This document shows positions 1-64,000 of a stretch of 64,000 nt of DNA, one piece after another. This DNA comes from Escherichia phage EC_OE_11. The position numbers were made by a program, and so were the translations under genes. Numbering within the stretch: position 1 is the first letter of the stretch; each line of letters starts with the position of its first letter. The stretch lies in sequence record OQ108497.1. One strand, 5' to 3'. The notes below the pieces were generated by a model. It saw only the letters and a program-made list of their open reading frames with translations. It did not search any database and was not told where the DNA came from.

Positions 1-64
1 AGTAATCTACACTTTCGTCATTAAGCAAGTTGTTACTTTCAATGTCGAAAGTAAAAGCTCCCAT
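1..64 (-). CDS. hypothetical protein, N-terminal fragment (gene runs off window start)
   Basis: Minus-strand ATG at 62-64 preceded by AAGGAGGGAG SD at 69-78; frame open to position 1. Confidence 0.4.
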   Translation of the reverse strand, partial: MGAFTFDIESNNLLNDESVDY

Positions 65-131
65 TCTCCCTCCTTAAAATATTTCTAAAGTCTTAATTTG
101 TTAATACTGTACCATAAATTAATTGTTTTGT

Positions 132-150
132 AAAGGGGCTTTCGCCCCTT
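132..150 (-). terminator. GC stem-loop aaaGGGGCtttcGCCCCtt, probable intrinsic terminator
   Basis: 5-bp GC stem with 4-nt loop just downstream of the 155..550 gene; near-identical hairpin recurs at 61091-61109. Confidence 0.45.
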
Positions 151-154
151 CTTG

Positions 155-550
155 TTATTTATTGTCAGCACTTAATTGTACTTTAATAAGGCAATTAGGG
201 ACACCATTGGTATTTCTCAAGCCTACACGGTCAATTTTAACTGTTCCTGTTAAGCCACTAAAAGTGGAAACAATGTTATTAATGTTTTCATCCTTACTAG
301 CGATATCAAGAACAACTTTATCACTAACATTTTTCAGCATACGATCTACAAGCTCTCCCACAAAACCACTGGTAGTTTGAATGAGAAGGTATAGGCAACC
401 ATCCTCAAACCACAAATGTTCACCATAAGCATAACCATATGGTTCTAACTCCGATCCATCTTGAAATTTAAACTTAGCAACAGTTTTCGTATAATCATAC
501 CCTAACGCAGAAGGGGATACCCCATAGAGGATGTTTTCGTTGTCTTTCAT
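155..550 (-). CDS. hypothetical protein
   Basis: 131-aa ORF, abuts primase-helicase gene; no recognisable motif. Confidence 0.55.
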   Translation of the reverse strand: MKDNENILYGVSPSALGYDYTKTVAKFKFQDGSELEPYGYAYGEHLWFEDGCLYLLIQTTSGFVGELVDRMLKNVSDKVVLDIASKDENINNIVSTFSGLTGTVKIDRVGLRNTNGVPNCLIKVQLSADNK

Positions 551-559
551 ATTTTCTCC

Positions 560-2332
560 TTAATAAGAACCAGCAGGAATATTCTCTGGGTTACTTGTGT
601 ATTGATCGTAATCGTGAAGTGTAGCTGTTTTAATCTCATAGAAGAAACTACCTGCTGCACCAGTCTCTGAGAACTCACGATTCTTTAGAATGTAGCAATA
701 TGTGCGGTTACGTTCCATAGGATCTTCAGCTTGTTTATCACGCTCCAGCGCAATTGTGATACCAGCACCTTTAGCAAGGAAGCTACTACCCATTGCATCA
801 TCTTCTACAATATGTTCATTGCTATTGTTAGAAGACTTTTTAACGTGTGAAATTACAACAATGGTGATTGCGTACTCTTTCATAATGCGTTTGAGCCACG
901 TCGCAAGTTCCTCTTGTTGTGACACGTCCATACCAGAAAGCAAGTCAGAATAAGGGTCGATAACAAGAATGGTTACTCCGAAATAAATAATCATTTCCAG
1001 AACCTTCTCTTTAATCACATCTACGTTAGCTCCACGATCATCACAAACATAGAAACGTGGTGTTCCATCTTCTCGTTCGTAAAAATCACGAATCTTTTCT
1101 TCATTATCTTTTAAAATCTTTTCCTTCTCTTCTTTCGTTTTACGGTGAAGAGGGATATGCAAGAATGAAGACAGTAAGTTACGAGAATACTTCTTATACG
1201 TTGCCTCCAAAGATAAAATACCAAGAGTATGTTCTGGGTGTGCAAGAATAATGTGCTTCGTAATCTCGTTAACCAACAGTGTCTTACCGATACTTGTTTT
1301 TGCAAGTATAACAGTAATTTCTTCTTCTACCAAGCCTCCACCTAACATATTAGAAGCAACACGCATGAATGGAGGAAGGGTGATCATTTTAGCTTCCAGG
1401 CATTCCAGGGCTGCTTCGTACAGTACGTTAGAAGCATAAACACCAGCAGGTGTGTACAGTTTAGCTTTGAAAAAGCGATCAATAAAGTGATCAATTTTTC
1501 CTTCTACTAACGCTTGGTTAGGATCTTTAACATCCGTTAGTTCCATCACGTAAACTTTATTACGTGGTAAGATTTTAACACATTTCTCAACTGCTGCACG
1601 TCCAGCTTCATCATTGTCCATACATAGAACAATCTTTTTAAATTGATCTAAGAATTTATAACGATGTTGAAGCTGCTTATGCAGAGATGTTTCGCCACAA
1701 GTACCAGATACTACAGCAGGAACAGGATATTTACCACCCTTGTTATAATCTTTTAGCATCTGTGTTGCAGCCAGCATATCGTGTTCACCACCAACGATTA
1801 GAATAGTACCGCTGTGGTTACGATATTTAAACTCCCCAAAAAGATCACAATCCTTTCCTGTTTCACCGATAGGATGCGAAAAATCTTTTGGATCGATACG
1901 TTGTTTATACCCAGCAATATTGTAATCTTTAGTTGTAGGGTATAGTGTTGAAATTACTTCGCCAGTAGCTTCATCGTACATATAGCGTACACCGAAAGGC
2001 TTAGAGATATCTTCACGAATACCACGATAACCTTTTGGATTAGTTCCAGTGCTGGCTTTTAGCTTATCATGCACTTCTGGATTAAACTCACTACCCAAGA
2101 TATCCTCCTCTTCAATTTCTTCGCCGTGTGCATTTAACCATTTTTGATCAGGGATAGTAAAGCCACAAGAAAAACAATGTGCGCCTCGATGGTCTTCATC
2201 GGCATCTAAGCCATATACCATTAAATTGTTTTGTGATCGATCACGTCCTCCTTTCATACAACGAGGACACCCAGTATGTCCTTCTTGACTTAGATCAATG
2301 TTATACCCATATTTATTTACAACATAAGACAC
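560..2332 (-). CDS. DNA primase/helicase (T7 gp4-like: zinc ribbon + TOPRIM + DnaB-type helicase)
   Basis: N-terminal CPRC..CFSCG zinc ribbon, TOPRIM-like GGEHD and DNDEAG motifs, Walker A AKTSIGKT, 590 aa. Confidence 0.85.
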   Translation of the reverse strand: MSYVVNKYGYNIDLSQEGHTGCPRCMKGGRDRSQNNLMVYGLDADEDHRGAHCFSCGFTIPDQKWLNAHGEEIEEEDILGSEFNPEVHDKLKASTGTNPKGYRGIREDISKPFGVRYMYDEATGEVISTLYPTTKDYNIAGYKQRIDPKDFSHPIGETGKDCDLFGEFKYRNHSGTILIVGGEHDMLAATQMLKDYNKGGKYPVPAVVSGTCGETSLHKQLQHRYKFLDQFKKIVLCMDNDEAGRAAVEKCVKILPRNKVYVMELTDVKDPNQALVEGKIDHFIDRFFKAKLYTPAGVYASNVLYEAALECLEAKMITLPPFMRVASNMLGGGLVEEEITVILAKTSIGKTLLVNEITKHIILAHPEHTLGILSLEATYKKYSRNLLSSFLHIPLHRKTKEEKEKILKDNEEKIRDFYEREDGTPRFYVCDDRGANVDVIKEKVLEMIIYFGVTILVIDPYSDLLSGMDVSQQEELATWLKRIMKEYAITIVVISHVKKSSNNSNEHIVEDDAMGSSFLAKGAGITIALERDKQAEDPMERNRTYCYILKNREFSETGAAGSFFYEIKTATLHDYDQYTSNPENIPAGSY

Positions 2333-2344
2333 ATGATTCTCCTA

Positions 2345-2614
2345 CTAAAATGATTCGTTTGTCTCCATAATATATTGCATTTCCAAATCTTCCATATGTT
2401 TCTTAAATTGGTAAACAATTTCCGATGGGGAAATATCTATATCAAAAAGTTCTTTTGTACCAGAATAAAACCTAATACCATCAACAATAAGACCACCATA
2501 ATAATCCCAATCACTTTCTCGTGAGAAAGGATTAGGTTCTTCATAATAGTAATCTACTTCAACAATAATAGGTTCTTTATTATCTTGTTTATACTCAAAA
2601 TCAAAAGTGTTCAT
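2345..2614 (-). CDS. hypothetical protein
   Basis: 89-aa ORF coupled to downstream gene. Confidence 0.5.
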   Translation of the reverse strand: MNTFDFEYKQDNKEPIIVEVDYYYEEPNPFSRESDWDYYGGLIVDGIRFYSGTKELFDIDISPSEIVYQFKKHMEDLEMQYIMETNESF

Positions 2615-3558
2615 TATAAATCCTCGATAAGCAGTCTGCGGGTTTCATTTAAATCATCAATATTGTAGTTATCTCTTACATACTTAGCAAGAGCCAATCC
2701 TTTCTCAATACAAACATCAGGAGATTCGATTAAGTATTCTACAATATCTTTCCACTCTTTAACTGAATCAGCAAAGAAGATTAGATCTTTAAACTCTTCA
2801 GTATAATAGTTCTCTCGTGGTGAACAAACGAGTGGCAAACCTTTAGCACCAGCTTCAAGAATTTTTAAATTACTTTTGGCATTATTAAAATGATTATTTA
2901 CTAATGGAGCTATGGAGATTTGATGACCATCGTATGCTTCCATATAGCACTCATAAGGACGAATACCTTCGTAAACACAATCTGGTTGAATATCTTCTTT
3001 AATTTGCAACCATTGAGCACTACTTAACTCTTCATGATCTCTACGAAATCCACATAAAGTTAAATCTTTACCAAAACTAGGAAGAATAGCTAAATCATGT
3101 TTATGTGTTTCACTTCCCGCCCAAACCAGTGGACTTTTAGAATAACGATCTTTCGTAAGAACAAACTGTCCTTCATCAAAAGGTAGTCCATTAGGCACAA
3201 TATGTACATTATCATTGTATTGGCTTAATTCAACCTTTAATGCTGGAGTTGTTGTAGTTACAAGATCGCTTCTTTCAAGGAACCATTTTAGATCATCTCG
3301 GATTTGATTTTCAAATAATCCTTCAAGCATATGTCCTTCAGGAATAATTAAAGAATCATCCAAATCCATTACCAATTTAAACCCAAGTTGTTTAAGAGCC
3401 AGGAAACCTGGCTTTCCACGGGTTGGTACTCCATTGAACACAAAAATATTATGCTTAGGATTAATGGTCAGTTTGCGTTTATATGGCAAAATGATTCTAT
3501 GAAAATCACATACACTATACTTTTCATTTCCGCGTGTGTCAAGAATAATATTAGGCAT
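2614..3558 (-). CDS. glycosyltransferase, GT-B-like (paralog 1)
   Basis: C-terminal KSNLKILEAGAKGLPLVCSP motif typical of GT1/GT4-type enzymes; paralogous to 3570..4544. Confidence 0.55.
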   Translation of the reverse strand: MPNIILDTRGNEKYSVCDFHRIILPYKRKLTINPKHNIFVFNGVPTRGKPGFLALKQLGFKLVMDLDDSLIIPEGHMLEGLFENQIRDDLKWFLERSDLVTTTTPALKVELSQYNDNVHIVPNGLPFDEGQFVLTKDRYSKSPLVWAGSETHKHDLAILPSFGKDLTLCGFRRDHEELSSAQWLQIKEDIQPDCVYEGIRPYECYMEAYDGHQISIAPLVNNHFNNAKSNLKILEAGAKGLPLVCSPRENYYTEEFKDLIFFADSVKEWKDIVEYLIESPDVCIEKGLALAKYVRDNYNIDDLNETRRLLIEDL

Positions 3559-3569
3559 ATCGCTCCTTA

Positions 3570-4544
3570 TTAAAGACTTTCAATAACTTGACGACGCAGT
3601 TCATTGGCATCTGCAAGATTATAATTAAGACGAACGTGTTCTGCAAGCATCATACCACGATCTTCTGTGTATCTAGGGTTTCTCATTAGCTTAACAACTT
3701 CATAATGCCAAGATGCTTTAGAGTCTGCATAGATAACAGCCTTTGCATCTACCGGATTGAAGTACGGCAGCACAGGAGAACAGATAATAGGAAGACCCTT
3801 TGCACCTGCTTCCAAAATCTTCAAATTGCTTTTACAATTGTTGAAGTCGTTATCTACCAGAGGAGCAATTGCAATACTGTGACCGTCATACACAGACATA
3901 TACTCACCTAAATTTTTAATAGCTGGTTTATACTGTGCATTTGGAATTTTACGTTTTACTTTAACCCACTCCGCAGTAGTTAGATACTGACTATTATTTC
4001 CAACAGGTGCAGAAGGATACACTTCATACCCTGCAATTGTCAATAGTGTATCATCAAATGTATTAGCTACAAGAGATAAATCAGGCTCATGGCTTGCTCC
4101 TCCAGCCCAAATAATAGGTGTGTCAGAATAACGGTCTTTTGTCAAAGTAAATTGACCTTCGTCGTAAGGTAGTGCGTTTCTAATAACGACAACATTACGA
4201 TTTAAATGACGAATTTTGTAAGCTAGGTATTCTGTTGTTACTGTAACAACATCTGCTAACTTAACCATCTCTACAATAGTCTTTGAATGATTAGTAAATA
4301 CGCCAGCCATATAATGTTCAGGATTAAGTGAATAAAAGTCATCTAAATCAACAATAATCTTAACACCTTGTGCCTTCAGGCGTTTAACTTCGTCTGCCCC
4401 ATGAGAATACACTCTATTAAAAACTAAAACGTCTTTCTTAGGTTTAAACGTATTTCCAGCAAATGGCATTACAATACGATGGTAATCACAACCACTGCCT
4501 AACTTATTATCACACTTAAGTACAGGAGTATTAGGATTTACCAT
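3570..4544 (-). CDS. glycosyltransferase, GT-B-like (paralog 2)
   Basis: Same KSNLKILEAGAKGLP motif and shared N-terminal CD(Y/F)HRI motif; start moved to ATG at 4544 with GAGGAGG SD. Confidence 0.55.
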   Translation of the reverse strand: MVNPNTPVLKCDNKLGSGCDYHRIVMPFAGNTFKPKKDVLVFNRVYSHGADEVKRLKAQGVKIIVDLDDFYSLNPEHYMAGVFTNHSKTIVEMVKLADVVTVTTEYLAYKIRHLNRNVVVIRNALPYDEGQFTLTKDRYSDTPIIWAGGASHEPDLSLVANTFDDTLLTIAGYEVYPSAPVGNNSQYLTTAEWVKVKRKIPNAQYKPAIKNLGEYMSVYDGHSIAIAPLVDNDFNNCKSNLKILEAGAKGLPIICSPVLPYFNPVDAKAVIYADSKASWHYEVVKLMRNPRYTEDRGMMLAEHVRLNYNLADANELRRQVIESL

Positions 4545-5217
4545 ATTTTTGAGCCTCCTCATAAGAGATAAAAGTTTTACCATTGCGAAGATCCTCCAGT
4601 GATTGTTTATATTGTTCCCAGTTTACACCAATCCCCTGTTCTTTCTCTTCTTTTGACAGATTCGCAAAAGGTAAAGGATTGTCTCCAAACACATCGTCAG
4701 GATGGATAAACGCCATAATTCGAATAGGACATGGTACGCCTGGAATACCTCGGTTCAAACCTGCCAGCGGAACGCGCTGAATCCACTCTGCATCTTCATA
4801 CCCATAACCGTGGGTGTATGAGCGGAAATAGCCAGCTTTCTCAATAACTGCACGGGAATACATACCAAACTGGCACATCCCTAGTTCCCAAATAACCACT
4901 TCTCCTTCAATACCTTTTACTTTATCTTTAAAGTATTCAGGCATACCAAAGAAATCCCAACCATTTTCTTTTGCCTGTTTTACAAAATATGTTTCCCAAC
5001 CTGGAACAACAGGATAACAATCATCATCAAAAATAAACCAGTAGTCATACCCTTCATCATAAAACTTTTTCATCAGTTCATTACGGGCATATGCAACACC
5101 TTTTCGTTCCCGATCATACTGCACAACAAAAGTAGCATTAGGATCAGTCACAAGATAATCTTTAAGAGGACGCTTACCTACAGTAATAACACCAACACCG
5201 ATTTTTGTATTTTCCAA
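4531..5217 (-). CDS. glycosyltransferase, GT-A-like (DxD motif)
   Basis: WFIFDDDCYP DxD-type motif, 228 aa. Confidence 0.5.
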   Translation of the reverse strand: MENTKIGVGVITVGKRPLKDYLVTDPNATFVVQYDRERKGVAYARNELMKKFYDEGYDYWFIFDDDCYPVVPGWETYFVKQAKENGWDFFGMPEYFKDKVKGIEGEVVIWELGMCQFGMYSRAVIEKAGYFRSYTHGYGYEDAEWIQRVPLAGLNRGIPGVPCPIRIMAFIHPDDVFGDNPLPFANLSKEEKEQGIGVNWEQYKQSLEDLRNGKTFISYEEAQKYGKS

Positions 5218-5226
5218 AATAACTCC

Positions 5227-5790
5227 TTAAATAATTTTATTCATGTCTTGACAATGTAAAAGGTGTGAAACAGCTTTCCTAGGATCATCACTACCTAAAC
5301 GGTATGTGTGAAATAAATATAACCCACGTAATAAACCTAGCCTTTTGTTGTTAGCATGTAATGCTTTAGAGAAAATTATATCAAATTGTATTGACCTTTC
5401 CTCAAAAGGGATTTCATTCCACAGGCTCTTACGAAAGAGAAGAAAGAATCCTGCTAAGATAGCATCTGTAGGTACTTCCTCTATTGAGTTTCCCCATTCT
5501 AGATGTGCTCTTTTTGCAATTTCAATGTGGTGTAATATATTTGGATCTTCACTTCTTTCATTATTAAATAATTGATATGTTGATCCCAGTCTATTACAAG
5601 ATGCACCAAGAACATCAAAATCAGGATTTGAACGGACTATTGATTCCAACCAAGCAGGTTGTTCTGGAAGAAGAAACATTGTATCAATGTCTCTTAGGCA
5701 AATCCAACTATCTTCTGGTAAGACACTTATTGTGTCATTGATACCTTTTCCAATATCTCCAGAAAGATAGGGAGTTATGTGAAATATCAT
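5227..5790 (-). CDS. hypothetical protein (possibly glycosyltransferase-associated)
   Basis: 187-aa ORF in glycosyltransferase cluster. Confidence 0.45.
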   Translation of the reverse strand: MIFHITPYLSGDIGKGINDTISVLPEDSWICLRDIDTMFLLPEQPAWLESIVRSNPDFDVLGASCNRLGSTYQLFNNERSEDPNILHHIEIAKRAHLEWGNSIEEVPTDAILAGFFLLFRKSLWNEIPFEERSIQFDIIFSKALHANNKRLGLLRGLYLFHTYRLGSDDPRKAVSHLLHCQDMNKII

Positions 5791-5847
5791 ACTCCCTCCG
5801 TATTATTACTTTAGCATTTTTAGACTAAAAAGTCCAAATGGTTTTAC

Positions 5848-6042
5848 CTATTGATTACGTTTTGCGAGTTCCATTTGGATAGCTAAACTGTGATCTCGTG
5901 CTTCCATATACTCTTTATATGTTTCATTAAGATGATCACGACAAACATCACGCAGTTTAATCAGTTTATCTGTAGGGATACCACTAAGATCATCCCAAGA
6001 CTTTACAACTTCACCAGTATCATTGATCCCAATGGTTTTCAT
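5848..6042 (-). CDS. hypothetical protein
   Basis: 64-aa ORF. Confidence 0.4.
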   Translation of the reverse strand: MKTIGINDTGEVVKSWDDLSGIPTDKLIKLRDVCRDHLNETYKEYMEARDHSLAIQMELAKRNQ

Positions 6043-6298
6043 CTACAACCTCCTTAATTGCTACAGCACAGTTTTTGCAGATACACTGCCCTTTACCTTT
6101 AGAAATCTGGATGTAAGGTTCATTTTCATTTTCGCCCTTACGTGAGTCATATATTACAGAATTGAAGCACACAACGCAAATATTTTTTAAGATTGTATAC
6201 TTATCAACTTTCTTTTTTGTTTTAAAGTTAACTTCAATAACATCAGCCATCAGTGTAACACTCCCAGTATGTTGTTTTGTGACATAACCATAGAACAT
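6020..6298 (-). CDS. hypothetical protein, Cys-rich (zinc-finger-like)
   Basis: CVVC...CICKNC cysteine pairs. Confidence 0.45.
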   Translation of the reverse strand: MFYGYVTKQHTGSVTLMADVIEVNFKTKKKVDKYTILKNICVVCFNSVIYDSRKGENENEPYIQISKGKGQCICKNCAVAIKEVVDENHWDQ

Positions 6299-6528
6299 TC
6301 AACATTATCGTGACTACGTGAAAAACGTTCCCAAACATCTTCATCGACTCGTAAAGCTATACAAGGATAGACGTTATCATTGATCATTTCAATTGAATAA
6401 ACATCCACATTGTCTTCGTCTTCGATGAACATCATTGCAAACTGTTCTAAATGTTTCCTAATGTAATGTACATCCTCTTCTGTAAGACCAATAACAAGAT
6501 AACTTGCAACGATAACGCCATCTTTCAT
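6250..6528 (-). CDS. hypothetical protein
   Basis: 92-aa ORF. Confidence 0.45.
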   Translation of the reverse strand: MKDGVIVASYLVIGLTEEDVHYIRKHLEQFAMMFIEDEDNVDVYSIEMINDNVYPCIALRVDEDVWERFSRSHDNVECSMVMSQNNILGVLH

Positions 6529-6538
6529 CTATATCTCC

Positions 6539-7048
6539 TTAGCGATAGAATTGATGTTCTTTGTAGCGGTACACTAGAACCATATCTTTTTCCCAGTGTG
6601 CTTTTATTGTAGATTTTTTAAAGTATAATGCGCCTTTTGTAATATCTAATGCAATTCGTAATTCTGGAAAATGGTTATCGAGATAAAGTAGACGTTCTGC
6701 TATAGCCTTAGCTTCCTTCCACTTATCGTGTTCCATAACATTGAATGTCTTCGTGTAAGAGAATTGTCCTTTTTGAAACAAAACTTCTTTTATAGTATCA
6801 GGGAAATATGAATCTCTCGCCCTATTCAATACTACATTACCAACAGCAGACATACCGCGCTTTCCTTGATTACGACTTTCTGCATAGATTGCACAAGCTA
6901 ATAGATTTTCTTTACTATCACGCTTTGTACACTTGTGAACTACTTTAGCAGTTTTTACGTTTGCAGCTTCGGCTTGCGCCACAACAGGTGTAAATGTAAA
7001 AGCAGTTAAGGATAGTAACGCAATTGCGACAAAGGTTTTTATTGACAA
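6539..7048 (-). CDS. SleB-like cell wall hydrolase with N-terminal signal/SAR sequence (candidate endolysin)
   Basis: Signal-like N-terminus then CAIYAESRNQG...VGNVVLNRARD...QFSY motifs of SleB/Hydrolase_2 family. Confidence 0.75.
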   Translation of the reverse strand: MSIKTFVAIALLSLTAFTFTPVVAQAEAANVKTAKVVHKCTKRDSKENLLACAIYAESRNQGKRGMSAVGNVVLNRARDSYFPDTIKEVLFQKGQFSYTKTFNVMEHDKWKEAKAIAERLLYLDNHFPELRIALDITKGALYFKKSTIKAHWEKDMVLVYRYKEHQFYR

Positions 7049-7111
7049 ACTTGCCTCCTATTTTGTTAAACGAACTTTTATTGTAACACAGAAGAGGCTG
7101 TTTTGCAAGTG

Positions 7112-7130
7112 GAGGGGGATAATCCCCCTC
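7112..7130 (-). terminator. GC stem-loop (possible terminator or RNA-stability hairpin)
   Basis: GAGGGGG-ataat-CCCCCTC hairpin downstream of 7141..7755; weak U-tract. Confidence 0.35.
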
Positions 7131-7140
7131 TTAGACTCTG

Positions 7141-7755
7141 TTAGATATTGTAAACCTTTGTATGAGTTACTACACCATCTTCTACAAAATCAATACGTTC
7201 TTGATCCGTAACTAGTGCAGACAACACTTTAAATTTAATTTTTACACGTTCAAAAGCTGGTTGACCATCTTTAAGATAATTATGTTCAGTTGTCACTGTC
7301 TTGTTTACAAAATCAACTTTTGCTTTACCGTTTTCGCGCAAATGGAATGTTTTCCCTGCTTTATACACAATTTCAACATTACCTTCAAGAGTAATTCCTT
7401 CAAAAAGTTCACCCTCGTCTTCATTTTCTTCTTCATTTTCTTCACTTTTGAACAGACGACGAAACTCTTCCATATCAAGATAAACAACATCTTCAGAATG
7501 ACTATCAGTAAGGTATGTCCTACCATCCATTAACCCGAAATATTGCCAGATTGCAGAATAAACATCACAAGTTGATCCTGCGGTTTCCTTTAGTTTAGTT
7601 CCACGGATTACTTCATAAACTTCAAAATTGAAACCAGATTGCAAAGCATTAAACAGTACATCACTAACCTCAAAAGCATAATCTTTATTGCTGTTAATAT
7701 CTACAAGAAAATTGCCACTGCGAATAAGTTTTTTACCTTCTAAAGTAATACCCAT
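7141..7755 (-). CDS. hypothetical protein (acidic stretch)
   Basis: 204-aa ORF with AGAGGAG SD; EENEEENEDEGE run. Confidence 0.55.
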   Translation of the reverse strand: MGITLEGKKLIRSGNFLVDINSNKDYAFEVSDVLFNALQSGFNFEVYEVIRGTKLKETAGSTCDVYSAIWQYFGLMDGRTYLTDSHSEDVVYLDMEEFRRLFKSEENEEENEDEGELFEGITLEGNVEIVYKAGKTFHLRENGKAKVDFVNKTVTTEHNYLKDGQPAFERVKIKFKVLSALVTDQERIDFVEDGVVTHTKVYNI

Positions 7756-7782
7756 TGTTTTCTCCTCTTTTATTTCGAATAT

Positions 7783-7798
7783 GCGCCCCGAAGGGCGC
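7783..7798 (-). terminator. GC stem-loop (possible terminator or processing hairpin)
   Basis: GCGCCC-cgaa-GGGCGC hairpin downstream of TerD-like gene; weak U-tract. Confidence 0.35.
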
Positions 7799-7807
7799 TA
7801 TGATTTA

Positions 7808-8404
7808 TTACTCGAACCAATCGTCGCCAGCGCCAAACGCTTTAACTACATCGTAAATGTCAAGCCCAGCTTTACCTACACCATATGCTTTCAGTTTCCA
7901 TTCGCTATCTTCTCGCACCAGGGAGGCAACGTGGCAAATGGTGTTACCTGCAAGTTCTGGAGCCAAGAAGTCAAAGTCCAGCAGTTCAACATTACGTTCA
8001 TCATCGAAGATTTTAAGGAAACCTTCGGTAGCGTGACCAAGGCGTTTCTTACCCGTTTCGTCATCAATAGTAATTACGAATGCAATTTCCTGTGCTTCAG
8101 CAGAGATATTATCCAGTGTAACATCAATCTGCTCCATTTGTCCTACACCGTCACGAACATCTTCACCTGCAAAAGTAGAACGTTCAGGATCAAATTTCTG
8201 CGCGTAGCATACCAGGTGGCGAGGAGACAACAGTTCCGGCAGACCAGATGCGTTGTGTCGGCAAATCAGAGCACTAACATCCAGATCCAGTTTTTCGTTA
8301 GATTTCCAAGAGAATTCCAGACGAATGCGTTTCAGTGCTGGTGCGATCTTTTTCAGAGAAACTTTTTCGCTAGAACCTTTTTTCAGGGAAATTTTCTGAG
8401 TCAT
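7808..8404 (-). CDS. terD: TerD-domain protein (tellurite-resistance/stress family)
   Basis: Alignable to TerD consensus: ISLKKG..VSL, LDLDVSAL, EIAFVITIDD, SEWKLKAYGVG; AAGGAG SD. Confidence 0.8.
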   Translation of the reverse strand: MTQKISLKKGSSEKVSLKKIAPALKRIRLEFSWKSNEKLDLDVSALICRHNASGLPELLSPRHLVCYAQKFDPERSTFAGEDVRDGVGQMEQIDVTLDNISAEAQEIAFVITIDDETGKKRLGHATEGFLKIFDDERNVELLDFDFLAPELAGNTICHVASLVREDSEWKLKAYGVGKAGLDIYDVVKAFGAGDDWFE

Positions 8405-8476
8405 AATTTATTATCTCCTTTGTTGTTAATTTACGTTGTCTATTTTACTAATCTTTTCTACAAAGTCAAGCGTTTT

Positions 8477-9271
8477 TTACGCTTTTGCTCCAAATTTTTT
8501 AACCCACTCGCCAAACTCTTCGGATAACAGTTTATCGTAAAGTTCTTCATCAGACAAGGACAAATCTGCAATACCGATAAAATCAACATTATCGTACTCT
8601 TTTGCCAAGTCTTTCAGGAATTTAAAGTTTGCATTACCTACACCAACCATAAACCAGTAAACAGGTGTATTGCGGTGTTTGTTCAGCAAGCTACGTACTG
8701 CTGAAGTATCCATGTTCTCCCCGTCAGTTTGGAAGAAAATCATTGCAGGAGTACGATCAACTTGTGCATTAGTATCTACAACCTGTTCTACAACAGTACG
8801 TGTAACTTGTACAAGTTCTTTTTTACCAGTTAGTTTAGCAAGGAAACCTTTAGCCGGAACTTCTTCATACTCAACGACTTCGCGTGTAATATTTTTCATA
8901 GGTACACTGCCGAAGTATGTATCATAAATCTCTTGCATTACTGGAGCATAAGCTGTACCACCGTTGATGCAAACATTAGACATGCAAGAGCCGACATAAT
9001 CATCATACACATCAGCCGTTGCAGGAGGCAGTTCAAAAGAAGAACTATTGAAAGCCCACATGTCAATCTGTGCATTATCATCAAACTTCATACCAAACGG
9101 CAGCAGTTTACCTACAAAATCACTAACAGTGCCATCACGATACAGTTCACACATACTGCCCGAAATATCTAAGGCGCTACCGACACGAAGAACAACATCG
9201 TTAATCTTTTTCTTACGCAGAGATACAGTAAGAGTTTCTTGACGTTTTTTAAGACTGATTTTATTGGACAT
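8477..9271 (-). CDS. von Willebrand factor A domain protein (TerY-like)
   Basis: MIDAS-type DISGSM, GGTAY and FFQTDGE motifs; adjacent to TerD gene. Confidence 0.65.
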   Translation of the reverse strand: MSNKISLKKRQETLTVSLRKKKINDVVLRVGSALDISGSMCELYRDGTVSDFVGKLLPFGMKFDDNAQIDMWAFNSSSFELPPATADVYDDYVGSCMSNVCINGGTAYAPVMQEIYDTYFGSVPMKNITREVVEYEEVPAKGFLAKLTGKKELVQVTRTVVEQVVDTNAQVDRTPAMIFFQTDGENMDTSAVRSLLNKHRNTPVYWFMVGVGNANFKFLKDLAKEYDNVDFIGIADLSLSDEELYDKLLSEEFGEWVKKFGAKA

Positions 9272-9272
9272 A

Positions 9273-9542
9273 TTATTTCTCCTTTCTGAGTGTAATGTTA
9301 GTAACTTCTAAATCCACTTCTACTACTTCTGTATCATATAAAATACAGTTAAGTTGACCTCTTTGTGAACCATTCAGACACATTGCTTGGTTTGTATTAA
9401 CCTTAATAAACACTAAGTTTCTGAACGTATCTAAACCAGCATCTTGATAGGCAACATAATATACGAATGTATCACCTGCGTCAAGTTCTCCAAAAGATTT
9501 AGGTTCATCTGATTTGTCGTCTTTGATATTAAATTTAAGCAC
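9273..9542 (-). CDS. hypothetical protein
   Basis: 89-aa ORF. Confidence 0.45.
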   Translation of the reverse strand: MLKFNIKDDKSDEPKSFGELDAGDTFVYYVAYQDAGLDTFRNLVFIKVNTNQAMCLNGSQRGQLNCILYDTEVVEVDLEVTNITLRKEK

Positions 9543-10098
9543 TGTCTTCTCCTTTACCTGCTCTCAAGCCTAAATAGAAAGCCTCTCTGGTGATCTTTTG
9601 CAACTCGTTTAAAGAGATAGTTACAACTAAATCATCTTCAATTTCTAGCCTTGAGTCTTCTTCTGTCTCAATGCAAGTATTATGCACTTTGTGGTAAGGA
9701 TTGTCAACACGTTTAAATTTATTATTTTCAGTGCTGAAGAAGCAATCTGGATCTTCTTCTCCATCACCCCAGCCCTGGTTAGGGTCTTCTTCAGATCTTT
9801 CTGTTGGGATCTCACCTGTAAAGTGCTCTTCTAATACCAGAGCAATACCATCCCCAAGATCGGAAGAGAACATCAAATTACAAACTTCTTCCCAAGGCAT
9901 AGACCACTTGAATCTTTTACGATTGCCATGTTTATCTTCTTCGTTAGAGAAAACACCACCATAGCTATCATAATTGCCATACATCTCTTCAACAACTTTA
10001 CCACCTTTCAAAAGAAATAGGTAGCAAGGAGAGCCATCGAAAGAGGTAGAAAGAGCAGCATTACCAGACTCTTTGCACAAGAAACTAAAGCACCCCAT
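9535..10098 (-). CDS. hypothetical protein
   Basis: 187-aa ORF. Confidence 0.5.
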   Translation of the reverse strand: MGCFSFLCKESGNAALSTSFDGSPCYLFLLKGGKVVEEMYGNYDSYGGVFSNEEDKHGNRKRFKWSMPWEEVCNLMFSSDLGDGIALVLEEHFTGEIPTERSEEDPNQGWGDGEEDPDCFFSTENNKFKRVDNPYHKVHNTCIETEEDSRLEIEDDLVVTISLNELQKITREAFYLGLRAGKGEDSA

Positions 10099-10298
10099 TA
10101 TACACCAGCCTTAAGATCAATTAAAGCCAAAGTTGTTTCAGAATGTGTTTGCTCGTCTACAGGTGCAGTCATATGATAATACAAAAAGTCTTCGGCATCA
10201 TACCAATCTGACTCTTGACCTTGTTTCCAACCATCAATGAAAGCATCTTCCATGATGGTTTGTAACTCTTCACGAGTTAAGTGAATATCTTTACTCAT
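10098..10298 (-). CDS. hypothetical protein
   Basis: 66-aa ORF, coupled. Confidence 0.45.
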   Translation of the reverse strand: MSKDIHLTREELQTIMEDAFIDGWKQGQESDWYDAEDFLYYHMTAPVDEQTHSETTLALIDLKAGV

Positions 10299-10531
10299 TA
10301 CACATTCTCCTCTTTTACCAATTCCATCGTTGAACTATCAAAACCATCTTTAGAAGAATAGGTATAGACAGGACGTAGTTCTCGCAGGACAGTGAATACA
10401 TTAGGATCATCTAACCAAGCATCCTGGAGGAGAACATAACGATCTTCATTGTCGTACTGGACAGCAATCATAGAACCAGACAGTTTGTAAATTTTAATAT
10501 TCATAATATATTTCTCCTTAAAGTAGACCAC
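10298..10531 (-). CDS. hypothetical protein
   Basis: 77-aa ORF, coupled. Confidence 0.45.
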   Translation of the reverse strand: MVYFKEKYIMNIKIYKLSGSMIAVQYDNEDRYVLLQDAWLDDPNVFTVLRELRPVYTYSSKDGFDSSTMELVKEENV

Positions 10532-11621
10532 GTTTAACAGTTTGAATCATACCATCTTCAAGAGATTGTACTTCTTGGATGTAATCAATACGAGCAGCAC
10601 GGGCTTCAGTGTTGATTCGGTTAGTTTCTTCCAACATTTTAACTAAGTTTTCTTGATCGCGACGTAGTGTTTCAATATCCAATACTTGACGATTAGCAAG
10701 TTGTGTAGCTTCAATTTGGTTTTGTGCAGCCAGATCACTACCCATTGCAATAGCAGCATTAAATTCATTCAGTACATTGTTCTGTGTATCGGCTGCTTTC
10801 TTCTGGCGTAGACTTTCAATATACATAGAAAAGTTTGCAGAGTAAGCAGGGATAACATTATTCACAATGTTACGTGCTGATCGCATCAAACTTGCAGATA
10901 CTTTCTGCATACTTTGTACACGTGGCCCCATCTGAACACACAGTAAACGCAAGGCTTTCAGGTCTGCAATACGAATTTCAAGCAGATCCATAGTATCACG
11001 AGTACGTTGACGCTCTTCTACTTCATTTTCAGGTAGAGTATTAAGGCGAACTTCTTCTTTTTCATAAGTAGCTGTTAGAAGCTCTATATCCCTGTTTAAG
11101 CTAAGAGCATATTTTGCAATAGCCTCTTCTAAACGTTGCAGATATCGTAAAGAATCTTCTTCTTTTTTCAAGTCTGTTTGGAGTGTCTTTACCAAACCTT
11201 CAATACGATTATTGATGGTGTCAAACTCTCCAAACAAATCTTCTTTCATACCTAACACTTTCTTAACTAGCTTACCTAAACCTTTAGATTGTTTAATAGA
11301 ATTAGGATCAAGTTGCTTTGCTTGCTTAATAAGTGCAGTTAAACGTTCACTCATTTCATCTCCCTGGGATGAACGCTGGTGTTTAAGCACTTCAGCATTA
11401 AGGTTACGAAGAGTAAGTCCTGCATCAGCACCAACTTGTTCAATCTCTTCACGAGACATTGGAGGCAGCATTTGTACAGGTCGTGCAACAGCAGGTGCAT
11501 ATACAGGGCTTGCATCCATAGCACTTGGAGCAAACAAAGACTTACTCTTTTCTGTTGTTGCCGTGAATACACTCATTTCAGACGGTTTGCTTTTTACGGC
11601 ACTGATAAAAGGACTGGACAT
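10518..11621 (-). CDS. TelA-like toxic-anion-resistance family protein (tentative)
   Basis: 367 aa, disordered N-terminus then long coiled-coil; size, architecture and Ter context match TelA/KlaB; not motif-proven. Confidence 0.45.
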   Translation of the reverse strand: MSSPFISAVKSKPSEMSVFTATTEKSKSLFAPSAMDASPVYAPAVARPVQMLPPMSREEIEQVGADAGLTLRNLNAEVLKHQRSSQGDEMSERLTALIKQAKQLDPNSIKQSKGLGKLVKKVLGMKEDLFGEFDTINNRIEGLVKTLQTDLKKEEDSLRYLQRLEEAIAKYALSLNRDIELLTATYEKEEVRLNTLPENEVEERQRTRDTMDLLEIRIADLKALRLLCVQMGPRVQSMQKVSASLMRSARNIVNNVIPAYSANFSMYIESLRQKKAADTQNNVLNEFNAAIAMGSDLAAQNQIEATQLANRQVLDIETLRRDQENLVKMLEETNRINTEARAARIDYIQEVQSLEDGMIQTVKRGLL

Positions 11622-11689
11622 TCAATTTCCTCCATATTCTTTAGTAGATGGTGATACCTCTGTACCACCATCATAACACAAATTAAGTA

Positions 11690-12541
11690 TTAAACAAACA
11701 TATCTAAATAATTTGTAGTAATAAATGCTCCATCTGCTTCCAGATTAACATAACCAGTAGCATTAGTGGTTAAGAAATCCAGATCGAAGGACTCTTTAAC
11801 ACCCCGTACCTCAACACGAGAGATATCGAATACAGGTAGTGTAACAGCCTCTTCGTGCAATACCGTACCTTTGTAGGTTGCCTTAATGATAAACTTGATA
11901 TTACCCGTTCCAGCATCATACAAAACACTTTCAAACCCTTTGAGAGTATATTTATCACCAGAAGTGAAGTGCAAAGTTGCTTTGTTTACAGTACGTTTTT
12001 TACGAGGAGTTCCTTTCACACGTTTATGATCACTACGTTTTTTGTATTTAGGAATGAATACAAACGATACACTCTCAAGAAAGGTATCAACATCAAGGAT
12101 TTTAATATCCTCTGTTGCAGCAAATTTTGAAGTCGTTGCATCAAAATGCTTTCCCCTGCGATCATACATAAAGATATCAAACCGATCTTCTAAATCAAAC
12201 AAATTATGTATCTTAATTTCAGAATGCTTGCACATTGCAGCAACCTTAAACTCTTCAAAACGTGGGTGTTCTACCAGTTCTTCAAGTTTTACACCAAAGA
12301 CAGTATATGGTTTCGAAGTTTTTTCTGGTGTTGGCATTACAGAAGCATAATCACCGATTGCGCTCTTAAAGCAAAATTGTTCTTGACCTGTATTTTTACC
12401 AACGAATTTACAGTATTCGTCATCGTGCATGCTTTCCTTGGTAGTACCAACAAACTCAAAACCATCTTTATTCTTCTCAAGAATTTCTTGATTAAAGATC
12501 CAACCTTCCAGGCGATACACTTTACCAACTTCTAGTTTCAT
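11690..12541 (-). CDS. hypothetical protein
   Basis: 283-aa ORF. Confidence 0.55.
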   Translation of the reverse strand: MKLEVGKVYRLEGWIFNQEILEKNKDGFEFVGTTKESMHDDEYCKFVGKNTGQEQFCFKSAIGDYASVMPTPEKTSKPYTVFGVKLEELVEHPRFEEFKVAAMCKHSEIKIHNLFDLEDRFDIFMYDRRGKHFDATTSKFAATEDIKILDVDTFLESVSFVFIPKYKKRSDHKRVKGTPRKKRTVNKATLHFTSGDKYTLKGFESVLYDAGTGNIKFIIKATYKGTVLHEEAVTLPVFDISRVEVRGVKESFDLDFLTTNATGYVNLEADGAFITTNYLDMFV

Positions 12542-12576
12542 CTGTTTCTCCTTCTTGTTTAATCTGTATTAAATTA

Positions 12577-13182
12577 TTAACGACGACGTGAGCTACTAAA
12601 ACTACGTTTCGACGAAGAATAACTTTTCGAAGACTTACTATAAGAGCTAATAGGACTTGAGTAAGACTTACGAGCAGAGTAATCACTATTCACTTTTGTT
12701 GTTGATGGGCGTGAATACGTTTGTACACTTTGCTGCTTAATTGTGTTTTGTTTAGTGGTTGTATATGTATTTACAGGTTTATCATAAAAACTACGCTTTT
12801 GTGTTGTATATGATTTACTGTTAGTTGTAGGAGCAGCATTGTTATTAATAATGGTTGTATTGCTACCACCATCTCTATAACCACCACCGCCACTATTACC
12901 ACTCAACATATGACCAAGAAGCATACCTGTAGCAAATTCACCTACACCAGAAGAACTACTACCGCCTCCTTGCACAACAACTGTTGAAGGTTGTGCAGGT
13001 GCTGCTTGAACAACTTGAGGTGCAGGTTGATTTACATATTGTTCATCTACCATCTGATTTGGTGTTTGTTGGTAACGTTGATTTTGTACATTTTCAGAAT
13101 CATCACAACCTACCAGCAATACACTACCTAATACAACTGCAACAATAAAAGATTTAATGTTTTTCATTTGTAACCCTCTCAT
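12577..13182 (-). CDS. lipoprotein, low-complexity S/T/Y/K-rich
   Basis: Signal peptide with LLVGC lipobox; C-terminal repetitive S/Y/K region. Confidence 0.55.
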   Translation of the reverse strand: MRGLQMKNIKSFIVAVVLGSVLLVGCDDSENVQNQRYQQTPNQMVDEQYVNQPAPQVVQAAPAQPSTVVVQGGGSSSSGVGEFATGMLLGHMLSGNSGGGGYRDGGSNTTIINNNAAPTTNSKSYTTQKRSFYDKPVNTYTTTKQNTIKQQSVQTYSRPSTTKVNSDYSARKSYSSPISSYSKSSKSYSSSKRSFSSSRRR

Positions 13183-13360
13183 TTAAAGTCTCAACACAAT
13201 TTTTAAAATCCCTAGAGAAACAATACATCTGTTCTCCGTTCCTGTTGATAGTAATTGTATGATTATCAATGTATGTTGTCAAGATAAAAATCAAACAAAA
13301 TAACCCTAAAGCAAAACAAATATTTTCAAACAGAATCCAAAGAACACGTAAAACCACCAT
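13154..13360 (-). CDS. small membrane protein (hypothetical)
   Basis: 68-aa hydrophobic ORF. Confidence 0.35.
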   Translation of the reverse strand: MVVLRVLWILFENICFALGLFCLIFILTTYIDNHTITINRNGEQMYCFSRDFKNCVETLNERVTNEKH

Positions 13361-13375
13361 CAGATCACCTCAACA

Positions 13376-13393
13376 AAGCCCCCGAAGGGGCTT
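13376..13393 (-). terminator. intrinsic terminator-like hairpin downstream of terC
   Basis: aaGCCCC-cgaa-GGGGCtt followed on minus strand by TTTGTT. Confidence 0.5.
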
Positions 13394-13399
13394 AATGAA

Positions 13400-14377
13400 T
13401 TAAGCAACAGCCTGGTCTTCTTTTTCAGGGAAGATTAAACTTGCAATGACACCCAGCCCCAGAGTACCTAACACAATATACATACTGATCGTCGGATCAA
13501 TGTGTGCTGGCAGGAAACTCACTTTTGCGTGCAGAGTTTCTGCAAACGGGTGATACATCAGTTTTACACCCACAAATACCAGGACTACGATAACTGCTTT
13601 CTCCAGATGAACCAAATATTTCAGTGCAACACTAAGGACAAAGAACAGAGCACGTAGACCTAAAATTGCACACAGCATTGAAGAAAATACAAGCAGAGGT
13701 TCTTGTGTCACTGCAATTACTGCTGGAACAGAGTCTACTGCAAAGATTACGTCAACCATTTCCATTACAAACACACAAACCAGAGCCGGAGTTGCTACAC
13801 GAACACCATTTTTGATTGTGAAGAACTTCTCACCATCCATCTGATCAGATACAGGGAACAGCTTACGAACAATGCGAGTAGCCCAGTGTTTAGAGTAATC
13901 AACTTCTGCGTCATTATCTCCAGCGAATACCATTTTAGCTGCACAGAAAAGGATGACCGCACCGAAGAAGATATTAACATACCAGCCCAAACTCAACAAA
14001 TAAGTGCCTACTGCTACAAACACACCTCGGAAGACAATCGCACCTGCAATACCCCAAAGTAGAATCTTGTGTTGCAAGTGTGTGCTTTTAATACCAAAAC
14101 TTGCGAATACTGCCACAAATACTACTAAGTTATCTACAGAAAGAGATTTCTCCAACACATATCCACTCAAGAACAAGCTCGCAAAATCAGCACCGTGCTG
14201 GAAGTATACAAAACCATAGTAGGCTAATGATACCCCAATCCAGAAAATTGACCAACCAATTGCAGATTTAAATGAAATTTCTTTGTTTTCTCTGTGTCCA
14301 AAGAAATCAATACAAATCGACAACACTAAAATACCCACTAAAACAACCACATCAATAATTGGGAAACCCAGTTGCAT
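13400..14377 (-). CDS. terC: TerC-family integral membrane protein
   Basis: Multi-TM protein with duplicated TerC signature (LEKSLSVDNLVVF...LWGIAGAIVFRG and AVDSVPAVIAV...ILGLRALFF). Confidence 0.8.
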   Translation of the reverse strand: MQLGFPIIDVVVLVGILVLSICIDFFGHRENKEISFKSAIGWSIFWIGVSLAYYGFVYFQHGADFASLFLSGYVLEKSLSVDNLVVFVAVFASFGIKSTHLQHKILLWGIAGAIVFRGVFVAVGTYLLSLGWYVNIFFGAVILFCAAKMVFAGDNDAEVDYSKHWATRIVRKLFPVSDQMDGEKFFTIKNGVRVATPALVCVFVMEMVDVIFAVDSVPAVIAVTQEPLLVFSSMLCAILGLRALFFVLSVALKYLVHLEKAVIVVLVFVGVKLMYHPFAETLHAKVSFLPAHIDPTISMYIVLGTLGLGVIASLIFPEKEDQAVA

Positions 14378-14395
14378 TCTTATCTCCTCTTTAAT

Positions 14396-14414
14396 GCGGA
14401 GGACAATCCTCCGC
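14396..14414 (-). terminator. GC stem-loop just upstream of terC SD (terminator/attenuator)
   Basis: GCGGAGG-acaat-CCTCCGC hairpin between 14455..14703 and terC. Confidence 0.4.
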
Positions 14415-14454
14415 TCTATGTCTTATACTATAAACTGTTTTTAAAGAAAGTCAA

Positions 14455-14703
14455 CTAGTTCAGTTCTGTAATTTTAAGTTTATCTTCTTTGTTAATGATA
14501 GGGAAAGCTACAGCATCACCTACGTCATCAATAAAGCAAATAGCAAGACCACCTTCCACTTTACTAATCTGACCCTTAAAGGCGCGATACGGGGCAGGAA
14601 CTTTATCTCCATCTTCAAGGATAATAGCCTCGTAAACCTTGCCGATAGTACAATCACGAGTGTTTCTAAATTTTTCAAGCACTTCAACATTTACTTTACG
14701 CAT
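14455..14703 (-). CDS. hypothetical protein
   Basis: 82-aa ORF. Confidence 0.5.
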   Translation of the reverse strand: MRKVNVEVLEKFRNTRDCTIGKVYEAIILEDGDKVPAPYRAFKGQISKVEGGLAICFIDDVGDAVAFPIINKEDKLKITELN

Positions 14704-14718
14704 ATAAAAAATCCTCTC

Positions 14719-14925
14719 TTATTTGTTAGATTGAAAGATACCACGAAGTACCGCAAGAATGAACGTCACACAGACTACACTCCAAAACGTTACAGGAACA
14801 TGATGCCAGTCTAAACCGATAATGTCAATCATATAGTTGTATGCTAAAAGCAGCAGCCAACTAGGGATTAACACAATCAAAAACACAACAATAAAACAAC
14901 CTAATACTGCTAAAACACCTGCCAT
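14719..14925 (-). CDS. small membrane protein
   Basis: 68 aa, two predicted TM helices. Confidence 0.5.
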   Translation of the reverse strand: MAGVLAVLGCFIVVFLIVLIPSWLLLLAYNYMIDIIGLDWHHVPVTFWSVVCVTFILAVLRGIFQSNK

Positions 14926-14934
14926 ACTTTCTCC

Positions 14935-15651
14935 TTATTTCAGTTTGTAAACAATTACATTTAAACCTTTGTTTACTAGAGTTTCTTCGATCATAAGTTT
15001 TACAATATTCCAAGAACCTCCAGCCAAACCACAACCAAGCATTGGTAAACCTACAATTTTACCGCCTGAAGATACAACATCGTCTCCCATACTATCTAGC
15101 GCATTGTAGATAGCTTCATAATTCAGATCACGCTTACCTTCCTCACGACTACTATAACCATATTGTCCATATAAATTATAAATTGTCAAATTGTTTTCTG
15201 TATATTTGGTAAACGTACCTAATTTTTTATAATCACCACGTTTAGTGGCACAATCTGCTTTAAACGCACCAGGCCACTTGCTTTTAATTTTTGGTGCAAT
15301 ACCACTACCCATAGTGCAAAAACAGTTACAGCAGTGTGCTATAGCGTCTATATCGCCTCTCTCGGCTGCTGCTAAAAGATCACCGTATACCTCAACGATA
15401 CCTGCTGGATAACTTGTTACAATTTCATCTTCCCAGTACATTTTCTCTACACCACCGATCAGTGCAAAGTTTTGTGTAATGCGATCATCAATATAGTTAA
15501 GACCTGAAACATACACAGCGTATTCATCCTGTGCTGTAATACCTTGCACACGAATTCTTAAGACACCATCTTTATCTGTTGCTACACGCCCAAAATCTTT
15601 TTCTGTAATATTGGTGATAGGATCTCCGAAAGTCATTACTTTATTAGACAT
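14935..15651 (-). CDS. macro-domain-like protein (putative ADP-ribose binding/processing), tentative
   Basis: DAIAHCCNCFCTMGSGIA resembles macro DAIVNAAN..LGGGGV motif, later LPMLGCGLAGG; start moved to ATG at 15651 (SD AAAGGGGA) to clear PRTase overlap. Confidence 0.4.
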   Translation of the reverse strand: MSNKVMTFGDPITNITEKDFGRVATDKDGVLRIRVQGITAQDEYAVYVSGLNYIDDRITQNFALIGGVEKMYWEDEIVTSYPAGIVEVYGDLLAAAERGDIDAIAHCCNCFCTMGSGIAPKIKSKWPGAFKADCATKRGDYKKLGTFTKYTENNLTIYNLYGQYGYSSREEGKRDLNYEAIYNALDSMGDDVVSSGGKIVGLPMLGCGLAGGSWNIVKLMIEETLVNKGLNVIVYKLK

Positions 15652-16501
15652 AATAATCCCCTTTAACATTAGATTTGTTGATAATGTTGCTTTCAAAAAA
15701 TTGACGTAGGAAATCAAAGTTCTCTTTGTATTTTTCAATGTTATTGTAGCCTTCTGCAAGGCAACCAAAGAACAGTTGTTCTACATAATACAAAGGAAGC
15801 TGTGAAAGTGCAATTTTAAAATCAACTTCGCTTTGACTCATTAGATACTTAATAGGACGAACCAAACATTTAGCATCAGTTTCTTGCTTAATCATTTTAA
15901 TAAAAGCTGCCAGGTTATTGATATAGTTGAAGTTAAGTGCAGCTTCGGTGTTGGCTTCTGTACCTTCATACTTTGCAAAGTACAGGAAAAACGTATCGTT
16001 TTCAACACCTTCTTTGTCTAAAATTTCAATAAGTTTTTCTTCGTGTGTTCCTGTAATATTAACATCATCAATGAAAATCAGAGTTTTATTACCCCAGAAA
16101 TCACGATTGATAGAGAAAGTGTCACCATCGATCAAAGCCTTACGATCTTCTTTGCTAAGAAATCCATAATCATTGATATAGCTCACTTTACGATGAACGA
16201 TATCCCACTCCACTGGTTTACCACCTTTGATAGAGATTAGGTAGTTGAGGTGATCTACAAAATGTTCAGATAACACTGTAGCTGCATTTTTCACATAGTT
16301 ATATGGAGATGGAATAACAACAAAACTTTCATTTACCAGTCGTTCTTCATACTTAGAAAAGAAACTTTCAGCCAGAATGCGCCCCATTCTTTTTGCTGCC
16401 TGGTTACTACCAAACTTTAGTTTGGAATAATCTGCAATGTTAAATTTTGCTTCCTTCAGGTTAGTAAAAGTATTAGCAAAATGTTGAATTTGATTACGCA
16501 T
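15644..16501 (-). CDS. phosphoribosyltransferase-like protein (Ter-associated PRTase type)
   Basis: PRPP-binding-like motif LIFIDDVNITGTHE; AGAGGA SD. Confidence 0.6.
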   Translation of the reverse strand: MRNQIQHFANTFTNLKEAKFNIADYSKLKFGSNQAAKRMGRILAESFFSKYEERLVNESFVVIPSPYNYVKNAATVLSEHFVDHLNYLISIKGGKPVEWDIVHRKVSYINDYGFLSKEDRKALIDGDTFSINRDFWGNKTLIFIDDVNITGTHEEKLIEILDKEGVENDTFFLYFAKYEGTEANTEAALNFNYINNLAAFIKMIKQETDAKCLVRPIKYLMSQSEVDFKIALSQLPLYYVEQLFFGCLAEGYNNIEKYKENFDFLRQFFESNIINKSNVKGDYYV

Positions 16502-17150
16502 TAATAAGTTCCTCTTTTTTAAGTTTAGCCAACAAGTTTTCTGGATTAATAATATGACAGAACTTCATCCCTATGTCAACAGCTTTTCCATCATAGATCA
16601 AACTATCTCCAACGTGTAAGATCTCCTCTGGTGCGAGATCAAACGTTACCATTTCATCAAAAGAGAGTTTAAAAAACCTAGGATCTGGTTTACACAAGCA
16701 AAACTCATCAGAAAAATGCATAAAGTCGAATGGTAATTTTGTCAAGCCAGAATATACAGCTAAGAAACTACCAGGTACAAAATTGGTATTGCTCTTAATA
16801 CTCAAAGAATAGGTTGAACTTAGCTCTTCCAACTTCTTGCAAAGTTCAGGGTTTAATGTTGGAGGATGTTTTATAAACATTGCTAAACAGTCTCTTTTTA
16901 ACCCATCCACCTTATCAAGATCAATGTTCAAATGAGCAGAAAGTGTTTCCCAAGCATTTCTAGATGTTCCACAAATGCCTTTTTCTGCTTTTAAATCCAA
17001 GAGAGTTTTTACCTCTTTATATACGGTAGCTGCTTCTACCTCAGAACAAGAGGCATACTCGGCAATAACCTTGTTGCGTTCTTCTGCATACAAAGGATTA
17101 GCAGTAATAAGAGTATTCCATACATCAAAAGAAATATGCTTAACAGTCAT
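16494..17150 (-). CDS. HAD-superfamily hydrolase (phosphatase)
   Basis: Motif I ISFDVWNTL and C-terminal HVGDSLIYDG; start set to ATG at 17150 with GGAGG SD. Confidence 0.6.
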   Translation of the reverse strand: MTVKHISFDVWNTLITANPLYAEERNKVIAEYASCSEVEAATVYKEVKTLLDLKAEKGICGTSRNAWETLSAHLNIDLDKVDGLKRDCLAMFIKHPPTLNPELCKKLEELSSTYSLSIKSNTNFVPGSFLAVYSGLTKLPFDFMHFSDEFCLCKPDPRFFKLSFDEMVTFDLAPEEILHVGDSLIYDGKAVDIGMKFCHIINPENLLAKLKKEELINA

Positions 17151-17319
17151 TTTTAATCCTCCGTCCAAAAGAATATCATCTGCTTAATTTTATTGATCTC
17201 TTGATGTAGTAACTTTCCAGCATGTAATTGATCTTTAATATTGACAGCAAGAATTTCAAGCTCCGTCAGTTTTTCTTGGATAGCTTTATATTCATCATCT
17301 GTAAGCATTTTCTTCCCCT

Positions 17320-17523
17320 TTAGAATGGTAATCTTTGTATGTCACTTGTCCCCACACCAAGAAGTCTAGCAATATCCTTATCTAAAAGCAACTCTTTTTG
17401 TTCTAAAATGTTAATCAGATCTCCTAATACTTCTTTAATGTCACGATCATTTTTAGCAACGTGACCACCTGCGGTATCAACTTTATCTTTAAAAATAAAA
17501 TAATGATCCATAATACCCTCCAT
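17320..17523 (-). CDS. hypothetical protein
   Basis: 67-aa ORF. Confidence 0.45.
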   Translation of the reverse strand: MEGIMDHYFIFKDKVDTAGGHVAKNDRDIKEVLGDLINILEQKELLLDKDIARLLGVGTSDIQRLPF

Positions 17524-17530
17524 ATAAATA

Positions 17531-17550
17531 AAGGAGGCTTTCGCCTCCTT
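17531..17550 (-). terminator. intrinsic terminator (bidirectional-looking)
   Basis: aAGGAGGC-tttc-GCCTCCTt with T-rich flanks on both strands, downstream of AAA+ ATPase gene. Confidence 0.55.
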
Positions 17551-17557
17551 TTATCAC

Positions 17558-18718
17558 TTAGTAAGAACGACCACCAAACACATACTCTGTGTAGTTTTTA
17601 CGTTCTTTGTTTTTAATAACAACTTCAATGTTGTTACCTTTATCATCGGTGAACATAAAGTGATAACCGTCACCACCCATTGTACGGATGTGTTTTTCAT
17701 CATACGTTAGCAAGATACGGTCTACACCCCAGTAGTAGTCACCTTCTTCATCTTTATCTTCTACGGTAACGATCCCTTCCATTTCAGGAAGATGCTCTTC
17801 ACCTAGTTTATGGTCTACAGCTACAACATAACGATTACCACTAAACAAACCTTGTGCTGTCATACCGTCAATATCGGTATCTGCCGAAACATCTCCTGTA
17901 CGATCTACACCGTTAACTTTCAGAAGTTTAACCTCTTTTGCAGCATAGCGGTGTTCAGTAATACTGATACCCATTAGTGCAAGTGCATCAGAGAATTTGT
18001 CATTAGGGTAACGGTTAAGTTCTTCTACTAATGACTGAACAATATCAAAGTTCAAATCCACGGAGAGATTATAAAGCGTTTCAAAGTCTGGTAAGAAGGC
18101 TTTGTTCTCCAGATTTTTAGCCAGATAATCATCCATAGTAGCTTTAGGTAGTTTCTTATAGCTAAAACTGTAGAAAATACGGCTAGGACGATTACGCAAA
18201 AATTCTGATACATAACCATCATTTTTAGTCAATACAAACAGTTTGTCGTAGCCACCAACACCATCCAGCAGGGTAAGCAAACCATCTTGTGCATCTTTTT
18301 CAGCATACAGTTTATCAAATTCATCGATCATAATCATTACAGGTTGTGTGATTTTAGACATAAAATTGATAAAGCCTTCACCATTAAAAGCACTGCCGAT
18401 AGAAATAGTAGGAATACCCATTTCACGAAGAGCAGAAGACAGCATTTTAGCTTGCAAAGTTTTACCGCTACCTTTCGTACCTTCAAGGAGAACACCTGTG
18501 TTTTTACCTTTGCGGCTAAGGAACGTTTTGATAATACGTTCTGATTTATCATCAGTATCACCGTATGTTACTGAAGGGACTTCCATATCGTTTTTAGGAT
18601 ACAGGAAGAACTCACCACTTTGAGTAACACCTACACCAAAAGTTCCTGCTGGAATTTCTTCAATATCTGTACCAGATTTCTGACGCAGGAAGATTTGATT
18701 GCCGAATACTGTAAACAT
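17558..18718 (-). CDS. AAA+ ATPase (paralog 1)
   Basis: Walker A GTKGSGKT, Walker B MIMIDEFDK, sensor-1 FVLTKN; paralog of 32445..33572. Confidence 0.7.
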   Translation of the reverse strand: MFTVFGNQIFLRQKSGTDIEEIPAGTFGVGVTQSGEFFLYPKNDMEVPSVTYGDTDDKSERIIKTFLSRKGKNTGVLLEGTKGSGKTLQAKMLSSALREMGIPTISIGSAFNGEGFINFMSKITQPVMIMIDEFDKLYAEKDAQDGLLTLLDGVGGYDKLFVLTKNDGYVSEFLRNRPSRIFYSFSYKKLPKATMDDYLAKNLENKAFLPDFETLYNLSVDLNFDIVQSLVEELNRYPNDKFSDALALMGISITEHRYAAKEVKLLKVNGVDRTGDVSADTDIDGMTAQGLFSGNRYVVAVDHKLGEEHLPEMEGIVTVEDKDEEGDYYWGVDRILLTYDEKHIRTMGGDGYHFMFTDDKGNNIEVVIKNKERKNYTEYVFGGRSY

Positions 18719-18738
18719 AGTTTTCTCCTCTATTTAAT

Positions 18739-19209
18739 TTAGTCAGATTCCCAAATGTTGTCTTTCTTAACCCACATTCGTTGATTATCTGAACCTCTAT
18801 AACGTTTCGTTGTTGGTTGATTCATATCATACTTACCATCTATCACTATGTCAACCAGTTTTTTAATTTTTTCTGGAATTTCTTCAAAAAGATATCCTGT
18901 ATATAAAACAATATCTTTTTTGTTTCCAAAACAATCTCTTACCTTCTCAAGAACATACTCTACAGTGTCAATGTTCTCTTTGTCAAGAGGTTCACCACCT
19001 AAAACTGTTAATCCTTTAATGAAAGGTCGAGATAAATCTTCCAAGATAAGATCTAATGTTTCAGCAGTGAACTCTTGTCCGTAGTTATACGACCAGGCTT
19101 TCTGGTTAAAGCAGCCACGGCAACCGTGGCTGCAACCGCTCACCCACAAAGAGCATCTTACACCGTCACCGTTGAGCATGTCAACAGGTTCATATCCGGC
19201 GTAATTCAA
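18739..19209 (-). CDS. nrdG: anaerobic ribonucleotide reductase activating protein (radical SAM)
   Basis: GCSHGCRGC CxxxCxxC cluster; 4-bp overlap with nrdD. Confidence 0.8.
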   Translation of the reverse strand: MNYAGYEPVDMLNGDGVRCSLWVSGCSHGCRGCFNQKAWSYNYGQEFTAETLDLILEDLSRPFIKGLTVLGGEPLDKENIDTVEYVLEKVRDCFGNKKDIVLYTGYLFEEIPEKIKKLVDIVIDGKYDMNQPTTKRYRGSDNQRMWVKKDNIWESD

Positions 19210-21005
19210 AAGTGTTTCTCCCTTTCTAGTACCTCTTGCATTTTACCTTTATTATAAGGGCGAGAGTTAGGGGCAGAAAGGTATCCTGACACTCTTCTGA
19301 TCACAGATATGGATTCTTCTTCATGATTACCGCAACTTGGACACTCGAAGCCTTTAGCCGTTGCTTTAAATTCACCATGAAAACCACATTTGAAACACTG
19401 ATCTACAGGTTGGTTCACGCCAAAATAAGGAATTTTGTTGTAGGCATAATCTACAAGAGTTTCCAGTGCTTGCAAGTTATTTTTAAGGTTTGGTGTTTCT
19501 ACATAACCTATGTTCCCACCATTACTAATTTGTGCAAAACCTTCCTCATAATCCCATTTTTGGAACGGGGTAGTGTGCATCCATACAGGTTGATGGAAAG
19601 AGTTTGTCAAGTAGTCACGATCAATAGAACCAGGATAGCGATCATTTAACGCTTTGGCAAATTTATAGCACAAGGATTCTGCTGGTGTTCCATACAAACT
19701 AAAAGCTAAACCAGAACGTTCTTTAAATGTGCAACAGATATCCTTCATATATTGAAGGATGTTTTTACCCATTGCTTTTGGATTGGTGTTATTTGGGTAT
19801 AAAATTTCCATAGCTTCTGCTAAACCTACATAACCGATACTAATAGAGGCATAACCACCCTCAAATAGTTTACCAATCTCTTCATTAGCTTCTAGTCGAG
19901 CTAAAGCCCCTTCCATAAACAATGTAGGGTTTTGAGATGCTTTGGTATGTCTAATACGGTTAACACGTAGCATATGTGCCTTATACGCCATCTCCATATG
20001 TTGTTCCAACAGTTCAGTAAATAAGATGCCCTTTTCACGGGACTCTGCTGCAATGATAGGTAAGTTTAAAGAAACCACGCCTAAGTTGAAACGACCATCA
20101 TATTTTTCACCTTGCTCTGTTGCATAATATGACAAGAAACTACGGCAACCCATGCTTGTGACGCGACCATCTGAAGATCCTGTAACTTCTTTGTTTAAAG
20201 GTACAGAGATAAAATCAGGATAAATGCGTTCAGCACAACACTCCATTGCCAGTTGCTTCAAATCATAGTTTGGATCGCCAGCTTTCATGTTAACACCATC
20301 TTCCAAGAAGAAGATAACTTTAGGAAACACAGGAGTTACCCTATCTTTTCCTAATCCTTGTTTGTGCACCATTAGGTAGTTTTTAGTGATCATTCTACCA
20401 AAAGCAGAGGTATCCAAGCCTAAACTAATTGTTATAAAAGGTGACTGACCATTTACACTCATCAAGGTGTTCACCTGGTAGATTAAAGTTTGCATTGCAT
20501 CGTAAACCTGTTTATCTACCATACGCATAGCAATATCATAATCGCCAACATCGGCATAGATTTTATTAAAACTTGCTTTAACGTATTGACTAAGCCCAGT
20601 ATCAATATGTGCACAAGTTTGTCCACCATATTGGCTAGAAGCTACTGCTTGAATAATTTGAGTTAGGACAGTAGTTGCTACACCGATAGATTTTGGTTTT
20701 TCAATATGTGCATTACCAATACGGAAACCGTTCTCAAGCATATCTTGGTAATTTACCAGGCAACAATTAGTTAGAGGTGAGAGTAAATAATCTAAATCGT
20801 GAATATGACCATACCCACTTTTATGCCATTCTGCCAGATCTTCCGGTAAAATATGGGTCATTGCCATGTGCTTGCTTAGGATACCTGCTAGTAAGTCTCG
20901 GTGAGTATTAACAATCATTGCAGGTTTGTTTGCATTTTCACGAGTAAATTCTTCGGATGTTTGTTCGAGGAATCCGATTACATCCTCATATAGTTTTTGG
21001 GTCAT
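19206..21005 (-). CDS. nrdD: anaerobic ribonucleoside-triphosphate reductase
   Basis: C-terminal glycyl-radical RVSGY motif and CFKCG..CPSCG zinc ribbon; start moved to ATG at 21005 with GGAGG SD. Confidence 0.9.
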   Translation of the reverse strand: MTQKLYEDVIGFLEQTSEEFTRENANKPAMIVNTHRDLLAGILSKHMAMTHILPEDLAEWHKSGYGHIHDLDYLLSPLTNCCLVNYQDMLENGFRIGNAHIEKPKSIGVATTVLTQIIQAVASSQYGGQTCAHIDTGLSQYVKASFNKIYADVGDYDIAMRMVDKQVYDAMQTLIYQVNTLMSVNGQSPFITISLGLDTSAFGRMITKNYLMVHKQGLGKDRVTPVFPKVIFFLEDGVNMKAGDPNYDLKQLAMECCAERIYPDFISVPLNKEVTGSSDGRVTSMGCRSFLSYYATEQGEKYDGRFNLGVVSLNLPIIAAESREKGILFTELLEQHMEMAYKAHMLRVNRIRHTKASQNPTLFMEGALARLEANEEIGKLFEGGYASISIGYVGLAEAMEILYPNNTNPKAMGKNILQYMKDICCTFKERSGLAFSLYGTPAESLCYKFAKALNDRYPGSIDRDYLTNSFHQPVWMHTTPFQKWDYEEGFAQISNGGNIGYVETPNLKNNLQALETLVDYAYNKIPYFGVNQPVDQCFKCGFHGEFKATAKGFECPSCGNHEEESISVIRRVSGYLSAPNSRPYNKGKMQEVLEREKHF

Positions 21006-21023
21006 TAATCCTCCGTGGAAAAT

Positions 21024-21048
21024 AAAAGCCAGCATTAAGCTGGCTTTA
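21024..21048 (-). terminator. intrinsic terminator upstream of nrdD
   Basis: AAAGCCAGC-ttaat-GCTGGCTTT followed on minus strand by TATTTT. Confidence 0.6.
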
Positions 21049-21094
21049 GGGTGGATCTTTATTTTAAATCTTTTTCGTAAGATTGTCCTTGATC

Positions 21095-22045
21095 TTAGTC
21101 AAGGTTTTTGGTAATACGTGTACAACCGTCAGAAGTCAAACCGTCAACTTGAGTTTCCCAAGTACCATGAATATTTCGGAACAATGTTGTTACACCTTTT
21201 GGTTCATTAATAATGATTGCCATAACAAGTTTAGGATCGATAACAGACATAATCTTTTCCTCAATACCCTCTGTAATAACGTTATTGCGCACAATATTAA
21301 TTGCATCTTCTTGTACAGTAAGAACACTTACGTTCTTAAGAGTATATACCTGCTGTGTAGTGTAAATGATACGAACATAACTTACAGAACGAGTAGGCAC
21401 AGGTTTACGCGGTCGGCGAAAACGTGGTTTTGGTGAAGATTCAGTTTTACTTTCATCTTTTGAATAATACTCCTCAAACAGTTTAGTAAATGTTTTTACA
21501 TCAACTACAAACCGATCTTTCCGATATGGAGAATTCTTATGTGCACCATTAATACCACTGTTTTCATCGAAGAAAGTAATGTTTTCTTCAGTTGAATACA
21601 TTAGATAATGATCTGCATTGTTCCAATGTGGTTGTGGACAACGAGAATTACAAACGGAAAGCAGATAATTAATATTTTCTTTCGTGGCCTCAGTATCCAG
21701 GAAACACGTATTATGCACAGTCAGTTGTACTTTTTCAGCCATATCCTTTTCTTTATCCCCATTGGTAAGATATTCAGTACGAAGAATTTCCAGAAAATTT
21801 TCAGGTGTTACTTCCATAAATGTATATTCAGGATGAAGTTCCATATATTCAAATCCACAACCATCTAATTGCTGTAGAAAGTTAGGGTAGAAGAACAAAT
21901 CATTAACACTGTGAATCAGATCATTGATTTCTGCTTCAGTTGTGTAACCAAAACTTTTGTGAATTGCCTCGTTAAGAGTATGCAGGATACCCATCTCTTC
22001 TGCTGCTTTTTTAACTTCCAGTTTATTAGCGTAAAATGCAATCAT
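21095..22045 (-). CDS. hypothetical protein
   Basis: 316-aa ORF. Confidence 0.55.
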   Translation of the reverse strand: MIAFYANKLEVKKAAEEMGILHTLNEAIHKSFGYTTEAEINDLIHSVNDLFFYPNFLQQLDGCGFEYMELHPEYTFMEVTPENFLEILRTEYLTNGDKEKDMAEKVQLTVHNTCFLDTEATKENINYLLSVCNSRCPQPHWNNADHYLMYSTEENITFFDENSGINGAHKNSPYRKDRFVVDVKTFTKLFEEYYSKDESKTESSPKPRFRRPRKPVPTRSVSYVRIIYTTQQVYTLKNVSVLTVQEDAINIVRNNVITEGIEEKIMSVIDPKLVMAIIINEPKGVTTLFRNIHGTWETQVDGLTSDGCTRITKNLD

Positions 22046-22062
22046 TATGTTCTCCTTCTAAA

Positions 22063-22497
22063 TTAGTTTAAAATTTCTTTTGCAATGGTAGAAGCAAGTT
22101 TTCCATCATATTGATTCGGATACTCTGCTTTAAGGTGTTTCATCATATCTGGCATTTTCTTGCCTGTCAAGGCAAATTCTTCAGCAATAGCTCGAAGATC
22201 ATCTTCAGATAGCATTTCTGGCAAATATTTTTCCAGAGCGGTGATATCACGCATAGCTCGCTCACATTTGCTAATGGAGGCATTAACTTTCTTAAGTGAG
22301 TCTAGTTCCTCTTTAGCGTGTGCAATACCAATCTTAACAATGTTAATCATAATATCGTCTTCTGATTTGTTTAGATTTGCCTTTTGAGTACGAGCAAGGT
22401 CAAACTCACCAATAATATTAGTTAACAAAGCAAAAGCACCCTTATCGGTTGTACGTGCTAAGATACGATCTGCTTTCATTTGTGTCACAATAGACAT
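22063..22497 (-). CDS. GatB/YqeY-domain protein
   Basis: 144 aa with YqeY-like pattern (EKYLPEMLSEDDL...DGKLAS...KEIL). Confidence 0.6.
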   Translation of the reverse strand: MSIVTQMKADRILARTTDKGAFALLTNIIGEFDLARTQKANLNKSEDDIMINIVKIGIAHAKEELDSLKKVNASISKCERAMRDITALEKYLPEMLSEDDLRAIAEEFALTGKKMPDMMKHLKAEYPNQYDGKLASTIAKEILN

Positions 22498-22509
22498 TCT
22501 ATTCTCCTC

Positions 22510-23082
22510 TTATTTGCTAATGCTTTGAGTTTTGTTTACAACACGGTTTATTGCCAGTGAAGCCCTAGGCTCTGCAATACCTGTTGCATAGATATAAGGA
22601 TGACCTTTTGGAGACTCCCTCATACCGAATGAACCTAATTCTAAACCATATTCATCCTCTACGTCAACCCCAATATTAGTGGGTACTAAATATGTTTTAA
22701 CTCCATAATAAGTAGAGAAGAAACAGCGCATAGCGTTAGCATACTCTTCAATTGTAGCATCAGGGTAGAACTCAATCAACTCCAATTTCAAGAAAATATT
22801 AAAATGGGTATCATCTAAATTTTCTTCTGTACGGTAACATGGTGTTAGTGCCATATACGGATTACCTGCTGCAAATTCAAAACCATCCTTCTCCATTTGC
22901 AGGAAAGATTGTTCTGCACTAGCTACATAGTATTTACCGTTAGGATGCCCTAATGGGCGATCCTCTTTATTTTCTGGTAGTGTGTACGCCAGTATATCAG
23001 TATCCACGAGATATGGAACTTCTAACATTTGTGCAAATCGACCATAGTAATCAATAGCTTGAGCTATTACTGCAACATTCAT
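22510..23082 (-). CDS. class II aminoacyl-tRNA-synthetase-like catalytic core protein (tentative)
   Basis: Motif-2-like CYRTEENLDDTHFNIFLKLELIEF; only 190 aa, so a truncated ligase-like domain. Confidence 0.35.
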   Translation of the reverse strand: MNVAVIAQAIDYYGRFAQMLEVPYLVDTDILAYTLPENKEDRPLGHPNGKYYVASAEQSFLQMEKDGFEFAAGNPYMALTPCYRTEENLDDTHFNIFLKLELIEFYPDATIEEYANAMRCFFSTYYGVKTYLVPTNIGVDVEDEYGLELGSFGMRESPKGHPYIYATGIAEPRASLAINRVVNKTQSISK

Positions 23083-23330
23083 GATCGACCTCCGTTGCGG
23101 AATGCACGTTTAGTAATGTTTGACATAGTGATCAAATCTTGAAGCGTCATATCAGGAAAATGCTGTTCAAGAACACCCTCAACAGCGCCTACAATATCTG
23201 ATAACTCAATAAGTTGCATCAGCTTGCAATCTTGATCAATAGCATCTTGAAGTTCATAAAGCTCTTCTTGAATCTTAGCAACAGAACCATATTCCTCTTT
23301 GCTAATCTCCTTCAAATGATACCCTGCCAC
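23079..23330 (-). CDS. MazG-like nucleotide pyrophosphohydrolase (small), tentative
   Basis: 83 aa with EExxELxDA-type acidic helix motif. Confidence 0.4.
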   Translation of the reverse strand: MAGYHLKEISKEEYGSVAKIQEELYELQDAIDQDCKLMQLIELSDIVGAVEGVLEQHFPDMTLQDLITMSNITKRAFRNGGRS

Positions 23331-23340
23331 TTTAACCCCC

Positions 23341-25077
23341 TTAGTTTACCAGTTTATTTATGTCTGGTAAAAGATTTATTTCACCTAAAAAATCACCTTC
23401 ACCTTCCTCTAGCCAACTCTCATATGCTTGTGCATGATTATAGTTACCATCAAAAGACTCTGCAACAAATTTTTCTACAGTTTTTCGAGATGTGCCAGCG
23501 CCAAATACACCAAGTTTAATACCATTGATCGGTAAAGTGGTGCTTGTAGGTACTTTCTCTGTTGCAACACGGTTGATATCTATAATCTCCTGTACGGTTG
23601 TGTTCCATTGTAAGCATTTAACACAACGGGTATGCGCTACATACAGTAGGTTTCGCTCTGCCTCTTCTAGTCCTACCCACTCACCAGTCTTTTTATCATA
23701 GTTGGAAGGAAAATCATTAGCAACAATAACCTGATCCCACTCCAAACCTTTAGACTTATGTGCTGTAGTCAATGTGACTTTTGCTGTAGGAGAATTTCTA
23801 TGCGTTCTAAGTGTATGTGCTATAGTGTTTGCCTTACCAGAAACTACAATGTTTAACAAGCGTTTAGCATCTGGATCAGCCTCTGCACACTCGACAAATT
23901 CATTCCAGTCTGCGTAAGGTAATACAGTTTCATGTTTTACTTTCTCAATATCTCCTCTCCGAAGAGCATTAACACTATCTACCATAGAGATAAAATCCCT
24001 GGTATCTACGTTAATAATAATTTCTTCCCCATCTGCAATACGATCCATTGCCTCCATAAGCAAGGTTAAATTCTTGCGAAAGATGATGGTGTAAGGTTTT
24101 GTATAGTCTACAACATCTGATTTGTAGCTACCTACTACAGTATCAAAGCCTTTACCAACCAAAGGATGACGCAAAGGTTCTTTATCACTTAAAATCATAT
24201 TCGCAATGTTTGCCACTTTGGGGCCAAAACGGAAGCAAGCAGTTAATGGAAGCTCTGCCCCATATGTAGAGGTTTCCTTCATCATATTTTGGCTTCCACG
24301 GAACTGGTAGATGCTCTGATATTCATCCCCCACCACCACTACTTGTTTTGCAGATTTAGCATTTCGCAGAATAGACAAGAATGCAGGGTTAACATCCTGG
24401 AATTCATCCCCAAAAATAATGTCATAACCAAGATCAGCACCTGATAACTCAAACAATTTTACATAGGTGTCATGAGTCATCAAAGTATCTGTGTTAGGAT
24501 CAATGCGCTCTCGCCACAATTGTTTTGCATACTTAACTACTTCTGTAATTAGTTTGTGTTCGTTAATACCTTTTCTTTTAATATCTGCAAGATGTACACT
24601 AGGAAAATGTTTACGGCTGATAAAAGGATCATCCGAAAATTCAAACTTACCTACGGTTTGCTTGATCATTAAACCAATCATAGCACGAGTTAAAAGTGTT
24701 TTCCCTCGTTTATCAATAAGATTATTAATCTTGAATTTCTTTGCTATCTCGCTACCTGTACCTGCAACGTTAACATACTGTCCTTCTGGTCGTGACAGTT
24801 TTGCACGTAAACGATGATCCAGGAATTGATAGCAAATGGAATGCAATGTACGGCATTCTACATTTGGTGGCATCTTACGCCGTGCTTCTTCTGCCATGCT
24901 TTTATTGAAAGCTAAGTAAAGAATGCGATCTTCTGTACTGTTAGCCAGCAAATAAAGTGTTGACGTTTTGCCTGACCCAGATTTAGCTTGGATAGTTAAA
25001 AAGCGATGATCTGGAAAAGCCTCCTTAATAGCTGTTTGCTCTTCTGTTGGAGTAAAACTCAACTCTTTCTTAGCCAT
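23341..25077 (-). CDS. UvrD/PcrA-like SF1 DNA helicase
   Basis: Walker A AKSGSGKTST, DEFQD, C-terminal TAHKSKGLEWDQV; start moved to ATG at 25077 with AGAGAGG SD. Confidence 0.75.
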   Translation of the reverse strand: MAKKELSFTPTEEQTAIKEAFPDHRFLTIQAKSGSGKTSTLYLLANSTEDRILYLAFNKSMAEEARRKMPPNVECRTLHSICYQFLDHRLRAKLSRPEGQYVNVAGTGSEIAKKFKINNLIDKRGKTLLTRAMIGLMIKQTVGKFEFSDDPFISRKHFPSVHLADIKRKGINEHKLITEVVKYAKQLWRERIDPNTDTLMTHDTYVKLFELSGADLGYDIIFGDEFQDVNPAFLSILRNAKSAKQVVVVGDEYQSIYQFRGSQNMMKETSTYGAELPLTACFRFGPKVANIANMILSDKEPLRHPLVGKGFDTVVGSYKSDVVDYTKPYTIIFRKNLTLLMEAMDRIADGEEIIINVDTRDFISMVDSVNALRRGDIEKVKHETVLPYADWNEFVECAEADPDAKRLLNIVVSGKANTIAHTLRTHRNSPTAKVTLTTAHKSKGLEWDQVIVANDFPSNYDKKTGEWVGLEEAERNLLYVAHTRCVKCLQWNTTVQEIIDINRVATEKVPTSTTLPINGIKLGVFGAGTSRKTVEKFVAESFDGNYNHAQAYESWLEEGEGDFLGEINLLPDINKLVN

Positions 25078-25078
25078 T

Positions 25079-25555
25079 TCAACCTCTCTTAATTTGTTTA
25101 ACAAGCATAGGAACAAAATCTCGTTTTAAAATTTGTTCAATAATGTGATCAGGTAGCTGTTGGAAATTATAATTAAAAGCTACTGTTTCACCTTTAGGTG
25201 TTTCTACTCGCACATATAACATGTTGCGAAGTTTATCCACTTGTGCTGTATATTCTAAACCACGTAATTGATGCATTGCAAACATCAAATCATCAGTTTC
25301 AGTTTGGAATCTATCCCTTGTCTGCATCAAGGATAAGGCAAAAGGTAGATTTTCCCTAAGAGCCACCTTCTTAGGCACTAGTGAAGGGAAATACTCCCCA
25401 ATAACTTCCTGTGTAAGCTGAATACACTCTTTTTCAAGCTGGTTTTGTTCCTTGAGTTCACAAACACTTTTTTGTAAAGTGTTAACCTCTTTTTGCAAAG
25501 CTGCTAGTTGAGCACTTAACTTTCTTTTTTGATTACGACCAAAACGTTTAGACAT
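25079..25555 (-). CDS. hypothetical protein (coiled-coil N-terminus)
   Basis: 158-aa ORF. Confidence 0.5.
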   Translation of the reverse strand: MSKRFGRNQKRKLSAQLAALQKEVNTLQKSVCELKEQNQLEKECIQLTQEVIGEYFPSLVPKKVALRENLPFALSLMQTRDRFQTETDDLMFAMHQLRGLEYTAQVDKLRNMLYVRVETPKGETVAFNYNFQQLPDHIIEQILKRDFVPMLVKQIKRG

Positions 25556-25563
25556 ATTTCCCC

Positions 25564-26079
25564 CTAGTAAAACCCCTTAACAATTTGTATTAACTCGGCA
25601 CAACGGTTGACCAACTTTTCCTCGTACAATACACGTTGTGGCATATGTTGTATAATATACTCCATTTGCTCATGCCATGTCCACTTTTCTTTTTTGTCTG
25701 GGATAACATCACTAGCACGAGAATTATCTTTTAATGTTTGTATAATCCAATTGCTTGGAAAGTGCTCTCCACCTTTCTTAAATGGTTTATAGTGGCCTAG
25801 AGTGAATTGAGAATCCCCTGTTAGAGCACCCAATTTATTTAGATGGATAATCAAACTACGAAACACGTAGTATTCATAGATGTTATCCACCGTATAGCAA
25901 GCATAATATTTCAAGATGCCCTTATCTCGCGGATACTTACCAACATCCAGATTACACCAGTTGACATTTTCTGGATCATAGTGGTGTTCCTTAAGCCATA
26001 TTTCTCTTTCATCAAAGTCTGGATATATTACCGCCCTGCTTACAGAGTCAACAAGTGGAGATTGAGCATCAAAAAACAT
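25564..26079 (-). CDS. hypothetical protein
   Basis: 171-aa ORF. Confidence 0.5.
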   Translation of the reverse strand: MFFDAQSPLVDSVSRAVIYPDFDEREIWLKEHHYDPENVNWCNLDVGKYPRDKGILKYYACYTVDNIYEYYVFRSLIIHLNKLGALTGDSQFTLGHYKPFKKGGEHFPSNWIIQTLKDNSRASDVIPDKKEKWTWHEQMEYIIQHMPQRVLYEEKLVNRCAELIQIVKGFY

Positions 26080-26100
26080 TATATTTTCCTTATTGGTTTG

Positions 26101-26466
26101 TTAAACGTTTTCTAAATCTTTTAAGGCATTACCCAACGTTAGAACAATAACATCGTTTGCTGCCTCTTCCCCATTGATATTGGTGAAATTTGGTGTGACA
26201 AAAGTAACCATATAAAACTCGTCCACCTGGAAGATAGCAATAACACCATCCATCTTAACATCTTGACGAAAGGAAAAACCAATCATCTTCTCTTGCAAAG
26301 GCATATCCCCTTCCTTCATTACCGCCAGGGAGTTTTCAGGAATGTTATATTTATCTGCTCCGATGTAGATGTACGTAATGTTATCTTTATCGTGATGATA
26401 CAGGGTTGCTTTTTCCATGTCTAAACCTGACAGATCAAATACGTTAATTTCTTGTGTAGTCTTCAT
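26101..26466 (-). CDS. hypothetical protein
   Basis: Start moved to ATG at 26466 with GGGAGG SD. Confidence 0.5.
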   Translation of the reverse strand: MKTTQEINVFDLSGLDMEKATLYHHDKDNITYIYIGADKYNIPENSLAVMKEGDMPLQEKMIGFSFRQDVKMDGVIAIFQVDEFYMVTFVTPNFTNINGEEAANDVIVLTLGNALKDLENV

Positions 26467-26830
26467 AAATATCCTCCCAAATCCAATAATCATCTGTGTA
26501 AGTAGGATGCCTTTTATCCCACTCTGTTCTAGCCCAAGCAACCGCTGCTACCAACACATCACCATGACAAGGTTGAGGTGAGCAGAAGCAAACTAAGTCT
26601 TTCCCTTCTAATTCTAACAAATCTTCAAGAGTGATTTTACCACAACGAATTTGCTCCCACAACCACTCTTTATATCTTTGTATAGTTGATCCTCGTGGTT
26701 CATCATCCTTTAACTTGAAAGGATTTGCAAACTTTGAGGCTTTTAACCCCATATGAGGCATAGCTCTACCAATGTACACTGCACCTTCAGGTATTACTTT
26801 ACCTAAGTGGTAAAAATTTAATACTTTCAT
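26444..26830 (-). CDS. DUF4326-like protein (tentative)
   Basis: CFCSPQPCHGDVL motif. Confidence 0.4.
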   Translation of the reverse strand: MKVLNFYHLGKVIPEGAVYIGRAMPHMGLKASKFANPFKLKDDEPRGSTIQRYKEWLWEQIRCGKITLEDLLELEGKDLVCFCSPQPCHGDVLVAAVAWARTEWDKRHPTYTDDYWIWEDIYEDYTRN

Positions 26831-26831
26831 A

Positions 26832-27182
26832 TTAACCCAAACACATCCGCGCGATCAAGCCTTGTATAAATTTATTAGCTTCTTTACTGTCGTAGTCAGT
26901 CTCTTCTGGATATCCATCTTCATCGTACACAACTGTACCTTCAATATACCCTGCCTCAATTAAGGCGCGGATCATATCAAATTGCCAGCATGAGTTACCA
27001 AATGGACGTTTACCATTAAAACACTCTTCTTCTCTCCATAACGTAGAGAGTAGTTGTCGGAAATATTCCCGTACAGTGACAGTACCAAGATCTGAATCCT
27101 CAAACATAACATCCAGAGCATCAGGATTGCTTTTCTCTACGTAAGGAATATATTTAACACCATTAATAGTTACATCAAGCAT
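26832..27182 (-). CDS. hypothetical protein
   Basis: 116-aa ORF. Confidence 0.5.
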   Translation of the reverse strand: MLDVTINGVKYIPYVEKSNPDALDVMFEDSDLGTVTVREYFRQLLSTLWREEECFNGKRPFGNSCWQFDMIRALIEAGYIEGTVVYDEDGYPEETDYDSKEANKFIQGLIARMCLG

Positions 27183-27545
27183 TTATTTCTCCTTATCATC
27201 ATATTCTAGGAACATATCTGCACGATATGCTTTACGCTCTTCAAACTTAGCAGGATTTACAACAATAAGCAATACAAGGTTAACATCTAAATACTTCTTA
27301 ACAAATAGAAATAAATCTTTTCCACAGTTAAAACCTACACCAGTATAGGCATCCCCATATTGATCTACTGATTTAATCTTCTTACTAACCGTACACTCTA
27401 TGCTATTCTTTTCTTCTTGGTATAAGGCTTTCCCACCCCAATATGTAAAGAATTTAGTACCGTCAGCACCAAGTTTAAAACCTTCTGTTGCATGTCCAGC
27501 AAATGAAAGTAAACATAACCAAGTAATCATCAGGTACTTTAGCAT
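27183..27545 (-). CDS. secreted/periplasmic protein (signal peptide)
   Basis: Start at ATG 27545 (GGGTGG SD); N-terminal signal-like MLKYLMITWLCLLSFAGHA. Confidence 0.5.
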   Translation of the reverse strand: MLKYLMITWLCLLSFAGHATEGFKLGADGTKFFTYWGGKALYQEEKNSIECTVSKKIKSVDQYGDAYTGVGFNCGKDLFLFVKKYLDVNLVLLIVVNPAKFEERKAYRADMFLEYDDKEK

Positions 27546-27546
27546 T

Positions 27547-28029
27547 TTAACCACCCAATTGCAAATGTTTAGAAAGAACAATATCCCATTGATCACCACA
27601 ACCGTTATCTATGCGGAACATAATGTACGTATCATCTTCTTCTACAACATACCGTACCTCATAGGAGTTACAACAGCCTTCCCAATTTTTAACGGCTTCT
27701 GGTGTATGATGTGTAAGAATTTCATTACCATCATATGACCAAAACAAAGGGGTAAGGTTTTCGAAGGTCAGTGAAGTAGGGTTTACTTCATCTTTAACTG
27801 CTTCCTCATATTCCTTATGCGTTTGTACTGCTTTAGTTAGTGTACTCATGTCTATCTCCTTTTCTCCTTCTTGACTATGGAGGATAGCGAACTCTCTAAA
27901 CTCCACCTCACGCCATGTTTTCAGGTAGTGCTTTATAATTTGATCAACATCTGCCTGTTCAACGTTACTTTTCAAGCAATAGTAGTCATGGTCTTCACCC
28001 ATTCTACCCCATATGCTATACATTGTCAT
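27547..28029 (-). CDS. hypothetical protein
   Basis: 160-aa ORF with AAGGA SD. Confidence 0.5.
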   Translation of the reverse strand: MTMYSIWGRMGEDHDYYCLKSNVEQADVDQIIKHYLKTWREVEFREFAILHSQEGEKEIDMSTLTKAVQTHKEYEEAVKDEVNPTSLTFENLTPLFWSYDGNEILTHHTPEAVKNWEGCCNSYEVRYVVEEDDTYIMFRIDNGCGDQWDIVLSKHLQLGG

Positions 28030-28297
28030 CTGATTGATCCTTCACATTGTTCTTGGCATACACAGGAATAACATCATGGTGATCTTTATTACTTTCGTCT
28101 GTTAAAGCCCAAAACAACTTACCTGCCGGATGTTTAAAGATGTAAGCAATAGGTTCCTCTTCCTGTGCTTCTTTGCTACGGATGCCATCCCGCCAGGCAA
28201 GCCAAGTGTAGATCATCATCTCTTGACGTTCTTCTTCATTAGGCCACAGATGGGGTAGAAAGTTTTTATCAAACCATTGCTTAAACTCTTCAGTCAT
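28016..28297 (-). CDS. hypothetical protein
   Basis: 93-aa ORF with AAGGAG SD. Confidence 0.5.
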   Translation of the reverse strand: MTEEFKQWFDKNFLPHLWPNEEERQEMMIYTWLAWRDGIRSKEAQEEEPIAYIFKHPAGKLFWALTDESNKDHHDVIPVYAKNNVKDQSDDNV

Positions 28298-28307
28298 AGT
28301 CTACTCC

Positions 28308-28472
28308 TTAGCGTACAAAGTTAACTTCTGCTTCTTTCAGCTTTGACACTTCTACATAACCACCATGATCATCTTTAATCCATTCTTTTCCTTTACGGAT
28401 GATAACAGGATATGTAGAGTGAGTAAGTTTAGGTACAGATCTTTTTGTTTTAGTGATAGAAATGTTTTGCAT
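28308..28472 (-). CDS. small hypothetical protein (54 aa), not in ORF track
   Basis: ATG at 28472 preceded by TAAGGAG SD; stop overlaps SD of next gene. Confidence 0.45.
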   Translation of the reverse strand: MQNISITKTKRSVPKLTHSTYPVIIRKGKEWIKDDHGGYVEVSKLKEAEVNFVR

Positions 28473-28532
28473 AGTAATCTCCTTAGTAAATTTTACATAG
28501 AGTCTAGATTATTTAGTAGGTAGAGTCAATAA

Positions 28533-28799
28533 CTAATTACTGTTAGATCTGTACTCTGTCTTCCATTCACAATGGTAAACTTCAACAGGTTCTAACTTCC
28601 AGTGTTCAGGAACTAGTTCAGGACAATATCTACAAAAGAGAAATAGATAGATAACTAAGACAGGTATTAAATAGTAAAATGGTATACGATCATAACCATA
28701 CTTACGAGATAACATGTAGACATATAGATAGGGTATAACAATTAATCCTATAACTATAAGTAAGAAGAGAAGTATAAACCTTAGTGTAGTAACATCCAT
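28533..28799 (-). CDS. small membrane protein
   Basis: 88 aa, two TM helices. Confidence 0.5.
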   Translation of the reverse strand: MDVTTLRFILLFLLIVIGLIVIPYLYVYMLSRKYGYDRIPFYYLIPVLVIYLFLFCRYCPELVPEHWKLEPVEVYHCEWKTEYRSNSN

Positions 28800-28878
28800 A
28801 GTATTCTCCTATACAGTAATATACTCTGTTCCTGCCCCTCCATGAGTGACAGGAACAATATCTATAGAGAATACTAAC

Positions 28879-28935
28879 TCGCTTCGCTCGTCACCTTTCA
28901 GGTTTAGGGTAGCATGTTTTTCTGAAAAAGTCAAT
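28879..28935. repeat. intergenic conserved element, copy 1 (core TTAGGGTAGCATGTTTTT)
   Basis: 18-mer at 28904-28921 identical to 56766-56783; shared upstream TCGCT..CGCTCG. Confidence 0.55.
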
Positions 28936-28963
28936 ACTCTCCACAAAACTTTACAAAATACTT

Positions 28964-29236
28964 TTACATAGGTACAACAGAGTCTGTTTTGAAGTCGTAC
29001 ATATGATTTACACCTGTGATTTTTGACATAGAGATTGCACGTTTAACACCTGCAATTACCTGGTCTGTCTTCTTAATCTCTTCACGGAACTTACGCACAG
29101 TTAGAGAGAAGAAACGATGATCCATCCATTGACGATTCACACGATCACGCTTGAAGTGACGGAAATCTTCAATCTGTTTATTGCGCAATCGGCGCAGTAC
29201 ATGCAATAATTTATAGTAAGGGTGTTTATTTTTCAT
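28964..29236 (-). CDS. hypothetical protein (basic)
   Basis: 90-aa ORF. Confidence 0.5.
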   Translation of the reverse strand: MKNKHPYYKLLHVLRRLRNKQIEDFRHFKRDRVNRQWMDHRFFSLTVRKFREEIKKTDQVIAGVKRAISMSKITGVNHMYDFKTDSVVPM

Positions 29237-29239
29237 AAT

Positions 29240-29668
29240 TTATTCTCCAAATCGAAAATCGTCAATATCATCAAACCATACACAATGGTGAGTCCTTTCT
29301 TTTTCTGTTGCAGACATTGTTTCAACAGCTTTAGGACTAAGCACAACAGGAATGTAACGAATAGGTCGTTCATAATAGTAGCCATACTTTTCTGTATTAG
29401 CTGCCTCAAAGACTTTACGGCGTTCTTCAAGATCTTCTATGGTGAATCCTACCATATAACCATCATATTTGCTACCCCATCCTTCCTCACTTTCAACAAT
29501 CGGGATATAAAAGCCGTTACGCGTCCCTGACGCTGGTTCTTCTTGAGCCTGAAGGCAAGCCTCCCATCCTGCTTTAAAGACGTTATAGAGCGATTTACGC
29601 ACGTTATGAGTGCCGCTTTCGCTTGCTGGATAGAGTTCATTAAATTTATCTTGGATTTGTTGTGTCAT
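29240..29668 (-). CDS. hypothetical protein
   Basis: 142-aa ORF. Confidence 0.5.
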   Translation of the reverse strand: MTQQIQDKFNELYPASESGTHNVRKSLYNVFKAGWEACLQAQEEPASGTRNGFYIPIVESEEGWGSKYDGYMVGFTIEDLEERRKVFEAANTEKYGYYYERPIRYIPVVLSPKAVETMSATEKERTHHCVWFDDIDDFRFGE

Positions 29669-29811
29669 ACTCGCCCCTTAGTGATTATTTGACCAGCTAA
29701 ACAAATAGCTTGTAGTACAATAAAGAAGTAGCCTAATTTTACACTACCCAATACCCAGAATGCAATGTTTGCAAACAAACAAAAAGCAATATTAAGTCTA
29801 AAGAATAACAT
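29665..29811 (-). CDS. small membrane peptide (48 aa), not in ORF track
   Basis: ATG at 29811 with GGGGA SD; stop overlaps next ATG (ATGA coupling). Confidence 0.4.
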   Translation of the reverse strand: MLFFRLNIAFCLFANIAFWVLGSVKLGYFFIVLQAICLAGQIITKGRV

Positions 29812-30012
29812 TTAATCCCCTTCATATTTAGGTAAAGGCATATATGCCACAATAGGAGGGTAATCAAAGTGAAAATGATGGTTCACCACAATAATCTTAC
29901 CAGACATACTTTTATGCACTTCACAATACCCTTTTTCACCATCTTCCATTACCACCACATACTCACCTAGTGGGATATCGTATGGATCTTCTACTTTTAC
30001 CCATTCTGTCAT
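29812..30012 (-). CDS. hypothetical protein (66 aa)
   Basis: Start moved to ATG at 30012 with GAGGAG SD. Confidence 0.5.
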   Translation of the reverse strand: MTEWVKVEDPYDIPLGEYVVVMEDGEKGYCEVHKSMSGKIIVVNHHFHFDYPPIVAYMPLPKYEGD

Positions 30013-30161
30013 TTTGTAAACTCCTCGTAGTAAGGTAAAGCCTTGACCAGTTGTTCTGAAGTGCCATTTTGCACCCACGTAACACCATTGTCAACAGAAA
30101 CATACCCTTTTTTGTCAATAAATTTACGCAGACAGCCAGTGAACTTATTTTTGTAGATCAT
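30009..30161 (-). CDS. small hypothetical protein (50 aa), not in ORF track
   Basis: ATGA coupling at both ends (30158-30161 and 30009-30012). Confidence 0.4.
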   Translation of the reverse strand: MIYKNKFTGCLRKFIDKKGYVSVDNGVTWVQNGTSEQLVKALPYYEEFTK

Positions 30162-30325
30162 TTCTTCTTTCCTTTTTGATTACAGCCCCCATCACTCTCT
30201 TGCCAAACTTCCGATCTGAATTCCATCTCAAACCACTCACCACCGCAAAAACGGTTATGTTCAACACGTCTATCTTCCTTCATTGCTTCTTTAGCTTCGA
30301 TAGAAGTTAGTTCGATGTTTTGCAT
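30158..30325 (-). CDS. small hypothetical protein (55 aa); first gene of minus-strand transcription unit
   Basis: ATG at 30325 with AAGGAG SD; ORF-track version extended into promoter region. Confidence 0.5.
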   Translation of the reverse strand: MQNIELTSIEAKEAMKEDRRVEHNRFCGGEWFEMEFRSEVWQESDGGCNQKGKKK

Positions 30326-30355
30326 TTGTTTTTCTCCTTTCATTTGGTATGCGCT

Positions 30356-30384
30356 AATCTTAACAAAATAAAAATGTATGTCAA
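30356..30384 (-). promoter_or_regulatory. sigma70-like promoter driving the minus-strand block
   Basis: On minus strand TTGACA-16nt-TAAGAT about 25 nt upstream of 30325 start. Confidence 0.45.
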
Positions 30385-30392
30385 TACTTGAT

Positions 30393-30425
30393 TTGACATT
30401 AGTTTCTGGTACTCTGTGGGTATCG
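30393..30425 (+). promoter_or_regulatory. possible divergent plus-strand promoter
   Basis: TTGACA at 30393-30398; -10 not clear. Confidence 0.3.
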
Positions 30426-30443
30426 TAACAAAAGAGGTTAGAT

Positions 30444-30734
30444 ATGAACATCACACTAGCAACTAAGAATATTACAGAAACTTTTGATGGTTTTGGCATT
30501 ATTATTGCTGTTCATGGGCATAACGAAAAATGGTTAGCCTCTTTTGAAGAGGACAAAGAACGTAATGTACGTTTGAATGCACCAATCAAAGTTTTACACC
30601 AGGTAAGTGAGAATAAGAAACAATGGAGATCATACAAAGAGTGGAACATTACGAACGAGTTAATACACAAACTTGACAAAGTGATAAACATGTTCGACAA
30701 TGCACCAAGCAGTGCAAAACGTGTTTTACTATAA
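30444..30734 (+). CDS. hypothetical protein
   Basis: 96-aa ORF, AGAGG SD. Confidence 0.5.
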   Translation: MNITLATKNITETFDGFGIIIAVHGHNEKWLASFEEDKERNVRLNAPIKVLHQVSENKKQWRSYKEWNITNELIHKLDKVINMFDNAPSSAKRVLL

Positions 30735-30745
30735 AGGAGAGTGAT

Positions 30746-31099
30746 ATGAAAATTGTACACGATGAAATTCAATTTGAAGAGAGTGATCTTCTTGATCTGG
30801 ATGTGACACTAAGTAAACTGATCTACAACGCACTTTCTGCATATCGTGCAAAAGTGATAGCCACAAACAATGTTAAAATTCCTAGTGGGTTACTTCGTCG
30901 GATGTACCCACACGCTAAAGGTGACTATCTACCTTATATGGAAGAACGAGCAGCAGAACACTGGTTAGAAATTCTTGAAAAAATGGAGTCCTCTTTTAAA
31001 GATTCAACTCCACCTGAAGAAGTTAATGAAAAACAACGGCAAGAGCGTTTAGAAGGTCGTATTTTGTTTGCTAAGTATTTCCATAATTTGTGGAGCTAA
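30746..31099 (+). CDS. hypothetical protein
   Basis: 117-aa ORF, AAAGGAG SD. Confidence 0.55.
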   Translation: MKIVHDEIQFEESDLLDLDVTLSKLIYNALSAYRAKVIATNNVKIPSGLLRRMYPHAKGDYLPYMEERAAEHWLEILEKMESSFKDSTPPEEVNEKQRQERLEGRILFAKYFHNLWS

Positions 31100-31197
31100 A
31101 CATATCTGGTAAAATCACTTATATGTTCTTAGTATACTTGTGTAAAGAAGTTATCTAATAGGTGTTGAGTGGACTATTAAATTAGGAGGGCTTTAAT

Positions 31198-31536
31198 ATG
31201 TTTAGTAAAGAAATGAGAGAAGTAATTGCCACTTTGGTAGTTGATCATGGTGTTGAAGTTGAGCGTCACGTTTGGAACGATGAACCTCCTTTCTTCGATT
31301 TGGCATCACGAGCTAAAAGTCATATGCACCTGCTGGAAGACGGTAATGAGTTTGTTCTCCGTATGCGTTATGATCGAGAGTTTCGAATTCCGCTTGACAC
31401 TGAACCAGATGGTGTAGTAATGTGGTTGGCAGAACATTTCGCATACGATGCACTACATGGAAGAAGTTTTGGTAATGAGCGTTGGGATGCCATTTGTCGT
31501 AAGCATAATATTGAACCAGAGTACGGAGTTTTATAA
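31198..31536 (+). CDS. hypothetical protein
   Basis: 112-aa ORF, AGGAGGG SD. Confidence 0.55.
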   Translation: MFSKEMREVIATLVVDHGVEVERHVWNDEPPFFDLASRAKSHMHLLEDGNEFVLRMRYDREFRIPLDTEPDGVVMWLAEHFAYDALHGRSFGNERWDAICRKHNIEPEYGVL

Positions 31537-31787
31537 TGTTAAGTATCAAACCTAAAATGATAACAGCAGATGAAGCAGACTTTATTTTCAAATGTGGACG
31601 TGTATGGAGAGAATTCACAAAAGGGAATGAAGTGGTTGTTGTTGTCGAACACAAGATATCTATCCAGGATCTGTTTGGACAATATGTTGATGTTATTAAA
31701 TTAGGTATTGACAAGGGTTTAGTTGAGGTGTTAACATTAGATCAAGTTGAAGCAGAGCACCTCGATAAAGTGGTGGTTGAATTTTAA
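31536..31787 (+). CDS. hypothetical protein
   Basis: 83-aa ORF, coupled. Confidence 0.5.
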   Translation: MLSIKPKMITADEADFIFKCGRVWREFTKGNEVVVVVEHKISIQDLFGQYVDVIKLGIDKGLVEVLTLDQVEAEHLDKVVVEF

Positions 31788-31807
31788 AATACAGACGGGA
31801 GAAAGGT

Positions 31808-31981
31808 ATGAGTTTCTTTGTTACAGTATTTATGGCTATCTGGATTGTAGTCTCACTCGTTCTTTTCCTGGTGGGTTGTCTGGAAGAGATTAAGAAAGCA
31901 GTTATTTGCGGTTTCTTTGGCTTTATTATCTCTCCTGCCTGGATGTGGTTCTTCATTATGATTGGTTTCCTTAAAAGGTAA
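31808..31981 (+). CDS. small membrane protein (57 aa), not in ORF track
   Basis: ATG 31808 with GGGAGAAAGG SD; two TM helices. Confidence 0.45.
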   Translation: MSFFVTVFMAIWIVVSLVLFLVGCLEEIKKAVICGFFGFIISPAWMWFFIMIGFLKR

Positions 31982-31995
31982 GTGAGGAATAAAGA

Positions 31996-32433
31996 ATGAG
32001 TAAAACAAACGCAATCGCAGATAAAGCAACGGATGTACTTCTGAACATGGTTAACGTCACTATTCAAACAATGAGTGATGTTGTGGAGTTTGGAAAACAA
32101 CAAATTCCAGAAGTAATCCATCAATTACTAGTGTGGAAAGCAGTATCCGCAGGTTTATGGCAACTTTTTAGTATTTGCTTTATGTTTATTACTTTTATTG
32201 CTGTGCGGAACCTCGTAAAAGCAATTAAAGATAAAGAATGCCTGTGGTCACGAGATCGCTATGGTGAAGTATCTGCTTTACCTATTGTTGGTCTTGTTGT
32301 CTGTGCTTTCTTTTTCTTTTTAGGATTTGTTATTTTCTTTTCGAATTTTGATTGGCTAAAAATCATTATTGCACCAAAAGTGTATCTGATTGAATTTGCT
32401 GCTGATTTAATTCGTTCATCTCAACAAAAATAA
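31996..32433 (+). CDS. membrane protein
   Basis: 145 aa, several TM helices. Confidence 0.55.
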   Translation: MSKTNAIADKATDVLLNMVNVTIQTMSDVVEFGKQQIPEVIHQLLVWKAVSAGLWQLFSICFMFITFIAVRNLVKAIKDKECLWSRDRYGEVSALPIVGLVVCAFFFFLGFVIFFSNFDWLKIIIAPKVYLIEFAADLIRSSQQK

Positions 32434-32444
32434 AAGGGGTTAAA

Positions 32445-33572
32445 ATGAAATACACGATTTATGGTGATATTGTAAGTGTAAATAAAGATATGGGTGTGGA
32501 ATCTAATTATCTTCCACCTGGATTCTATACTGTTAGTCGTGATCCCCTTGGCAATTATTTTTTAAGCCGTGGTAATCTAACAGGTGTACCGGATGTTCTG
32601 TATGGTGAAACAGAAAAACGAGCAAATCACGTTATCCGTACATTCCATCGCCGGAGTGCACAAGGTAAAAATACAGGTTTGCTTCTGACAGGAACTAAGG
32701 GCAGTGGTAAAACTATGTTAGCCAAGCTCATTAGTCGTGACCTTGTAGAAGAAGGTATTCCAACTATTATGGTTACTCAAGCCTACAGTGATGCTAATTT
32801 CATTGAACTTATTAGCAAGATCACCGACAAAGCAGTGATTATTTTTGACGAGTTTGATAAAGTATATGAGAAGAAACAAGATCAAGAAGCACTTCTCACT
32901 TTGTTAGATGGTACTGGCAGTGGTAATAAACTGTTTATTCTAACTAAAAACAGTGGCTTTATCTCTGAATTCTTTCTAAATCGTCCTAGTCGTGTGTTTT
33001 ATAATTTTAATTATGATAAAATCTCACTAGAAACTATGATTGACTATTTAGATAAAAACCTGGATAACAAAGCACACTTTGATAATTTCCAAAGACTTTG
33101 GGATGTAAGTTTAGAGTTGTCCTTTGATGTGATCCAAGGTATAGTAGAAGAACTTAATTTCTACCCTGATTTATCCTTTAAAGAATGCATCTCTATGATG
33201 GGCGTTTCTTTGGGTGGTGGTAATAAATGGGATATCAGTAGCGTTATTATTAATGGAAAACTTCAGAAAGTTAGCTGGGTATCTAGTTGGCATAACTTTA
33301 CACCTGCAATCTTTTTAGGTGGCTCGTGCACACTAGACGTGTACTTGTCATCTCCAAGTGATGCAGATTCTAAAGAAGCCCTTGCTAATAGCTCTTACGT
33401 GGTTTTTGATGATGAAGGCGATGCTCGAATTCCGTTGAATGCGACAAAAATGAAAGCAGACCTTATCACAGGCGGTAAAATCGTTGTGTTTAGTGATGAT
33501 CCAGAAGATTCTTTCCGTATTGTTCTGGAACCAACTATCACCAATGGTGCAACTTTGGCAAGTGTGTTTTAA
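32445..33572 (+). CDS. AAA+ ATPase (paralog 2)
   Basis: Walker A GTKGSGKT, Walker B IIFDEFDK, FILTKN; collinear with 17558..18718. Confidence 0.7.
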   Translation: MKYTIYGDIVSVNKDMGVESNYLPPGFYTVSRDPLGNYFLSRGNLTGVPDVLYGETEKRANHVIRTFHRRSAQGKNTGLLLTGTKGSGKTMLAKLISRDLVEEGIPTIMVTQAYSDANFIELISKITDKAVIIFDEFDKVYEKKQDQEALLTLLDGTGSGNKLFILTKNSGFISEFFLNRPSRVFYNFNYDKISLETMIDYLDKNLDNKAHFDNFQRLWDVSLELSFDVIQGIVEELNFYPDLSFKECISMMGVSLGGGNKWDISSVIINGKLQKVSWVSSWHNFTPAIFLGGSCTLDVYLSSPSDADSKEALANSSYVVFDDEGDARIPLNATKMKADLITGGKIVVFSDDPEDSFRIVLEPTITNGATLASVF

Positions 33573-33585
33573 GTAAGCCAGCAAA

Positions 33586-33610
33586 TAAAAACCCGCTTCG
33601 GCGGGTTTTC
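33586..33610 (+). terminator. intrinsic terminator
   Basis: AAACCCGC-ttcg-GCGGGTTTTCTTGTAT; identical copy at 60338-60361. Confidence 0.8.
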
Positions 33611-33646
33611 TTGTATTGATGCCAGATTTAATAAAAGGAGTAGTAG

Positions 33647-34819
33647 ATGGTAGCACTAAAATCATGGGAACAATATAAAGAAGAATTAATACCCCTTGCT
33701 AAAAATCACAATATTCAAATCTTGGGTTATGTTGGTGAATGGAAAGGGAACAAGACTAAACTTAAGCTATCTTGCCCTAAACATGGAGAGTGGAACACCA
33801 CGAACATTAATGATTTTAAGAAGGGACGTGGTTGTCCTATCTGTTCTGGTAAGAAGCCGTTAACATGGGAAACAGAATTGCCGATCTTGGAAGAGATAGC
33901 ACAGAAGAGGGGGTATCAGGTGTTAGGGTACGTGGGAGAATGGAAAGGGAATAAAACAAAACTTGATTTGTTGTGTCATTGTGGTAATAAATGGGATACT
34001 ACAAGTATTAACAATTTTAAACGTGGTAGCGGTTGTCCACAATGTAAGAGGGAGAGACAAACAATGTCCGACGATCAACATATTGCAGATTTCTTTTCTA
34101 CAGGGGAATTTAAGGAAGGCACTATCTTCACCAATACAGGGAAACGTAACAAGCGTGATGCAGTATGGATGGTTGAGTGTCCTGTTTGCTCCCATGATGA
34201 ATATGTTCAAGCAGGTGTTTGTGATGGTAAATTTTACTCTGCAGGACATAACCTTAAACAAGGGTATATTCCGTGTCGTTGTGGGAACTATCAGTATACA
34301 GAAGACCAGATCACCTATAGGGTAAAAAAGGAAGTAGAAGGGAAAGGGTATGTCTGGGTAGATTGGATTACCAAACCCTCTTCTATAGGTAAGTTTAAAT
34401 ATCTTTGTCTTGTGCATGGTGAGCAGATAGGGAGTGCTCGTAATTTATTAAGCCTCGGTCAAGGTTGTCCACAGTGTGCTGGTCATAATCAACAGCAATT
34501 ATATATTAATATTGTTAAAGATAATGATATTATAGTTGCTCTTAAGTTTGGCATAGCTAAAGATAGTGACAGGCGATTAAACAATCAAAATAGGCGTAAT
34601 ATGTTTTTTATGGAGCGTATTTGTTTATATGATTTTAGTACAGTGAAACAGTGTAAGGCTGCTGAAAGAGCTATAAAGAAAAAACTAAAAACTGGTATTT
34701 TAACAGCAAGAGAGTTGAAAGATGGTTATACAGAAACAGTAAGTGTTTCTGATTTGGAAAATCTTCAAAAAATTATTACACAATATGGTGGCAAGTTAGT
34801 ATACAGTAAGGAGGTGTAA
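33647..34819 (+). CDS. zinc-ribbon-repeat protein with C-terminal GIY-YIG-like (T5orf172/MUG113-type) domain
   Basis: Two about 45-aa repeats (GYVGEWKGNKTKL..C..G.W.TT.IN.FK.G.GCP.C) plus more CxxC pairs; C-terminal LYINIV...KFGIAKDSDRRL...AERAIKKKL. Confidence 0.45.
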   Translation: MVALKSWEQYKEELIPLAKNHNIQILGYVGEWKGNKTKLKLSCPKHGEWNTTNINDFKKGRGCPICSGKKPLTWETELPILEEIAQKRGYQVLGYVGEWKGNKTKLDLLCHCGNKWDTTSINNFKRGSGCPQCKRERQTMSDDQHIADFFSTGEFKEGTIFTNTGKRNKRDAVWMVECPVCSHDEYVQAGVCDGKFYSAGHNLKQGYIPCRCGNYQYTEDQITYRVKKEVEGKGYVWVDWITKPSSIGKFKYLCLVHGEQIGSARNLLSLGQGCPQCAGHNQQQLYINIVKDNDIIVALKFGIAKDSDRRLNNQNRRNMFFMERICLYDFSTVKQCKAAERAIKKKLKTGILTARELKDGYTETVSVSDLENLQKIITQYGGKLVYSKEV

Positions 34820-35371
34820 ATGCGGATTACTGATAAGTATGTGTTCTTCTTCTCGGCAAAAGATGAATTTAGCAACTGGTATCTATCATCTTTTATTGAA
34901 CCTTTAGCTCCCAAGTATAATAATTCTATTACAAGTTCTGTTGAATTTACTTGTGTGGAACAATATATGATGTGGAGAAAAGCATGTTTGTTTTATGATT
35001 ACAACATTGCATCTTCTATTTTAACCGGAGATCTAAGATATACAGGAGAAAAAGAACAGGCATATTATAAGCGACTAGGTAGATTAGTTAAAGATTACGA
35101 TGAAGCTACTTGGACTTCTTTACGGGAGAAGATTGTCAAGCGTGGTTTGTATCTTAAATACACACAAAATGAAGATCTCAAAAATAAACTTATAGCTTAC
35201 GCAGATAAGGAGTTTGTAGAGGCAAGTCCTTATGATTCTATTTATGGTATCAAAATGGGGATGTGGGATCGGGACGTGGAAAATAAGGATTGTTGGAAAG
35301 GACAAAATCTTTTAGGAAAATGGCATACAGACCTTGCTGTTTATCTAAAATCACAATCTGATATTTCCTGA
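34820..35371 (+). CDS. NADAR-family protein (YbiA-like)
   Basis: FFFSAKDEFSNW, CVEQYMMWRKA, EASPYDSIYGIK, GQNLLGKW align to YbiA motifs. Confidence 0.7.
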   Translation: MRITDKYVFFFSAKDEFSNWYLSSFIEPLAPKYNNSITSSVEFTCVEQYMMWRKACLFYDYNIASSILTGDLRYTGEKEQAYYKRLGRLVKDYDEATWTSLREKIVKRGLYLKYTQNEDLKNKLIAYADKEFVEASPYDSIYGIKMGMWDRDVENKDCWKGQNLLGKWHTDLAVYLKSQSDIS

Positions 35372-35585
35372 TATTTTGAAAATTTTTACTTTTATAAAAA
35401 GGGGTGTGGGTTTCATGTACGGAAATCCACCCTCTGAATAATATATCCAGAGTAAATATTATTCTGTACTCTGTTAATAAAGTATTTAATTTGTTTGTTG
35501 GACTATGGTATCTGATCTTTAAAAGGCATACTATCTCTTAACTACTATTTATAACAGAACAGTAAAATCATTTTTATAAAAAGGA

Positions 35586-35790
35586 CAAAATTATTTAAAG
35601 TTTTTACAGATTTTTGGATACAAATTTTGAAAATGAAAAGTTCAAGTTTGGTCAAAATTATTTAAAGTTTTTGTACGTATTTCTATCCAGATTTTGAAAA
35701 TGAAAACTTCAATTTTTTAAAAATTCCCCAGTTTATTTAAAGTTTTTTTGCCTTTTTCCGTAGAAAAATCAAAAATGAAAAGTTCAATTT
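35586..35790. repeat. 3 tandem copies of about 67-bp AT-rich unit
   Basis: Each unit has AAAATTATTTAAAGTTTTT and ATTTTGAAAATGAAAAGTTCAA. Confidence 0.7.
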
Positions 35791-35811
35791 CGTGTTTTTA
35801 TAGGTGTGCGT

Positions 35812-35925
35812 ATGATAATCATTCTCATTTGTAAATGAGAATCATTATCATTTAATTATGTAAGTGATAATCATTCTCAGTAAGAGAATGAGAATCATTA
35901 GCAAATGAGAATTTTTCTCATTTAG
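35812..35925. promoter_or_regulatory. cluster of Fur-box-like motifs (GATAATCATTCTCATT / AATGAGAATCATTATC)
   Basis: At least 5 units in both orientations resembling Fur consensus GATAATGATAATCATTATC. Confidence 0.5.
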
Positions 35926-35929
35926 AGAA

Positions 35930-36480
35930 TAACGCGCAGGGGTGGTGTTTGTCTCGCGCTCCCGTGTCCCTCGCCATACAATAAGAATAGCATAACCAAC
36001 AACAAAAGCAAGCGATTATTTTTATCTTTACATTTCTTTACAAATTTATTTTAGACGAGCTACCGGCGATCAACCTTCCAACCAGTGCCCCTGGTATGTT
36101 AGCCCCGCCTTTACGCCGTGGGGGTGGCGCTTCCTCTTCTGTATGTAAAACAGTATAAGCCCGATCCCTGGGCTTGTCAAGATTATTTTTTGTTTTCTTG
36201 CCAGGAAAGGACACCTAACCAAAAATACATATCGCCCCGCGCCCCTGGCGGGATCTTGCTTTCCCCGCCGCCACTGCAAGCCCATAAATAACCATCAGCG
36301 AACGGATCAAAATGTTCTATCTCTTCCACCTTATGATCGCCCAGGTTGAGAACGGTTTCAACCTTTAAGCCCGTTGCGCTTGCTACCTGGTGCACCGTGC
36401 CGCCTTGCCAGCCCAATGAGTGCATGAGATGTAAAGGAGTATTTGTCATGGTATCGCCCTTTCTTTGATGTGCGCCCTGG
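35930..36480. other. GC-rich compositional island inside AT-rich non-coding hub
   Basis: Visibly GC-rich versus flanks; only weak ORFs. Confidence 0.5.
36183..36449 (-). CDS. hypothetical protein (88 aa) within GC-rich island; possibly acquired
   Basis: ATG 36449 with AAAGGGCG SD-like; atypical codon composition. Confidence 0.3.
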   Translation of the reverse strand: MTNTPLHLMHSLGWQGGTVHQVASATGLKVETVLNLGDHKVEEIEHFDPFADGYLWACSGGGESKIPPGARGDMYFWLGVLSWQENKK

Positions 36481-36714
36481 TTGGCGCGGTAGAAAGATAA
36501 TAGCCGTTTCCTTTATAGATAGCAAGCAAAAAGAAATGAAAAAAAGATTAAAAAATGGTTGACGTTCCTCACCTGGTAGCGTAGTATTCATCTTGTCGAG
36601 GGGGGCAAGGCACAACGACAATAAACAATAGGCGGGTGCAATGCAGGACGGGCAAAGGTGAGGATCTCCACAATCCACCGTCACAATAACATTACTTATA
36701 AAAGGTTGATAACG

Positions 36715-36810
36715 ATGATCAAGAAAGAAAACAGCTTGACGGTTGGAACGATTAACGCTATCATTCTAGCCGTTCCATTTTGGATTGTAGTAGCGGTTGT
36801 TATTTTCTAA
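36715..36810 (+). CDS. small membrane peptide (31 aa), speculative
   Basis: ATG 36715; single hydrophobic helix; weak SD. Confidence 0.25.
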   Translation: MIKKENSLTVGTINAIILAVPFWIVVAVVIF

Positions 36811-36819
36811 AAAATATTC

Positions 36820-36878
36820 TTGACAACGTTTTTTAATCTGATAAGATGTATCACATAGGGCGGCAATAGTGCCGCTCA
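36820..36878 (+). promoter_or_regulatory. promoter + 5'-leader stem-loop cassette (PeSL-like, type B)
   Basis: TTGACA-16nt-TAAGAT then GCGGC-aatagt-GCCGC hairpin, SD, ATG 36900. Confidence 0.55.
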
Positions 36879-36899
36879 TAACAGAAGAGAGAAATAATC

Positions 36900-37172
36900 A
36901 TGGCATCATATAGCGCATCAATGATCGTAACGGGCATGACTGGTAAACCTATGCGCGGTGGCGGATCTTTCGCTAACATCAATATTGATGGGCGTTTATC
37001 CCTGGATGCAGCGATCACCGTGGCACGGGAAACATTTAAAAAAGAATGTAATTTCAATAAACAAGATTATCTCGGCTTCGTTATTGAAAAAACCGCGCGC
37101 TTTGTTGATTATAAAAGCCCGAAAATGATCGACACTACACTAAAAGCGCAAGATGTAGCATTTTTGCTTTAA
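36900..37172 (+). CDS. hypothetical protein
   Basis: 90 aa. Confidence 0.55.
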   Translation: MASYSASMIVTGMTGKPMRGGGSFANINIDGRLSLDAAITVARETFKKECNFNKQDYLGFVIEKTARFVDYKSPKMIDTTLKAQDVAFLL

Positions 37173-37175
37173 GGC

Positions 37176-37235
37176 TTGACACTGAAAAATAATTTAGTAA
37201 TATATACCACATAGGGCGGGAAATGGTTTCCCGCC
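37176..37235 (+). promoter_or_regulatory. promoter + stem-loop cassette (type A: GGGCGGGaaatggtttCCCGCC)
   Basis: TTGACA-16nt-TAATAT then 22-nt hairpin. Confidence 0.6.
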
Positions 37236-37257
37236 AAATCAAAGAAAGGGTAACACA

Positions 37258-37620
37258 ATGAGCAAGCAAATCAATACTATCATGTTAAACCTGGTATCTT
37301 TCCGCGATGACGTGAAAAATCTTTCGCGTGATGCAGTGGATGCACGGATCGAAAGCTATCGCACACAGATCGCGACATTACCGTTAAAACGTGATCAACA
37401 TGCCGCTAATATGATGCTTGATGCTATGATTAAAAAGATGATTCAATGTGATCTTACCCTGGCTTATGAATATGCTGGCGATCTTTTTGTAACGTATAAT
37501 AAACCCGTTCCAGGTATGAGCACCACGGAAGAATTGCATGCCTTAAATCTGCGACAAGATGCATGGGATAACATGCGCCGTGTTATGGTATGGGTAGAAA
37601 GCGGTAAAATTTACGAATAA
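37258..37620 (+). CDS. hypothetical protein
   Basis: 120 aa. Confidence 0.55.
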   Translation: MSKQINTIMLNLVSFRDDVKNLSRDAVDARIESYRTQIATLPLKRDQHAANMMLDAMIKKMIQCDLTLAYEYAGDLFVTYNKPVPGMSTTEELHALNLRQDAWDNMRRVMVWVESGKIYE

Positions 37621-37626
37621 AAACGG

Positions 37627-37680
37627 TTGACATTGCACGAAAACCTGATAAGCTATCTTAAAGCGGGAATTGTTCCCGCT
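37627..37680 (+). promoter_or_regulatory. promoter + stem-loop cassette (variant AGCGGGaattgttCCCGCT)
   Basis: TTGACA-16nt-TAAGCT then hairpin. Confidence 0.55.
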
Positions 37681-37698
37681 TACATAGGATAAAACTTT

Positions 37699-37845
37699 AT
37701 GAAACAATATGTAATGAGTATCCACACCAAAAACGGCGCTACTGTTACGACTCCGGCACGGTTTGCACTTGTAAACCGTTGCAAGAGACTAAAACGAGAG
37801 TTAAAAAATAACCGTGCAACGGGCTTTAAACGCTGGGGAGGATAA
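37699..37845 (+). CDS. small basic protein (48 aa), not in ORF track
   Basis: ATG 37699 downstream of cassette. Confidence 0.45.
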   Translation: MKQYVMSIHTKNGATVTTPARFALVNRCKRLKRELKNNRATGFKRWGG

Positions 37846-37847
37846 TC

Positions 37848-38108
37848 TTGTTTTTTCTAAAAGTTTGTGATAATGTGATCGCTTTTGAACATGCTACAAC
37901 GTTCGACCTGGCGAGATACGCTATCAGGTTTAAAGATAATGTTTATCCCCGTGCTGGCGGCGGTTACACTATTTTTAATCACCGTAACGCTCAATTAACG
38001 GATATAACTAATCCAGATCCTGGAGTGTATCGCATAGGCTGGCTACCGTCAAAAGACGCTGCAAGCATGTTTAAGGTGTGCAAACTACTAACAGAAGAGG
38101 CGAACTAA
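37848..38108 (+). CDS. hypothetical protein (TTG start as in ORF track; GTG at 37875 alternative)
   Basis: GGAGG SD 7 nt upstream of TTG. Confidence 0.45.
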   Translation: MFFLKVCDNVIAFEHATTFDLARYAIRFKDNVYPRAGGGYTIFNHRNAQLTDITNPDPGVYRIGWLPSKDAASMFKVCKLLTEEAN

Positions 38109-38109
38109 C

Positions 38110-38664
38110 ATGGGGCGTGAATATGTGATCCAGTCCTGGGTAAAGCATGATGCTAATGATCCGCGCATAATACCAGATGACATGATCGATCACATGGTAG
38201 GGTATAGCGGGGAGCAGATAGGAAATCGAGCGGCAAAGAGCAACGGCAACACCAGGACGCGATCCGTTCGCCCTGGATGGCTGGCGAATGGTAACGCTGA
38301 CATTGCAAGCGCCGCAGATCCAAGCGATGACGCTAAAAATAATCCCTTATACAGCATTGATCCGGCTTTTAAGGTGTTAGAAGAGTATCCCGCTAAATTA
38401 GCCGCACTAGATAAGGCATACGAAGAAAAGCGCATGGCATGGACTGTATACAACACCGCTAAAATGGTGCTAGATGCAAAATTGATTAAAGCCCAGGAGA
38501 AGATCAATAAACTTGTTACCATAGCGCAAGAGGAAGACCAGGACTACCAGGAGGAAGCGGAAGAAATCATGCCTACTCTGGAAGAGGAAGAGATCCAGCC
38601 ATACATGCCGACGGAAGAGGAAAAAAGACAAGCCCTAAAAAATTATGAAAATTGCATTGTGTAA
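38110..38664 (+). CDS. hypothetical protein with acidic C-terminal tail
   Basis: 184 aa, coupled. Confidence 0.55.
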   Translation: MGREYVIQSWVKHDANDPRIIPDDMIDHMVGYSGEQIGNRAAKSNGNTRTRSVRPGWLANGNADIASAADPSDDAKNNPLYSIDPAFKVLEEYPAKLAALDKAYEEKRMAWTVYNTAKMVLDAKLIKAQEKINKLVTIAQEEDQDYQEEAEEIMPTLEEEEIQPYMPTEEEKRQALKNYENCIV

Positions 38665-38667
38665 GGC

Positions 38668-38724
38668 TTGACATAGGCAAACAAGCCCCGTAATATGTAC
38701 CACATAAAGCGGGGCAACGCCCCA
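38668..38724 (+). promoter_or_regulatory. promoter + stem-loop cassette (variant)
   Basis: TTGACA-17nt-TAATAT then GGGGC-aac-GCCCC hairpin. Confidence 0.5.
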
Positions 38725-38745
38725 TAAGGTGAAATAAAAAATCAC

Positions 38746-38773
38746 TTGACACCTGAAATCAGTAAGCTATAAT
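38746..38773 (+). promoter_or_regulatory. sigma70-like promoter (no stem-loop)
   Basis: TTGACA-16nt-TATAAT. Confidence 0.55.
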
Positions 38774-38810
38774 GCTTATATAGATTGAAACATTACTAAG
38801 GAATAAAAGC

Positions 38811-38990
38811 ATGGCTATTATTGCAAAGACTGAGATCGTAGGTTTAGATTCTATCATCCTGGCATATGAGGAAGCTATAGAAATGTATGTGGTTTCCTAT
38901 GGTGATTATATCCGTGAATATAAATCTATTGATCTAGCTTTTGAATGCTATATTCGCCAGGTCAATAAAGCATATGATGATTATCGTTAA
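38811..38990 (+). CDS. small hypothetical protein (59 aa), not in ORF track
   Basis: ATG 38811 downstream of tandem promoters. Confidence 0.45.
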   Translation: MAIIAKTEIVGLDSIILAYEEAIEMYVVSYGDYIREYKSIDLAFECYIRQVNKAYDDYR

Positions 38991-39009
38991 AAGTTTTAGT
39001 CTTGTGCTA

Positions 39010-39038
39010 TTGACAACGAACGATAGTACAAGCATAAT
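39010..39038 (+). promoter_or_regulatory. sigma70-like promoter
   Basis: TTGACA-17nt-CATAAT. Confidence 0.5.
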
Positions 39039-39085
39039 AACTTTTATCGGGAATACTCCTAACTAATCAAAAGAGATTAAAGACT

Positions 39086-39451
39086 ATGGCTAAAAATATC
39101 AATGTTTCTGCTTATGCTACCCTGGCTAACACTGCTAAAATTGAACTATCCAGCATTGAAGCGGTACATATTAGCGCCCGTCGCTGGTTTCAAAAGTCTT
39201 ATGGTAATACTTATTTCTCTTTGATGGTTGACGTTGAGATCGGCGGTAAACTGATCGAAGTAGTTAACGTTCCGTTTCAATATGGTTATGGGGATCATTT
39301 TGATACCGTTGCCCTAGAAGAGTTTAGCAAGGTTATCAACCTGGAAGGTAAAGACTTTTCAAATTATGCTTACCTTTCCCGCTTTTGCCGTGATAATGGG
39401 ATCGCTGTATACAGTCATGCAAGCGATGTAAAACGTAAAAAAGATTTATAA
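39086..39451 (+). CDS. hypothetical protein
   Basis: 121 aa. Confidence 0.55.
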   Translation: MAKNINVSAYATLANTAKIELSSIEAVHISARRWFQKSYGNTYFSLMVDVEIGGKLIEVVNVPFQYGYGDHFDTVALEEFSKVINLEGKDFSNYAYLSRFCRDNGIAVYSHASDVKRKKDL

Positions 39452-39457
39452 AAAGCA

Positions 39458-39517
39458 TTGACAGCACGAATAAAAAGCATATAATACTTATATCGAGAGC
39501 GGGAATAGTTCCCGCCT
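39458..39517 (+). promoter_or_regulatory. promoter + stem-loop cassette (variant AGCGGGaatagttCCCGCC)
   Basis: TTGACA-16nt-TATAAT then hairpin. Confidence 0.6.
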
Positions 39518-39539
39518 CACTGAAAAAGAGATTAACATC

Positions 39540-39779
39540 ATGGCTAAATCTAAAATGTACAACGGTCACAAAAATAAAACTCATTGGAATGTAAGCCTTT
39601 GGATTAATAATGATGAATCGTTATACTTATACGCTGTAGGTTTAATAAATGAGTGCGGCAATAAAGATAAAGCGGCGGATCTGATGTGCTACAGATTAAA
39701 ACAGGATGGAATCACTCATACACCTGATGGTTTCAAGTATAGTAAAACTGCAATCCGTGCCGCTATGGTAGGAATGTAA
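39540..39779 (+). CDS. hypothetical protein
   Basis: 79 aa. Confidence 0.55.
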   Translation: MAKSKMYNGHKNKTHWNVSLWINNDESLYLYAVGLINECGNKDKAADLMCYRLKQDGITHTPDGFKYSKTAIRAAMVGM

Positions 39780-39788
39780 TAAAAGCAG

Positions 39789-39848
39789 TTGACAACGTTT
39801 TTTAATCTGGTATAGTTTATCGCATAGGGCGGGAAATGGTTTCCCGCC
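39789..39848 (+). promoter_or_regulatory. promoter + stem-loop cassette (type A)
   Basis: TTGACA-16nt-TATAGT then GGGCGGGaaatggtttCCCGCC. Confidence 0.6.
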
Positions 39849-39870
39849 AAATCAAAGAAAGGTTATCATT

Positions 39871-40098
39871 ATGGCTATCGTTATTGTTCGCGTATCCGGC
39901 ACGGTTGGAATCTCCCAGGTAGTAGCAGTTATCACCGAGAAGAAAGGGGATGATCTTCACTCCTCATTGAATAGCTGGGCGGTCGCTAACTTTGGGCAAT
40001 GGTCGAGCGTTGAGTACATCGAATCCTACCAGGTGCCAACGATTAGCCTGACCGATCTCAACGTTGATCGTCTGTTATGCCTGGATCAATTAAACTAA
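39871..40098 (+). CDS. hypothetical protein
   Basis: 75 aa. Confidence 0.55.
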   Translation: MAIVIVRVSGTVGISQVVAVITEKKGDDLHSSLNSWAVANFGQWSSVEYIESYQVPTISLTDLNVDRLLCLDQLN

Positions 40099-40106
40099 AA
40101 ATAATA

Positions 40107-40164
40107 TTGACAAGACAACTAAAATTAGTAAAATGTAATTCATAGGGCGGCAATAGTGCCGCCC
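40107..40164 (+). promoter_or_regulatory. promoter + stem-loop cassette (type B)
   Basis: TTGACA-16nt-TAAAAT then GGGCGGC-aatagt-GCCGCCC. Confidence 0.6.
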
Positions 40165-40185
40165 CTAGTAAGAGAGATTATCAAA

Positions 40186-40401
40186 ATGGCTAATATCCGC
40201 ACCTTGTTAAAAAATGCAAAGCAAGTTTTATTTTCAGATGACGAGTATTTCAACAAAGACATTACAGGCGTGAAAAATTTAAAAGACGTGAAGGATGTTA
40301 TCGGTATCCGTGGATCTTTACGTAAAGGTGACATATACGGTAACAAGGTGCAATATAAACTGTCAAAAGATTATGATTTTACTTTGACAATTATTTCATA
40401 A
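40186..40401 (+). CDS. hypothetical protein (71 aa)
   Basis: Start moved to ATG 40186 (MANIRTLL). Confidence 0.5.
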   Translation: MANIRTLLKNAKQVLFSDDEYFNKDITGVKNLKDVKDVIGIRGSLRKGDIYGNKVQYKLSKDYDFTLTIIS

Positions 40402-40407
40402 AACTAC

Positions 40408-40470
40408 TTGTAAACCTGGTAAAATAAAGTAAACTATATTCATCAAGGCGGTGGAATAGCCCACCGCCTA
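40408..40470 (+). promoter_or_regulatory. promoter-like + stem-loop cassette (variant GGCGGTGGaatagCCCACCGCC)
   Basis: TTGTAA -35-like, long hairpin, then SD and ATG 40493. Confidence 0.45.
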
Positions 40471-40492
40471 ACAAAGAGAAGAGGAAAATATC

Positions 40493-40663
40493 ATGATCAC
40501 TTTCGCTACCCGTGAAGCCGCTCGCAACGTTGCACGTAAAGTTAACGCCGCAAACCTGGGCGCTACGCTTAAAGCCCCGGTGAAAGATGAATCAGGAAAA
40601 TGGATCTTTCCTGGTCTGCGTCACGCTGATAAGCTGGGAACATTAACGTTAAAAAATAAATAA
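40493..40663 (+). CDS. small hypothetical protein (56 aa), not in ORF track
   Basis: ATG 40493 with GAGGAAAA SD-like. Confidence 0.45.
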   Translation: MITFATREAARNVARKVNAANLGATLKAPVKDESGKWIFPGLRHADKLGTLTLKNK

Positions 40664-40670
40664 TATCCGC

Positions 40671-40729
40671 TTGACAGTAGCATCATTTATAAGTAAAGTA
40701 ACAACAACGGCGGGAAATGGTTTCCCGCC
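40671..40729 (+). promoter_or_regulatory. promoter + stem-loop cassette (type A)
   Basis: TTGACA, -10-like, GGCGGGaaatggtttCCCGCC. Confidence 0.55.
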
Positions 40730-40749
40730 ATCAATAAAGAGATAAGATT

Positions 40750-41109
40750 ATGAAATCAGTAAAAGCAATTAAAACTTACATTGTGTCGGCTATTTCTTTT
40801 GATGGTACTACAACCGAAAAAGAAAAAATCACCGAACTGATGCGCCGTTTTAACTCTGAATACTGGTATCAATCTAATCGTGATCGTTATAATAACAATA
40901 TGGTACAAGCTGTTAAAAGCTGGTTGCAAGGTTTACCGTCAGATATCAATATCGCTTTTAATTATAACGAGATCGATCAATTATTAATTGAATGGAAGTA
41001 CATAAAAGAAACAAGCAAAGAAACAACCGTTACCCGTGAGCGGGAAAATTATTGGTTATATATTGCAAGCATGATCGTAACTTTGGCAAAATATCATAAC
41101 GTAGCGTAA
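40750..41109 (+). CDS. hypothetical protein
   Basis: 119 aa. Confidence 0.55.
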   Translation: MKSVKAIKTYIVSAISFDGTTTEKEKITELMRRFNSEYWYQSNRDRYNNNMVQAVKSWLQGLPSDINIAFNYNEIDQLLIEWKYIKETSKETTVTRERENYWLYIASMIVTLAKYHNVA

Positions 41110-41123
41110 TCGAGAGGAAAAAC

Positions 41124-41261
41124 ATGAACGCATCACAGCAGATCGAAAAATTCAACCGCAACAAAGCGCGTAAAGATTGGAACGAAGAGATCACCAAGAA
41201 AGGCGACAAGCGGAACAAAACAAAGAGAGATCGCAGCAGCAAAAGATACTGGAACGAATAA
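41124..41261 (+). CDS. small basic protein (45 aa), not in ORF track
   Basis: ATG 41124 with GAGAGG SD; K/R-rich. Confidence 0.4.
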   Translation: MNASQQIEKFNRNKARKDWNEEITKKGDKRNKTKRDRSSKRYWNE

Positions 41262-41263
41262 CA

Positions 41264-41290
41264 AAAAAGGGCGCAATAAGCGCCCTTTTA
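41264..41290 (+). terminator. intrinsic terminator
   Basis: GGGCGC-aataa-GCGCCC + TTTT. Confidence 0.75.
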
Positions 41291-41379
41291 GCTTATATAG
41301 GGGCTTGTTAGTTATAGGCAATGGTAACGCCAGGATAAGCCTATAAACCACGTTAGACAGCTTTACAGGAGCTTTAAAA

Positions 41380-41562
41380 ATGAAATTAGACGAAATAAGC
41401 AAGGCACTAGCCCAGGGGCAAAGGTTATGCGCCCGATATCGTGATCAATATGGCTTTATAACTAGCGGCGTGATCCTGGGGATTGAAGACAATAAAATTT
41501 TTATTGACACGTGGAAAAACGTTGTATATAGTGACAATATAATCTCAATAAAACATATATGA
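41380..41562 (+). CDS. hypothetical protein
   Basis: 60 aa. Confidence 0.5.
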   Translation: MKLDEISKALAQGQRLCARYRDQYGFITSGVILGIEDNKIFIDTWKNVVYSDNIISIKHI

Positions 41563-41570
41563 GGCAAGAA

Positions 41571-41972
41571 ATGAAAAAATTATTGATCGCTGGTTTACTC
41601 TCTTTTGGTATGGTTGGAACATCTAGCGCGGCGATATCCTCCACAGTAGCAGAATTAAGCGCCGTTGATGCAATGGAAAACGTCATGATCATTAATAATG
41701 CGATCCCCGATGAAATCATGGAGGATTCACACATGATCGCTTATGGTGCTATTACACAACTGACGGCAAAAATAGATAAATCTATTGTTAATGGCTTAAA
41801 TGAAGATGTACCATGCGAAATTATTACCAGTGTGCTCACTACTCAAAATTTTACGCCGTGGTTAAAAAGTATTCAAAAAGTACACAGTACAGCCGCAGAT
41901 CGTAGCAATGAAAAACTAGTGTCAGCACTTGCAACGTATACCCTAGCAAAATGTACTGAAATAAAAGATTGA
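41571..41972 (+). CDS. secreted protein (signal peptide)
   Basis: MKKLLIAGLLSFGMVGTSSA signal; start at 41571 with GAGG SD (ORF-track start 41559 also possible). Confidence 0.5.
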   Translation: MKKLLIAGLLSFGMVGTSSAAISSTVAELSAVDAMENVMIINNAIPDEIMEDSHMIAYGAITQLTAKIDKSIVNGLNEDVPCEIITSVLTTQNFTPWLKSIQKVHSTAADRSNEKLVSALATYTLAKCTEIKD

Positions 41973-42019
41973 CAACATAGAAAGCACGTTATAAGATACA
42001 CACAACAAAGGAGAACTAC

Positions 42020-42322
42020 ATGAACGGCATAGCTAAAACGTTTTTTCTTTTTTCTGGTGTAAATGATCCATCAATAAAAGTCGATAGCGTAAAAGAAAAC
42101 AATACTATCACCGCTAAATTATTTCAAGATGAAACAAATAACGTGCTAATCATTAATCTTAAAGAAATAACAAAAGGTTATTATACTATTGCTTACCATG
42201 CGATCTATAATGCTGATACTAGTGAGGAAGTGCAAACAAGCAACAACGAAAGCGCGGCGCTACCTGGTGATCTGGTGCTGGGCGTTATCAGTTTAATTGT
42301 CAATGATTTTTTTAAGGAGTAA
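42020..42322 (+). CDS. hypothetical protein
   Basis: 100 aa. Confidence 0.5.
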   Translation: MNGIAKTFFLFSGVNDPSIKVDSVKENNTITAKLFQDETNNVLIINLKEITKGYYTIAYHAIYNADTSEEVQTSNNESAALPGDLVLGVISLIVNDFFKE

Positions 42323-42326
42323 AACC

Positions 42327-42422
42327 ATGCCCTATTTACATTTATTTTTCGGTATCTTATTGACAGGATCTTTTTTCTTCTGTATGCTTGTTTCTATTGT
42401 AAACCACGTTTTAAGACATTAA
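42327..42422 (+). CDS. tiny membrane peptide (31 aa), speculative
   Basis: AAGGAG SD 7 nt upstream of ATG 42327. Confidence 0.35.
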   Translation: MPYLHLFFGILLTGSFFFCMLVSIVNHVLRH

Positions 42423-42431
42423 GGAAACAGC

Positions 42432-42551
42432 ATGAAAATTATTCCCGTACAGTATAGCGTAATAAATCCAGCATATGAGGAAGGAAGGAAAACAAGCATG
42501 GCTTTATGTTGTATTGCTACTATAACCATGTTGTTATACATTGTGTTTTAA
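42432..42551 (+). CDS. small membrane peptide (39 aa), speculative
   Basis: ATG 42432; hydrophobic C-terminus. Confidence 0.25.
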   Translation: MKIIPVQYSVINPAYEEGRKTSMALCCIATITMLLYIVF

Positions 42552-42580
42552 TAGGTTTTATAGTTGTACGCTTTAAAGGC

Positions 42581-42608
42581 TTGACAATTTTTTGTTATGC
42601 TTTAAAAT
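42581..42608 (+). promoter_or_regulatory. sigma70-like promoter
   Basis: TTGACA-16nt-TAAAAT. Confidence 0.5.
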
Positions 42609-42651
42609 ATATCTTGAAAACGGCAAAGGCCGCAAACAAAAGGGTAAAATT

Positions 42652-42975
42652 ATGAAATCTGTGATCGGTGTTTATTTGGATAACTCTGATTTTTTCTATC
42701 ATCGCGCTCGTTTCCTTGATGCGATTGAAATGATAGAATCAGGCTTTAAAGAGTATCGCCTTGCACATGATGACCTGGAAGCATTACAGGACAATAGTGT
42801 TTTTACATTGCAAGCTAAAGCACTATGCAAAAGCCGGATCGACATTGCAAGCAAAAAGATAGAACGCGGCATGTCCTGGTTGCGCACCGCAGAAATCAAC
42901 ATGGGGCAATGGTACGGCGAAAACTTAGAAAATAAACACACTTTTGTAAATGTAGAAAATATTAAAGATTATTGA
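42652..42975 (+). CDS. hypothetical protein (107 aa)
   Basis: Start moved to ATG 42652 downstream of promoter. Confidence 0.5.
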   Translation: MKSVIGVYLDNSDFFYHRARFLDAIEMIESGFKEYRLAHDDLEALQDNSVFTLQAKALCKSRIDIASKKIERGMSWLRTAEINMGQWYGENLENKHTFVNVENIKDY

Positions 42976-43037
42976 TTGACAGCACACCTGATAAGTAATA
43001 TATTGTATCTCATAGAGCGGGGAAATGGTTTCCCCGC
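42976..43037 (+). promoter_or_regulatory. promoter + stem-loop cassette (type A variant)
   Basis: TTGACA, TAATAT-like -10, AGCGGGGaaatggtttCCCCGCC. Confidence 0.55.
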
Positions 43038-43057
43038 CTTAACAGAAGAGATAAGAT

Positions 43058-43342
43058 ATGAAGATCACAAAAGCACTTTCCAACTATGCAGCACGTCGCG
43101 GCTTATGTTTAACCGTTGAAAACCTGGGGAAAGAAGATTTTTTGTGCTTTTGGGAGCTTGAGAATGATAATGAGTGGATCTTCTCTTATTCTATCTGCGA
43201 AGATCAAAACGGTTGTTTATTAACCTGGCGCGGTAATATCTATTTACCGCAAGAAATCAAAGAGGAACTACCAGGCACGATCATGACTGAGAAACAGCTT
43301 AAGGAAGTGATCAATTTTGTAGGGCAAAACATTAAAAAATAA
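43058..43342 (+). CDS. hypothetical protein
   Basis: 94 aa. Confidence 0.55.
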   Translation: MKITKALSNYAARRGLCLTVENLGKEDFLCFWELENDNEWIFSYSICEDQNGCLLTWRGNIYLPQEIKEELPGTIMTEKQLKEVINFVGQNIKK

Positions 43343-43343
43343 T

Positions 43344-43404
43344 TTGACACTAGGCAAACAACGTAGTAAAGTTTATCACATAGGGCGGGAAATGGTTTCC
43401 CGCT
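43344..43404 (+). promoter_or_regulatory. promoter + stem-loop cassette (type A)
   Basis: TTGACA then GGGCGGGaaatggtttCCCGCT. Confidence 0.55.
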
Positions 43405-43426
43405 CACAGTAGAAGAGAAACAAATC

Positions 43427-43597
43427 ATGATCCCAACTATGTTTTATGTATCGCGCAAAGGTCACAATATTTTTTGGTCTGAAGATTTAAATGAAGCCAT
43501 GACGTTTGCCCGTGATCGTGTTGCTATTGGTGGCGTTAATATCACTGTAACCGATGAAAATGGCATTGAATACTATAACGGCGACGATGAAGAGTAA
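43427..43597 (+). CDS. small hypothetical protein (56 aa), not in ORF track
   Basis: ATG 43427 downstream of cassette. Confidence 0.45.
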   Translation: MIPTMFYVSRKGHNIFWSEDLNEAMTFARDRVAIGGVNITVTDENGIEYYNGDDEE

Positions 43598-43604
43598 TTA
43601 ATGA

Positions 43605-43630
43605 GGCGGGGGGAGTATTCCCCGCCGTCA
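43605..43630 (+). promoter_or_regulatory. orphan GC stem-loop without obvious promoter
   Basis: GGCGGGGGG-agtatt-CCCCGCC between coupled genes. Confidence 0.4.
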
Positions 43631-43645
43631 ATAAAGAGATAAATC

Positions 43646-43915
43646 ATGAAAATATCATTAGACGTTGCAATCAAGGCCATCGAATCCGGTTACATCCTGG
43701 TAAAAGATGATAAGGCTAAAACCGTGCACCACGTTAACAAGGAAACAGGCGAAAGCATGATCACATATAAAGCCGCCTACTTTCTCCAATCAGTAGCAGA
43801 TCCGCGCGTACAACGCCAGGTTACAGCGGCTATTGCTAAAAAATTATGTGCTTTACAGGGCACAAGTTTTAACGAGATCGCCCCGTGTTTTGACTGGTCG
43901 AGCTTGAAAAAATAG
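43646..43915 (+). CDS. hypothetical protein
   Basis: 89 aa. Confidence 0.55.
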   Translation: MKISLDVAIKAIESGYILVKDDKAKTVHHVNKETGESMITYKAAYFLQSVADPRVQRQVTAAIAKKLCALQGTSFNEIAPCFDWSSLKK

Positions 43916-43916
43916 T

Positions 43917-43972
43917 TTGACAACAATTATAAATCGGGTAGAATGTATTTCGTAGGGCGGCAATAGTGCCGC
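43917..43972 (+). promoter_or_regulatory. promoter + stem-loop cassette (type B)
   Basis: TTGACA-16nt-TAGAAT then GGGCGGCaatagtGCCGC. Confidence 0.6.
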
Positions 43973-43995
43973 TCACAACTAAAAGAGAAATCATC

Positions 43996-44190
43996 ATGGC
44001 GCTTAAAAAATTAACAAGCAATACTCGTTGGGATGAAATCGACGGGGAAGTATACATTTTCGCCCGTAAACCAGGTGATCAAAAATGGTCAAAGGCTTTT
44101 ACTTGCCACCCTGCAACAATAGATCTAATAAAAAGTAAAGGTTTACGTGAAGCAGTAGCAAGGAGCTTACTGATCCCTTATAAAAAATAG
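43996..44190 (+). CDS. hypothetical protein (64 aa)
   Basis: Start moved to ATG 43996. Confidence 0.5.
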   Translation: MALKKLTSNTRWDEIDGEVYIFARKPGDQKWSKAFTCHPATIDLIKSKGLREAVARSLLIPYKK

Positions 44191-44191
44191 T

Positions 44192-44250
44192 TTGACAATA
44201 CGCGGTTATCTGGTAAAGTGTACGACATAGGGCGGGGCAATAAGGCAACG
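44192..44250 (+). promoter_or_regulatory. promoter + imperfect stem-loop cassette
   Basis: TTGACA-16nt-TAAAGT then GGGCG...CGCCC. Confidence 0.5.
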
Positions 44251-44271
44251 CCCACTAATGAGGGTAAAATC

Positions 44272-44376
44272 ATGTTAGAGAAAATTTTCACGGTTGTAGT
44301 AGTGGGCCTGGCGTTATCGGTTGGAGTGATTGCAACTATGGCTAACATGATCCTATCTTCCCACGGTATTGGATAA
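44272..44376 (+). CDS. small membrane peptide (34 aa), not in ORF track
   Basis: ATG 44272; single TM helix. Confidence 0.4.
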   Translation: MLEKIFTVVVVGLALSVGVIATMANMILSSHGIG

Positions 44377-44386
44377 GGTGAATCAA

Positions 44387-44602
44387 ATGATCACGAATAA
44401 GACAGGTAAAACAGAATTTTTACGCGGCTTGCAAATAGGTAAACCTGAAATCTGGCATTGCACTAAAACACCACGTGACGAAATGAAAGATTTCACCGCT
44501 ACTTTACAACGTGTTAAAATATCTATCACACAGAAAAAAGCCTTGTTAGTAGTAGAAAACGAGATCCCGCAAACCATTATTATTGTTGAGCGTACAGCAT
44601 GA
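44387..44602 (+). CDS. hypothetical protein (71 aa)
   Basis: ATG 44387 with AAGGTG SD; ORF track used upstream TTG. Confidence 0.5.
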   Translation: MITNKTGKTEFLRGLQIGKPEIWHCTKTPRDEMKDFTATLQRVKISITQKKALLVVENEIPQTIIIVERTA

Positions 44603-44985
44603 AAACAGAAATCATTATTGAAATCATCAACGGTTATAAAGAAGCCTTTATTTTTGCTGAATCCGCCAGGGATCATGAAGGTAATTTTATTGATAACTTA
44701 GACGATTATGATTTTTCAGATCAAGCCCATCAGCGGATTATACGTGACGTGGCGGCGTTTTGTGATGCCAATGATGCCGCTATCTCTGAGGCAATGAGCG
44801 ACGGCGCAACAGCCAACCAGATCGGGAATGATTTACATTTTACCCGTAATAGTCACGGCGTAGGCTTTTGGGATCGCCCTGAAATATACACTACTAACAC
44901 CGCCAACCGCTTAACTAATGCAGCTAAATTGATGCCATCGGTGCATGCTTACATTGGTGAAGATAATTTGATTTATATTGAATAA
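44599..44985 (+). CDS. hypothetical protein
   Basis: 128 aa, ATGA coupling. Confidence 0.55.
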   Translation: MKTEIIIEIINGYKEAFIFAESARDHEGNFIDNLDDYDFSDQAHQRIIRDVAAFCDANDAAISEAMSDGATANQIGNDLHFTRNSHGVGFWDRPEIYTTNTANRLTNAAKLMPSVHAYIGEDNLIYIE

Positions 44986-44991
44986 AAAGTA

Positions 44992-45050
44992 TTGACACCG
45001 ATCCCCAATATGGTATGATTTACCACGTAGGCGGGAAATGGTTTCCCGCC
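44992..45050 (+). promoter_or_regulatory. promoter + stem-loop cassette (type A)
   Basis: TTGACA-16nt-TGGTATGAT (extended -10) then GGCGGGaaatggtttCCCGCC. Confidence 0.6.
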
Positions 45051-45073
45051 AGGTAATCAAAAAGGTAAATACT

Positions 45074-45463
45074 ATGCGCAACCTGGTTTCTGTTTCTAAC
45101 GTTGAAAAATTTCAATCCTTGCAGGGTATCGTTAACAACGTAGCGCCTTTTTTAGTCAATGGCTTGATTGCAAAGATGAAGAATAAACATCATGCGGCAT
45201 GGTCTGCTTACTGCTTTGATAATGATGAAAAAGCGGCTGAAATGATGTTAAATATGCTGTTAGATAGTGTAGAATCATCTTTACCGGAAAACATCGCAGA
45301 AGAGATCACCTATCGTTATAATATGGCGATCACTTACCAGGAAGTGGCGCAATTTAATATGATGGATGATGACGAACAACAGGATCAGGAAATTTTCTGG
45401 GAGTATGCAGATCGTCAATCAGCTTTTGATGAAAAATTAGCGATGTATTATAACGAATATTAA
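45074..45463 (+). CDS. hypothetical protein (129 aa)
   Basis: Start moved to ATG 45074. Confidence 0.5.
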   Translation: MRNLVSVSNVEKFQSLQGIVNNVAPFLVNGLIAKMKNKHHAAWSAYCFDNDEKAAEMMLNMLLDSVESSLPENIAEEITYRYNMAITYQEVAQFNMMDDDEQQDQEIFWEYADRQSAFDEKLAMYYNEY

Positions 45464-45472
45464 TACACGGTA

Positions 45473-45504
45473 AAAGAAAGGGGCGCACTAAGCGCCCTTT
45501 TTTG
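45473..45504 (+). terminator. intrinsic terminator
   Basis: GGGCGC-actaa-GCGCCC + TTTTTT. Confidence 0.8.
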
Positions 45505-45849
45505 TATTCTTTTTTTCACGATGGAAACAACACGTAAAGAATAGGCGTAAAGGTGGCGTAAAACCATCTAAAACCGACTGTAACCGCTTAAACAAGGTAG
45601 GAATGATTAATCACCTTACCAGGATGAAAAAGCTGTTAGAGAGCTATTCAGAGCGTTTAAAGCACATAGGAAATAATTTGCTTTTTATCTTGCCTTTTAT
45701 CCTGCTTTTGATTATTATTATGGAACGGGCGGCACCTGGGGACAGGGGAAGATAATCACCGGAAGATCCCGCTATATATTAATAGCTAATACCTATTAAA
45801 CAACAAAACATCAAAGGTATAAACTATCAAATCTTTACAATTCTACCTA

Positions 45850-45878
45850 TTGACACCGGATCACGCTTACACTATTAT
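45850..45878 (+). promoter_or_regulatory. sigma70-like promoter
   Basis: TTGACA-17nt-TATTAT. Confidence 0.55.
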
Positions 45879-45924
45879 TTATCACGTAGGGCAAATCATT
45901 TTAAACGGTAAACGAGGAATCACC

Positions 45925-46308
45925 ATGAGCAATATCATCAACCTGGCAGCGACTGTAAACGGTAAAGACTTTAACGGCGCTGTAGACCGTGATCCTATGT
46001 GGTGCTTGTCAGTGTTTAAAGGCGATCTGGTTGAAGTTAGAACAACCGAAGGTTATAGCGACGATTATAAATGCGAGATCCATTTACATAACTGGTACAC
46101 GGGGAAAACTTATGCGCTGAATCACGCGTTTATCGGGAAAATTGAATATCGCGAGATGATCGACGAAGAAACGGGGCAAGATTTTAGCGATTATGTTTAT
46201 ATCCGTTCAGAAACATTAGCCGAACGTTTGATCGAGAAAATGAAAGCAAAAAATAAAATTAATTTATCTCATTGGATTGATATAACAAACGATCCTGCTT
46301 ATCAGTAA
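45925..46308 (+). CDS. hypothetical protein (127 aa)
   Basis: Start moved to ATG 45925. Confidence 0.5.
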   Translation: MSNIINLAATVNGKDFNGAVDRDPMWCLSVFKGDLVEVRTTEGYSDDYKCEIHLHNWYTGKTYALNHAFIGKIEYREMIDEETGQDFSDYVYIRSETLAERLIEKMKAKNKINLSHWIDITNDPAYQ

Positions 46309-46332
46309 ATAACATTTCATACCAGGGCGCAC

Positions 46333-46360
46333 AAAGCGCCCTTTCTTTTTACCTAAATAA
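46333..46360 (+). terminator. intrinsic terminator
   Basis: GGGCGC-acaaa-GCGCCC + TTTCTTTT. Confidence 0.75.
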
Positions 46361-46554
46361 AGATGATAGCTTTTACCTATCAAAAACGTTCACCGAAAAA
46401 AGTGAATAGATCGCGGTATCGAGCTAATCAAGGAGCAGATGAACAACCATACCATGAAGATCATAAGGCGCTTACAACGTGTTTTAGACCGCTTATTTTT
46501 AATTTCTCAATGTAACTATCGGGCAAAAACAGCCTTTTTCTTGTCTTTCCTCTT

Positions 46555-46572
46555 AAATGATAATCATTCTTA
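46555..46572. promoter_or_regulatory. Fur-box-like motif AAATGATAATCATTCTTA
   Basis: Matches GATAATGATAATCATTATC-type consensus. Confidence 0.45.
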
Positions 46573-46610
46573 TTTATAGCTGATTATTTATGCAATAAAC
46601 TGCATAATGC

Positions 46611-46630
46611 AATAATGATAATCATTCTTA
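46611..46630. promoter_or_regulatory. Fur-box-like motif AATAATGATAATCATTCTTA
   Basis: Second copy about 55 bp downstream. Confidence 0.45.
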
Positions 46631-46924
46631 ACTTATGACCATCTAACCTATAAAATAATAAGTTATCTAACTAAATTAAAGCTAACTATTTCACCTTTAT
46701 TTATAACTTACTGTTACTATCTCATTGATAACCTTATATTAAACAACAATAACTAATATAAATCATTACTAAGCTAAATATAATCTATCTAACCTTTAAA
46801 ACTATAACTATAATCTATCGAATTGTTGCACAAAGTAACTATTAAATTGTTAGTAACATTACTAAATAATTCACATCCTATCTATTTATGATCTAATCTT
46901 TACCTTCCTATCTATTACCTAAGT

Positions 46925-46956
46925 AATCATTTCATACAGCAATCATTTCATACAAC
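46925..46956. repeat. tandem direct repeat AATCATTTCATACA(G/A)C x2
   Basis: Two adjacent 16-bp units in ORF-free AT-rich region. Confidence 0.6.
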
Positions 46957-47019
46957 AACTATAACAAGAAATATAATTAGCAAGCGTATCATTAGCAGCC
47001 TATGCCGGACACATAGGCG

Positions 47020-47165
47020 GCTAATAATAACGCAACTACACACCCCACATAATAACCATCACCGATAGTTATTATCTGTGCTTATGTAGCTTGCAACAAT
47101 TGCAAGCGCAACAATATACATGGTATATTGTATCCCTTACATTGTTGCGGTGCGTTATTATTAGC
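47020..47165. repeat. large dyad-symmetry element: 14-bp inverted repeats flanking about 120 bp with internal hairpins
   Basis: GCTAATAATAACGC at 47020-47033 vs exact reverse complement at 47152-47165; internal CGCAACAAT...ATTGTTGCG hairpin. Confidence 0.6.
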
Positions 47166-47511
47166 TAATGTTTGGAACATTGGCTATAATATAAGCTACA
47201 TATAATAAGCTATTCAATAATAAACATCGTGAATAATGACATTGAAATGAATAATGACACTGATGATCATAATGCGCCACCTTCCAGGGGGCGCTATGTG
47301 AACACAAAGAAATCTTTCTTGTCAAGAAAAATATCACCATTATTGCGCAAAATTATTTATATCTGAATAGATGATTTTTCATACTATTGCCCCTATACAC
47401 TACCTCATTTGTTGCAATGTATCCCCCTATTTGTTGAGCCTATTCTCTTAAAAGCGCAATAAATCAGAATTATCTTGATTTTTAGTGGATTTTATAGTAT
47501 AGAAAATATGC

Positions 47512-47529
47512 AAATGATAATCATTATCA
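47512..47529. promoter_or_regulatory. Fur-box-like motif AAATGATAATCATTATCA
   Basis: Near-consensus Fur-box-like palindrome. Confidence 0.45.
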
Positions 47530-47694
47530 GCTATCTTCCACGGGTGGCACTATTTCACGCCAGATCATTTCATTTGGCAAGGTGTATATAGATGTTTAGA
47601 AATGCCAAGCCATTGATTTACTTAGAATTTATCTGTTTTGTTGTGAGTAGTGCCTTTCTTGCTCAGAAAATAATCAAAAGTCTTATAAGTCATT

Positions 47695-47730
47695 GAATGA
47701 TAATGCAAATGATAATAATTCTCATTGATA
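47695..47730. promoter_or_regulatory. tandem Fur-box-like motifs
   Basis: GAATGATAATGCAAATGATAATAATTCTCATTGA. Confidence 0.45.
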
Positions 47731-47846
47731 TTTGAGGGGGACGGTCGGCAGAAATCGGGGGGCGCTGAAAATCGCGTTAAGCACCTCTCGCAAGCGAGCA
47801 GTATTTTGCGGCAAGTTATTGATATTATTGGCTTTACGCTTATGGA

Positions 47847-47954
47847 AAGGGGGTGTGTCGAAATAAATCGGGTATACCGGAAAATTTTTGTGGCATAGAT
47901 ATTTATTTGTCTATATTATGTACAAAGGGGTGTGTTAAAAATATTAGGTATATA
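47847..47954 (+). repeat. two copies of about 30-bp direct repeat (AAAGGGGTGTGT..AAATA..GGTATA), possible promoter elements
   Basis: 47847-47876 and 47924-47954, about 75 bp apart, upstream of first gene of 48-60 kb cluster. Confidence 0.5.
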
Positions 47955-48085
47955 TAGAATAATTGATAGGGAAATCCTATACTAATTCCTCTATTAATGA
48001 TGCTTCTAGGTTGCTGTTCTTGTAATAGATGAAAAGACGCTATATGATGTGTGGCATGAAACGTAAATTTATAAAGGAGTCTGAT

Positions 48086-48445
48086 ATGTGTGTTCCTCTT
48101 AGCAGTCCACTGCTGTTAGAATTTTACAAAGCATGGATGGAAGATCATTCCTCAATGCATCGTGAGAATGTTGGTTTGTGTAATTGCCTTATGGATTACC
48201 TGGCAACCACTATGTCAAAGAAAAAACCTACGGAAGAAGATATAGAATATTTCAAGATGGTTCGTAGCAAAACGCTGGAAGAGATGAAACTGCAATTCAC
48301 GTGTGCTGGGCTATGCTCCTTCCTACCCTTTAATTATGATCTTCTGTGTTATGAAGATGAAGGTAAGACACATTCTTGCCATACCAACCCAAAGAGATTG
48401 CAGTGGGTGAAAGATCGTATTGCCGATTCATGCAAGGGTGTGTAG
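48086..48445 (+). CDS. paralog family member A (conserved-Cys family)
   Basis: ATG 48086 with AAAGGAG SD; shared LLEFYKAW, GLC.CL, FTCAGL, LPFN.D, RLQWVKDRI. Confidence 0.55.
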   Translation: MCVPLSSPLLLEFYKAWMEDHSSMHRENVGLCNCLMDYLATTMSKKKPTEEDIEYFKMVRSKTLEEMKLQFTCAGLCSFLPFNYDLLCYEDEGKTHSCHTNPKRLQWVKDRIADSCKGV

Positions 48446-48446
48446 A

Positions 48447-48602
48447 ATGTTGGAATTGATTGGGATAGTTTGGTTAATGATAAAAGCAGGTTTCGTCGGT
48501 TTCGGACTTCTTATAATTTTGTGTATGTTCCTTAGTGCAATACAGGCATTCTTTTATCTGCTAGGTAGAATACTTAAGTTGGGAGGTGATAATGAAAAGT
48601 AA
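48447..48602 (+). CDS. small membrane protein (51 aa)
   Basis: ATG 48447 right after upstream stop. Confidence 0.4.
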   Translation: MLELIGIVWLMIKAGFVGFGLLIILCMFLSAIQAFFYLLGRILKLGGDNEK

Positions 48603-48960
48603 TATTCCGTTGAGTAGTGCAGCTTTAATACGATTCTATAAAGCATGGATTGCCAACCATCCTGCAATGAATCGCACAACGAGTGGCTTATGTGGTTGTC
48701 TGGTAGATTATGTAGATGATTTTGTTGGGGAGATAACTAGAGAAGAAGATAAAAGATGGCGTGATCGTTTGTTGGATAGTTTGAAATACGAAATGAGGAA
48801 ACAATTTACATGTGCAGGACTGGACTACAATCTTCCGTTCAATGCAGATTGCATGGATTACCTTTCAGAGTGTATAGACTTGGCGTGTCATACCAACACG
48901 TTACGTCTTCAATGGGTGAAAGACAGAATCGAAGATGCAAATAATGCTTGCATTGAATAG
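48592..48960 (+). CDS. paralog family member B
   Basis: ATG 48592 with GGGAGGTG SD; same motif set. Confidence 0.55.
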   Translation: MKSNIPLSSAALIRFYKAWIANHPAMNRTTSGLCGCLVDYVDDFVGEITREEDKRWRDRLLDSLKYEMRKQFTCAGLDYNLPFNADCMDYLSECIDLACHTNTLRLQWVKDRIEDANNACIE

Positions 48961-49030
48961 AAATGTCTGTACACTGTGTTCCATAAGATATACAATATCG
49001 CGCATAACAAACTACTAATGAGAGGTGTAA

Positions 49031-49489
49031 ATGAAAACTGTATCTTTGTATCTTGCTAACACGGAGCGTGTACATAATCTTGTAAAAGAATGCGGTGTGA
49101 GTGTTCAATTTAACATAGGAAAGCCTTCCGTGGTGACAGGCAGTGAGATGTGTGTTATTGATTTCCTCAATGAGTATTTTCGTGGAAAACCTATTGCTCG
49201 TCACTTCATTCAAGAAATGCGAGATGTACTACAGGCTTATGAATTCTACCCAGAAATTTGTGAACGCTATGAAACGATTCTTAGTTCTGTAGAAGATCCA
49301 GATACTAGTGAAACAGGTGCTTCCCACTTGCTGTGGATGTTGAATGAAATTCAGGATGGGTGTAATGGTATGTCTGAAACCAAACGCCATCGCTGGCTAG
49401 GCTATATTCAGGGTGTTATGGTTATGAAAAACCTTATTACAGTGAATGATGAACGTAACGCTACCCGCCCAGTCTTTAATGGAGCATAA
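49031..49489 (+). CDS. hypothetical protein
   Basis: 152 aa. Confidence 0.55.
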   Translation: MKTVSLYLANTERVHNLVKECGVSVQFNIGKPSVVTGSEMCVIDFLNEYFRGKPIARHFIQEMRDVLQAYEFYPEICERYETILSSVEDPDTSETGASHLLWMLNEIQDGCNGMSETKRHRWLGYIQGVMVMKNLITVNDERNATRPVFNGA

Positions 49490-49490
49490 C

Positions 49491-49706
49491 ATGAAAAGCA
49501 TTAGGGTGTGTATCGAAAATAATTGTGGCTATCTGGGGTTGACACACGTTGCTTTCCCTCTTATATTGGATGCCGATATAGCTTACAGTGGAGTTGCTTA
49601 TGTGTCATTCAAGACAATGAGCCAAGTACCTGGCTGGAATTGGGAAGTGGTTGATGTTGTTGAAGGAGAAGACTATGTTTTCCTTCCACACGAATATACT
49701 GTTTAA
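49491..49706 (+). CDS. hypothetical protein (71 aa)
   Basis: ATG 49491 with GGAG SD. Confidence 0.5.
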   Translation: MKSIRVCIENNCGYLGLTHVAFPLILDADIAYSGVAYVSFKTMSQVPGWNWEVVDVVEGEDYVFLPHEYTV

Positions 49707-49721
49707 AGAGAGGAAAAGAAG

Positions 49722-49904
49722 ATGGATAAACAAACTACTGTGTACTTAGTAACAAAGAATACCCTAGACTGGAACCAATGCAGCACTGTCCCTTACAAGA
49801 TCTGTGCAACATTAGAACTAGCACAACGTGCAGAAGCAGAAGTGGATGCCATGCAAATGCAACACAGCTATGGTGAAATCATTCCTTTTACTATTGAACA
49901 ATAA
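49722..49904 (+). CDS. hypothetical protein
   Basis: 60 aa. Confidence 0.5.
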   Translation: MDKQTTVYLVTKNTLDWNQCSTVPYKICATLELAQRAEAEVDAMQMQHSYGEIIPFTIEQ

Positions 49905-49915
49905 GGAGTTGTGTA

Positions 49916-50368
49916 ATGTTTGAAATTGGTAAAGTGTATCGTTTTAAGAACGAATCTTATATCCGTAAGTTTGCTAATGTGTCTGAGTGCAATAGCAGGA
50001 TTGCTTCTTTCTTAGGTGATTCCTGTTTTCGTGTATTAGATGTGGATGCCTGGTATGGTGTCACTTCTTTGCAATCCTTAGCAGGAGAGCAAGAAATTAT
50101 CACTCAAAATGAAGGAGACTTTGTTCTGTGTTACACATTGCTTGCAGAAAGTGAGTTTGAATACTTTGTAGAAGTAGTAGAGGAAACACCAAAAAGTAAA
50201 CATGAAGAGAAATACCTGCTTGTAGTGGATGGAGTTCCAATCGTGGAAACCATCTACCGTGAGGAAGTTGAAAAAGAGGCAAAACGTTACAAGCTGGATC
50301 GTACACAGAGTGTAGTTGAAGTCTATTCTCTTATTGGTGTTGCAGATGTTCATGTGAACATTGTATAA
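49916..50368 (+). CDS. hypothetical protein
   Basis: 150 aa, AAGGAG SD. Confidence 0.55.
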   Translation: MFEIGKVYRFKNESYIRKFANVSECNSRIASFLGDSCFRVLDVDAWYGVTSLQSLAGEQEIITQNEGDFVLCYTLLAESEFEYFVEVVEETPKSKHEEKYLLVVDGVPIVETIYREEVEKEAKRYKLDRTQSVVEVYSLIGVADVHVNIV

Positions 50369-50369
50369 T

Positions 50370-50582
50370 ATGTGTAATGATAGATACATTCTTCGTGTAT
50401 CTGATAAGTCTCCTATGTTTGACTGGCGGGGCTGGTGGCTACTAGCTCCGATGCTAGGTCTGACTGACGTGGAAAAGGAGGCTTATGTGTATACAAAAGA
50501 AGAGATAGAAGATAGCCTTTATTTGACAGATAACATTAAGAATGGTATCTTTGAGTGTAAATTGAAAGGAGAGGAAGAATGA
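50370..50582 (+). CDS. hypothetical protein (start uncertain)
   Basis: First ATG at 50370; weak SD. Confidence 0.35.
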   Translation: MCNDRYILRVSDKSPMFDWRGWWLLAPMLGLTDVEKEAYVYTKEEIEDSLYLTDNIKNGIFECKLKGEEE

Positions 50583-50878
50583 CTGTTACAGAAAAACTGC
50601 GTTGTATTGCAAAGCAAAGCGGGGAAGGTTTGTGGTTTCCTATTGATGAAGTTATTCAGGACTGTTATGATCAGGCTAAGACTGGTAAATACTCCAAAGC
50701 ATTTAAACCATCTGTTTTCGGTCTGGATGACTATCCGACAAATGAACAAGCAAGGAAACGCCAAGTTGATTTGATTGATCTTGCTATGGAAGCACTACGG
50801 GAGCGTGGACTTAGTAAGGTGTATGCTTTAAACACCAAAGAGGGTTTTGTAGATTCCGTGATCGTAGACTGGCATTAA
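50579..50878 (+). CDS. hypothetical protein
   Basis: 99 aa, AAAGGAGAGG SD. Confidence 0.55.
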   Translation: MTVTEKLRCIAKQSGEGLWFPIDEVIQDCYDQAKTGKYSKAFKPSVFGLDDYPTNEQARKRQVDLIDLAMEALRERGLSKVYALNTKEGFVDSVIVDWH

Positions 50879-50887
50879 GGAGAGATC

Positions 50888-51127
50888 ATGCAAGACAAGA
50901 ACCTAGCTGTAGGTGATACTGTTATTTACACACCGATGAAGCCCAATGGTTTTCCTATGCTCGGTACTGTTGTAGATATTACAGACCGTTTTGTCACCAT
51001 CTCTACAGGAGATATGCAGGTTGTACGTGATCGCAAGAATATCACTCGCTTTACGGACACTAAAACAGCATATGAGTCGAGAGATAAATTGGCTGAAGAG
51101 ATTGCCAAGTGGTATCCTGTACACTAA
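50888..51127 (+). CDS. hypothetical protein
   Basis: 79 aa, AAGGAG SD. Confidence 0.55.
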   Translation: MQDKNLAVGDTVIYTPMKPNGFPMLGTVVDITDRFVTISTGDMQVVRDRKNITRFTDTKTAYESRDKLAEEIAKWYPVH

Positions 51128-51141
51128 AAGGAGTGTGTAAC

Positions 51142-51483
51142 ATGAAAAGCAGCCCCTATTTGCTACAATTTTATGAGTGGTGGTTAGAACAAGAAGATAC
51201 AAACTTTAGCAAAAAGCACTATGGTCTTTGCACGTGTCTTGTAGACTTCTTATACAATATTGCTTGGATAAAAGATGTTGAGAATGTATCAAAACTCCAG
51301 TCCTCTGTACGAGAGGAAATGAAGGAACAGTTTAAGAAAGCGGGTTTGAACCATTTACACCCATTTAATACAGATTTCTCACATTACTTTACGGAAACAG
51401 AGTTAGGCATTGCACACCTTAACAAAAAACGTGTACAATGGGTGATTGATCGTATTCGTGATATGGAGGAATATAATGGTTAA
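51142..51483 (+). CDS. paralog family member C
   Basis: ATG 51142 with AAAGGAG SD; LLQFYEWW, GLC.CL, FKKAGL, HPFN.D, RVQWVIDRI. Confidence 0.55.
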   Translation: MKSSPYLLQFYEWWLEQEDTNFSKKHYGLCTCLVDFLYNIAWIKDVENVSKLQSSVREEMKEQFKKAGLNHLHPFNTDFSHYFTETELGIAHLNKKRVQWVIDRIRDMEEYNG

Positions 51484-51694
51484 GTTTAAAACTTTCTGTG
51501 CAATCTCTGTTTGTCTTGTTCTTGCATACGTGTTATTCTCTGGTATCATTCGTTTAGGTGATCATATGGCAAGAGAAGCTCGTGAAAGTGAAGCTAAAAA
51601 AGAACAGTGTATTGTGTTCAAGCATCAAAGAGATGCTGAAAAGTTTCTCGCACTTGATTGCAATCGTTATGTATCTTATCAAATGTATAAGTAA
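51476..51694 (+). CDS. small N-terminally membrane-anchored protein (72 aa)
   Basis: ATG 51476 with GGAGG SD; paralog of 56188..56412. Confidence 0.5.
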   Translation: MVKFKTFCAISVCLVLAYVLFSGIIRLGDHMAREARESEAKKEQCIVFKHQRDAEKFLALDCNRYVSYQMYK

Positions 51695-51703
51695 GGAGGA
51701 TTT

Positions 51704-51928
51704 ATGGTAAAACGTCTGGAATGGGATGCGTGTACTGCTCACGCTTGTCACTGCGATATTGTTGAAGATCCTAATGGGGAGATGGTGTATTACGAGGATT
51801 ACGAAGCATTGCATAATGCTGTGATCGCTTTACTGGATGATATTAGCTCACGCTATCCAGGACAACAGTTTACGTGTCCACATATTCAACTGTTAGCCAA
51901 ACTTACGGAGTATCCAAGTGTTCCATAA
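51704..51928 (+). CDS. hypothetical protein (Cys/His-rich N-terminus)
   Basis: 74 aa, AAGGAGG SD. Confidence 0.55.
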   Translation: MVKRLEWDACTAHACHCDIVEDPNGEMVYYEDYEALHNAVIALLDDISSRYPGQQFTCPHIQLLAKLTEYPSVP

Positions 51929-51929
51929 T

Positions 51930-52097
51930 ATGGGTGTCCCTGAACAACTCCTCTTTATTGTAGGACTAGTAGGCTTATTGGCGGCTGGAGCTAAAGCCGC
52001 TTCTCACACGCGTCACATAATGTTAAGATTTCTATTCCTGCTCCCTTCTATCCTCGTACTACTAGTCATACTGATCGATAACATTTTGCACAACTAA
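51930..52097 (+). CDS. small membrane protein (55 aa), speculative
   Basis: ATG 51930; hydrophobic; no clear SD. Confidence 0.25.
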   Translation: MGVPEQLLFIVGLVGLLAAGAKAASHTRHIMLRFLFLLPSILVLLVILIDNILHN

Positions 52098-52106
52098 GGA
52101 GAAGTC

Positions 52107-52691
52107 ATGAGTAAAATTATACCAAGCAGTTATGAATTATTGCAGTTTTATGTCTATTATATAGACTGGGTTACTAGATCGAATGTTAAAGACAATGCGA
52201 TGTTTAGTAAAAACATCTGTTTAACAGAAAGTATCTTCCGTTACTGGCACACAGGCAGAAAGTGTACACACAGTGAAGCTATGCGCATTGTAGGTGAATA
52301 CCTGGAGCAATTGCAAAAAGCAGAACTTCCTGTCCTTCACCCATTCAATGAATCTAAAGAAGAATTAGAACAAGAGTGTAGGGAAGGTAAGTGTCATTTG
52401 AATGAAAAACGTATTGAATGGGTAAGGCAACGTTTAGCCGATGCAGGAAAGCCTCCTAGTGACTCTGACTATACGTGGTACGATGTAGAGGGTTTAGTTC
52501 AAGGTTTTGAGGCTTGTGCTATAAATAATACCAACTTTGCTAAAGTTTTATGCGAGGTTTATGATTTGGCAGATAAAATCCGAAATCAAGGATGGAAACA
52601 AGAGCATAAAGAATCATATGAACGCCTTGACAAGATTTTCAAACAGATCTATTCTAACCACAAAGAGATGTTCCAAATGGAGGATGTGTAA
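52107..52691 (+). CDS. paralog family member D (longer C-terminal extension)
   Basis: LLQFYVYY, FSKNICL, QKAELPVLHPFN, RIEWVRQRL; 194 aa. Confidence 0.5.
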   Translation: MSKIIPSSYELLQFYVYYIDWVTRSNVKDNAMFSKNICLTESIFRYWHTGRKCTHSEAMRIVGEYLEQLQKAELPVLHPFNESKEELEQECREGKCHLNEKRIEWVRQRLADAGKPPSDSDYTWYDVEGLVQGFEACAINNTNFAKVLCEVYDLADKIRNQGWKQEHKESYERLDKIFKQIYSNHKEMFQMEDV

Positions 52692-53377
52692 TGAAAGAGA
52701 TTATGTTTGAAGGGCATCGTTACGAAGTTCCAGATAATGCAAATTTCATGGCTCGTGATATCACTGGAGATGTGTTCTGGTTTGAAGATGAACCTGTGTT
52801 TTCTTCGAACAAACACTGGTTTTCACAACAATCTTCTTCGGAAAATATGACTTTTGGCTACGTAGAGCCTAAAGTGCGCTGCAAAGCAGCTTCTTCTTTG
52901 GTAAAAATTTCCCAAGATGATCAAGAAAATACTCAAGATGTTGTTAGTGCACTACTGAAGTACATTGCCGAACTTGAGAATAAAATTAAAGAAGCAGAAA
53001 CTAAAGTGAAAGCACGATCAGCAATCATTGAAGCTATGTCTGAACGTATTTTAGAACTAGAAGATTTGTGTGGAGAGGCTTATCAAGTGGTTGGTGCACT
53101 GGCTTGTGAAGCAGAAATGTTTGAAACTTCAGAACAAGTTTCACATATGTTAGATAATTTGAGTGAATGTAAAATGATTCATGATGATGTATTGCCATTT
53201 TGTTGCAATGTTAACAAAACAGAGCAAACAGAAGATTCAGAAACAGTTTATGTTCCGCTGATGTGTATTCCAGATCATCTAAAAGGTGTATTCTCTTGTA
53301 AATGGTCATTGTTGAGCGTTACTAATTGTGGTGAAAATTATTCTGCTAACATTGAATTGCTAAAACACGTTAAATAA
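52691..53377 (+). CDS. hypothetical protein (central coiled coil, Cys-rich C-terminus)
   Basis: 228 aa, GGAGG SD. Confidence 0.55.
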   Translation: MKEIMFEGHRYEVPDNANFMARDITGDVFWFEDEPVFSSNKHWFSQQSSSENMTFGYVEPKVRCKAASSLVKISQDDQENTQDVVSALLKYIAELENKIKEAETKVKARSAIIEAMSERILELEDLCGEAYQVVGALACEAEMFETSEQVSHMLDNLSECKMIHDDVLPFCCNVNKTEQTEDSETVYVPLMCIPDHLKGVFSCKWSLLSVTNCGENYSANIELLKHVK

Positions 53378-53387
53378 GGAGAGTAAT

Positions 53388-53792
53388 ATGTGGTCTGTTA
53401 AAATCAAATATAATGCGCAGTATTATGGTGGGAAGCCTTACGAAGTTGTTATTTGTGACTGTATCTCTAAAGAAGTTGCACAGCTTTGTGGCGCTGGTGT
53501 TAGTGAAGCTATGAACAAAATGCATAACTCCACTGTACGTTACCTGGATCGGGATATTTCAGAAGATGTAAATGACTATGATTACGAGGTTATTTACAGT
53601 GAAGGTAAGAAACTCTCTATTGAAGATGCACTTAAAGCACTACCTGCTCTCTGCAATCCGACACCAGAAGCAGTTAAAGAGATTTTACCAGAATCCAACC
53701 CCGATGAATATGCCTCTATGGTTGCTTCAGATATGTGGAATCTCTGTCGAGAAACTATGATTAAAAATCTTGTGGAAATGGCACATGAGTAA
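53388..53792 (+). CDS. hypothetical protein
   Basis: 134 aa, AAGGAG SD. Confidence 0.55.
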   Translation: MWSVKIKYNAQYYGGKPYEVVICDCISKEVAQLCGAGVSEAMNKMHNSTVRYLDRDISEDVNDYDYEVIYSEGKKLSIEDALKALPALCNPTPEAVKEILPESNPDEYASMVASDMWNLCRETMIKNLVEMAHE

Positions 53793-54003
53793 AACGCACT
53801 TTATACATCCGTTTGATCCAAAGAACAAGGCGGTTATACACCGCCGTTGGACTGAAACGCGCATTACAAAATGTCCTGTGCCAGCAGCAGAGGAATATAA
53901 CAAAACATATAAAGCAGAATTCGTGGAGTACACCTTTGTGAATAACAAAGGGAAAGAGGTTTATGTTCCAGAATACTGTCTTTGGATAAAATGGGAGGAA
54001 TAA
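53785..54003 (+). CDS. hypothetical protein (72 aa)
   Basis: ATG 53785. Confidence 0.45.
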   Translation: MSKTHFIHPFDPKNKAVIHRRWTETRITKCPVPAAEEYNKTYKAEFVEYTFVNNKGKEVYVPEYCLWIKWEE

Positions 54004-54170
54004 TGCAAACATTTTTTATCGACAAGTTCAATAAAAATATGAACACGTGGATGGCAACATTCACTATGCAATTTGCGTCGTTTAAAGAAGCTCAAGAATG
54101 GTGCGATCAGCACAAGGATTTTGATTTTTACTATCAAATTAATACAAATCTCTCTCCAGAGGAGAAATAA
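54003..54170 (+). CDS. hypothetical protein (55 aa)
   Basis: ATG 54003 with GGGAGG SD, TAATG overlap. Confidence 0.45.
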   Translation: MQTFFIDKFNKNMNTWMATFTMQFASFKEAQEWCDQHKDFDFYYQINTNLSPEEK

Positions 54171-54171
54171 T

Positions 54172-54516
54172 ATGTTGGCTGATATTGAAATCCTTATGTA
54201 CCGACAAGGTATGATCAAAATGTGGCTGGACTCTTTTAGCAACATATACAGCACAGTGCGATCAGCAGAGGAGCGTAAAACGCTTATTTTATCTGCTATT
54301 GTTGATAAACAACGTTTCTTCAAAGAAGTTTTGCAAACAGGCTTCTCTGATGCAGGAGTAGAAATTGCAACTCTAAGTCTTGGGGTGCTGTCTTACTTGG
54401 AGTCCGTTGTTTTATATGTCTTCTCTTTAGAAGAAGACTTGCAATTTGAAGCATTAAAACTTATCTTAGATGCTGCAATTGACATAGAACAAAATCGAAT
54501 TGATTCTTTTGAATAA
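54172..54516 (+). CDS. hypothetical protein (114 aa)
   Basis: ATG 54172 with GAGGAG SD. Confidence 0.5.
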   Translation: MLADIEILMYRQGMIKMWLDSFSNIYSTVRSAEERKTLILSAIVDKQRFFKEVLQTGFSDAGVEIATLSLGVLSYLESVVLYVFSLEEDLQFEALKLILDAAIDIEQNRIDSFE

Positions 54517-54532
54517 AAATAAGGAGAAAACT

Positions 54533-54991
54533 ATGCAAGAGGTTAAACATTATCCACATGGTCGTAGTTTTGTAGCTGTATGGCATGTTCCTGCTCGTAA
54601 TGAACTGTTTTGTGCATCTTTTCATTACAAAGATGGACAATATTTCACCTATGACGAGACGATGGATGATTTTATCCCAGAGTGCGATCATGGGTATACA
54701 CCAATGTTCTTTAAACGTATGAAAGCTCGTTTCTTCGTTACAGATGTTGATGGTGAACCTACTTGGCACATCGAAGAAGATTGGCAAGATTCTGTGGATA
54801 TTAAAGAAGCCCCAGAATGGGCTACACTACTGGTACACGTGAAAACCCCTACCCTTGATATTATGGCGTGGGTTAATCATGATGATACCCATTACCAATA
54901 CATAAACAGTAGCACAGAGATTTCTGGTGAGATTATTGGTCGTTGGAAGCCTACGAATCAGGTTGCTATTGTCGGATATAAGACAGTATAA
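54533..54991 (+). CDS. hypothetical protein (152 aa)
   Basis: ATG 54533 with AAGGAG SD. Confidence 0.55.
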   Translation: MQEVKHYPHGRSFVAVWHVPARNELFCASFHYKDGQYFTYDETMDDFIPECDHGYTPMFFKRMKARFFVTDVDGEPTWHIEEDWQDSVDIKEAPEWATLLVHVKTPTLDIMAWVNHDDTHYQYINSSTEISGEIIGRWKPTNQVAIVGYKTV

Positions 54992-54992
54992 T

Positions 54993-55187
54993 ATGAAAAG
55001 TAGCGTAGATTGGGATGATTTATCCGCTTTTGAAAAATGGTTCTTAGGTAGTGGTTGTTATGCAGATGGGGATCTCGAAAGAGATCCTTCTGGAAACTAC
55101 ATTATGCCATTAACCCAAGGTTTTTATGAGTGCTGGTGTGCAGCACAAAACAACGTACTGAATAAGGAGACAACACAATGCAATTAA
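54993..55187 (+). CDS. hypothetical protein (64 aa)
   Basis: ATG 54993 right after upstream stop. Confidence 0.4.
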   Translation: MKSSVDWDDLSAFEKWFLGSGCYADGDLERDPSGNYIMPLTQGFYECWCAAQNNVLNKETTQCN

Positions 55188-55417
55188 ACATCGGACAACC
55201 AATTTTTGATGCAGATACTGGTCAATATGCAGTGATTGTTGCTCGTATGAGCGGTGATGACTTTATTGTTTCAGAACTACTAGGATCAGATCCGCAACTA
55301 CGCGTAGTATGTGATCTATATCTTCGAGACGAAAGTGATCGCATTGCATTGAAGGAAGATGGTATGCTCTACTACACCTGGACTAGAGATCCTGGGGTAA
55401 CGGAGGTAGAGGTATAA
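55178..55417 (+). CDS. hypothetical protein
   Basis: 79 aa, AAGGAG SD. Confidence 0.55.
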   Translation: MQLNIGQPIFDADTGQYAVIVARMSGDDFIVSELLGSDPQLRVVCDLYLRDESDRIALKEDGMLYYTWTRDPGVTEVEV

Positions 55418-55716
55418 TGGTAAGGAATAGGGGTTTACATAAAAGAAGACACCTTACTTACTGGCATCGCAAAGTACATGAACCTGTATCAAAGAAAGAA
55501 TGGCAATACCTGCCTTATGGAAAGGAGCGAAGGAAGTATTTGTTAGCTCATTTAAGGGTACATGGTTCGCTTCCTGTTAACAGTAAGTGGCAATTGCAAA
55601 CAGCTTATGACGAAGATATGAAATATCTGTTAAAGAGAGGCATTATTTGCCTTGTTAAGATAGGGAGATGGAAATCTCGTCAATCCTATATCGTACTTAA
55701 ACAGGAGAAACCATGA
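55417..55716 (+). CDS. hypothetical basic protein
   Basis: 99 aa, K/R-rich N-terminus, GGAGG SD. Confidence 0.5.
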   Translation: MVRNRGLHKRRHLTYWHRKVHEPVSKKEWQYLPYGKERRKYLLAHLRVHGSLPVNSKWQLQTAYDEDMKYLLKRGIICLVKIGRWKSRQSYIVLKQEKP

Positions 55717-55964
55717 ATATCAAAGATGTTGTAGCATACGTAGAAGATGAAGTTAAAAACCATACAAGTTTACTGAAAGTAATGGTTGTGGTTAAAAATG
55801 GCATTGGACAAGTAAACGTGCAACATGTCCTATCTGATACTGTATATAATGTGTTTGAATGTAAAGACACACCTCATGGAGTACGTGTGGTGTATATTGA
55901 TAACAATTTCAAAGAGTGTGTGAGACATACCTTAGAAAATGAGCTAAGGATCACAATCTTATGA
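55713..55964 (+). CDS. hypothetical protein
   Basis: 83 aa, AGGAG SD. Confidence 0.55.
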   Translation: MNIKDVVAYVEDEVKNHTSLLKVMVVVKNGIGQVNVQHVLSDTVYNVFECKDTPHGVRVVYIDNNFKECVRHTLENELRITIL

Positions 55965-56134
55965 GTTATTATGTTGTACCCTATGCTAATAAGTGGAGAG
56001 TAAGAGAAACTTGTTTTCTATTCTCCTGGTGGGCTACGTTCGGAGATGGTTGTGGAAATGATACAGGGAAGCCTGTAGAGTATGACACAAAAGAAGAATG
56101 TGAACAGTGGATAAAATTAACACAAAGATGTTGA
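55961..56134 (+). CDS. small hypothetical protein (57 aa), not in ORF track
   Basis: ATGA coupling with upstream gene. Confidence 0.35.
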   Translation: MSYYVVPYANKWRVRETCFLFSWWATFGDGCGNDTGKPVEYDTKEECEQWIKLTQRC

Positions 56135-56159
56135 CACGATCTTAACTTCTTGTTAGTAT
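56131..56159 (+). promoter_or_regulatory. sigma70-like promoter
   Basis: TTGACA-17nt-TAGTAT upstream of 56188. Confidence 0.5.
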
Positions 56160-56187
56160 CAATATGTACTAACGATAAGGAGGGTTT

Positions 56188-56412
56188 ATGAAGTCTGTAA
56201 ACAAGTTGCAACAATTTTTGTTATCAACAGCAATCTTTTTGCTTTTGTTAATTGGTATTCTGTATGGTGCATCTAACTTATACAATCTACACAACAATGT
56301 AGAACATAATATAGAGAAGTGCACCATCCTAAAACACAATAAACAAGCAGAAGATTTCTTAAAGAATAAGTGTTACAATTACATTGATTATGAGGAGACA
56401 AACAATGATTAA
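56188..56412 (+). CDS. small N-terminally membrane-anchored protein (74 aa)
   Basis: AAGGAGGG SD; shares E(K/Q)C.(I/V).KH...AE.FL...C..Y motif with 51476..51694. Confidence 0.55.
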   Translation: MKSVNKLQQFLLSTAIFLLLLIGILYGASNLYNLHNNVEHNIEKCTILKHNKQAEDFLKNKCYNYIDYEETNND

Positions 56413-56647
56413 ACAATTAGGGATGCGAGTATACAGTGAGTGGACTCCAAGCAATGGCCCAGGAGTTGTTGCAGCTAAATGTATCAATGGTCGTATTGAG
56501 TACCTGGAAGGTTATGAAGATAATGAAGAGTTAGTAGATTATGCTAAATCTTTTATTGAAGATGATACAGACTTTATTGTATTATATGATACAGGAGAGT
56601 TAGAGTATGGATATGATGGAGATGGGGATATCTTTGAACTTCAATAA
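56405..56647 (+). CDS. hypothetical acidic protein (80 aa)
   Basis: ATG 56405 with GAGGAG SD. Confidence 0.5.
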   Translation: MIKQLGMRVYSEWTPSNGPGVVAAKCINGRIEYLEGYEDNEELVDYAKSFIEDDTDFIVLYDTGELEYGYDGDGDIFELQ

Positions 56648-56742
56648 GAGTAGTAAGTAAGATATAAAGAGTATATAGTTAGCTATAGAGTTAGTAACAT
56701 TACATATACTCTTTCCATGTATAACATGGAATATTCTCTACC

Positions 56743-56800
56743 TCGCTATCGCTCGGTATATAAGATTAGGGTAGCATGTTTTTTACGAAAAGTAAAACTG
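56743..56800. repeat. intergenic conserved element, copy 2 (core TTAGGGTAGCATGTTTTT)
   Basis: 18-mer at 56766-56783 identical to 28904-28921. Confidence 0.55.
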
Positions 56801-56854
56801 TTTGTACCGATTGATAGCAGGTTTTTAATAGATTTTATCTATGAGGAGTAGAAA

Positions 56855-57073
56855 GTGTACAAATTATATAAAGCAAAAGATAAGTTTACGGGCAATACAT
56901 CTGGTTTCTATGTAACACCCCGTGGTGTTGCTGTGTTTGATTGGATCTCTGGTACTCCAGATCGTGAAATGATCTCTCTTGTAAAACTGTCAGAACAAGA
57001 TTATACTTACGGTGACATTACAACGTTCTATTCTCGTGCAGAAAATCCAAAACTGATTGCGGAGTGGGAATAA
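56855..57073 (+). CDS. hypothetical protein (GTG start)
   Basis: GAGGAG SD 7 nt upstream of GTG at 56855. Confidence 0.45.
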   Translation: MYKLYKAKDKFTGNTSGFYVTPRGVAVFDWISGTPDREMISLVKLSEQDYTYGDITTFYSRAENPKLIAEWE

Positions 57074-57336
57074 TGGTTACACGATATGGTTTAGAGGTGT
57101 ACAGCCAAGGTGCTGCTGGTCAGTGTGATATTGTACCAGATCCAGAAGGGGATTATGTTCTTCTTGCTGATTACAATAAGCTAGAAGAAAGACTTCTGGC
57201 TGTGTATGCTAAAGAGAACAAAACAATCTGTCCTTATTGCAGTGGAATGGGTTGGGTTGTTGCAGATATTGGACAAATGTATGAATGTGTACCTTGTAAA
57301 ACCACAGGATTTATTGAAAAGGATACTGACAAATGA
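57073..57336 (+). CDS. zinc-ribbon protein (CPYCSG...CVPCKTTG), 87 aa
   Basis: ATG 57073 with GGAGTGGG SD; two CxxC pairs. Confidence 0.5.
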   Translation: MVTRYGLEVYSQGAAGQCDIVPDPEGDYVLLADYNKLEERLLAVYAKENKTICPYCSGMGWVVADIGQMYECVPCKTTGFIEKDTDK

Positions 57337-57581
57337 CTGTAGCAGATAAAATGAGAGAACTGGCAGAAAACGCAGAACTTAACAAAGCAAAGGAGAGTTT
57401 ACAAAATATCTACGCGTATATTGAGAGAGCAGCTAAAGACGGGGACAGAGAAGTTGCTATCTACACGCTTTATCCAACTTTTGTAAAAGTTAGCTTGGAT
57501 GCTGAAGGTTTTTCAACTTTTATTGATACAGCAACATCTCATTACGATGAAAACTTTACTCGAATAGTTATTCGATGGTAA
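57333..57581 (+). CDS. hypothetical protein
   Basis: 82 aa, ATGA coupling. Confidence 0.5.
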   Translation: MTVADKMRELAENAELNKAKESLQNIYAYIERAAKDGDREVAIYTLYPTFVKVSLDAEGFSTFIDTATSHYDENFTRIVIRW

Positions 57582-57686
57582 ATTTCTGACATTTATGCGC
57601 CCTGGCTACCTGGGCGTAATAAATTCAGCTTATATTTGATCCGCGCCTTCGGCGCTTAGGCAAAGCCACGCCACACAGGAGGGTTT

Positions 57687-58097
57687 ATGTTCAAATGGTT
57701 AAAAGGGTTTCTAACATCTTTGGCAGAACCTAAGCAAGATGTTATTAAAAGCTCTATCACAGGAAAACCGCTTGTTATAGTTACAGGCGGCTTTGGTCAT
57801 GGGTTTTCCCTTAAACAAACAGATATAGGTTTACAGGGATGTTTGATTAGTTTTAGAATCACTCAATTAGGAGACAACAGACAAACAATCTTAGATCTTT
57901 TCAATGGAGAGTTTGATGATTATTTATCTAAGAGTGATAAAGAACGTCTGATCGAGCATATAAAACATCGTTATGAGCGTGGTGGTTACTATCTAGAGAC
58001 AAAACGTAATTCACAAGGTAATCTTGACATAGTTAGCACAGCGTGGGATAATGAATTTAAAACTAAACTTGGTAAACTTCTGGAGGAGTTATGGTAA
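57687..58097 (+). CDS. hypothetical protein
   Basis: 136 aa, AGGAGGG SD. Confidence 0.55.
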   Translation: MFKWLKGFLTSLAEPKQDVIKSSITGKPLVIVTGGFGHGFSLKQTDIGLQGCLISFRITQLGDNRQTILDLFNGEFDDYLSKSDKERLIEHIKHRYERGGYYLETKRNSQGNLDIVSTAWDNEFKTKLGKLLEELW

Positions 58098-58273
58098 ATA
58101 TTAAAACAGGTGATATTGTACGTCTTGCCAGCGAAGAAATGTTAATGACTGTAATGGTATCTACTTACGATACTTGCGAAGTGGTGTGGTTTGATGTTAA
58201 TGAGCAACTACAGAAAGCTACATTTGATAAACGTATGCTTCGTAAAGTTGAAGAAGTGAAGGAGGAAGAATAA
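58091..58273 (+). CDS. hypothetical protein
   Basis: 60 aa, GGAGGAG SD. Confidence 0.5.
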   Translation: MVNIKTGDIVRLASEEMLMTVMVSTYDTCEVVWFDVNEQLQKATFDKRMLRKVEEVKEEE

Positions 58274-58274
58274 T

Positions 58275-58487
58275 ATGGGAATGTTGCTTCGTGTTTTTGT
58301 GTTTCTTATGTTCTGGATTATCGTTGGTAATGGTATTGTATTTTTGATTTTTCCTGAAGTGATGACAGGTAATGAAAATAAGGCAGTGCCTTACATTATG
58401 CTTATCGGTTACGGTATTGGTACACTTGGACTACTGTTTGCTGACTGGTTGATCAATACTTTGTTCTCTAAGTACAGGAACAACTAA
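58275..58487 (+). CDS. membrane protein (2 TM)
   Basis: 70 aa, AAGGAGGAAG SD. Confidence 0.55.
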   Translation: MGMLLRVFVFLMFWIIVGNGIVFLIFPEVMTGNENKAVPYIMLIGYGIGTLGLLFADWLINTLFSKYRNN

Positions 58488-58488
58488 T

Positions 58489-58761
58489 ATGTCGGAAAAA
58501 TTACCTAACGTTTTCTTTTGTTTTGTAGATTGCGTTACACAAGAAATTATAGTTGACGAAGAAGGTATGTTTACTTATTTTGCATCTGAAGAAGAGGCAA
58601 AACTGTCAGCTATAAAGTGTATAAGCCAATTGTCAGTACCTGCTGTCAACAGGTTCGGTATTGCACAGGTGTATAAAACAGTAACAGAGTTTACACCAGA
58701 TCGAAAACTAACTTTTCTTAACGTTCACTTTGTTTGTAAGTTTAGTGAACTACGACATTAA
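58489..58761 (+). CDS. hypothetical protein
   Basis: 90 aa. Confidence 0.5.
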   Translation: MSEKLPNVFFCFVDCVTQEIIVDEEGMFTYFASEEEAKLSAIKCISQLSVPAVNRFGIAQVYKTVTEFTPDRKLTFLNVHFVCKFSELRH

Positions 58762-58774
58762 ATCAGGAGTAAAA

Positions 58775-59374
58775 ATGAAAGAATATTGGAGTGGTGAGAA
58801 GGGCTTGCTAAAGCCAGGAATGCTTTTGCGAGTAAAGAACATGTTGATCACACAAGATTACATAATGCCTAATCCTGGAGCATTAGTAGAATTCCTTACT
58901 GCGCGAGATCAACCTGGGGTTGGTGAAATGTGGATTGTAACGTGGATATCTCTCGATAGTAAATTACGCGTTGCTCCTATTGACCCAAAACACTTGGAAT
59001 CTCCTTACGCCAGCATTGATTCTCGGATCATAGATTTGGCTAGAGTTTATAAGGCTAGAACTGGTGTAGAATTAGATGTAGAAATTTTAAATCAATGTAT
59101 TGACTTCTTACCTGAAAAAGTGCATAATGCACAACAAGAAGATAGCGGTTTAGAAGTTATTCTTCTGAATGATGGGATGTTCTCTGGTCTGGCATCTGTA
59201 GATTTTCCAATAACATTAAGATTGTTACCTGGGGAATACGTACTGGATGACACTACTATTGCTATATCCTCTAAAATTTTAGAACTCATTCCAGGTGCAA
59301 GGTGTGTTGGTGATACATCTTCCTTGCTGTTTACTCTGAATGAAGAAGCCATTATAGTTAAAAAGGAGAAGTAA
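58775..59374 (+). CDS. hypothetical protein (199 aa)
   Basis: ATG 58775 with AGGAG SD. Confidence 0.55.
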   Translation: MKEYWSGEKGLLKPGMLLRVKNMLITQDYIMPNPGALVEFLTARDQPGVGEMWIVTWISLDSKLRVAPIDPKHLESPYASIDSRIIDLARVYKARTGVELDVEILNQCIDFLPEKVHNAQQEDSGLEVILLNDGMFSGLASVDFPITLRLLPGEYVLDDTTIAISSKILELIPGARCVGDTSSLLFTLNEEAIIVKKEK

Positions 59375-59479
59375 ATGATGACGTTTATTGTTGGTGTTGT
59401 TGTTGGTTATTTTGGTCACAAGTACCAGGATGTTATCATCGCTAAAGTTGACGAAGTAATCGAAAAATTTAAACACTAA
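59375..59479 (+). CDS. small membrane peptide (34 aa), not in ORF track
   Basis: AAGGAG SD; ATG right after upstream stop. Confidence 0.4.
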   Translation: MMTFIVGVVVGYFGHKYQDVIIAKVDEVIEKFKH

Positions 59480-59530
59480 TTTTCTAAAAGGCTGTACTAT
59501 TGTGCAGCCTATCTTTCAAAGGAGAGTAAA

Positions 59531-59695
59531 ATGTTCAAAGATACCAATTATAAATGTGTACATTGTGGTAAATCTTTTGGTGATCACCAAGCTAAGACGT
59601 TCAATTGTCCACGAAAAGGGCGAGGTAGCTTTAAAGGTTTTAATCCATCCCACGTTTATTCTCCCAACTACGAGAAACCAGAAGAAGAAAAATTT
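59531..59695 (+). CDS. small zinc-finger-like protein (54 aa), not in ORF track
   Basis: AAGGAG SD 7 nt upstream of ATG 59531; CVHCG...CPRKG; preferred over ORF-track 59502..59699. Confidence 0.5.
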
Positions 59696-59713
59696 GTAAT
59701 CTGAGGAGGCAAT

Positions 59714-60001
59714 ATGGAACTAGTACAAGAAGTTTATGAAAAACTAAAAGAAGAGAATCTTGATTGGCCTGAACATGCTCTTATTGTCGTCAAAGATACT
59801 AATGGTGAAATAAAATTCTCAAGTGTAAGTGAAGATGATGTTGTTTTAAGTCCTACAGGATATTATATGAGAGGTGTTACGTGTCTATTCAACACCAAAG
59901 TGTATCCTGAAGTTAAACTTAGTTACGGTGAACCTGATCATCCAGAAATCGTTACACGTAATGAATATGAAAATTATTATTTTGCTCGTGAAAGCAAATA
60001 A
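59714..60001 (+). CDS. hypothetical protein
   Basis: 95 aa, GAGGAGG SD. Confidence 0.55.
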   Translation: MELVQEVYEKLKEENLDWPEHALIVVKDTNGEIKFSSVSEDDVVLSPTGYYMRGVTCLFNTKVYPEVKLSYGEPDHPEIVTRNEYENYYFARESK

Positions 60002-60009
60002 GGAAAACT

Positions 60010-60333
60010 ATGCAAAAAATAAACACTGGTTCTCGTCCTAAACAGAAGCAAACAAAAGCAAGGGTGTCTTATATTGATAACTCTTGCTATAATTTCAAAA
60101 ATGTTAAAGAAGTCATCATTGATGAAAAAGAAGGTTTGATTCACATTTCATCTGAACGTTTGAAAGGTAGTGTTACTCTTCGTGAGAATGTATCTATACC
60201 TATGAAAGTTGTGGCTACACTCTGTGTTGATAAACCAGATGTTGCTAACTATTATGTGTTCCGTGATAATCGTATTTCATTACATAACAAGATTTTTAAA
60301 TCTTCGCACGTTAAAACAAAACACATTGTATAA
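60010..60333 (+). CDS. hypothetical protein
   Basis: 107 aa. Confidence 0.55.
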   Translation: MQKINTGSRPKQKQTKARVSYIDNSCYNFKNVKEVIIDEKEGLIHISSERLKGSVTLRENVSIPMKVVATLCVDKPDVANYYVFRDNRISLHNKIFKSSHVKTKHIV

Positions 60334-60337
60334 CGCA

Positions 60338-60361
60338 TAAACCCGCTTCGGCGGGTTTTCT
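60338..60361 (+). terminator. intrinsic terminator (duplicate of 33586-33610)
   Basis: AAACCCGC-ttcg-GCGGGTTTTCTTGTAT. Confidence 0.8.
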
Positions 60362-60418
60362 TGTATATATGCTCTTTATATGTTATAAACACTTTTAGCA
60401 TAAACAATAGGAGGTATT

Positions 60419-60640
60419 ATGTCTGTAGTTGTAGAAGGTAGTATTGGTTTCTTAGTAGATAACCCTCACCCTTTCGTGGTTAAGGTTCATATTCAAGAAA
60501 AGGTAAGCAACAATACGTGGTTGTGCTTGTTAGATAGTAAGATACACTCTTATACAGAGGTTTATCTTCACACTTGGCAAATTGGTACGATAACAGCAGA
60601 GGATGAATTGATAATTGAACTATATGAACGAGATTTATAG
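60419..60640 (+). CDS. hypothetical protein
   Basis: 73 aa, AGGAGG SD. Confidence 0.55.
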   Translation: MSVVVEGSIGFLVDNPHPFVVKVHIQEKVSNNTWLCLLDSKIHSYTEVYLHTWQIGTITAEDELIIELYERDL

Positions 60641-60715
60641 ATGACTTTACTAGAGAGTATTGTAGTGTTAATCATCTTTATCATTGTTGTCATAGGATAT
60701 TTTACAGAAGACTAA
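60641..60715 (+). CDS. tiny membrane peptide (24 aa), speculative
   Basis: ATG right after upstream stop; single hydrophobic helix. Confidence 0.25.
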   Translation: MTLLESIVVLIIFIIVVIGYFTED

Positions 60716-60716
60716 A

Positions 60717-60753
60717 ATAAAGCCCCTAGAAGCGATTCTAGGGGCTTTTGTTT
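60717..60753 (+). terminator. strong intrinsic terminator ending the plus-strand block
   Basis: AGCCCCTAGAA-gcga-TTCTAGGGGCT + TTTTGTTTG. Confidence 0.85.
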
Positions 60754-60815
60754 GCATTAGGTAGGGAAACGTATTACTAAAATAAAAAGTGCGTTAGAAT
60801 GCGTTACAGAAGGTT

Positions 60816-61073
60816 TTAGGAATGCATAAAATCTTCTTCAGGGCAGGTTGAGAGATAAGAGATGCACGTTGGGACAACAACAACATTATCTTTAAGGTTT
60901 GCAACCAGTCCTTTTGTAATCCCAGCCACTGCCCCGTTAATATCTGCTTGACGGATACCAAAACCTTGTTGTGCGGATAGATAACAAAATCCTTCACCTT
61001 TCTGTTGATTGTTATTGAAGTAATAAACGTAGTGCATCATAAAATGGTCTTTAACGATTTGTTCTGTGGTCAT
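60816..61073 (-). CDS. hypothetical protein
   Basis: 85 aa; ATG 61073 with AGGAG SD. Confidence 0.5.
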   Translation of the reverse strand: MTTEQIVKDHFMMHYVYYFNNNQQKGEGFCYLSAQQGFGIRQADINGAVAGITKGLVANLKDNVVVVPTCISYLSTCPEEDFMHS

Positions 61074-61090
61074 AATATTCTCCTATAAGA

Positions 61091-61109
61091 AAAGGGGCTT
61101 TCGCCCCCT
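61091..61109 (-). terminator. intrinsic terminator downstream of Sir2-like gene
   Basis: aaGGGGC-tttc-GCCCCc then TTTTCTTA on minus strand; sequence family shared with 132-150. Confidence 0.6.
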
Positions 61110-61117
61110 TGGTTAAG

Positions 61118-61930
61118 TTATTTAGTCAAATGATCTTCTATCATTTTTATGAAAGCAGGATTGCTAAAAGCATCTGCGGCCTTTTCTCGATAAACAAAGA
61201 CTCCTCTATCTTCGTAAAGAAGAGTTTCTTCGTAATTAATTCCTGGGTTAACAACGATCATTTTTGTACCCATATTAAGTGCAGGGAATAATTCCCAATT
61301 AAAATTGATAACTTGGTTTGAACATCCTACTACTACAACCAAATCTTGCATGGTCAAAGTATCAAACAAGTGAGCCATATCTGCATACAAAGGTGCAGCC
61401 TCACCAAAAAATACAACATTAGGCTTCACCCAGTTGTAATCATCTATGTTTATACTGTTGTAACCAATATCTACCAGTGTTTTGTAATCCCCAGGATGCA
61501 TACGGTAAACTATTTCAGGAAGATATCCGTGCACGTGAATAACCGAATCTCTGTCTACACCTGCTCGCTCTAGTAGATCATCGACGTTTGTTGTCAAGTT
61601 TACTACTTGGTTAGGATATTCCTTAAACCACTTTGCTATTTGAATATGTGCAGCATTAGGTTGTACATCTTTAAGCTCAACACGTCTTTTGTTATAAAAT
61701 TCGTGTGTTTTGGCATACAAATCCATACCGTTCTCGTCTACACCACCAACCACGGGAAGATCTGGAGATGTTCTAACACGATAACCTGCTTGGAAAGCTC
61801 CAATATCGCAGACCTCTTCTAAATCATATTCTTCCCATAAGGCACGACCACTATCGGTGTCTGTTCGGAATGTTCGAATCCCACTGTCTGCACTTAAACC
61901 TGCGCCACTGACAAAAATTACTCTTCGCAT
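61118..61930 (-). CDS. Sir2-family protein (sirtuin-like NAD-dependent deacylase or ADP-ribosyltransferase)
   Basis: VIFVSGAGLSADSGIRTFR, PNAAHIQIA, TTNVDDLLERAG...HVHG, VVFFGE, VVVGCSNQV; no obvious Zn-binding CxxC pairs. Confidence 0.75.
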   Translation of the reverse strand: MRRVIFVSGAGLSADSGIRTFRTDTDSGRALWEEYDLEEVCDIGAFQAGYRVRTSPDLPVVGGVDENGMDLYAKTHEFYNKRRVELKDVQPNAAHIQIAKWFKEYPNQVVNLTTNVDDLLERAGVDRDSVIHVHGYLPEIVYRMHPGDYKTLVDIGYNSINIDDYNWVKPNVVFFGEAAPLYADMAHLFDTLTMQDLVVVVGCSNQVINFNWELFPALNMGTKMIVVNPGINYEETLLYEDRGVFVYREKAADAFSNPAFIKMIEDHLTK

Positions 61931-62472
61931 TCAATATCCTCTTCGTAATCATCATCCCAAGAAGATGCATCGTAACGCTCTTCCTCTTCGAAATCCCAAT
62001 TAATTTCTACTCCAAAATCTAAAAACAATTTAACAATGTTTTCTGTAGAATAGTATTTATCATAAGCGTTAGCTAGTTCCCAATACTTGTCACTCAATTT
62101 TTTATAAGTAGGATCATTATAGTCATAATCTACTTTATAACCATAGTCATACATCTCTTGTTCAGCTTTAAGCATAGCTTCTGGTGTAAGAAGATTAGGG
62201 AACGGACGATTTCTTTCTTTTAACTTAGAAGTAATCCAGTTTGCAACATTCGCCACTTCACCATCTCGATTATCACCTAAACAACTTGCATAATCTCCAT
62301 CTTCGTAAGTGCCTAAATCCCCACTGACTTCATGTACAATAGATGAATACGATCCACACGTTTCACAATCTGAAAAAGTGTCTACTGTTGTAATATCAAT
62401 AGATAAAACTGGTAAAGCCATAGCTTCTTTCACACAAGCCTCCTCATATAATAACATGTCATCAAAACCCAT
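61918..62472 (-). CDS. hypothetical acidic protein (184 aa)
   Basis: Start moved to ATG 62472 with GGAGG SD. Confidence 0.5.
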   Translation of the reverse strand: MGFDDMLLYEEACVKEAMALPVLSIDITTVDTFSDCETCGSYSSIVHEVSGDLGTYEDGDYASCLGDNRDGEVANVANWITSKLKERNRPFPNLLTPEAMLKAEQEMYDYGYKVDYDYNDPTYKKLSDKYWELANAYDKYYSTENIVKLFLDFGVEINWDFEEEERYDASSWDDDYEEDIECEE

Positions 62473-62490
62473 ATATCCTCCAGACAAATA

Positions 62491-62509
62491 AAGCCCCTGC
62501 TTGGGGCTT
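62491..62509 (-). terminator. intrinsic terminator-like hairpin
   Basis: aaGCCCC-tgctt-GGGGCtt then TATTTGT on minus strand. Confidence 0.5.
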
Positions 62510-62526
62510 TGGTTAAGTTTTACGGA

Positions 62527-63138
62527 TTATACCAGACTTTTAAGGTACTTGTCAAGGGCTTCTTGATCACCTTGACAAACATAGCAACGGAAGTCTTGAG
62601 CAGAAGGTTCTTTGTCCTCGTCCCAATCCCAGTAGACAGTACCTTTATAGCGTGAGCCTGGGAACTCGAAGTATGCTACATGAGTAATATGGTGTGGGCC
62701 ACCCCAAAACTCTGTAAAAGTAAATTGAGGATACGCGGCTTTAACTGTATTTTCAAACCAAGTTTTACGATCTAATGCTTCGTTTATAAAATAAGCATGG
62801 CGTTCCATTTCATCCCAATCTTTCCAAACGCATTTTTCATCCAGAGAGAAAACAAAATTTTCACTGTTAAACTCGTCTGTATCTGATTCCAAAATATCAT
62901 AGTCATGTGCACTAGGTATCCACCACCCAGCTTCTAATAGTGCTTTTGCAGGTACAAAACCTTTTTCAGCGTATTGATCAAATTCTTTTACTCTACGTAC
63001 AGTGCAGTATTCATCTTCACCACCAATGTCCAATAGACAAGCGCCTCTGCGTCTTGCTGCAAGACCATGTGTATCAAAAACTACAACGCTACCTTCACCA
63101 TCTTCACGATCTACTTGATATGCAACTTTTTGAGTCAT
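62527..63138 (-). CDS. hypothetical protein
   Basis: 203 aa; GGGGG SD. Confidence 0.55.
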   Translation of the reverse strand: MTQKVAYQVDREDGEGSVVVFDTHGLAARRRGACLLDIGGEDEYCTVRRVKEFDQYAEKGFVPAKALLEAGWWIPSAHDYDILESDTDEFNSENFVFSLDEKCVWKDWDEMERHAYFINEALDRKTWFENTVKAAYPQFTFTEFWGGPHHITHVAYFEFPGSRYKGTVYWDWDEDKEPSAQDFRCYVCQGDQEALDKYLKSLV

Positions 63139-63139
63139 A

Positions 63140-63262
63140 TTACCCCCAATGTATATGGGAAATTACCCAAAAGATAAATTCCCAAAAACACCAACCAAGA
63201 AAAGTTAATGGAATTATAAAAGCTATCAGAGCAGTCTTCCAGCCTTTCCACAATGTTTCCAT
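63140..63262 (-). CDS. small membrane peptide (40 aa), not in ORF track
   Basis: ATG 63262 with GGGGGAATA SD, overlaps upstream stop by 1 nt. Confidence 0.4.
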   Translation of the reverse strand: METLWKGWKTALIAFIIPLTFLGWCFWEFIFWVISHIHWG

Positions 63263-63999
63263 TATTCCCCCATAGATTTAAGAATATGTGCAATAACAGG
63301 TATAGTCCAACCATTGCCTAACATCTTATATGCTTGTGTGTTACTACTCACTTTAAAGTAATCATCTGGAACACCTTGTAAGCGGCAACACTCTTTAACC
63401 GTTAACTTTCTATAATGTACGCCTTCACTCAATTTTTCAAAGGCATCTAGATATCTTCCAGGTGGAATGTAAGCTAGTAGTACGTCTTTAGGCACAGTCG
63501 TGAGGCAACGAGTTTTTTCACTGTCCTGAACTTCCAAACAATGTACCAAACGATCAGTTTTAGATGTATTACGTTTGCCATTTTCATTAATTCTACGCCC
63601 ATATATTGCTGCCGGATAAAAAGCCAGTTGTCTGCGACTCTTTTCAAAATACTGTTCTATATTACCACCTTTGGCATAATTTGCATCTATGCAATAAGCC
63701 TTATCTCTGTCTACGATACTATCATCTTCAATGATATCTTGCAACACTTCATTGGTAATATCCCAAGGTTTTATTTCCCAATTGCACCAGTATAAACGTT
63801 GTCTATTCTGTGCCGTGAAATCTGCGGAGTTAATGAATACGGGATCAACACCTAAGTAACTTGTGATCACGTTTTCCCACTCCACCTTCATCTTAACGTT
63901 TTCAAGCATGAACTTAACATTAGGGTTAAACTTTTTAATATGTTCAAGAATTTCAACATATTCAAAGAACAGTTTTGATCGCGGGTCTTCAAAGTTCAA
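63262..63999 (-). CDS. DNA (cytosine-5)-methyltransferase, C-terminal part (5' end beyond window)
   Basis: Motif VI FMLENVKMK, motif VIII TAQNRQRLY, motif X MLGNGWTIPVIAHIL; motifs I and IV (PCQ) expected upstream. Confidence 0.7.
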   Translation of the reverse strand: MNFEDPRSKLFFEYVEILEHIKKFNPNVKFMLENVKMKVEWENVITSYLGVDPVFINSADFTAQNRQRLYWCNWEIKPWDITNEVLQDIIEDDSIVDRDKAYCIDANYAKGGNIEQYFEKSRRQLAFYPAAIYGRRINENGKRNTSKTDRLVHCLEVQDSEKTRCLTTVPKDVLLAYIPPGRYLDAFEKLSEGVHYRKLTVKECCRLQGVPDDYFKVSSNTQAYKMLGNGWTIPVIAHILKSMGE

Positions 64000-64000
64000 A

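Follow-up and report, generated by a model that had tools for sequence, protein, structure and literature searches.

A minus-strand gene in the window (the whole stretch of phage DNA analyzed here, 64 kb) encodes a 238-aa protein whose sequence and predicted structure show it to carry a macrodomain of the ALC1-like class with an SCO6735-type catalytic Gln, preceded by a separate small domain. We propose, at a probability of roughly 45%, that the protein is an active macrodomain hydrolase of the Adpp/AdfM (Tk.4) family whose most likely job is Adpp-like, with an additional activity on DarT2-modified thymidine being probable and compatible with that role. The new part of the find is the stretch of residues 1-82, a previously undescribed domain.

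Gene, start site, and phage

The window derives from a phi92-like Justusliebigvirus, with 98.8% identity to the BASEL phage Bas60 over the 5 kb compared. The open reading frame list and translation place the gene between an ATG at 15651 and a stop codon at 14935-14937, and its product shares 100% identity with bas60_0070 of phage PaulScherrer (Bas60), publicly annotated as "putative macrodomain protein" (Bas60 coordinates 59888-60622). The gene, its parts and its upstream neighbor are as follows.

14935..15651 (stop codon included), minus strand: whole gene, two-domain protein with an N-terminal small beta-barrel and a macrodomain (ORF, translation)
15406..15651, minus strand: N-terminal domain, aa 1-82, SH3-like small beta-barrel, found solely in Stephanstirmvirinae
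14938..15405, minus strand: macrodomain, aa 83-238, ALC1-like (TARG1/DarG/SCO6735) class (Pfam, PDB sequence search, AF2, Foldseek)
15295..15339, minus strand: loop 1, AHCCNCFCTMGSGIA, aa 105-119 (HMMER alignment to 5e3b)
15163..15165, minus strand: Gln163, counterpart of the essential SCO6735 Gln85 (alignments)
15127..15162, minus strand: loop following the catalytic Gln, YGYSSREEGKRD, aa 164-175 (alignment)
15010..15039, minus strand: phosphate-binding G-rich loop LGCGLAGGSW, aa 205-214 (alignments, sequence)
15658..15664, minus strand: Shine-Dalgarno-like AAAGGGG, 6 nt 5' of ATG 15651 (sequence read directly)
15644..16501, minus strand: PRTase_3 (ComF-like phosphoribosyltransferase), upstream neighbor (Pfam E=1.5e-41)

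The start at 15651 is backed by the Shine-Dalgarno-like element and by the N-termini of homologues; the GenBank start lies 6 codons further upstream, at an ATG lacking such an element. Because the ATG overlaps the PRTase_3 stop codon (ATGTCTAA), the sequence suggests translational coupling of the two genes. An internal start that would give a free macrodomain was ruled out by direct reading of the sequence, in which aa 77-88 include no ATG, GTG or TTG.

Macrodomain fold and active site

A first-pass annotation, made from the letters of the sequence, had noticed a macro-like segment and a later G-rich loop in this protein, and both are present, as DAIAHCCNCFCTMGSGIA (aa 102-119) and LGCGLAGGSW. 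The match to the macro domain greatly exceeds what chance would give: over aa 106-217, Pfam Macro (PF01661) scores 31.5 bits, where the gathering threshold is 22, and a PDB sequence search returned SCO6735 (PDB 5E3B, 2e-15), BT1257 (2FG1, 1e-14) and TARG1 (3e-10). In the AF2 model, pLDDT exceeds 90 across aa 83-238, and this region is predicted with high confidence to be a three-layer alpha/beta/alpha macro fold. Foldseek ranked TARG1 on top (TM-score 0.90), followed by BT1257, DarG and SCO6735; among 230 PDB matches at E<=1e-3, the best 44 are macrodomains without exception, and these four proteins occupy ranks 1-13 and 15. The macro fold with a conserved ADP-ribose pocket, which the first-pass annotation had singled out as the thing to check, is thereby confirmed.

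In the HMMER alignment to 5e3b (catalytic residues from PMC9411070), H106 and N109 align with SCO6735 His24 and Asn27, and G206 and G208 with Gly126 and Gly128. Together with Gln163, the counterpart of Gln85, the protein therefore holds the residues that SCO6735 catalysis needs, namely Gln85, Asn27, Gly128 and His24 (PMC9411070). H106, N109, Q163, G165, G206 and G208 are conserved, and N109, G117, Q163, G206 and G208 do not vary across the 40 homologues of alignment A1. The Lys mechanism of the TARG1/DarG type is not matched, as Gln163 stands where TARG1 has its catalytic Lys84 and DarG its Lys80 (K78 in PhiKZ gp104 AdfM) and A210 replaces TARG1 Asp125. SCO6735 and BT1257, bacterial Gln-type ALC1-like proteins and the best PDB sequence matches, share a comparably long loop following the catalytic Gln; unlike the window protein, to which their identity is about 30%, they are cellular proteins without the N-terminal domain. 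Lys34 and Lys89, which position DNA in SCO6735, the latter from within that loop (PMC9411070), are not kept and are replaced by S116 and S167. We looked for residues that might tell a phosphatase from a DNA glycohydrolase and know of none; T4 Tk.4, too, carries Ser in place of Lys34, and the loop bearing Lys89 is absent from it.

An orphan DarG was rejected as an identity for the gene: the catalytic Lys and the C-terminal DarT-binding domain are missing, and the score against NCBIfam DarG (NF048014), at 49.8 bits, is far under the cutoff of 250 and covers model positions 4-147 of 338. Many macrodomains are readers, and phage proteins that soak up ADPR-derived Thoeris signals have been described, which would fit a non-catalytic protein that only captures signals derived from ADP-ribose or recognizes ADP-ribosylated targets. 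With the SCO6735 catalytic set kept and mostly invariant among the 40 homologues, and with the close homologues being enzymes, we regard such a binder as highly improbable. On the favored reading of an active hydrolase, loop 1 (H106, N109, G117) would grip ADP-ribose from one side and the G-rich loop (G206, G208) from the other, and cleavage at C1'' of the distal ribose would set ADP-ribose free.

Relation to Adpp and other NARP1-linked phage macrodomains

The closest characterized relative is Adpp of Vibrio phage Gary (KNV71_gp137; 41% identity over 154 aa, E=7e-37), a phosphatase that turns ADPR-1P into ADPR and without which NARP1-AP does not overcome aRES defense (Osterman et al., preprint 10.64898/2026.01.28.702374). 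Both are macrodomains of ~155 aa with the H-x-x-N, YGQ and GCGLAGG motifs and the loop following the catalytic Gln, and both Gary and the phage type of the window encode Adps and Namat. In Bas60, NARP1 lies at 143141-145839, where Adps (bas60_0254) matches its Gary counterpart at 43% identity (1e-47) and Namat (bas60_0255) at 39% (2e-112); NARP1 is reported in four BASEL phages. Neither Adps nor Namat occurs within the 64-kb window, and we infer from the near-identical genomes that this phage type carries NARP1 outside it. This NAD-salvage operon had escaped the first-pass annotation.

Genomic location sets the two proteins apart. Whereas Gary Adpp sits between Adps and Namat in one operon, the macrodomain gene is ~83 kb away from NARP1 in the genome (59888-60622 versus 143141-145839 in Bas60), follows PRTase_3 and a HAD-family gene in a Ter region, and bears the extra 82-aa N-terminal domain; the described NARP1-AP arrangement is defined by adjacency, within two genes of Adps/Namat (preprint 10.64898/2026.01.28.702374). 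Four lineages supply the nearest relatives beyond Stephanstirm- and Vequintavirinae, and in all of them the gene is in or beside NARP1 or NAMPT genes.

Vibrio phi 3 and Gary, NARP1-linked: order Adps-macro-Namat
Pakpunavirus Ab02, NARP1-linked: order Adps-x-Namat-x-macro, 47.7% identity
Jumbo contigs L018-20, NARP1-linked: order Adps-DHFR-x-macro-GIY-YIG-x-Namat, 46.7% identity
Jumbo contig L016, NAMPT-linked: NUDIX-NAMPT, then two macro genes and SIR2

In a rough NJ tree, the window clade groups with the macrodomains of these lineages and Adpp, with T4 Tk.4 outside. The aRES defense of some hosts, a RES-type NAD+ phosphorylase, splits NAD+ into nicotinamide and ADPR-1''-phosphate. Under an Adpp-like role, the macrodomain would strip the 1''-phosphate, and the phage NARP1 (Adps and Namat) would then rebuild NAD+ from ADPR, a form of NARP1-AP whose phosphatase is supplied in trans. 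This active site would probably also take ADP-ribose off DarT2-modified thymidines.

Several observations speak against the Adpp-like assignment, of which the first is the position of the gene, neither in nor beside the NARP1 operon. The second is that T4 Tk.4, of the same family, acts against DarTG2 in a phage not known to us to carry NARP1, so that the substrate cannot be read from the family alone. The third is that the top structural matches, TARG1, DarG and SCO6735, are all thymidine-ADPr DNA hydrolases.

A possible main role on ADP-ribosylated DNA

In another reading, the protein would mainly serve as a DNA ADP-ribosylglycohydrolase on DarT2-modified thymidines in single-stranded phage DNA, complementing the NADAR protein (AdfN) of the phage, which acts on guanine-linked ADP-ribose only, while the SH3/Tudor-like N-terminal domain could help to bind ssDNA, a replisome protein or DarT2. 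We regard this as a tentative but close rival of the Adpp-like role, somewhat short of an even chance and compatible with it. Two further NAD/ADP-ribose-related genes of the window bear on it and on a sirtuin-linked role treated below.

34820..35371, plus strand: NADAR gene (Pfam E=2e-36)
61118..61930, minus strand: Sir2-family protein, labeled "sirtuin family protein" in Bas60 (Pfam SIR2 E=2e-22)

With the macrodomain, the trio of ADP-ribose/NAD-related domains counted by the first-pass annotation is thus real. By tblastn, 55 phage records that fit the genus carry NADAR homologues at 95-99.5% identity. The Bas60-62 NADAR is AdfN^Bas60, a DNA ADP-ribosylglycohydrolase that neutralizes DarT1 in tests and does not counter DarTG2 (PMC11825919). 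We found no published data on Bas60-62 against DarTG2, and in the PhageMaP paper there is no mention of macrodomains or of Ter genes. The gap that AdfN^Bas60 leaves at DarTG2 could be filled by the macrodomain, and T4 likewise pairs NADAR with a macrodomain. Tk.4/AdfM protects T4 from DarTG2, and its knockout sensitizes T4 (HIDEN-SEQ preprint 10.1101/2025.11.20.689424). The window protein is recognizably related to it (27-30% identity; BLASTP 30%, E=9e-18; family profile E=3e-35), with Gln at the catalytic position in both, and Tk.4 and Adpp belong to one family at 35% identity. A role on DNA also draws on SCO6735, which has the catalytic Gln, Asn, Gly and His in common with the window protein and cleaves T-ADPr DNA very efficiently, an activity common to TARG1 and DarG that brackets the family, as well as on DarG being the sole NCBIfam match and on the surroundings of the gene, which include DNA-replication and nucleotide genes.

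Several features count against it. Tk.4 is more distant than Adpp (27-30% versus 41%) and has neither the loop following the catalytic Gln nor an N-terminal domain. The DNA-positioning lysines of SCO6735 are serines in the window protein, although the same departure at Lys34 and the missing Lys89 loop in Tk.4 soften this point. The enzymatic activity of Tk.4 is itself inferred only (preprint 10.1101/2025.11.20.689424), and the PhiKZ-type AdfM is Lys-type and DarG-like.

The Sir2-family protein has the GAGxS and HG motifs and no CxxC zinc motif, with NCBIfam deacylase matches below threshold. Its presence in the window raises the idea of a housekeeping partner of the phage sirtuin, which would deacylate O-acetyl-ADP-ribose or remove protein-linked mono-ADP-ribose laid down by the phage Sir2 or by host transferases. 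TARG1/OARD1 is named O-acetyl-ADP-ribose deacetylase 1 in the PDB, homologues are labeled "O-acetyl-ADP-ribose deacetylase" by JGI, SCO6735 also strips Glu/Asp-linked ADPr from proteins, and on jumbo contig L016 the two macro genes lie 5 kb from SIR2. Set against this, Sir2 is 46 kb off in the window with no conserved linkage seen, the literature searched yielded no phage example, and both experimentally characterized phage homologues indicate counter-defense substrates; we judge the idea very unlikely.

Ter neighborhood and the N-terminal domain

The macrodomain gene lies amid listed components of phage Ter systems.

7808-8404, minus strand: TerD (Pfam)
8477-9271, minus strand: vWA-TerF-like (Pfam)
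10518-11621, minus strand: TelA (Pfam)
13400..14377, minus strand: TerC membrane protein, downstream of the macrodomain gene (Pfam)
16494..17168, minus strand: HAD-family phosphatase (Pfam)

Ter systems were reportedly treated by Anantharaman et al. in 2012. The 5' region of TerC holds a tentative promoter-like TTGACT-16-TATAGT (14454-14427), a hairpin (14414-14396) and a Shine-Dalgarno element; operon boundaries are tentative, because promoter and terminator consensus scans found sites no more frequent than in shuffled sequence. The order AAA-HAD-PRTase_3-[N-domain(-MazG)]-macro-TerC is kept in all Stephanstirmvirinae-like genomes examined (the window, Tr1, two Klebsiella phages, L005 and L012-L015). 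Among four unrelated phage contexts with PRTase_3 (L021-L024), the gene at the HAD position recurs beside it in three (annotated as HAD in L021 and L023, an equivalent 222-aa gene without Pfam match in L022), whereas a macro HMM found no adjacent macrodomain in any of the four, the sole match being 7.5 kb off, in XaC1. Macrodomain homologues of Vequintavirinae (CR3, pEp_SNUABM_01) and T4 are also far from Ter genes. As PRTase_3/HAD pairs of other phages lack an adjacent macrodomain, which is a PRTase_3 neighbor solely in the Stephanstirmvirinae-like genomes, its placement looks lineage-specific. The first-pass annotation had put the gene inside a Ter module; this holds for its position, with no support for a functional link. 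Macro is likewise not included among the Ter components in Iyer et al. 2021.

Residues 1-82, overlooked in the first-pass annotation, form a distinct non-macro domain with the conserved motifs D-x-G-R-[IV]-A and [IV]-G-G-x3-M-[YF]-W-E. The first full-length AF2 model was of low confidence here, with 2 sequences covering the region, and was redone with 6. Searching a word-indexed set of 5.8 billion proteins with a profile of the domain gave 2 fragments and nothing else, while an exhaustive single-sequence search gave 3 real relatives and two repeat proteins (P0123, P0126), whose GNFVLVGG..Y.WE repeats we judged unrelated or unproven as kin. Its place is always immediately 3' of PRTase_3, and its fusion partner is either the macrodomain or a MazG-like pyrophosphatase. 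Ancestrally, it was the N-terminus of a MazG-like protein, and its joining to the macro gene apparently came about by a deletion. We infer an adaptor function: the domain would be a lineage-specific adaptor that came from the upstream N-domain-MazG-like gene by deletion-fusion.

A bolder suggestion, which we consider improbable, is that such an adaptor docks ADP-ribose- and nucleotide-trimming enzymes onto the Ter PRTase_3/HAD pair, and that the long-predicted "nucleoside-like metabolite" of Ter is a 1''-substituted ADP-ribose or phosphoribosyl-nucleotide derivative made or destroyed by the macrodomain. A related and similarly unlikely proposal has the tethered macrodomain, with PRTase_3 and HAD (and MazG-like enzymes in relatives), making or trimming the proposed Ter metabolite, rather than acting on host-made ADP-ribose conjugates. 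The conserved gene order, the overlap of the macrodomain start with the PRTase_3 stop and the constant position of the N-terminal domain directly 3' of PRTase_3 would all fit, as would the assignment of PRTase and HAD to the signal-biosynthesis arm of phage Ter systems (Iyer et al. 2021). Yet synteny within a single subfamily is explicable by plain inheritance, macrodomains are missing beside PRTase_3 or far from Ter genes in the other lineages, and PRTase_3 (75-81% identity across the subfamily) is far more conserved than the macrodomain (54-66%) or the N-terminal domain (about 35%), which argues against tight co-evolution.

Discussion

The macrodomain gene is a sound but largely expected find; related phage proteins were recently shown to defeat NAD-/ADP-ribose-based immunity. 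The anti-defense role that the first-pass annotation had suggested for the three domains is backed by experiments on homologues: the Bas60-62 NADAR acts against DarT1, Tk.4/AdfM against DarTG2 and Gary Adpp against aRES. The legacy label "phosphatase", which stands on many of the 2,908 phage records with a relative, can now be linked to two tested activities.

The move of an SH3-like domain from a MazG-like enzyme to a macrodomain is a clear case of reshuffled domains in the accessory part of a phage genome, and the fusion offers a handle on an adaptor domain. If docking onto the PRTase_3/HAD pair were true, Ter systems would be tied biochemically to NAD/ADP-ribose immunity. If the favored, Adpp-like reading is true, searches for NARP1-AP limited to two genes around NARP1 undercount the capable phages, and phi92-like coliphages would hold a layered NAD/ADP-ribose counter-defense kit, in which NARP1 rebuilds NAD+, the in-trans macrodomain phosphatase extends NARP1 to RES-type NAD+ phosphorylases, NADAR acts against DarT1 and, possibly, the same macrodomain acts against DarT2.

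A macrodomain of predicted Gln type

The macro-domain-like gene proposed in the first-pass annotation is a 238-aa open reading frame on the minus strand, running from ATG 15651 to the stop codon at 14935-14937, and its translation places the proposed macro-motif segment DAIAHCCNCFCTMGSGIA at residues 102-119 and the later G-rich loop, LGCGLAGGSW, at residues 205-214. ATG 15651 lies 6 nt downstream of a Shine-Dalgarno-like AAAGGGG, overlaps the stop codon of the upstream gene (ATGTCTAA), and fits the N-termini of homologues; the GenBank start, an ATG six codons further upstream, has no Shine-Dalgarno sequence. Direct reading of the DNA revealed no internal start codon that would give a free macrodomain.

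The protein matched Pfam Macro (PF01661; 31.5 bits, gathering threshold 22) and PHROG 335 ("phosphatase", E=5e-64), with SCO6735 (2e-15), BT1257 (1e-14) and TARG1/OARD1 (3e-10) as the best PDB sequence matches. In an AlphaFold2 model built from 40 homologues, residues 83-238 reached pLDDT values >90, and Foldseek ranked TARG1 first (TM 0.90, E=1e-12), ahead of BT1257, DarG and SCO6735, with Poa1p and alphavirus macrodomains at lower ranks. The structure comparison that the annotation had proposed as a check thus confirms the macro fold, and fold and Foldseek order together assign the modeled domain to the ALC1-like class.

Upon mapping residues by HMMER alignment to 5e3b, read against the mutational study of SCO6735 (PMC9411070), we found that the window protein keeps His24 (H106), Asn27 (N109) and Gln85 (Q163), the last being essential in SCO6735 (PMC9411070), as well as Gly87 (G165) and Gly126/Gly128 (G206/G208). 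N109, Q163, G206 and G208 are invariant among the 40 homologues. Q163 occupies the position of TARG1 Lys84 and DarG Lys80. Ser116 and Ser167 stand where SCO6735 has its DNA-positioning Lys34 and Lys89, and Ala210 where TARG1 has Asp125. This set of kept and lost residues predicts a Gln-type rather than a Lys-type enzyme. A loop after the catalytic Gln is present in the window protein, in the phage phosphatase Adpp and in SCO6735, where it carries Lys89, whereas T4 Tk.4/AdfM (L002:4923-5390) lacks ~7 residues here (window counterpart, 15127-15162); this loop could determine specificity.

Over 5 kb around the gene, the window shares 98.8% identity with Escherichia phage PaulScherrer (BASEL phage Bas60; Stephanstirmvirinae, Justusliebigvirus, phi92-like), whose public record labels the macro gene bas60_0070 "putative macrodomain protein", the NADAR gene "putative YbiA-like N-glycosidase" and the Sir2 gene "sirtuin family protein". 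Other records of the genus name the macro gene "phosphatase", and by tblastn 2,908 phage records contain a relative of the macro part, with T4 tk.4 among these relatives. The macrodomain annotation is hence already known, and the fused N-terminal domain is what is novel.

An N-terminal domain fused to the macrodomain

Residues 1-82 (N-domain) had no Pfam match, and their homologues are restricted to Stephanstirmvirinae-like phages.

Arrangements of the N-domain
Klebsiella phages (L008:3992-4555, L009:4019-4582): N-terminus of a 187-aa protein, separate macro gene next
Protein relative P0124: intact 202-aa N-domain-MazG protein
Citrobacter phage Tr1 (L004:5983-6590): 142-aa and 60-aa ORFs, together as long as P0124
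Protein relative P0127: standalone copy, 71 aa
Protein relative P0125: N-domain with a different C-terminal region
Justusliebigvirus and contig L005 (53% identical overall): N-domain straight into macrodomain (...SYPAG, then IVEVYGDLL)

The C-terminal half of the Klebsiella protein is MazG-like (EtGEcaDW...gEcaDv), with a Pfam MazG match at E=0.065 only, and the two Tr1 ORFs are probably a split copy resulting from a frameshift or sequencing error. Judged from these sequences, the ancestral gene would have joined the N-domain to a MazG-like pyrophosphatase; in the simplest history, deletion of the MazG part would itself have joined the two adjacent genes. The fused ORF stays intact down to 38% identity, with D19, G21, R22, A24, F62, G67 and W73 invariant, which argues that the N-domain is still under selection.

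Position in the Ter region

Pfam assignments in the window
7808-8404: TerD
8477-9271: vWA-TerF-like
10518-11621: TelA
13400-14377: TerC
15644-16501: PRTase_3
16494-17168: HAD
17558-18718: AAA ATPase
34820-35371: NADAR
61118-61930: SIR2

These assignments also substantiate the NADAR gene at 34.8 kb and the Sir2-like gene at 61 kb. The macro gene had been described as lying inside the Ter module, and its position there holds: Stephanstirmvirinae-like genomes (the window, Tr1, two Klebsiella phages, and contigs L005 and L012-L015) share the gene order AAA-HAD-PRTase_3-[N-domain gene]-macro-TerC. This linkage did not extend beyond them. At PRTase_3 of two jumbo phages and two Ter-bearing contigs, HMM searches found no adjacent macro gene, the sole macro match being 7.5 kb off in XaC1; in three of these four contexts, PRTase_3 is directly preceded by a gene in the HAD position (annotated HAD in two). 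The macro homologues of CR3, pEp_SNUABM_01 and T4 lie in unrelated neighborhoods, and identity is much higher for PRTase_3 (75-81%) than for the macrodomain (54-66%) or N-domain (~35%). The position is best taken as lineage-specific synteny, and we consider a functional link to the Ter module very unlikely.

PRTase_3 is unusually conserved, its 75-81% identity holding across Stephanstirmvirinae genera, and 45-59% remains in comparisons with jumbo phages, Xanthomonas phage XaC1 among them. Between TelA and a lipoprotein-like gene lies a 283-aa hypothetical protein (11690-12541); it and the C-terminal region of P0125 have a short motif in common, PRKK...V.K.T..H..(T/S)G(E/D).YT.K...SV (pairwise E 6e-5, 31 aa). 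The 201-aa product of the lipoprotein-like gene (12577-13182) shows a hydrophobic segment at its N-terminus, with LVGC as the last residues of that segment, and a long tail of low complexity in which Gln, Ser and Gly abound; a family search gave no significant match. Directly 5' of TerC (14396-14454, minus strand) lies a near-consensus promoter-like element, TTGACT-16-TATAGT, along with a perfect 8-bp hairpin (GCGGAGGA-TTG-TCCTCCGC) lacking a T-run and a strong Shine-Dalgarno sequence (AAGAGGAG); transcription of TerC may start from a dedicated promoter and include a structured 5' leader. In the Sir2-family protein, the GAGxS and HG motifs are retained, but the only cysteines are two isolated ones, so that the usual sirtuin CxxC...CxxC zinc module appears to be missing.

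Adpp-like or AdfM-like role

Two phage homologues have tested functions. Vibrio phage Gary KNV71_gp137 (Adpp; 41% identity, E=7e-37) converts ADPR-1''-phosphate, which is generated by the RES-type NAD+ phosphorylase defense aRES, to ADPR, a step that enables NAD+ rebuilding by the NARP1 enzymes Adps and Namat (10.64898/2026.01.28.702374). T4 tk.4 (30% identity, E=9e-18; family-profile E=3e-35) protects T4 from DarTG2, as found by HIDEN-SEQ screening together with a clean knockout, and was named AdfM, its enzymatic activity being inferred rather than measured (10.1101/2025.11.20.689424). The Lys-type AdfM of PhiKZ strips thymidine-linked ADPr off DNA. As Tk.4 and Adpp are 35% identical, both activities fall within one family.

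We rank an Adpp-like role first, with a probability of roughly 0.45. In a rough neighbor-joining tree and identity table, the window clade groups with macrodomains of Vequintavirinae, jumbo phages and Pakpunavirus; the Vibrio Adpp clade joins next, with T4 Tk.4 outside and SCO6735/BT1257 further out. Non-Stephanstirm relatives (42-48% identity) repeatedly lie within or beside NAD-salvage genes. A further argument for this role is that Bas60 has Adps and Namat homologues of its own, described below.

Macro genes at NAD-salvage loci
Vibrio phi 3, Gary: Adps-macro-Namat
Pakpunavirus Ab02: Adps-x-Namat-x-macro
Jumbo contigs L018-20: Adps-DHFR-x-macro-GIY-YIG-x-Namat
Contig L016: NUDIX-NAMPT, then two macro genes and SIR2

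The tandem macro genes of the jumbo-phage contig (L016:6001-6911) belong to two different subfamilies and lie close to NUDIX-NAMPT, HAD_SAK_2 and SIR2 genes, in what looks like a dense NAD/ADP-ribose island.

An AdfM-like role comes second, as a more tentative reading. Thymidine-ADPr reversal is common to SCO6735, DarG and TARG1, and genetically to Tk.4, so that this activity brackets the family. Furthermore, the phage's NADAR leaves DarT2 uncovered: AdfN^Bas60 neutralizes DarT1 and rescues DarTG1-sensitive phages, with no effect against DarTG2 (PMC11825919). Homologues of the NADAR at 95-99.5% identity occur in 55 phage records, which as a set fit the genus. The preceding gene (33647-34819), ending one base ahead of the NADAR start codon, encodes a 390-aa protein in which three CapR-homology zinc-finger repeats are combined with a T5orf172 domain; at 1404 nt, its Bas60 counterpart bas60_0110 is longer, so the gene beside the anti-DarT1 factor is not constant in length. 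No residue pattern is known that separates Adpp-like from AdfM-like specificity, and a dual role is plausible.

Overall, homology supports the proposed anti-defense, ADP-ribose-related interpretation, and the gene adds a member to a family that was functionally characterized in 2025-2026. NARP1 has been reported in four BASEL phages. In Bas60, it lies outside the window, ~83 kb from the macro gene (MZ501100 143141-145839; L028:15442-18140), where an Adps-like PRPP-synthetase homologue (43% identical to Gary's) precedes a Namat-like nicotinamide PRTase homologue (39%, E=2e-112). This operon adjoins a tRNA cluster and has no macro gene between or beside the two genes. It is possible that the phage encodes the NARP1-AP arrangement, NARP1 plus the Adpp phosphatase, in trans.

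Follow-up and report, generated by a model that had tools for sequence, protein, structure and literature searches.

Two divergent paralogs of a classical AAA ATPase family with truncated pore loops, encoded on opposite strands in Escherichia phage EC_OE_11

The threading unfoldases and translocases among AAA ATPases include p97 D2, FtsH, Rpt, Vps4 and spastin. Mitochondrial Bcs1 is a translocase of folded proteins, and the branch that it forms with Bacillus YjoB lacks both the substrate-contacting pore loop and sensor II (PMC7994207), and carries a signature Walker B motif in which ED replaces DE (PMC9565160). Iyer et al. described BCS1 orthologs in all three groups of jumbo phages and suggested a membrane-proximal handling of folded proteins (PMC7824862). 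The two phage ATPases compared here with these systems belong to a protein family, PHROG 2376, that is annotated as 'ATPase' in the category 'other'. Our literature search found no paper on PHROG 2376 or on the phi92 proteins gp190 and gp221, and no tested function for any family member.

The window is the whole stretch of DNA that was analysed, 64,000 nucleotides of Escherichia phage EC_OE_11 (OQ108497.1), a Justusliebigvirus (phi92-like coliphage, Stephanstirmvirinae). It encodes two such ATPases, called A and B below, and tblastn found no third copy within its 64 kb. The features that concern us are the following, in window positions:

17558..18718, minus strand: ATPase paralog A, 386 aa, ortholog of phi92 gp190 / bas62_0073
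17960..18715, minus strand: segment of A that BLAST (BLASTP, tblastn) aligns to B, comprising the N domain, AAA core and lid, 47% identity
17561..17953, minus strand: A-type C-terminal beta domain, 131 aa, the fastest-evolving part
17530..17551, minus strand: terminator-like hairpin, a 9-bp stem followed by ATTTAT, 7 nt past the A stop codon, called solely by consensus match
17320..17523, minus strand: conserved 67-aa gene immediately 3' of A, also found in phAPEC8 (49% identity, E 4e-22)
31808..32433, plus strand: two small genes just 5' of B, 57 aa and 145 aa, with 2 predicted TM helices each
32445..33572, plus strand: ATPase paralog B, 375 aa, ortholog of phi92 gp221 / bas62_0104
33216..33569, plus strand: B-type C-terminal beta domain, 118 aa
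33588..33609, plus strand: terminator-like hairpin AAAACCCGC-TTCG-GCGGGTTTT, 16 nt past the B stop codon

Both reading frames lie exactly where a first-pass annotation had placed them, on opposite strands, and the gap between them measures 13.7 kb, which corrects its figure of about 15 kb. The regions of A and B match Escherichia phage JohannJBalmer and about 50 further deposited genomes at 99-100% identity. The pair is not new, both genes being deposited and loosely annotated in more than 50 near-identical GenBank genomes, and the duplication is fixed across a genus and not particular to the EC_OE_11 genome. It is real but ordinary, paralogs being common in phages of 150 kb.

BLASTP aligns residues 2-253 of A with residues 3-256 of B over 119/254 identities (47%), with 70% positives, 2 gaps and an E-value of 1e-81. 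A and B are true paralogs, and their similarity is far above chance and extends well outside the Walker motifs. The earlier reading as a duplication, as opposed to the independent acquisition of unrelated ATPases, is borne out by identities of 55% for the AAA large subdomain and 47% for the lid. Most of the motifs it had listed as shared are indeed identical or nearly so: the Walker A sequence GTKGSGKT begins at residue 80 in A and 83 in B, and sensor 1 reads FVLTKN at A161 and FILTKN at B164, to which the common NRPSR (A176, B179) can be added. The Walker B motif, given as (I/M)IDEFDK, is correct for A (IMIDEFDK) and not for B, which has IIFDEFDK, so the motif that the two share is DEFDK. The claim that the terminal extensions are collinear also stands at both ends. 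The N-terminal 60 aa match on their own by tblastn (27-28% identity, E 3e-6 to 5e-6). The C-terminal ~120 aa, at 14% identity, give no BLAST alignment between A and B; the profiles of the two ortholog groups, however, do align there collinearly (hhalign E 7.8e-5, probability 61%), and strands and helices follow the same order in the two AlphaFold models. At the profile level, the C domains are still recognisably homologous.

Both proteins have the same four-part layout, which in A comprises an N-terminal beta domain (~1-55), the AAA large subdomain (~56-190), a four-helix lid (~191-252) and a C-terminal beta domain (~253-386). AlphaFold (AF2) models of the monomers, with pLDDT of 86.5 for A and 84.7 for B, show the same order in each: five short strands (~1-45), an AAA alpha/beta subdomain, the four-helix lid and a beta-rich C-terminal domain. 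Pfam PF00004 (AAA) matches A with 29.4 bits and B with 38.9 bits, above its gathering cutoff of 21.2. Across 74 aligned members the invariant columns are G80, G83, G85, K86, D132, E133, N166, R177, P178 and R180. The Walker B strands read MIMIDE in A and VIIFDE in B, and D132-E133 is present in both proteins and in 74/74 aligned relatives. Judged by these residues, the ATP-hydrolysis motif set is complete in both cores. The lid columns 191-252 contain no conserved arginine among their invariant or near-invariant positions in the 74-member alignment, and so offer no candidate for a sensor-2 arginine.

Searched against the PDB, the family profile finds its best matches in Cdc48/p97, VAT, NVL/Rix7, Afg2, Pex1 and Msp1 (E 1e-11 to 3e-6), and the alignment places the family motif RPsR over RPGR of p97 and LLTLLDG over the LLxEMDG region. 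With the classical AAA proteins (Cdc48/p97, VAT, NVL/Rix7, FtsH, spastin/katanin, Msp1), A and B have in common the Walker A motif, a Walker B motif with DE, the sensor-1 asparagine, the two-arginine SRH of the form R-P-x-R, LLxxxDG and the lack of a sensor-2 arginine. On the motif set, the R-P-x-R SRH and the absence of a conserved lid arginine, we assign the family to the classical AAA clade. The label AAA+ given in the first pass is thereby upheld as to the AAA superfamily and refined to a classical AAA clade with truncated pore loops. What sets A and B apart from the other classical AAA proteins is their single AAA module, N and C domains without detectable relatives, and a pore loop 1 that is shorter by ~7 residues and a pore loop 2 that is shorter by ~12. 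For the N domain, a PDB profile search and a Pfam scan of the isolated domain (E<=10) returned nothing credible, nor did a Pfam scan of the isolated C domain at the same limit.

The shortening of the loops is evident from several measurements. The distance from the Walker A lysine to the Walker B aspartate is 46 residues in A, in B and in 103/117 scored homologs, compared with 53 in p97 D2, and that from Walker B to LLxLLDG is 15, compared with 27. In the profile alignment, 5-7 residues of p97/Cdc48 between the two Walker motifs, and another 9-12 past Walker B, find no counterpart. The AF2 model of A connects beta2 to alpha2 through six residues only (108-113). Neither protein thus has the aromatic-hydrophobic-Gly pore loop 1 or the full-length pore loop 2 that characterize threading AAA proteins. 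The best single-sequence PDB match for B is 6g2v_A, a 275-residue p97 chain whose aligned part is likewise devoid of pore-loop-1 residues. Within the shortened loop-1 region, most family members retain an aromatic residue (Y/F111), so some pore contact is conceivable.

PHROG 2376 is the family of A and B themselves: its three-part architecture is identical to theirs, the match is full-length and we see no difference. Its HMM aligns with residues 1-376 of A (profile positions 2-359 of 363, E 5.7e-104) and with residues 1-367 of B (positions 1-357, E 1e-107). When 1.84 billion cluster representatives (clusters at 50% identity) were searched with a profile, 3,221 clusters scored E<=1e-30, nearly all of them of 350-430 aa, in which the N domain and core are matched and the C-terminus is variable. 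Using the conserved part as a query, tblastn retrieved 372 phage records, which include Stephanstirmvirinae, 350-kb jumbo phages (GAP32-, Erwinia- and Xanthomonas-type), Herelleviridae, Sextaecvirus and Lactococcus 949-like phages, as well as ~90-kb phages of Salmonella, Aeromonas, Proteus, Cronobacter and Acinetobacter. Named relatives are phAPEC8 gp014, proteins of Moazamivirus and those of the jumbo phages GAP32, Erwinia, Xanthomonas XbC2 and Atu_ph07. A Foldseek search of BFVD gave full-length alignments (~380-435 columns) to proteins of Erwinia, Salmonella, Agrobacterium, Proteus and Lactobacillus phages, and in the longer members Pfam detects AAA and no extra domain. The number of clusters, the lack of extra domains and these full-length alignments show that PHROG 2376 is a large, essentially phage family of uniform architecture. 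PacK/Stk2 was also considered as a possible relative, for which a literature search yielded nothing of use.

How the two copies arose can be approached by comparing their domains. Between A and B, identity is 29% in the N domain, 55% in the AAA large subdomain, 47% in the lid and 14% in the C domain. The ortholog of A in a Klebsiella phage (P0002) differs from it in a similar way, with 84%, 91%, 89% and 50% identity, respectively, and the B orthologs follow the same pattern, the C domain being the fastest to change. Inside Justusliebigvirus, the C domains are 97-100% identical. The A-type C domain was found in 59 phage records, all of Justusliebigvirus and related Klebsiella phages, and the B type in 132, Phapecoctavirus among them; Phapecoctavirus has the B type only and is without A. 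In phAPEC8, the gene next after nrdD-nrdG is the homolog of the 67-aa gene, and no ATPase is encoded in between.

A neighbor-joining tree of the core (252 columns), in which jumbo-phage and more distant family members fall outside A+B, recovered the A clade and the B clade as sisters in 94/100 bootstraps. A metagenomic relative carries an A-like gene, 57% identical, in the same place downstream of a UvrD-YqeY block. The sister clades and this UvrD-YqeY-linked gene favour an old duplication; the simplest reading is that it took place in an ancestor of ~150-kb Stephanstirmvirinae-like phages and that Phapecoctavirus later lost A. A could instead be a xenolog, acquired horizontally from another phage lineage and never duplicated in this one. 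It is equally distant from B (47%) and from the jumbo-phage members (~47% in the core), and the comparison with phAPEC8 shows a clean presence or absence of A between nrdG and the 67-aa gene, both of which would suit such an origin. The bootstrap support for the sister relationship and the identical position of A-like genes in a more distant relative speak against it; horizontal acquisition is the less likely of the two histories, and we regard it as quite improbable.

The explanation that we prefer, and to which we give an even chance of being right, is that A and B are ring-forming remodelers of folded partners, that their terminal domains pick the partner, and that the copies were retargeted after the duplication. 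Each protein would hydrolyse ATP within a ring oligomer (the models being of monomers) and would not thread unfolded polypeptide through its pore. The movements of the subunits, driven by nucleotide, would instead be passed on to the two terminal beta domains, which would grip a folded protein or complex in order to remodel, assemble or release it, in the style of Bcs1, YjoB or NSF-D2/p97-D1, and not in that of ClpX or FtsH. After the duplication, the motor would have been conserved and the terminal domains would have diverged, in which case the two copies most likely serve different partners. The idea of two distinct substrates or partners, already put forward in the first-pass annotation, is plausible and fits with the N (29%) and C (14%) domains being so much less similar between the paralogs than the AAA core (55%). 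It is also conceivable that A and B might co-assemble in one mixed ring instead of acting apart. The remodeler explanation does not sit easily with everything we found: the profiles of clamp loaders (PHROG 168, E 1e-8) and of Hda (E 4e-7) give weak matches, the aromatic Y/F111 makes some pore contact conceivable, and the neighbourhoods of distant members have no common partner gene. One may go further and propose that PHROG 2376 is an unrecognised major class of phage motor, a classical AAA ring without pore loops that handles folded clients in a Bcs1/YjoB-like manner, its fast-evolving C domain serving as a plug-in client selector. The motor of Justusliebigvirus would then have been duplicated and retargeted, with a client of A at the nucleotide-metabolism locus of nrdD/nrdG (anaerobic ribonucleotide reductase) and a client of B with the small membrane proteins. 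We offer this wider proposal as an unlikely one.

Alternative functions have to be weighed against that of a remodeler, beginning with the likeness to Bcs1. If A and B were Bcs1 orthologs, they would be membrane-proximal translocases or chaperones of folded proteins, for which the proteins encoded upstream of B could be the anchor. The Bcs1 AAA domain is indeed the top structural match for both models, and Bcs1 and YjoB are the nearest solved folds, though by a small margin over other AAA+ folds and in searches with whole models, so that the AAA core dominated the matches. The missing pore loop is another common trait (PMC7994207), PHROG 2376 occurs in jumbo phages as BCS1 does (PMC7824862), two 2-TM proteins are encoded directly 5' of B, and the 'BCS1' of Iyer et al. 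may be the same family as A and B (PMC7824862). However, Pfam finds no BCS1_N domain in A or B at an E-value limit of 1, there is no YjoB-NTD, and neither protein has a TM helix that could serve as an anchor (maximum KD19 of 1.0 in both). Their Walker B motif is DE, unlike the ED of Bcs1/YjoB (PMC9565160), and they possess an additional C-terminal beta domain. No Bcs1 chain is among the PDB sequence and profile matches listed, where Cdc48/p97 lead, and A and most of the distant members are without membrane-protein neighbours. By these sequence traits A and B are not Bcs1 orthologs, and a Bcs1-type function seems rather improbable to us. We consider it improbable, too, that they assist DNA replication as AAA+ proteins akin to clamp loaders, helicase loaders or Hda/DnaC, in which case the second copy would stand for another loader subunit or another loading task. 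Weak matches to the clamp-loader PHROGs 168, 11838 and 5846 (E down to 1e-8), to the DnaC-like PHROG 50 (E 1e-6) and to Hda TIGR03420 (E 4e-7) point in that direction, as does the homolog in Staphylococcus phage CF1, which is part of a replication module, after helicase, primase, RNase H and RecJ genes, and the location of A downstream of a UvrD helicase block. Yet these loader scores are tiny beside the 1e-104 of PHROG 2376 (E 1e-8 and 4e-5 for PHROG 168), and those in bits fall far short of their cutoffs, with 29.8 against 194.8 for Hda TIGR03420 and 19.9 against 200 for IstB. The SRH is R-P-x-R and neither SRC nor box VII, the lid has no conserved sensor-2 arginine, clamp loaders have a helical collar where A and B have a beta-rich C-terminal domain, and the family profile prefers Cdc48/p97.

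Many GenBank records present A and B as FtsH-like ATP-dependent Zn metalloproteases, an identity whose likelihood we put close to nil. A and B share the AAA-module fold and the SRH with FtsH, and there the resemblance ends: Peptidase_M41 has no Pfam match in A or B, HExxH is absent from both, neither has a TM segment, the C-terminal region is a beta domain of ~120 aa, and the pore loops that FtsH requires for translocation are truncated. As far as sequence goes, an FtsH-type protease is refuted. It is unlikely, although less so than any of these three alternatives, that A and B are ATP-driven factors of host takeover or counter-defence, in which the C domain would bind a host factor that the motor dismantles or sequesters, with two targets for two copies. 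The C domain outpaces the motor within ortholog groups (50% versus 84-91% identity), both genes are surrounded by small early-type ORFs and auxiliary modules, and the family occurs very widely among large virulent phages that infect unrelated hosts. On the other hand, PADLOC matches for A and B are negligible (E ~1e-3, P-loop noise), and because the C domains are 97-100% identical in Justusliebigvirus, no current arms race is evident at the genus level. A host-directed role could, speculatively, be taken as a special case of the remodeler explanation and not as its contradiction.

The GenBank labels of these genes range from 'hypothetical protein' and 'ATPase' to 'putative ATPase or Zn metalloprotease' and 'FtsH-like protease'. 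The last two are unsupported because there is no protease domain, and we propose that the genes be relabelled 'AAA ATPase, PHROG 2376'; NCBIfam names neither protein, yielding sub-threshold P-loop noise only. This analysis is of use chiefly because it corrects the protease annotation and draws attention to a very large AAA family without pore loops. Since this family is huge and widespread, with a distinctive architecture, truncated pore loops and no tested function found, it is a reasonable target for the cataloguing of conserved phage 'dark matter'. The pair formed by A and B is in itself a ready domain-swap design for finding the targets that the terminal domains recognise.

The genes around A and B were also considered as a source of candidate partners. 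Both surroundings are made up of early/middle-type genes, for nucleotide metabolism and small ORFs resembling those of host takeover, outside the virion module, and the auxiliary modules near them are Ter, Macro, PRTase, NADAR and CapR. As had been noted before, A neighbours the Ter/nrd block: nrdG/nrdD lie on one flank and HAD, PRTase_3, Macro, TerC, TelA, vWA-TerF and TerD on the other. Two small membrane proteins precede B, also in agreement with the first reading, at 31808..31981 (57 aa) and 31996..32433 (145 aa, ending 12 nt before the B start); their TM helices were predicted by Kyte-Doolittle in a 19-residue window, with peaks of 1.97-2.97. Small membrane proteins are encoded beside some family members, not most, and are not conserved across the wider family. 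We compared gene neighbourhoods in phAPEC8, Salmonella SE131, Bacillus Thurquoise, Staphylococcus CF1, Klebsiella phi1_175008, Erwinia Kaldavass and two metagenomic contigs, among which no conserved partner gene was found. A functional tie between A and the Ter/PRTase block was rejected because Phapecoctavirus keeps the block though it is without A. For a similar reason, the 67-aa gene is not a dedicated or obligate partner of A, since phAPEC8 has a homolog and no A. A and B belong to different transcription units, each closed by its terminator-like hairpin, and the record of phage Paula has terminators annotated at the position of the hairpin behind B.

In the window, a strong terminator-like hairpin lies 7-16 nt beyond the end of each of the two AAA ATPase paralogs, A and B, and this close placement indicates that each gene is the last in its own transcription unit. 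The features considered here are as follows.

Features around the ATPase genes
7808-8404, minus strand, TerD
8477-9271, minus strand, vWA-TerF-like
10518-11621, minus strand, TelA
13400-14377, minus strand, TerC
14935-15669, minus strand, Macro, after the Ter-type module
15644-16501, minus strand, ComF-like PRTase_3, after the Ter-type module
16494-17168, minus strand, HAD hydrolase, after the Ter-type module
17320..17523, minus strand, conserved acidic 67-aa protein, adjoining A
17530..17551, minus strand, strong terminator-like hairpin after A
18854..18826, promoter-like site (11/12 consensus positions matched) inside nrdG, upstream of A
23341..25116, minus strand, UvrD/Rep helicase, 591 aa, uninterrupted ORF
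33588..33609, plus strand, strong terminator-like hairpin after B
33647..35371, plus strand, two genes (390-aa protein and NADAR-domain protein) directly 3' of B

The 67-aa protein has no Pfam match, and in the Phapecoctavirus relative phAPEC8 it is kept at the same locus (49% identity) even though A is missing. The phage genome also carries a Ter-type stress module, and the block of Ter, Macro, PRTase_3 and HAD genes (7808..17168, minus strand) is kept throughout the Stephanstirmvirinae. Its PRTase is also found in phages of Rhizobium, Caulobacter and Brevundimonas and in Xanthomonas jumbo phages.

The genes downstream of B and the Macro domain close to A jointly point to ADP-ribose-related functions encoded in the phage genome. 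The 390-aa protein, labelled 'endonuclease' in other records, contains three CapR-homology (treble-clef zinc) repeats and a T5orf172 domain. In the metagenomic relative L010, a WGR-PARP_reg-PARP protein is encoded at 10792..12105, a few kb 3' of an A-like ATPase; this gene is phage-encoded and poly(ADP-ribose)-polymerase-like.

The UvrD/Rep gene of the near-identical phage JohannJBalmer contains a 1041-bp intein, whereas the window ORF has none, and intein presence is therefore variable within the genus.

Four GenBank records of about 146.4 kb each, 'Campylobacter phage' A150, A145, C3 and A110a (MG065639, MG065645, MG065656 and MG065689), give Campylobacter jejuni as host. Their DNA is at least 95% identical to this coliphage genus in matching regions, the identity of the C-terminal domains of their ATPases is 97-99%, and the host assignment looks doubtful. 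In PV659873.1 (Escherichia phage WPEC1, 161 kb), the C-terminal beta domain of the B type is matched at three separate places, which may represent either further copy-number variation of the ATPase family or an assembly duplication.

Follow-up and report, generated by a model that had tools for sequence, protein, structure and literature searches.

EpmA/PoxA, which is responsible for EF-P lysylation, GluQRS/YadB, which is responsible for queuosine glutamylation, and AsnA are truncated paralogues of aminoacyl-tRNA synthetases (aaRS) with acceptors other than the body of a tRNA. They share one concept: a core devoid of an anticodon- or tRNA-binding domain puts adenylate chemistry to use on a new acceptor (PMC9437257). 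The amino acid:[carrier protein] ligases (for example Bll0957, PDB 3mey), SerRS-like cores too, acylate a carrier protein whose gene is adjacent, and they derive from the methanogen type of SerRS (PMC9437257). The catalytic domain of pyrrolysyl-tRNA synthetase is also among the closest known systems. For SerRS, the reviews of synthetase paralogues examined here give SerRS2, SLIMP and the amino acid:[carrier protein] ligases; they contain nothing like the phage module described here, nor do they report a strict pairing of an adenylate-forming core with a domain of the MazG/HisE type. Similarly, the module is not mentioned in a comparative survey of jumbo phages, no homologue is entered by name in the HIDEN-SEQ supplements, and a full-text literature search returned annotation-level mentions of the family and no functional study.

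The window, that is the whole stretch of 64,000 nucleotides that was analysed, belongs to a phi92-like E. coli myovirus, 98-99% identical to the Justusliebigvirus phages PATM, EmilieFrey, alia and others. The open reading frame under study occupies positions 22510-23082 on the minus strand, starts with ATG and encodes 190 amino acids. It is a real conserved gene and no chance ORF. Homologues were detected by tblastn in 272 phage records, and the hosts of these phages include Escherichia, Acinetobacter, Caulobacter, Brevundimonas, Microcystis, Campylobacter, Pectobacterium, Cronobacter, Vibrio and others. An exhaustive profile search of the family returned 1592 representatives of 50%-identity clusters, 1074 of them with E < 1e-30, and nearly all homologues are 175-200 aa long.

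The gene has been named in various ways. PHROG 4806 ('histidyl tRNA synthetase') matches the protein from end to end (E 5e-71), and the GenBank labels differ from record to record: 'putative seryl-tRNA synthetase', 'histidyl tRNA synthetase', 'putative tRNA synthetase' or 'hypothetical protein'. In hundreds of phage genomes and in several papers it passes for a working seryl- or histidyl-tRNA synthetase. As the fold is already implicit in the labels of the databases, the class II assignment itself is not new. What is new is the obligate MazG/HisE-like partner, which can be fused to the core, together with the strict conservation of the two catalytic centres, and a subset of loci that bear a cupin-like domain.

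A class II catalytic core of the SerRS type

Three independent lines of evidence establish that the 190-aa protein is a stripped-down SerRS-type class II catalytic core. General domain models do not recognize it: the search against Pfam gave no significant match (only tRNA-synt_2d, E 0.13; tRNA-synt_2b was not reached), and the search against NCBIfam gave nothing at E<=1, serS included. A profile made from 36 sequences of the family found Aquifex SerRS (2dq3) as its best PDB match, with an E-value of 5e-5, followed by AspRS, eukaryotic SerRS and PylRS; all the PDB matches of this profile, AsnRS also among them, are class II enzymes. Aligned by hhalign with E. coli SerRS, the family scored a probability of 89% (E 2e-6), and in the extended alignment residues 2-190 map to residues 168-414 of the E. 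coli enzyme. The protein has the antiparallel beta-sheet catalytic fold of the class II aaRS superfamily, and SerRS ranks above HisRS and HisZ among the fold neighbours of the predicted structure. The original prediction had proposed to stand or fall with the detection of a class II fold; the profile match and the hhalign alignment with SerRS both detect it. The gene and the signature blocks of the protein are located as follows.

22510-23082, minus strand: gene of the 190-aa class II (SerRS-type) catalytic core
23005-23022, minus strand: motif 1 strand EVPYLV, residues 21-26 including P23, aligned with VPYLV of E. coli SerRS
22903-22926, minus strand: loop VASAEQSF, residues 53-60, equivalent of the T-A-E loop of SerRS, preceding motif 2
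22768-22839, minus strand: motif 2 CYRTEENLDDTHFNIFLKLELIEF, residues 82-105, with R-x-E, a shortened loop and F-x-K-x-E
22618-22641, minus strand: strand ELGSFGMR, residues 148-155, proposed counterpart of the SerRS E-I-S-S-C-S...R block (metal and ATP site)
22558-22590, minus strand: motif 3 YATGIAEPRAS, residues 165-175, with the ATP-binding arginine

Three of the four SerRS-type signature blocks, [ST]AE, TPC[FY]R-E/F-K-E and [ST]G-A--R, align convincingly with the E. coli and Aquifex enzymes. The SAEQSF block falls on PTAEVPL of SerRS, and in motif 2 TPCYRTE...IFLKLE falls on E. coli TPCFRSE...HQFDKVE, with a loop that is 6 residues shorter. Motif 3 aligns without gaps with LNGSGLAVGRT of E. 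coli SerRS, which places TGIAEPR over SGLAVGR. In the remaining block, the residue-level equivalence of ELGS with SerRS E-I-S-S would follow from the order of strands in the model, the confidence of hhalign being low in this region.

The residues of these blocks were scored in 383 unique homologues. S55 and E57 are invariant (100%) and Q58 is kept in 98% of the sequences. In motif 2, R84, F97, K99 and E101 are present in all sequences and C82 in 99.7%. D140 is conserved in at least 99%, E148, G150 and S151 in 99.7%, and R155 in 96%. In motif 3, T167 and R173 reach 99.7% and P172 99.5%; P23 of motif 1 is kept in 92%. Two expectations of the original prediction were thereby borne out: the segment CYRTEENLDDTHFNIFLKLELIEF, which had been singled out as motif-2-like, carries four residues common to all 383 sequences and aligns with motif 2 of E. 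coli SerRS, and the conserved ATP-binding arginines that it proposed to look for are R84 in motif 2 (100%) and R173 in motif 3 (99.7%). In class II enzymes the arginine of motif 2 contacts the alpha-phosphate of ATP and that of motif 3 the gamma-phosphate. Because S55, E57, R84, F97, K99, E101 and others are invariant in 383 sequences, the near-total invariance of the catalytic residues has the appearance expected of an active enzyme rather than of a decayed pseudo-synthetase.

The N-terminal region of SerRS, which carries the coiled-coil tRNA arm, is absent, the phage protein starting at the equivalent of SerRS residue 168. It is also about 58 residues shorter than the 168-414 segment to which it maps, the 6-residue deletion in the motif-2 loop included. 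The lengths of the family members (178-196 aa from the 5th to the 75th percentile) leave no room for a tRNA-binding arm. The statement that the protein is too short to be a synthetase thus holds, since it covers only the 168-414 part of SerRS and does not have the N-terminal arm. An identity with HisRS or HisZ, as the label of PHROG 4806 would have it, was rejected: the family profile recovers none of these proteins even at E<=10, and the phage protein has no extra (anticodon-binding) domain. On this evidence the gene cannot be a canonical seryl- or histidyl-tRNA synthetase.

The MazG/HisE-like partner and the wider gene context

The gene located directly upstream in the window encodes a protein of 83 aa. 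Both this protein and the 190-aa core are acidic (pI 4.6).

23079-23330, minus strand: gene of the 83-aa MazG/HisE-like partner, GTG start; PHROG 6408, E 2e-43; conserved neighbour
23079-23093, minus strand: translational-coupling junction read from the sequence, Shine-Dalgarno GGAGG (23089-23093), a 6-nt spacer and ATGA
23253-23267, minus strand: acidic motif E22-E23-x-x-E26 of the partner, invariant in 36 sequences, in register with MazG EExxE and with the 1vmg alignment
23196-23207, minus strand: acidic motif E42-x-x-D45 of the partner, E42 and D45 invariant in 36 sequences

In the ATGA sequence the TGA stop codon of the partner overlaps the ATG of the aaRS-like gene, and the same -4 overlap is found in many loci. 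The association was quantified in a test of gene context seeded from the aaRS-like gene, with 84 loci, 80 of which came from IMG/VR. The partner was immediately upstream in 50 loci, immediately downstream in 12, within about 1.4 kb in 13, and fused to the aaRS-like protein in 6. In the six fused loci, which include the gene of MaMV-DH01, the small domain is at the C-terminus of the aaRS-like protein. Of the three apparent absences, one (L067) proved to have the partner when searched more sensitively, and a second gave a possible remnant, so that the partner is adjacent or fused in 82-83 of the 84 loci overall. In the reverse test, seeded from the small protein, an aaRS-like gene was found within 1.5 kb in 78 of 80 loci, and within 60 nt in 53. 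Four distant phages were also compared (Acinetobacter Konradin, Cronobacter CR3, Caulobacter CcrC3 and Microcystis MaMV-DH01); three of the four have a gene directly upstream that is small or annotated as MazG, and its product is 41-48% identical to the 83-aa protein of the window.

Fusions account for 20 of the 309 family proteins retrieved, always in the order aaRS-like core then small domain. For the fusion clusters retrieved first (P0060-P0076), identity with the MaMV-DH01 query is only about 30-38%. An AlphaFold model of a fusion gave a pLDDT of 95.4 and a pTM of 0.84 over both domains, and these scores suggest a fixed arrangement of the two domains. Proteins with two small domains in tandem also exist among the homologues of the partner, as expected of a unit that normally homodimerises. 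In conclusion, the more than 150 phage loci show the MazG-like gene to be an almost obligate, sometimes fused, partner of the aaRS-like gene.

Residues Y4, H5, G15, K19, E22, E23, E26, E42 and D45, as well as T73, F77, G80 and R82, are invariant in 36 diverse partners. The arrangement K-x-x-E-E-x-x-E...E-x-x-D is known from the all-alpha MazG/HisE NTP pyrophosphohydrolases as their metal-binding signature, and EExxE...ExxD is kept in the fusion proteins too. The 83-aa protein of the window itself shows weak similarity to PRA-PH/MazG. The Pfam family PRA-PH matched 33 of the 36 partners, weakly, the best E-value (5e-4) being below the gathering score, and the partner profile found weak matches in the PDB to MazG-like 1vmg and to HisE 2a7w (E 0.3-0.75). 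The hhalign alignment with E. coli MazG is in the right register, with a non-significant E-value of 0.063, and that with E. coli HisIE is not significant either (E 0.76). Several GenBank submitters have independently labelled the partner MazG-like or PRA-PH-like. In the fusion model the small domain consists of three long helices; the fold search made with this model returned only class II cores and no structural match for the small domain. The motifs and alignments taken together make it probable that the partner is a protein of the MazG/HisE type.

An acyl or peptidyl carrier protein was considered for the partner and rejected. The serine of the ELSD sequence, S44, varies (S, A or C), and the acidic metal motif is present; a Pfam search of the partner gave no PP-binding match. 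As the ELSD serine is not conserved, a phosphopantetheinyl carrier protein is ruled out.

On the other side of the aaRS-like gene, the window contains a third gene, of interest for context only.

22063-22497, minus strand: YqeY-like gene in the downstream flank; Pfam YqeY, E 6e-7, above the gathering score

YqeY is adjacent to the module only in the two phi92-like loci (L005 and L006) among the 84, and it is absent from all four distant phages. A functional partnership, in which a split enzyme would include a tRNA-binding YqeY domain, was rejected because the adjacency is limited to these two loci. The original prediction had placed the gene between YqeY-like and MazG-like neighbours; the MazG-like neighbour proved general (82-83 of 84 loci), and the YqeY-like one a lineage-specific accident (2 of 84). 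When all neighbouring ORFs of the 84 loci were clustered, no third gene occurred in more than nine loci. The commonest other neighbours are a Pol-beta nucleotidyltransferase of the RlaP family and a DUF4326 protein, with nine loci each; NAMPT is found in five. The nine RlaP-family genes, annotated as 'RNA repair' nucleotidyltransferases, lie within 6 kb.

Genes for tRNAs seem frequent near the module, and were found within 6 kb in 19 of the 84 loci. Counted by lineage (clusters at 70% identity), a tRNA gene lies within 5 kb in 24 of 101 and within 1 kb in 14 of 101, these being raw counts. In several lineages the aaRS-like/MazG-like module is inside a tRNA array. No enrichment for tRNA-Ser was detected near the module, tRNAs for Ser, Gln and His each being found in 10 lineages, and the whole 64-kb window is free of tRNA genes. 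A phage tmRNA adjoins the module in locus L060.

In six loci a conserved cupin-like N-terminal domain of about 190 aa is fused to the small domain; one of them is a prophage-like region of a Mesorhizobium chromosome. The invariant residues of this domain are H43, W45, H59-D60-H61 and H137. It matches phrog_4784, of unknown function, and, weakly, a 'cysteine dioxygenase' PHROG, and gave no matches against Pfam or PDB sequences. Its conserved residues and PHROG matches would fit a 3-His cupin. PADLOC and anti-defence models matched neither of the two proteins nor the fusion.

Proposed activity and alternative explanations

The patterns of conservation and pairing show the gene to encode the putative catalytic subunit, A, of a conserved phage-borne two-component enzyme, the MazG/HisE-like protein being subunit B. 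In the reading that we favour, with a probability of roughly 40%, this enzyme activates a small serine-like amino acid, transfers it to an acceptor other than a canonically recognised tRNA, and uses B to hydrolyse a nucleotide or pyrophosphate. Subunit A (190 aa) would convert an amino acid and ATP into aminoacyl-AMP and PPi. Its substrate would be a small alpha-amino acid, with serine or one of its close analogues as the most likely choice, because the positions aligned with the Ser-contacting residues of SerRS are invariant, an equivalence of sequence positions only. Subunit B (83 aa) would cleave an alpha-beta phosphoanhydride bond, and could in this way remove the PPi product, make an NMP-type acceptor from an NTP, or trim an aminoacylated NTP. 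T. maritima MazG is cited in the literature for both NTP-pyrophosphohydrolase and PPase activity; removal of PPi by B is possible because MazG proteins can have PPase activity. The two subunits would probably form an A2B2 complex, since class II cores dimerise via motif 1 and tandem B-B proteins exist.

The acceptor is predicted not to be a tRNA recognised in the way of canonical SerRS, and a nucleotide or some other small molecule would be the most probable one. Metabolite chemistry agrees with the cupin-like domain that some lineages have as a third part. The tRNA-array context of several lineages favours a tRNA-directed role, and speaks against a non-tRNA acceptor. The suggestion made at the outset, that the protein is an amino-acid ligase modifying a protein or a nucleotide, is plausible. 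A more specific reading, which we regard as tentative, is that the pair represents an unrecognised class of aaRS-derived enzymes of about 270 residues, two-subunit or fused, which makes an aminoacyl-nucleotide or another amino-acid conjugate. It would be spread over at least 1,500 clusters at 50% identity, mainly in large phages, and would be among the smallest natural amino-acid-activating class II cores.

The main rivals of the favoured reading are a reduced SerRS and an enzyme of tRNA 3'-end repair, both kept alive by the tRNA-array context. According to the first one, which is unlikely, the core is an extremely reduced true SerRS that charges host or phage tRNA-Ser, or other tRNAs, with the small subunit in place of the tRNA-binding arm. 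The active-site signature is indeed of the SerRS type, including the residues aligned with Ser-contacting positions, the GenBank and PHROG labels say synthetase, and about 24% of lineages have a tRNA gene within 5 kb, several of them with the module inside an array. However, the remaining 76% or so, including that of the window, have no tRNA nearby, and tRNA-Gln and tRNA-His are as common around the module as tRNA-Ser (10 lineages each). Neither the missing coiled-coil arm nor the shortened motif-2 loop is what such an enzyme would call for, and no synthetase model of Pfam or NCBIfam is reached. The partner, of pI 4.6, carries an acidic metal signature of the hydrolase type instead of an RNA-binding one, and the cupin fusions are hard to reconcile with tRNA charging.

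CapRel-type and toxSAS toxins pyrophosphorylate the CCA end of tRNAs. The second rival, which we consider quite unlikely, is a repair or counter-defence system in which the core docks the CCA end (A76) and the MazG-like subunit removes a blocking group, for example a 3'-pyrophosphate, left by toxins of these types; the core may then re-acylate or protect the end. Such a role agrees with the pyrophosphohydrolase type of the partner and with the tRNA-array context of several independent lineages, and it would give a meaning to the RlaP-family nucleotidyltransferase within 6 kb in nine loci and to the tmRNA that adjoins the module in L060. However, with 9 of 84 loci the RlaP association is weak, PADLOC and anti-defence families gave no match, and outside the active sites no conserved basic surface motif is seen in either protein. 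The residues that bind the amino acid do not vary at all, which would be needless in a mere docking module, and the very broad host range suggests a housekeeping-type role over a defence-specific one.

Class II synthetases such as LysU make Ap4A. LysU is mentioned in the literature on synthetase paralogues (PMC9437257). A synthase-hydrolase pair for dinucleoside polyphosphates (Ap4A-type) or another nucleotide signal, in which a second NTP would attack the aminoacyl-AMP, the amino acid being only a cofactor, and the MazG-like subunit would shape or degrade the product, is in our estimate very unlikely. The ATP- and amino-acid-binding residues are intact, the tRNA-binding apparatus is absent, and the core is physically coupled to a domain of the NTP-pyrophosphohydrolase type, all of which such a pair would have. 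Nevertheless, to unite in one polypeptide a synthase and a hydrolase acting on the same type of bond would look futile unless regulated, and nothing in the gene context points to signalling. There is slightly less to be said for an AsnA-like amidoligase, or another enzyme of amino-acid biosynthesis, in which ammonia or an amine would attack the acyl-adenylate and which would make the gene an auxiliary metabolic one. Finally, a non-catalytic pseudo-synthetase comparable to HisZ or SLIMP, whose role would be to regulate the MazG/HisE-like enzyme or a protein of the host, is hardly credible, as the 383 sequences keep both ATP-binding arginines, the F/K/E residues of motif 2 and the E-x-G-S block at 99.7-100%, and as the family profile recovers no HisRS or HisZ even at E 10.

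Comparison with known systems

The favoured two-component reading makes the labels 'seryl-tRNA synthetase' and 'histidyl-tRNA synthetase' a mislabelling of one half of a two-part phage enzyme. In the more specific, tentative reading, the product of the pair would be a new phage metabolite, modified nucleotide precursor or signal. The pairing points to an unrecognised phage biochemistry of nucleotides, amino acids or tRNA, mainly in large phages and across many bacterial phyla. Minimal amino-acid activation has so far been approached mainly with engineered 'urzymes', and a natural class II core of about 180 residues that holds every catalytic residue offers a test of it.

The phage core and bacterial (class IIa) SerRS have motif 1 VPYLV in common, and the blocks [ST]AE, TPC[FY]R-E, F-K-E and [ST]G-A--R align. 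SerRS has a coiled-coil tRNA arm and a longer motif-2 loop, whereas the phage core has neither; conversely, the phage core has an obligate MazG/HisE-like partner, which SerRS does not have. HisZ is catalytically dead and partners with HisG, not with HisE, whereas the phage family keeps every catalytic residue; the resemblance of the module to a pairing of HisZ with HisE (PRA-PH) is probably coincidental. Compared with the amino acid:[carrier protein] ligases, the phage core is about 100 aa shorter, its neighbour is no carrier protein, and its signatures are those of bacterial SerRS, unlike those of the ligases. The partner, in turn, has the signature of the MazG/HisE pyrophosphohydrolases and, in the fusion model, a helical domain, and tandem versions occur in both. 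It differs from them in being much smaller (83 aa) and below the Pfam threshold, in being always coupled to a class II core, and in two further invariant motifs of its own, GYH and T-K-R-A-F-x-x-G-x-R.

Fusions and other architectures of the two module proteins

In six distinct loci, a conserved domain of about 190 aa precedes the MazG-like domain, N-terminally, in one polypeptide, and in every one of these loci the aaRS-like gene directly adjoins the fusion gene.

Loci encoding the His-rich domain fused to a MazG-like domain (coordinates local to each locus)
L038: 5070-5744
L049: 5175-5744
L054: 5052-5597
L050: 6567-7166
L148: about 4395-5000
L086: 9196-10014

The signature of this domain is H43, W45, H59-D60-H61 and H137. 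It matched phrog_4784, a PHROG of unknown function, and weakly a 'cysteine dioxygenase' PHROG; no match was found in Pfam or among PDB sequences. The His-rich domain is probably a 3-His cupin.

In metagenome proteins P0310-P0313 (154-166 aa), the 83-aa MazG/HisE-like domain is duplicated in tandem in a single polypeptide, and each protein gave two full-length HMM matches; this arrangement suggests that the free MazG/HisE-like protein acts as a homodimer. Some members of the aaRS-like family (P0194, P0198, P0203 and P0251) carry short Cys-rich C-terminal tails (CxxC...CxxC) that resemble zinc ribbons and stand where fused members have the MazG-like domain. The MazG-like proteins of T4-like Acinetobacter phages continue past the MazG-like domain with about 125 aa of conserved C-terminal sequence, for which Pfam and PHROG gave no match.

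MazG-like proteins with the C-terminal extension of about 125 aa
L001: 3357-3980, Acinetobacter phage Konradin gp118
L024, L041 and L043: the same architecture

Genes flanking the module in the window

The module is adjoined by a UvrD/Rep-type helicase gene (23341-25116, minus strand), which is free of insertion in the window. Close relatives (JohannJBalmer, PD114, ECGD1, W22, PHB05 and others) have about 1 kb inserted in this gene, annotated as an intein in the JohannJBalmer record; against the records of these insertion-bearing relatives, the match of a 4.2-kb query was split into two segments that extend over about 5.24 kb.

A gene for a 316-aa protein (21095-22045, minus strand) separates NrdD from the YqeY-like gene. 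It matched phrog_15930 ('ribonucleotide reductase') with an E value of 6e-182, and Pfam detected no domain whatever in it; the 'ribonucleotide reductase' label looks doubtful.

Every ORF examined between 19 and 26 kb was on the minus strand. GC skew turns from negative to positive near 30 kb and from positive to negative near 60 kb, which suggests switches in the direction of transcription or replication at about 30000 and 60000. Local G+C reaches 0.41-0.43 at 36-40 kb.

Recurrent neighbours and translation genes in other loci

Of the 84 loci seeded from the aaRS-like protein, 9 have a Pol-beta nucleotidyltransferase of the RlaP family ('RNA repair pathway'; PF10127, E = 3e-17) no more than 6 kb from the module. 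A DUF4326 protein (E = 7e-21) recurs at the same range, likewise in 9 loci.

Recurrent neighbours of the module
L054: 7893-8981, and eight other loci: RlaP-family nucleotidyltransferase
L007: 2900-3268, and eight other loci: DUF4326 protein

On a viral contig (L060), a phage-encoded tmRNA (4111-4503, tag peptide ANDETFGETALAA) sits inside a tRNA array, upstream of the module by about 1.2 kb. In L056, a tRNA with a CUA anticodon (10956-11030), labelled 'tRNA-Pyl' by ARAGORN, i.e. of the amber-suppressor type, belongs to a small cluster of tRNA genes located some 4.5 kb downstream from the module. Finally, a 291-kb phage contig with the module (L087) encodes, about 8 kb upstream of it, a full-length MetRS-like class I synthetase (888-2303, 471 aa, tRNA-synt_1/1g); thus, some jumbo phages hold both true synthetases and the aaRS-like mini-core.
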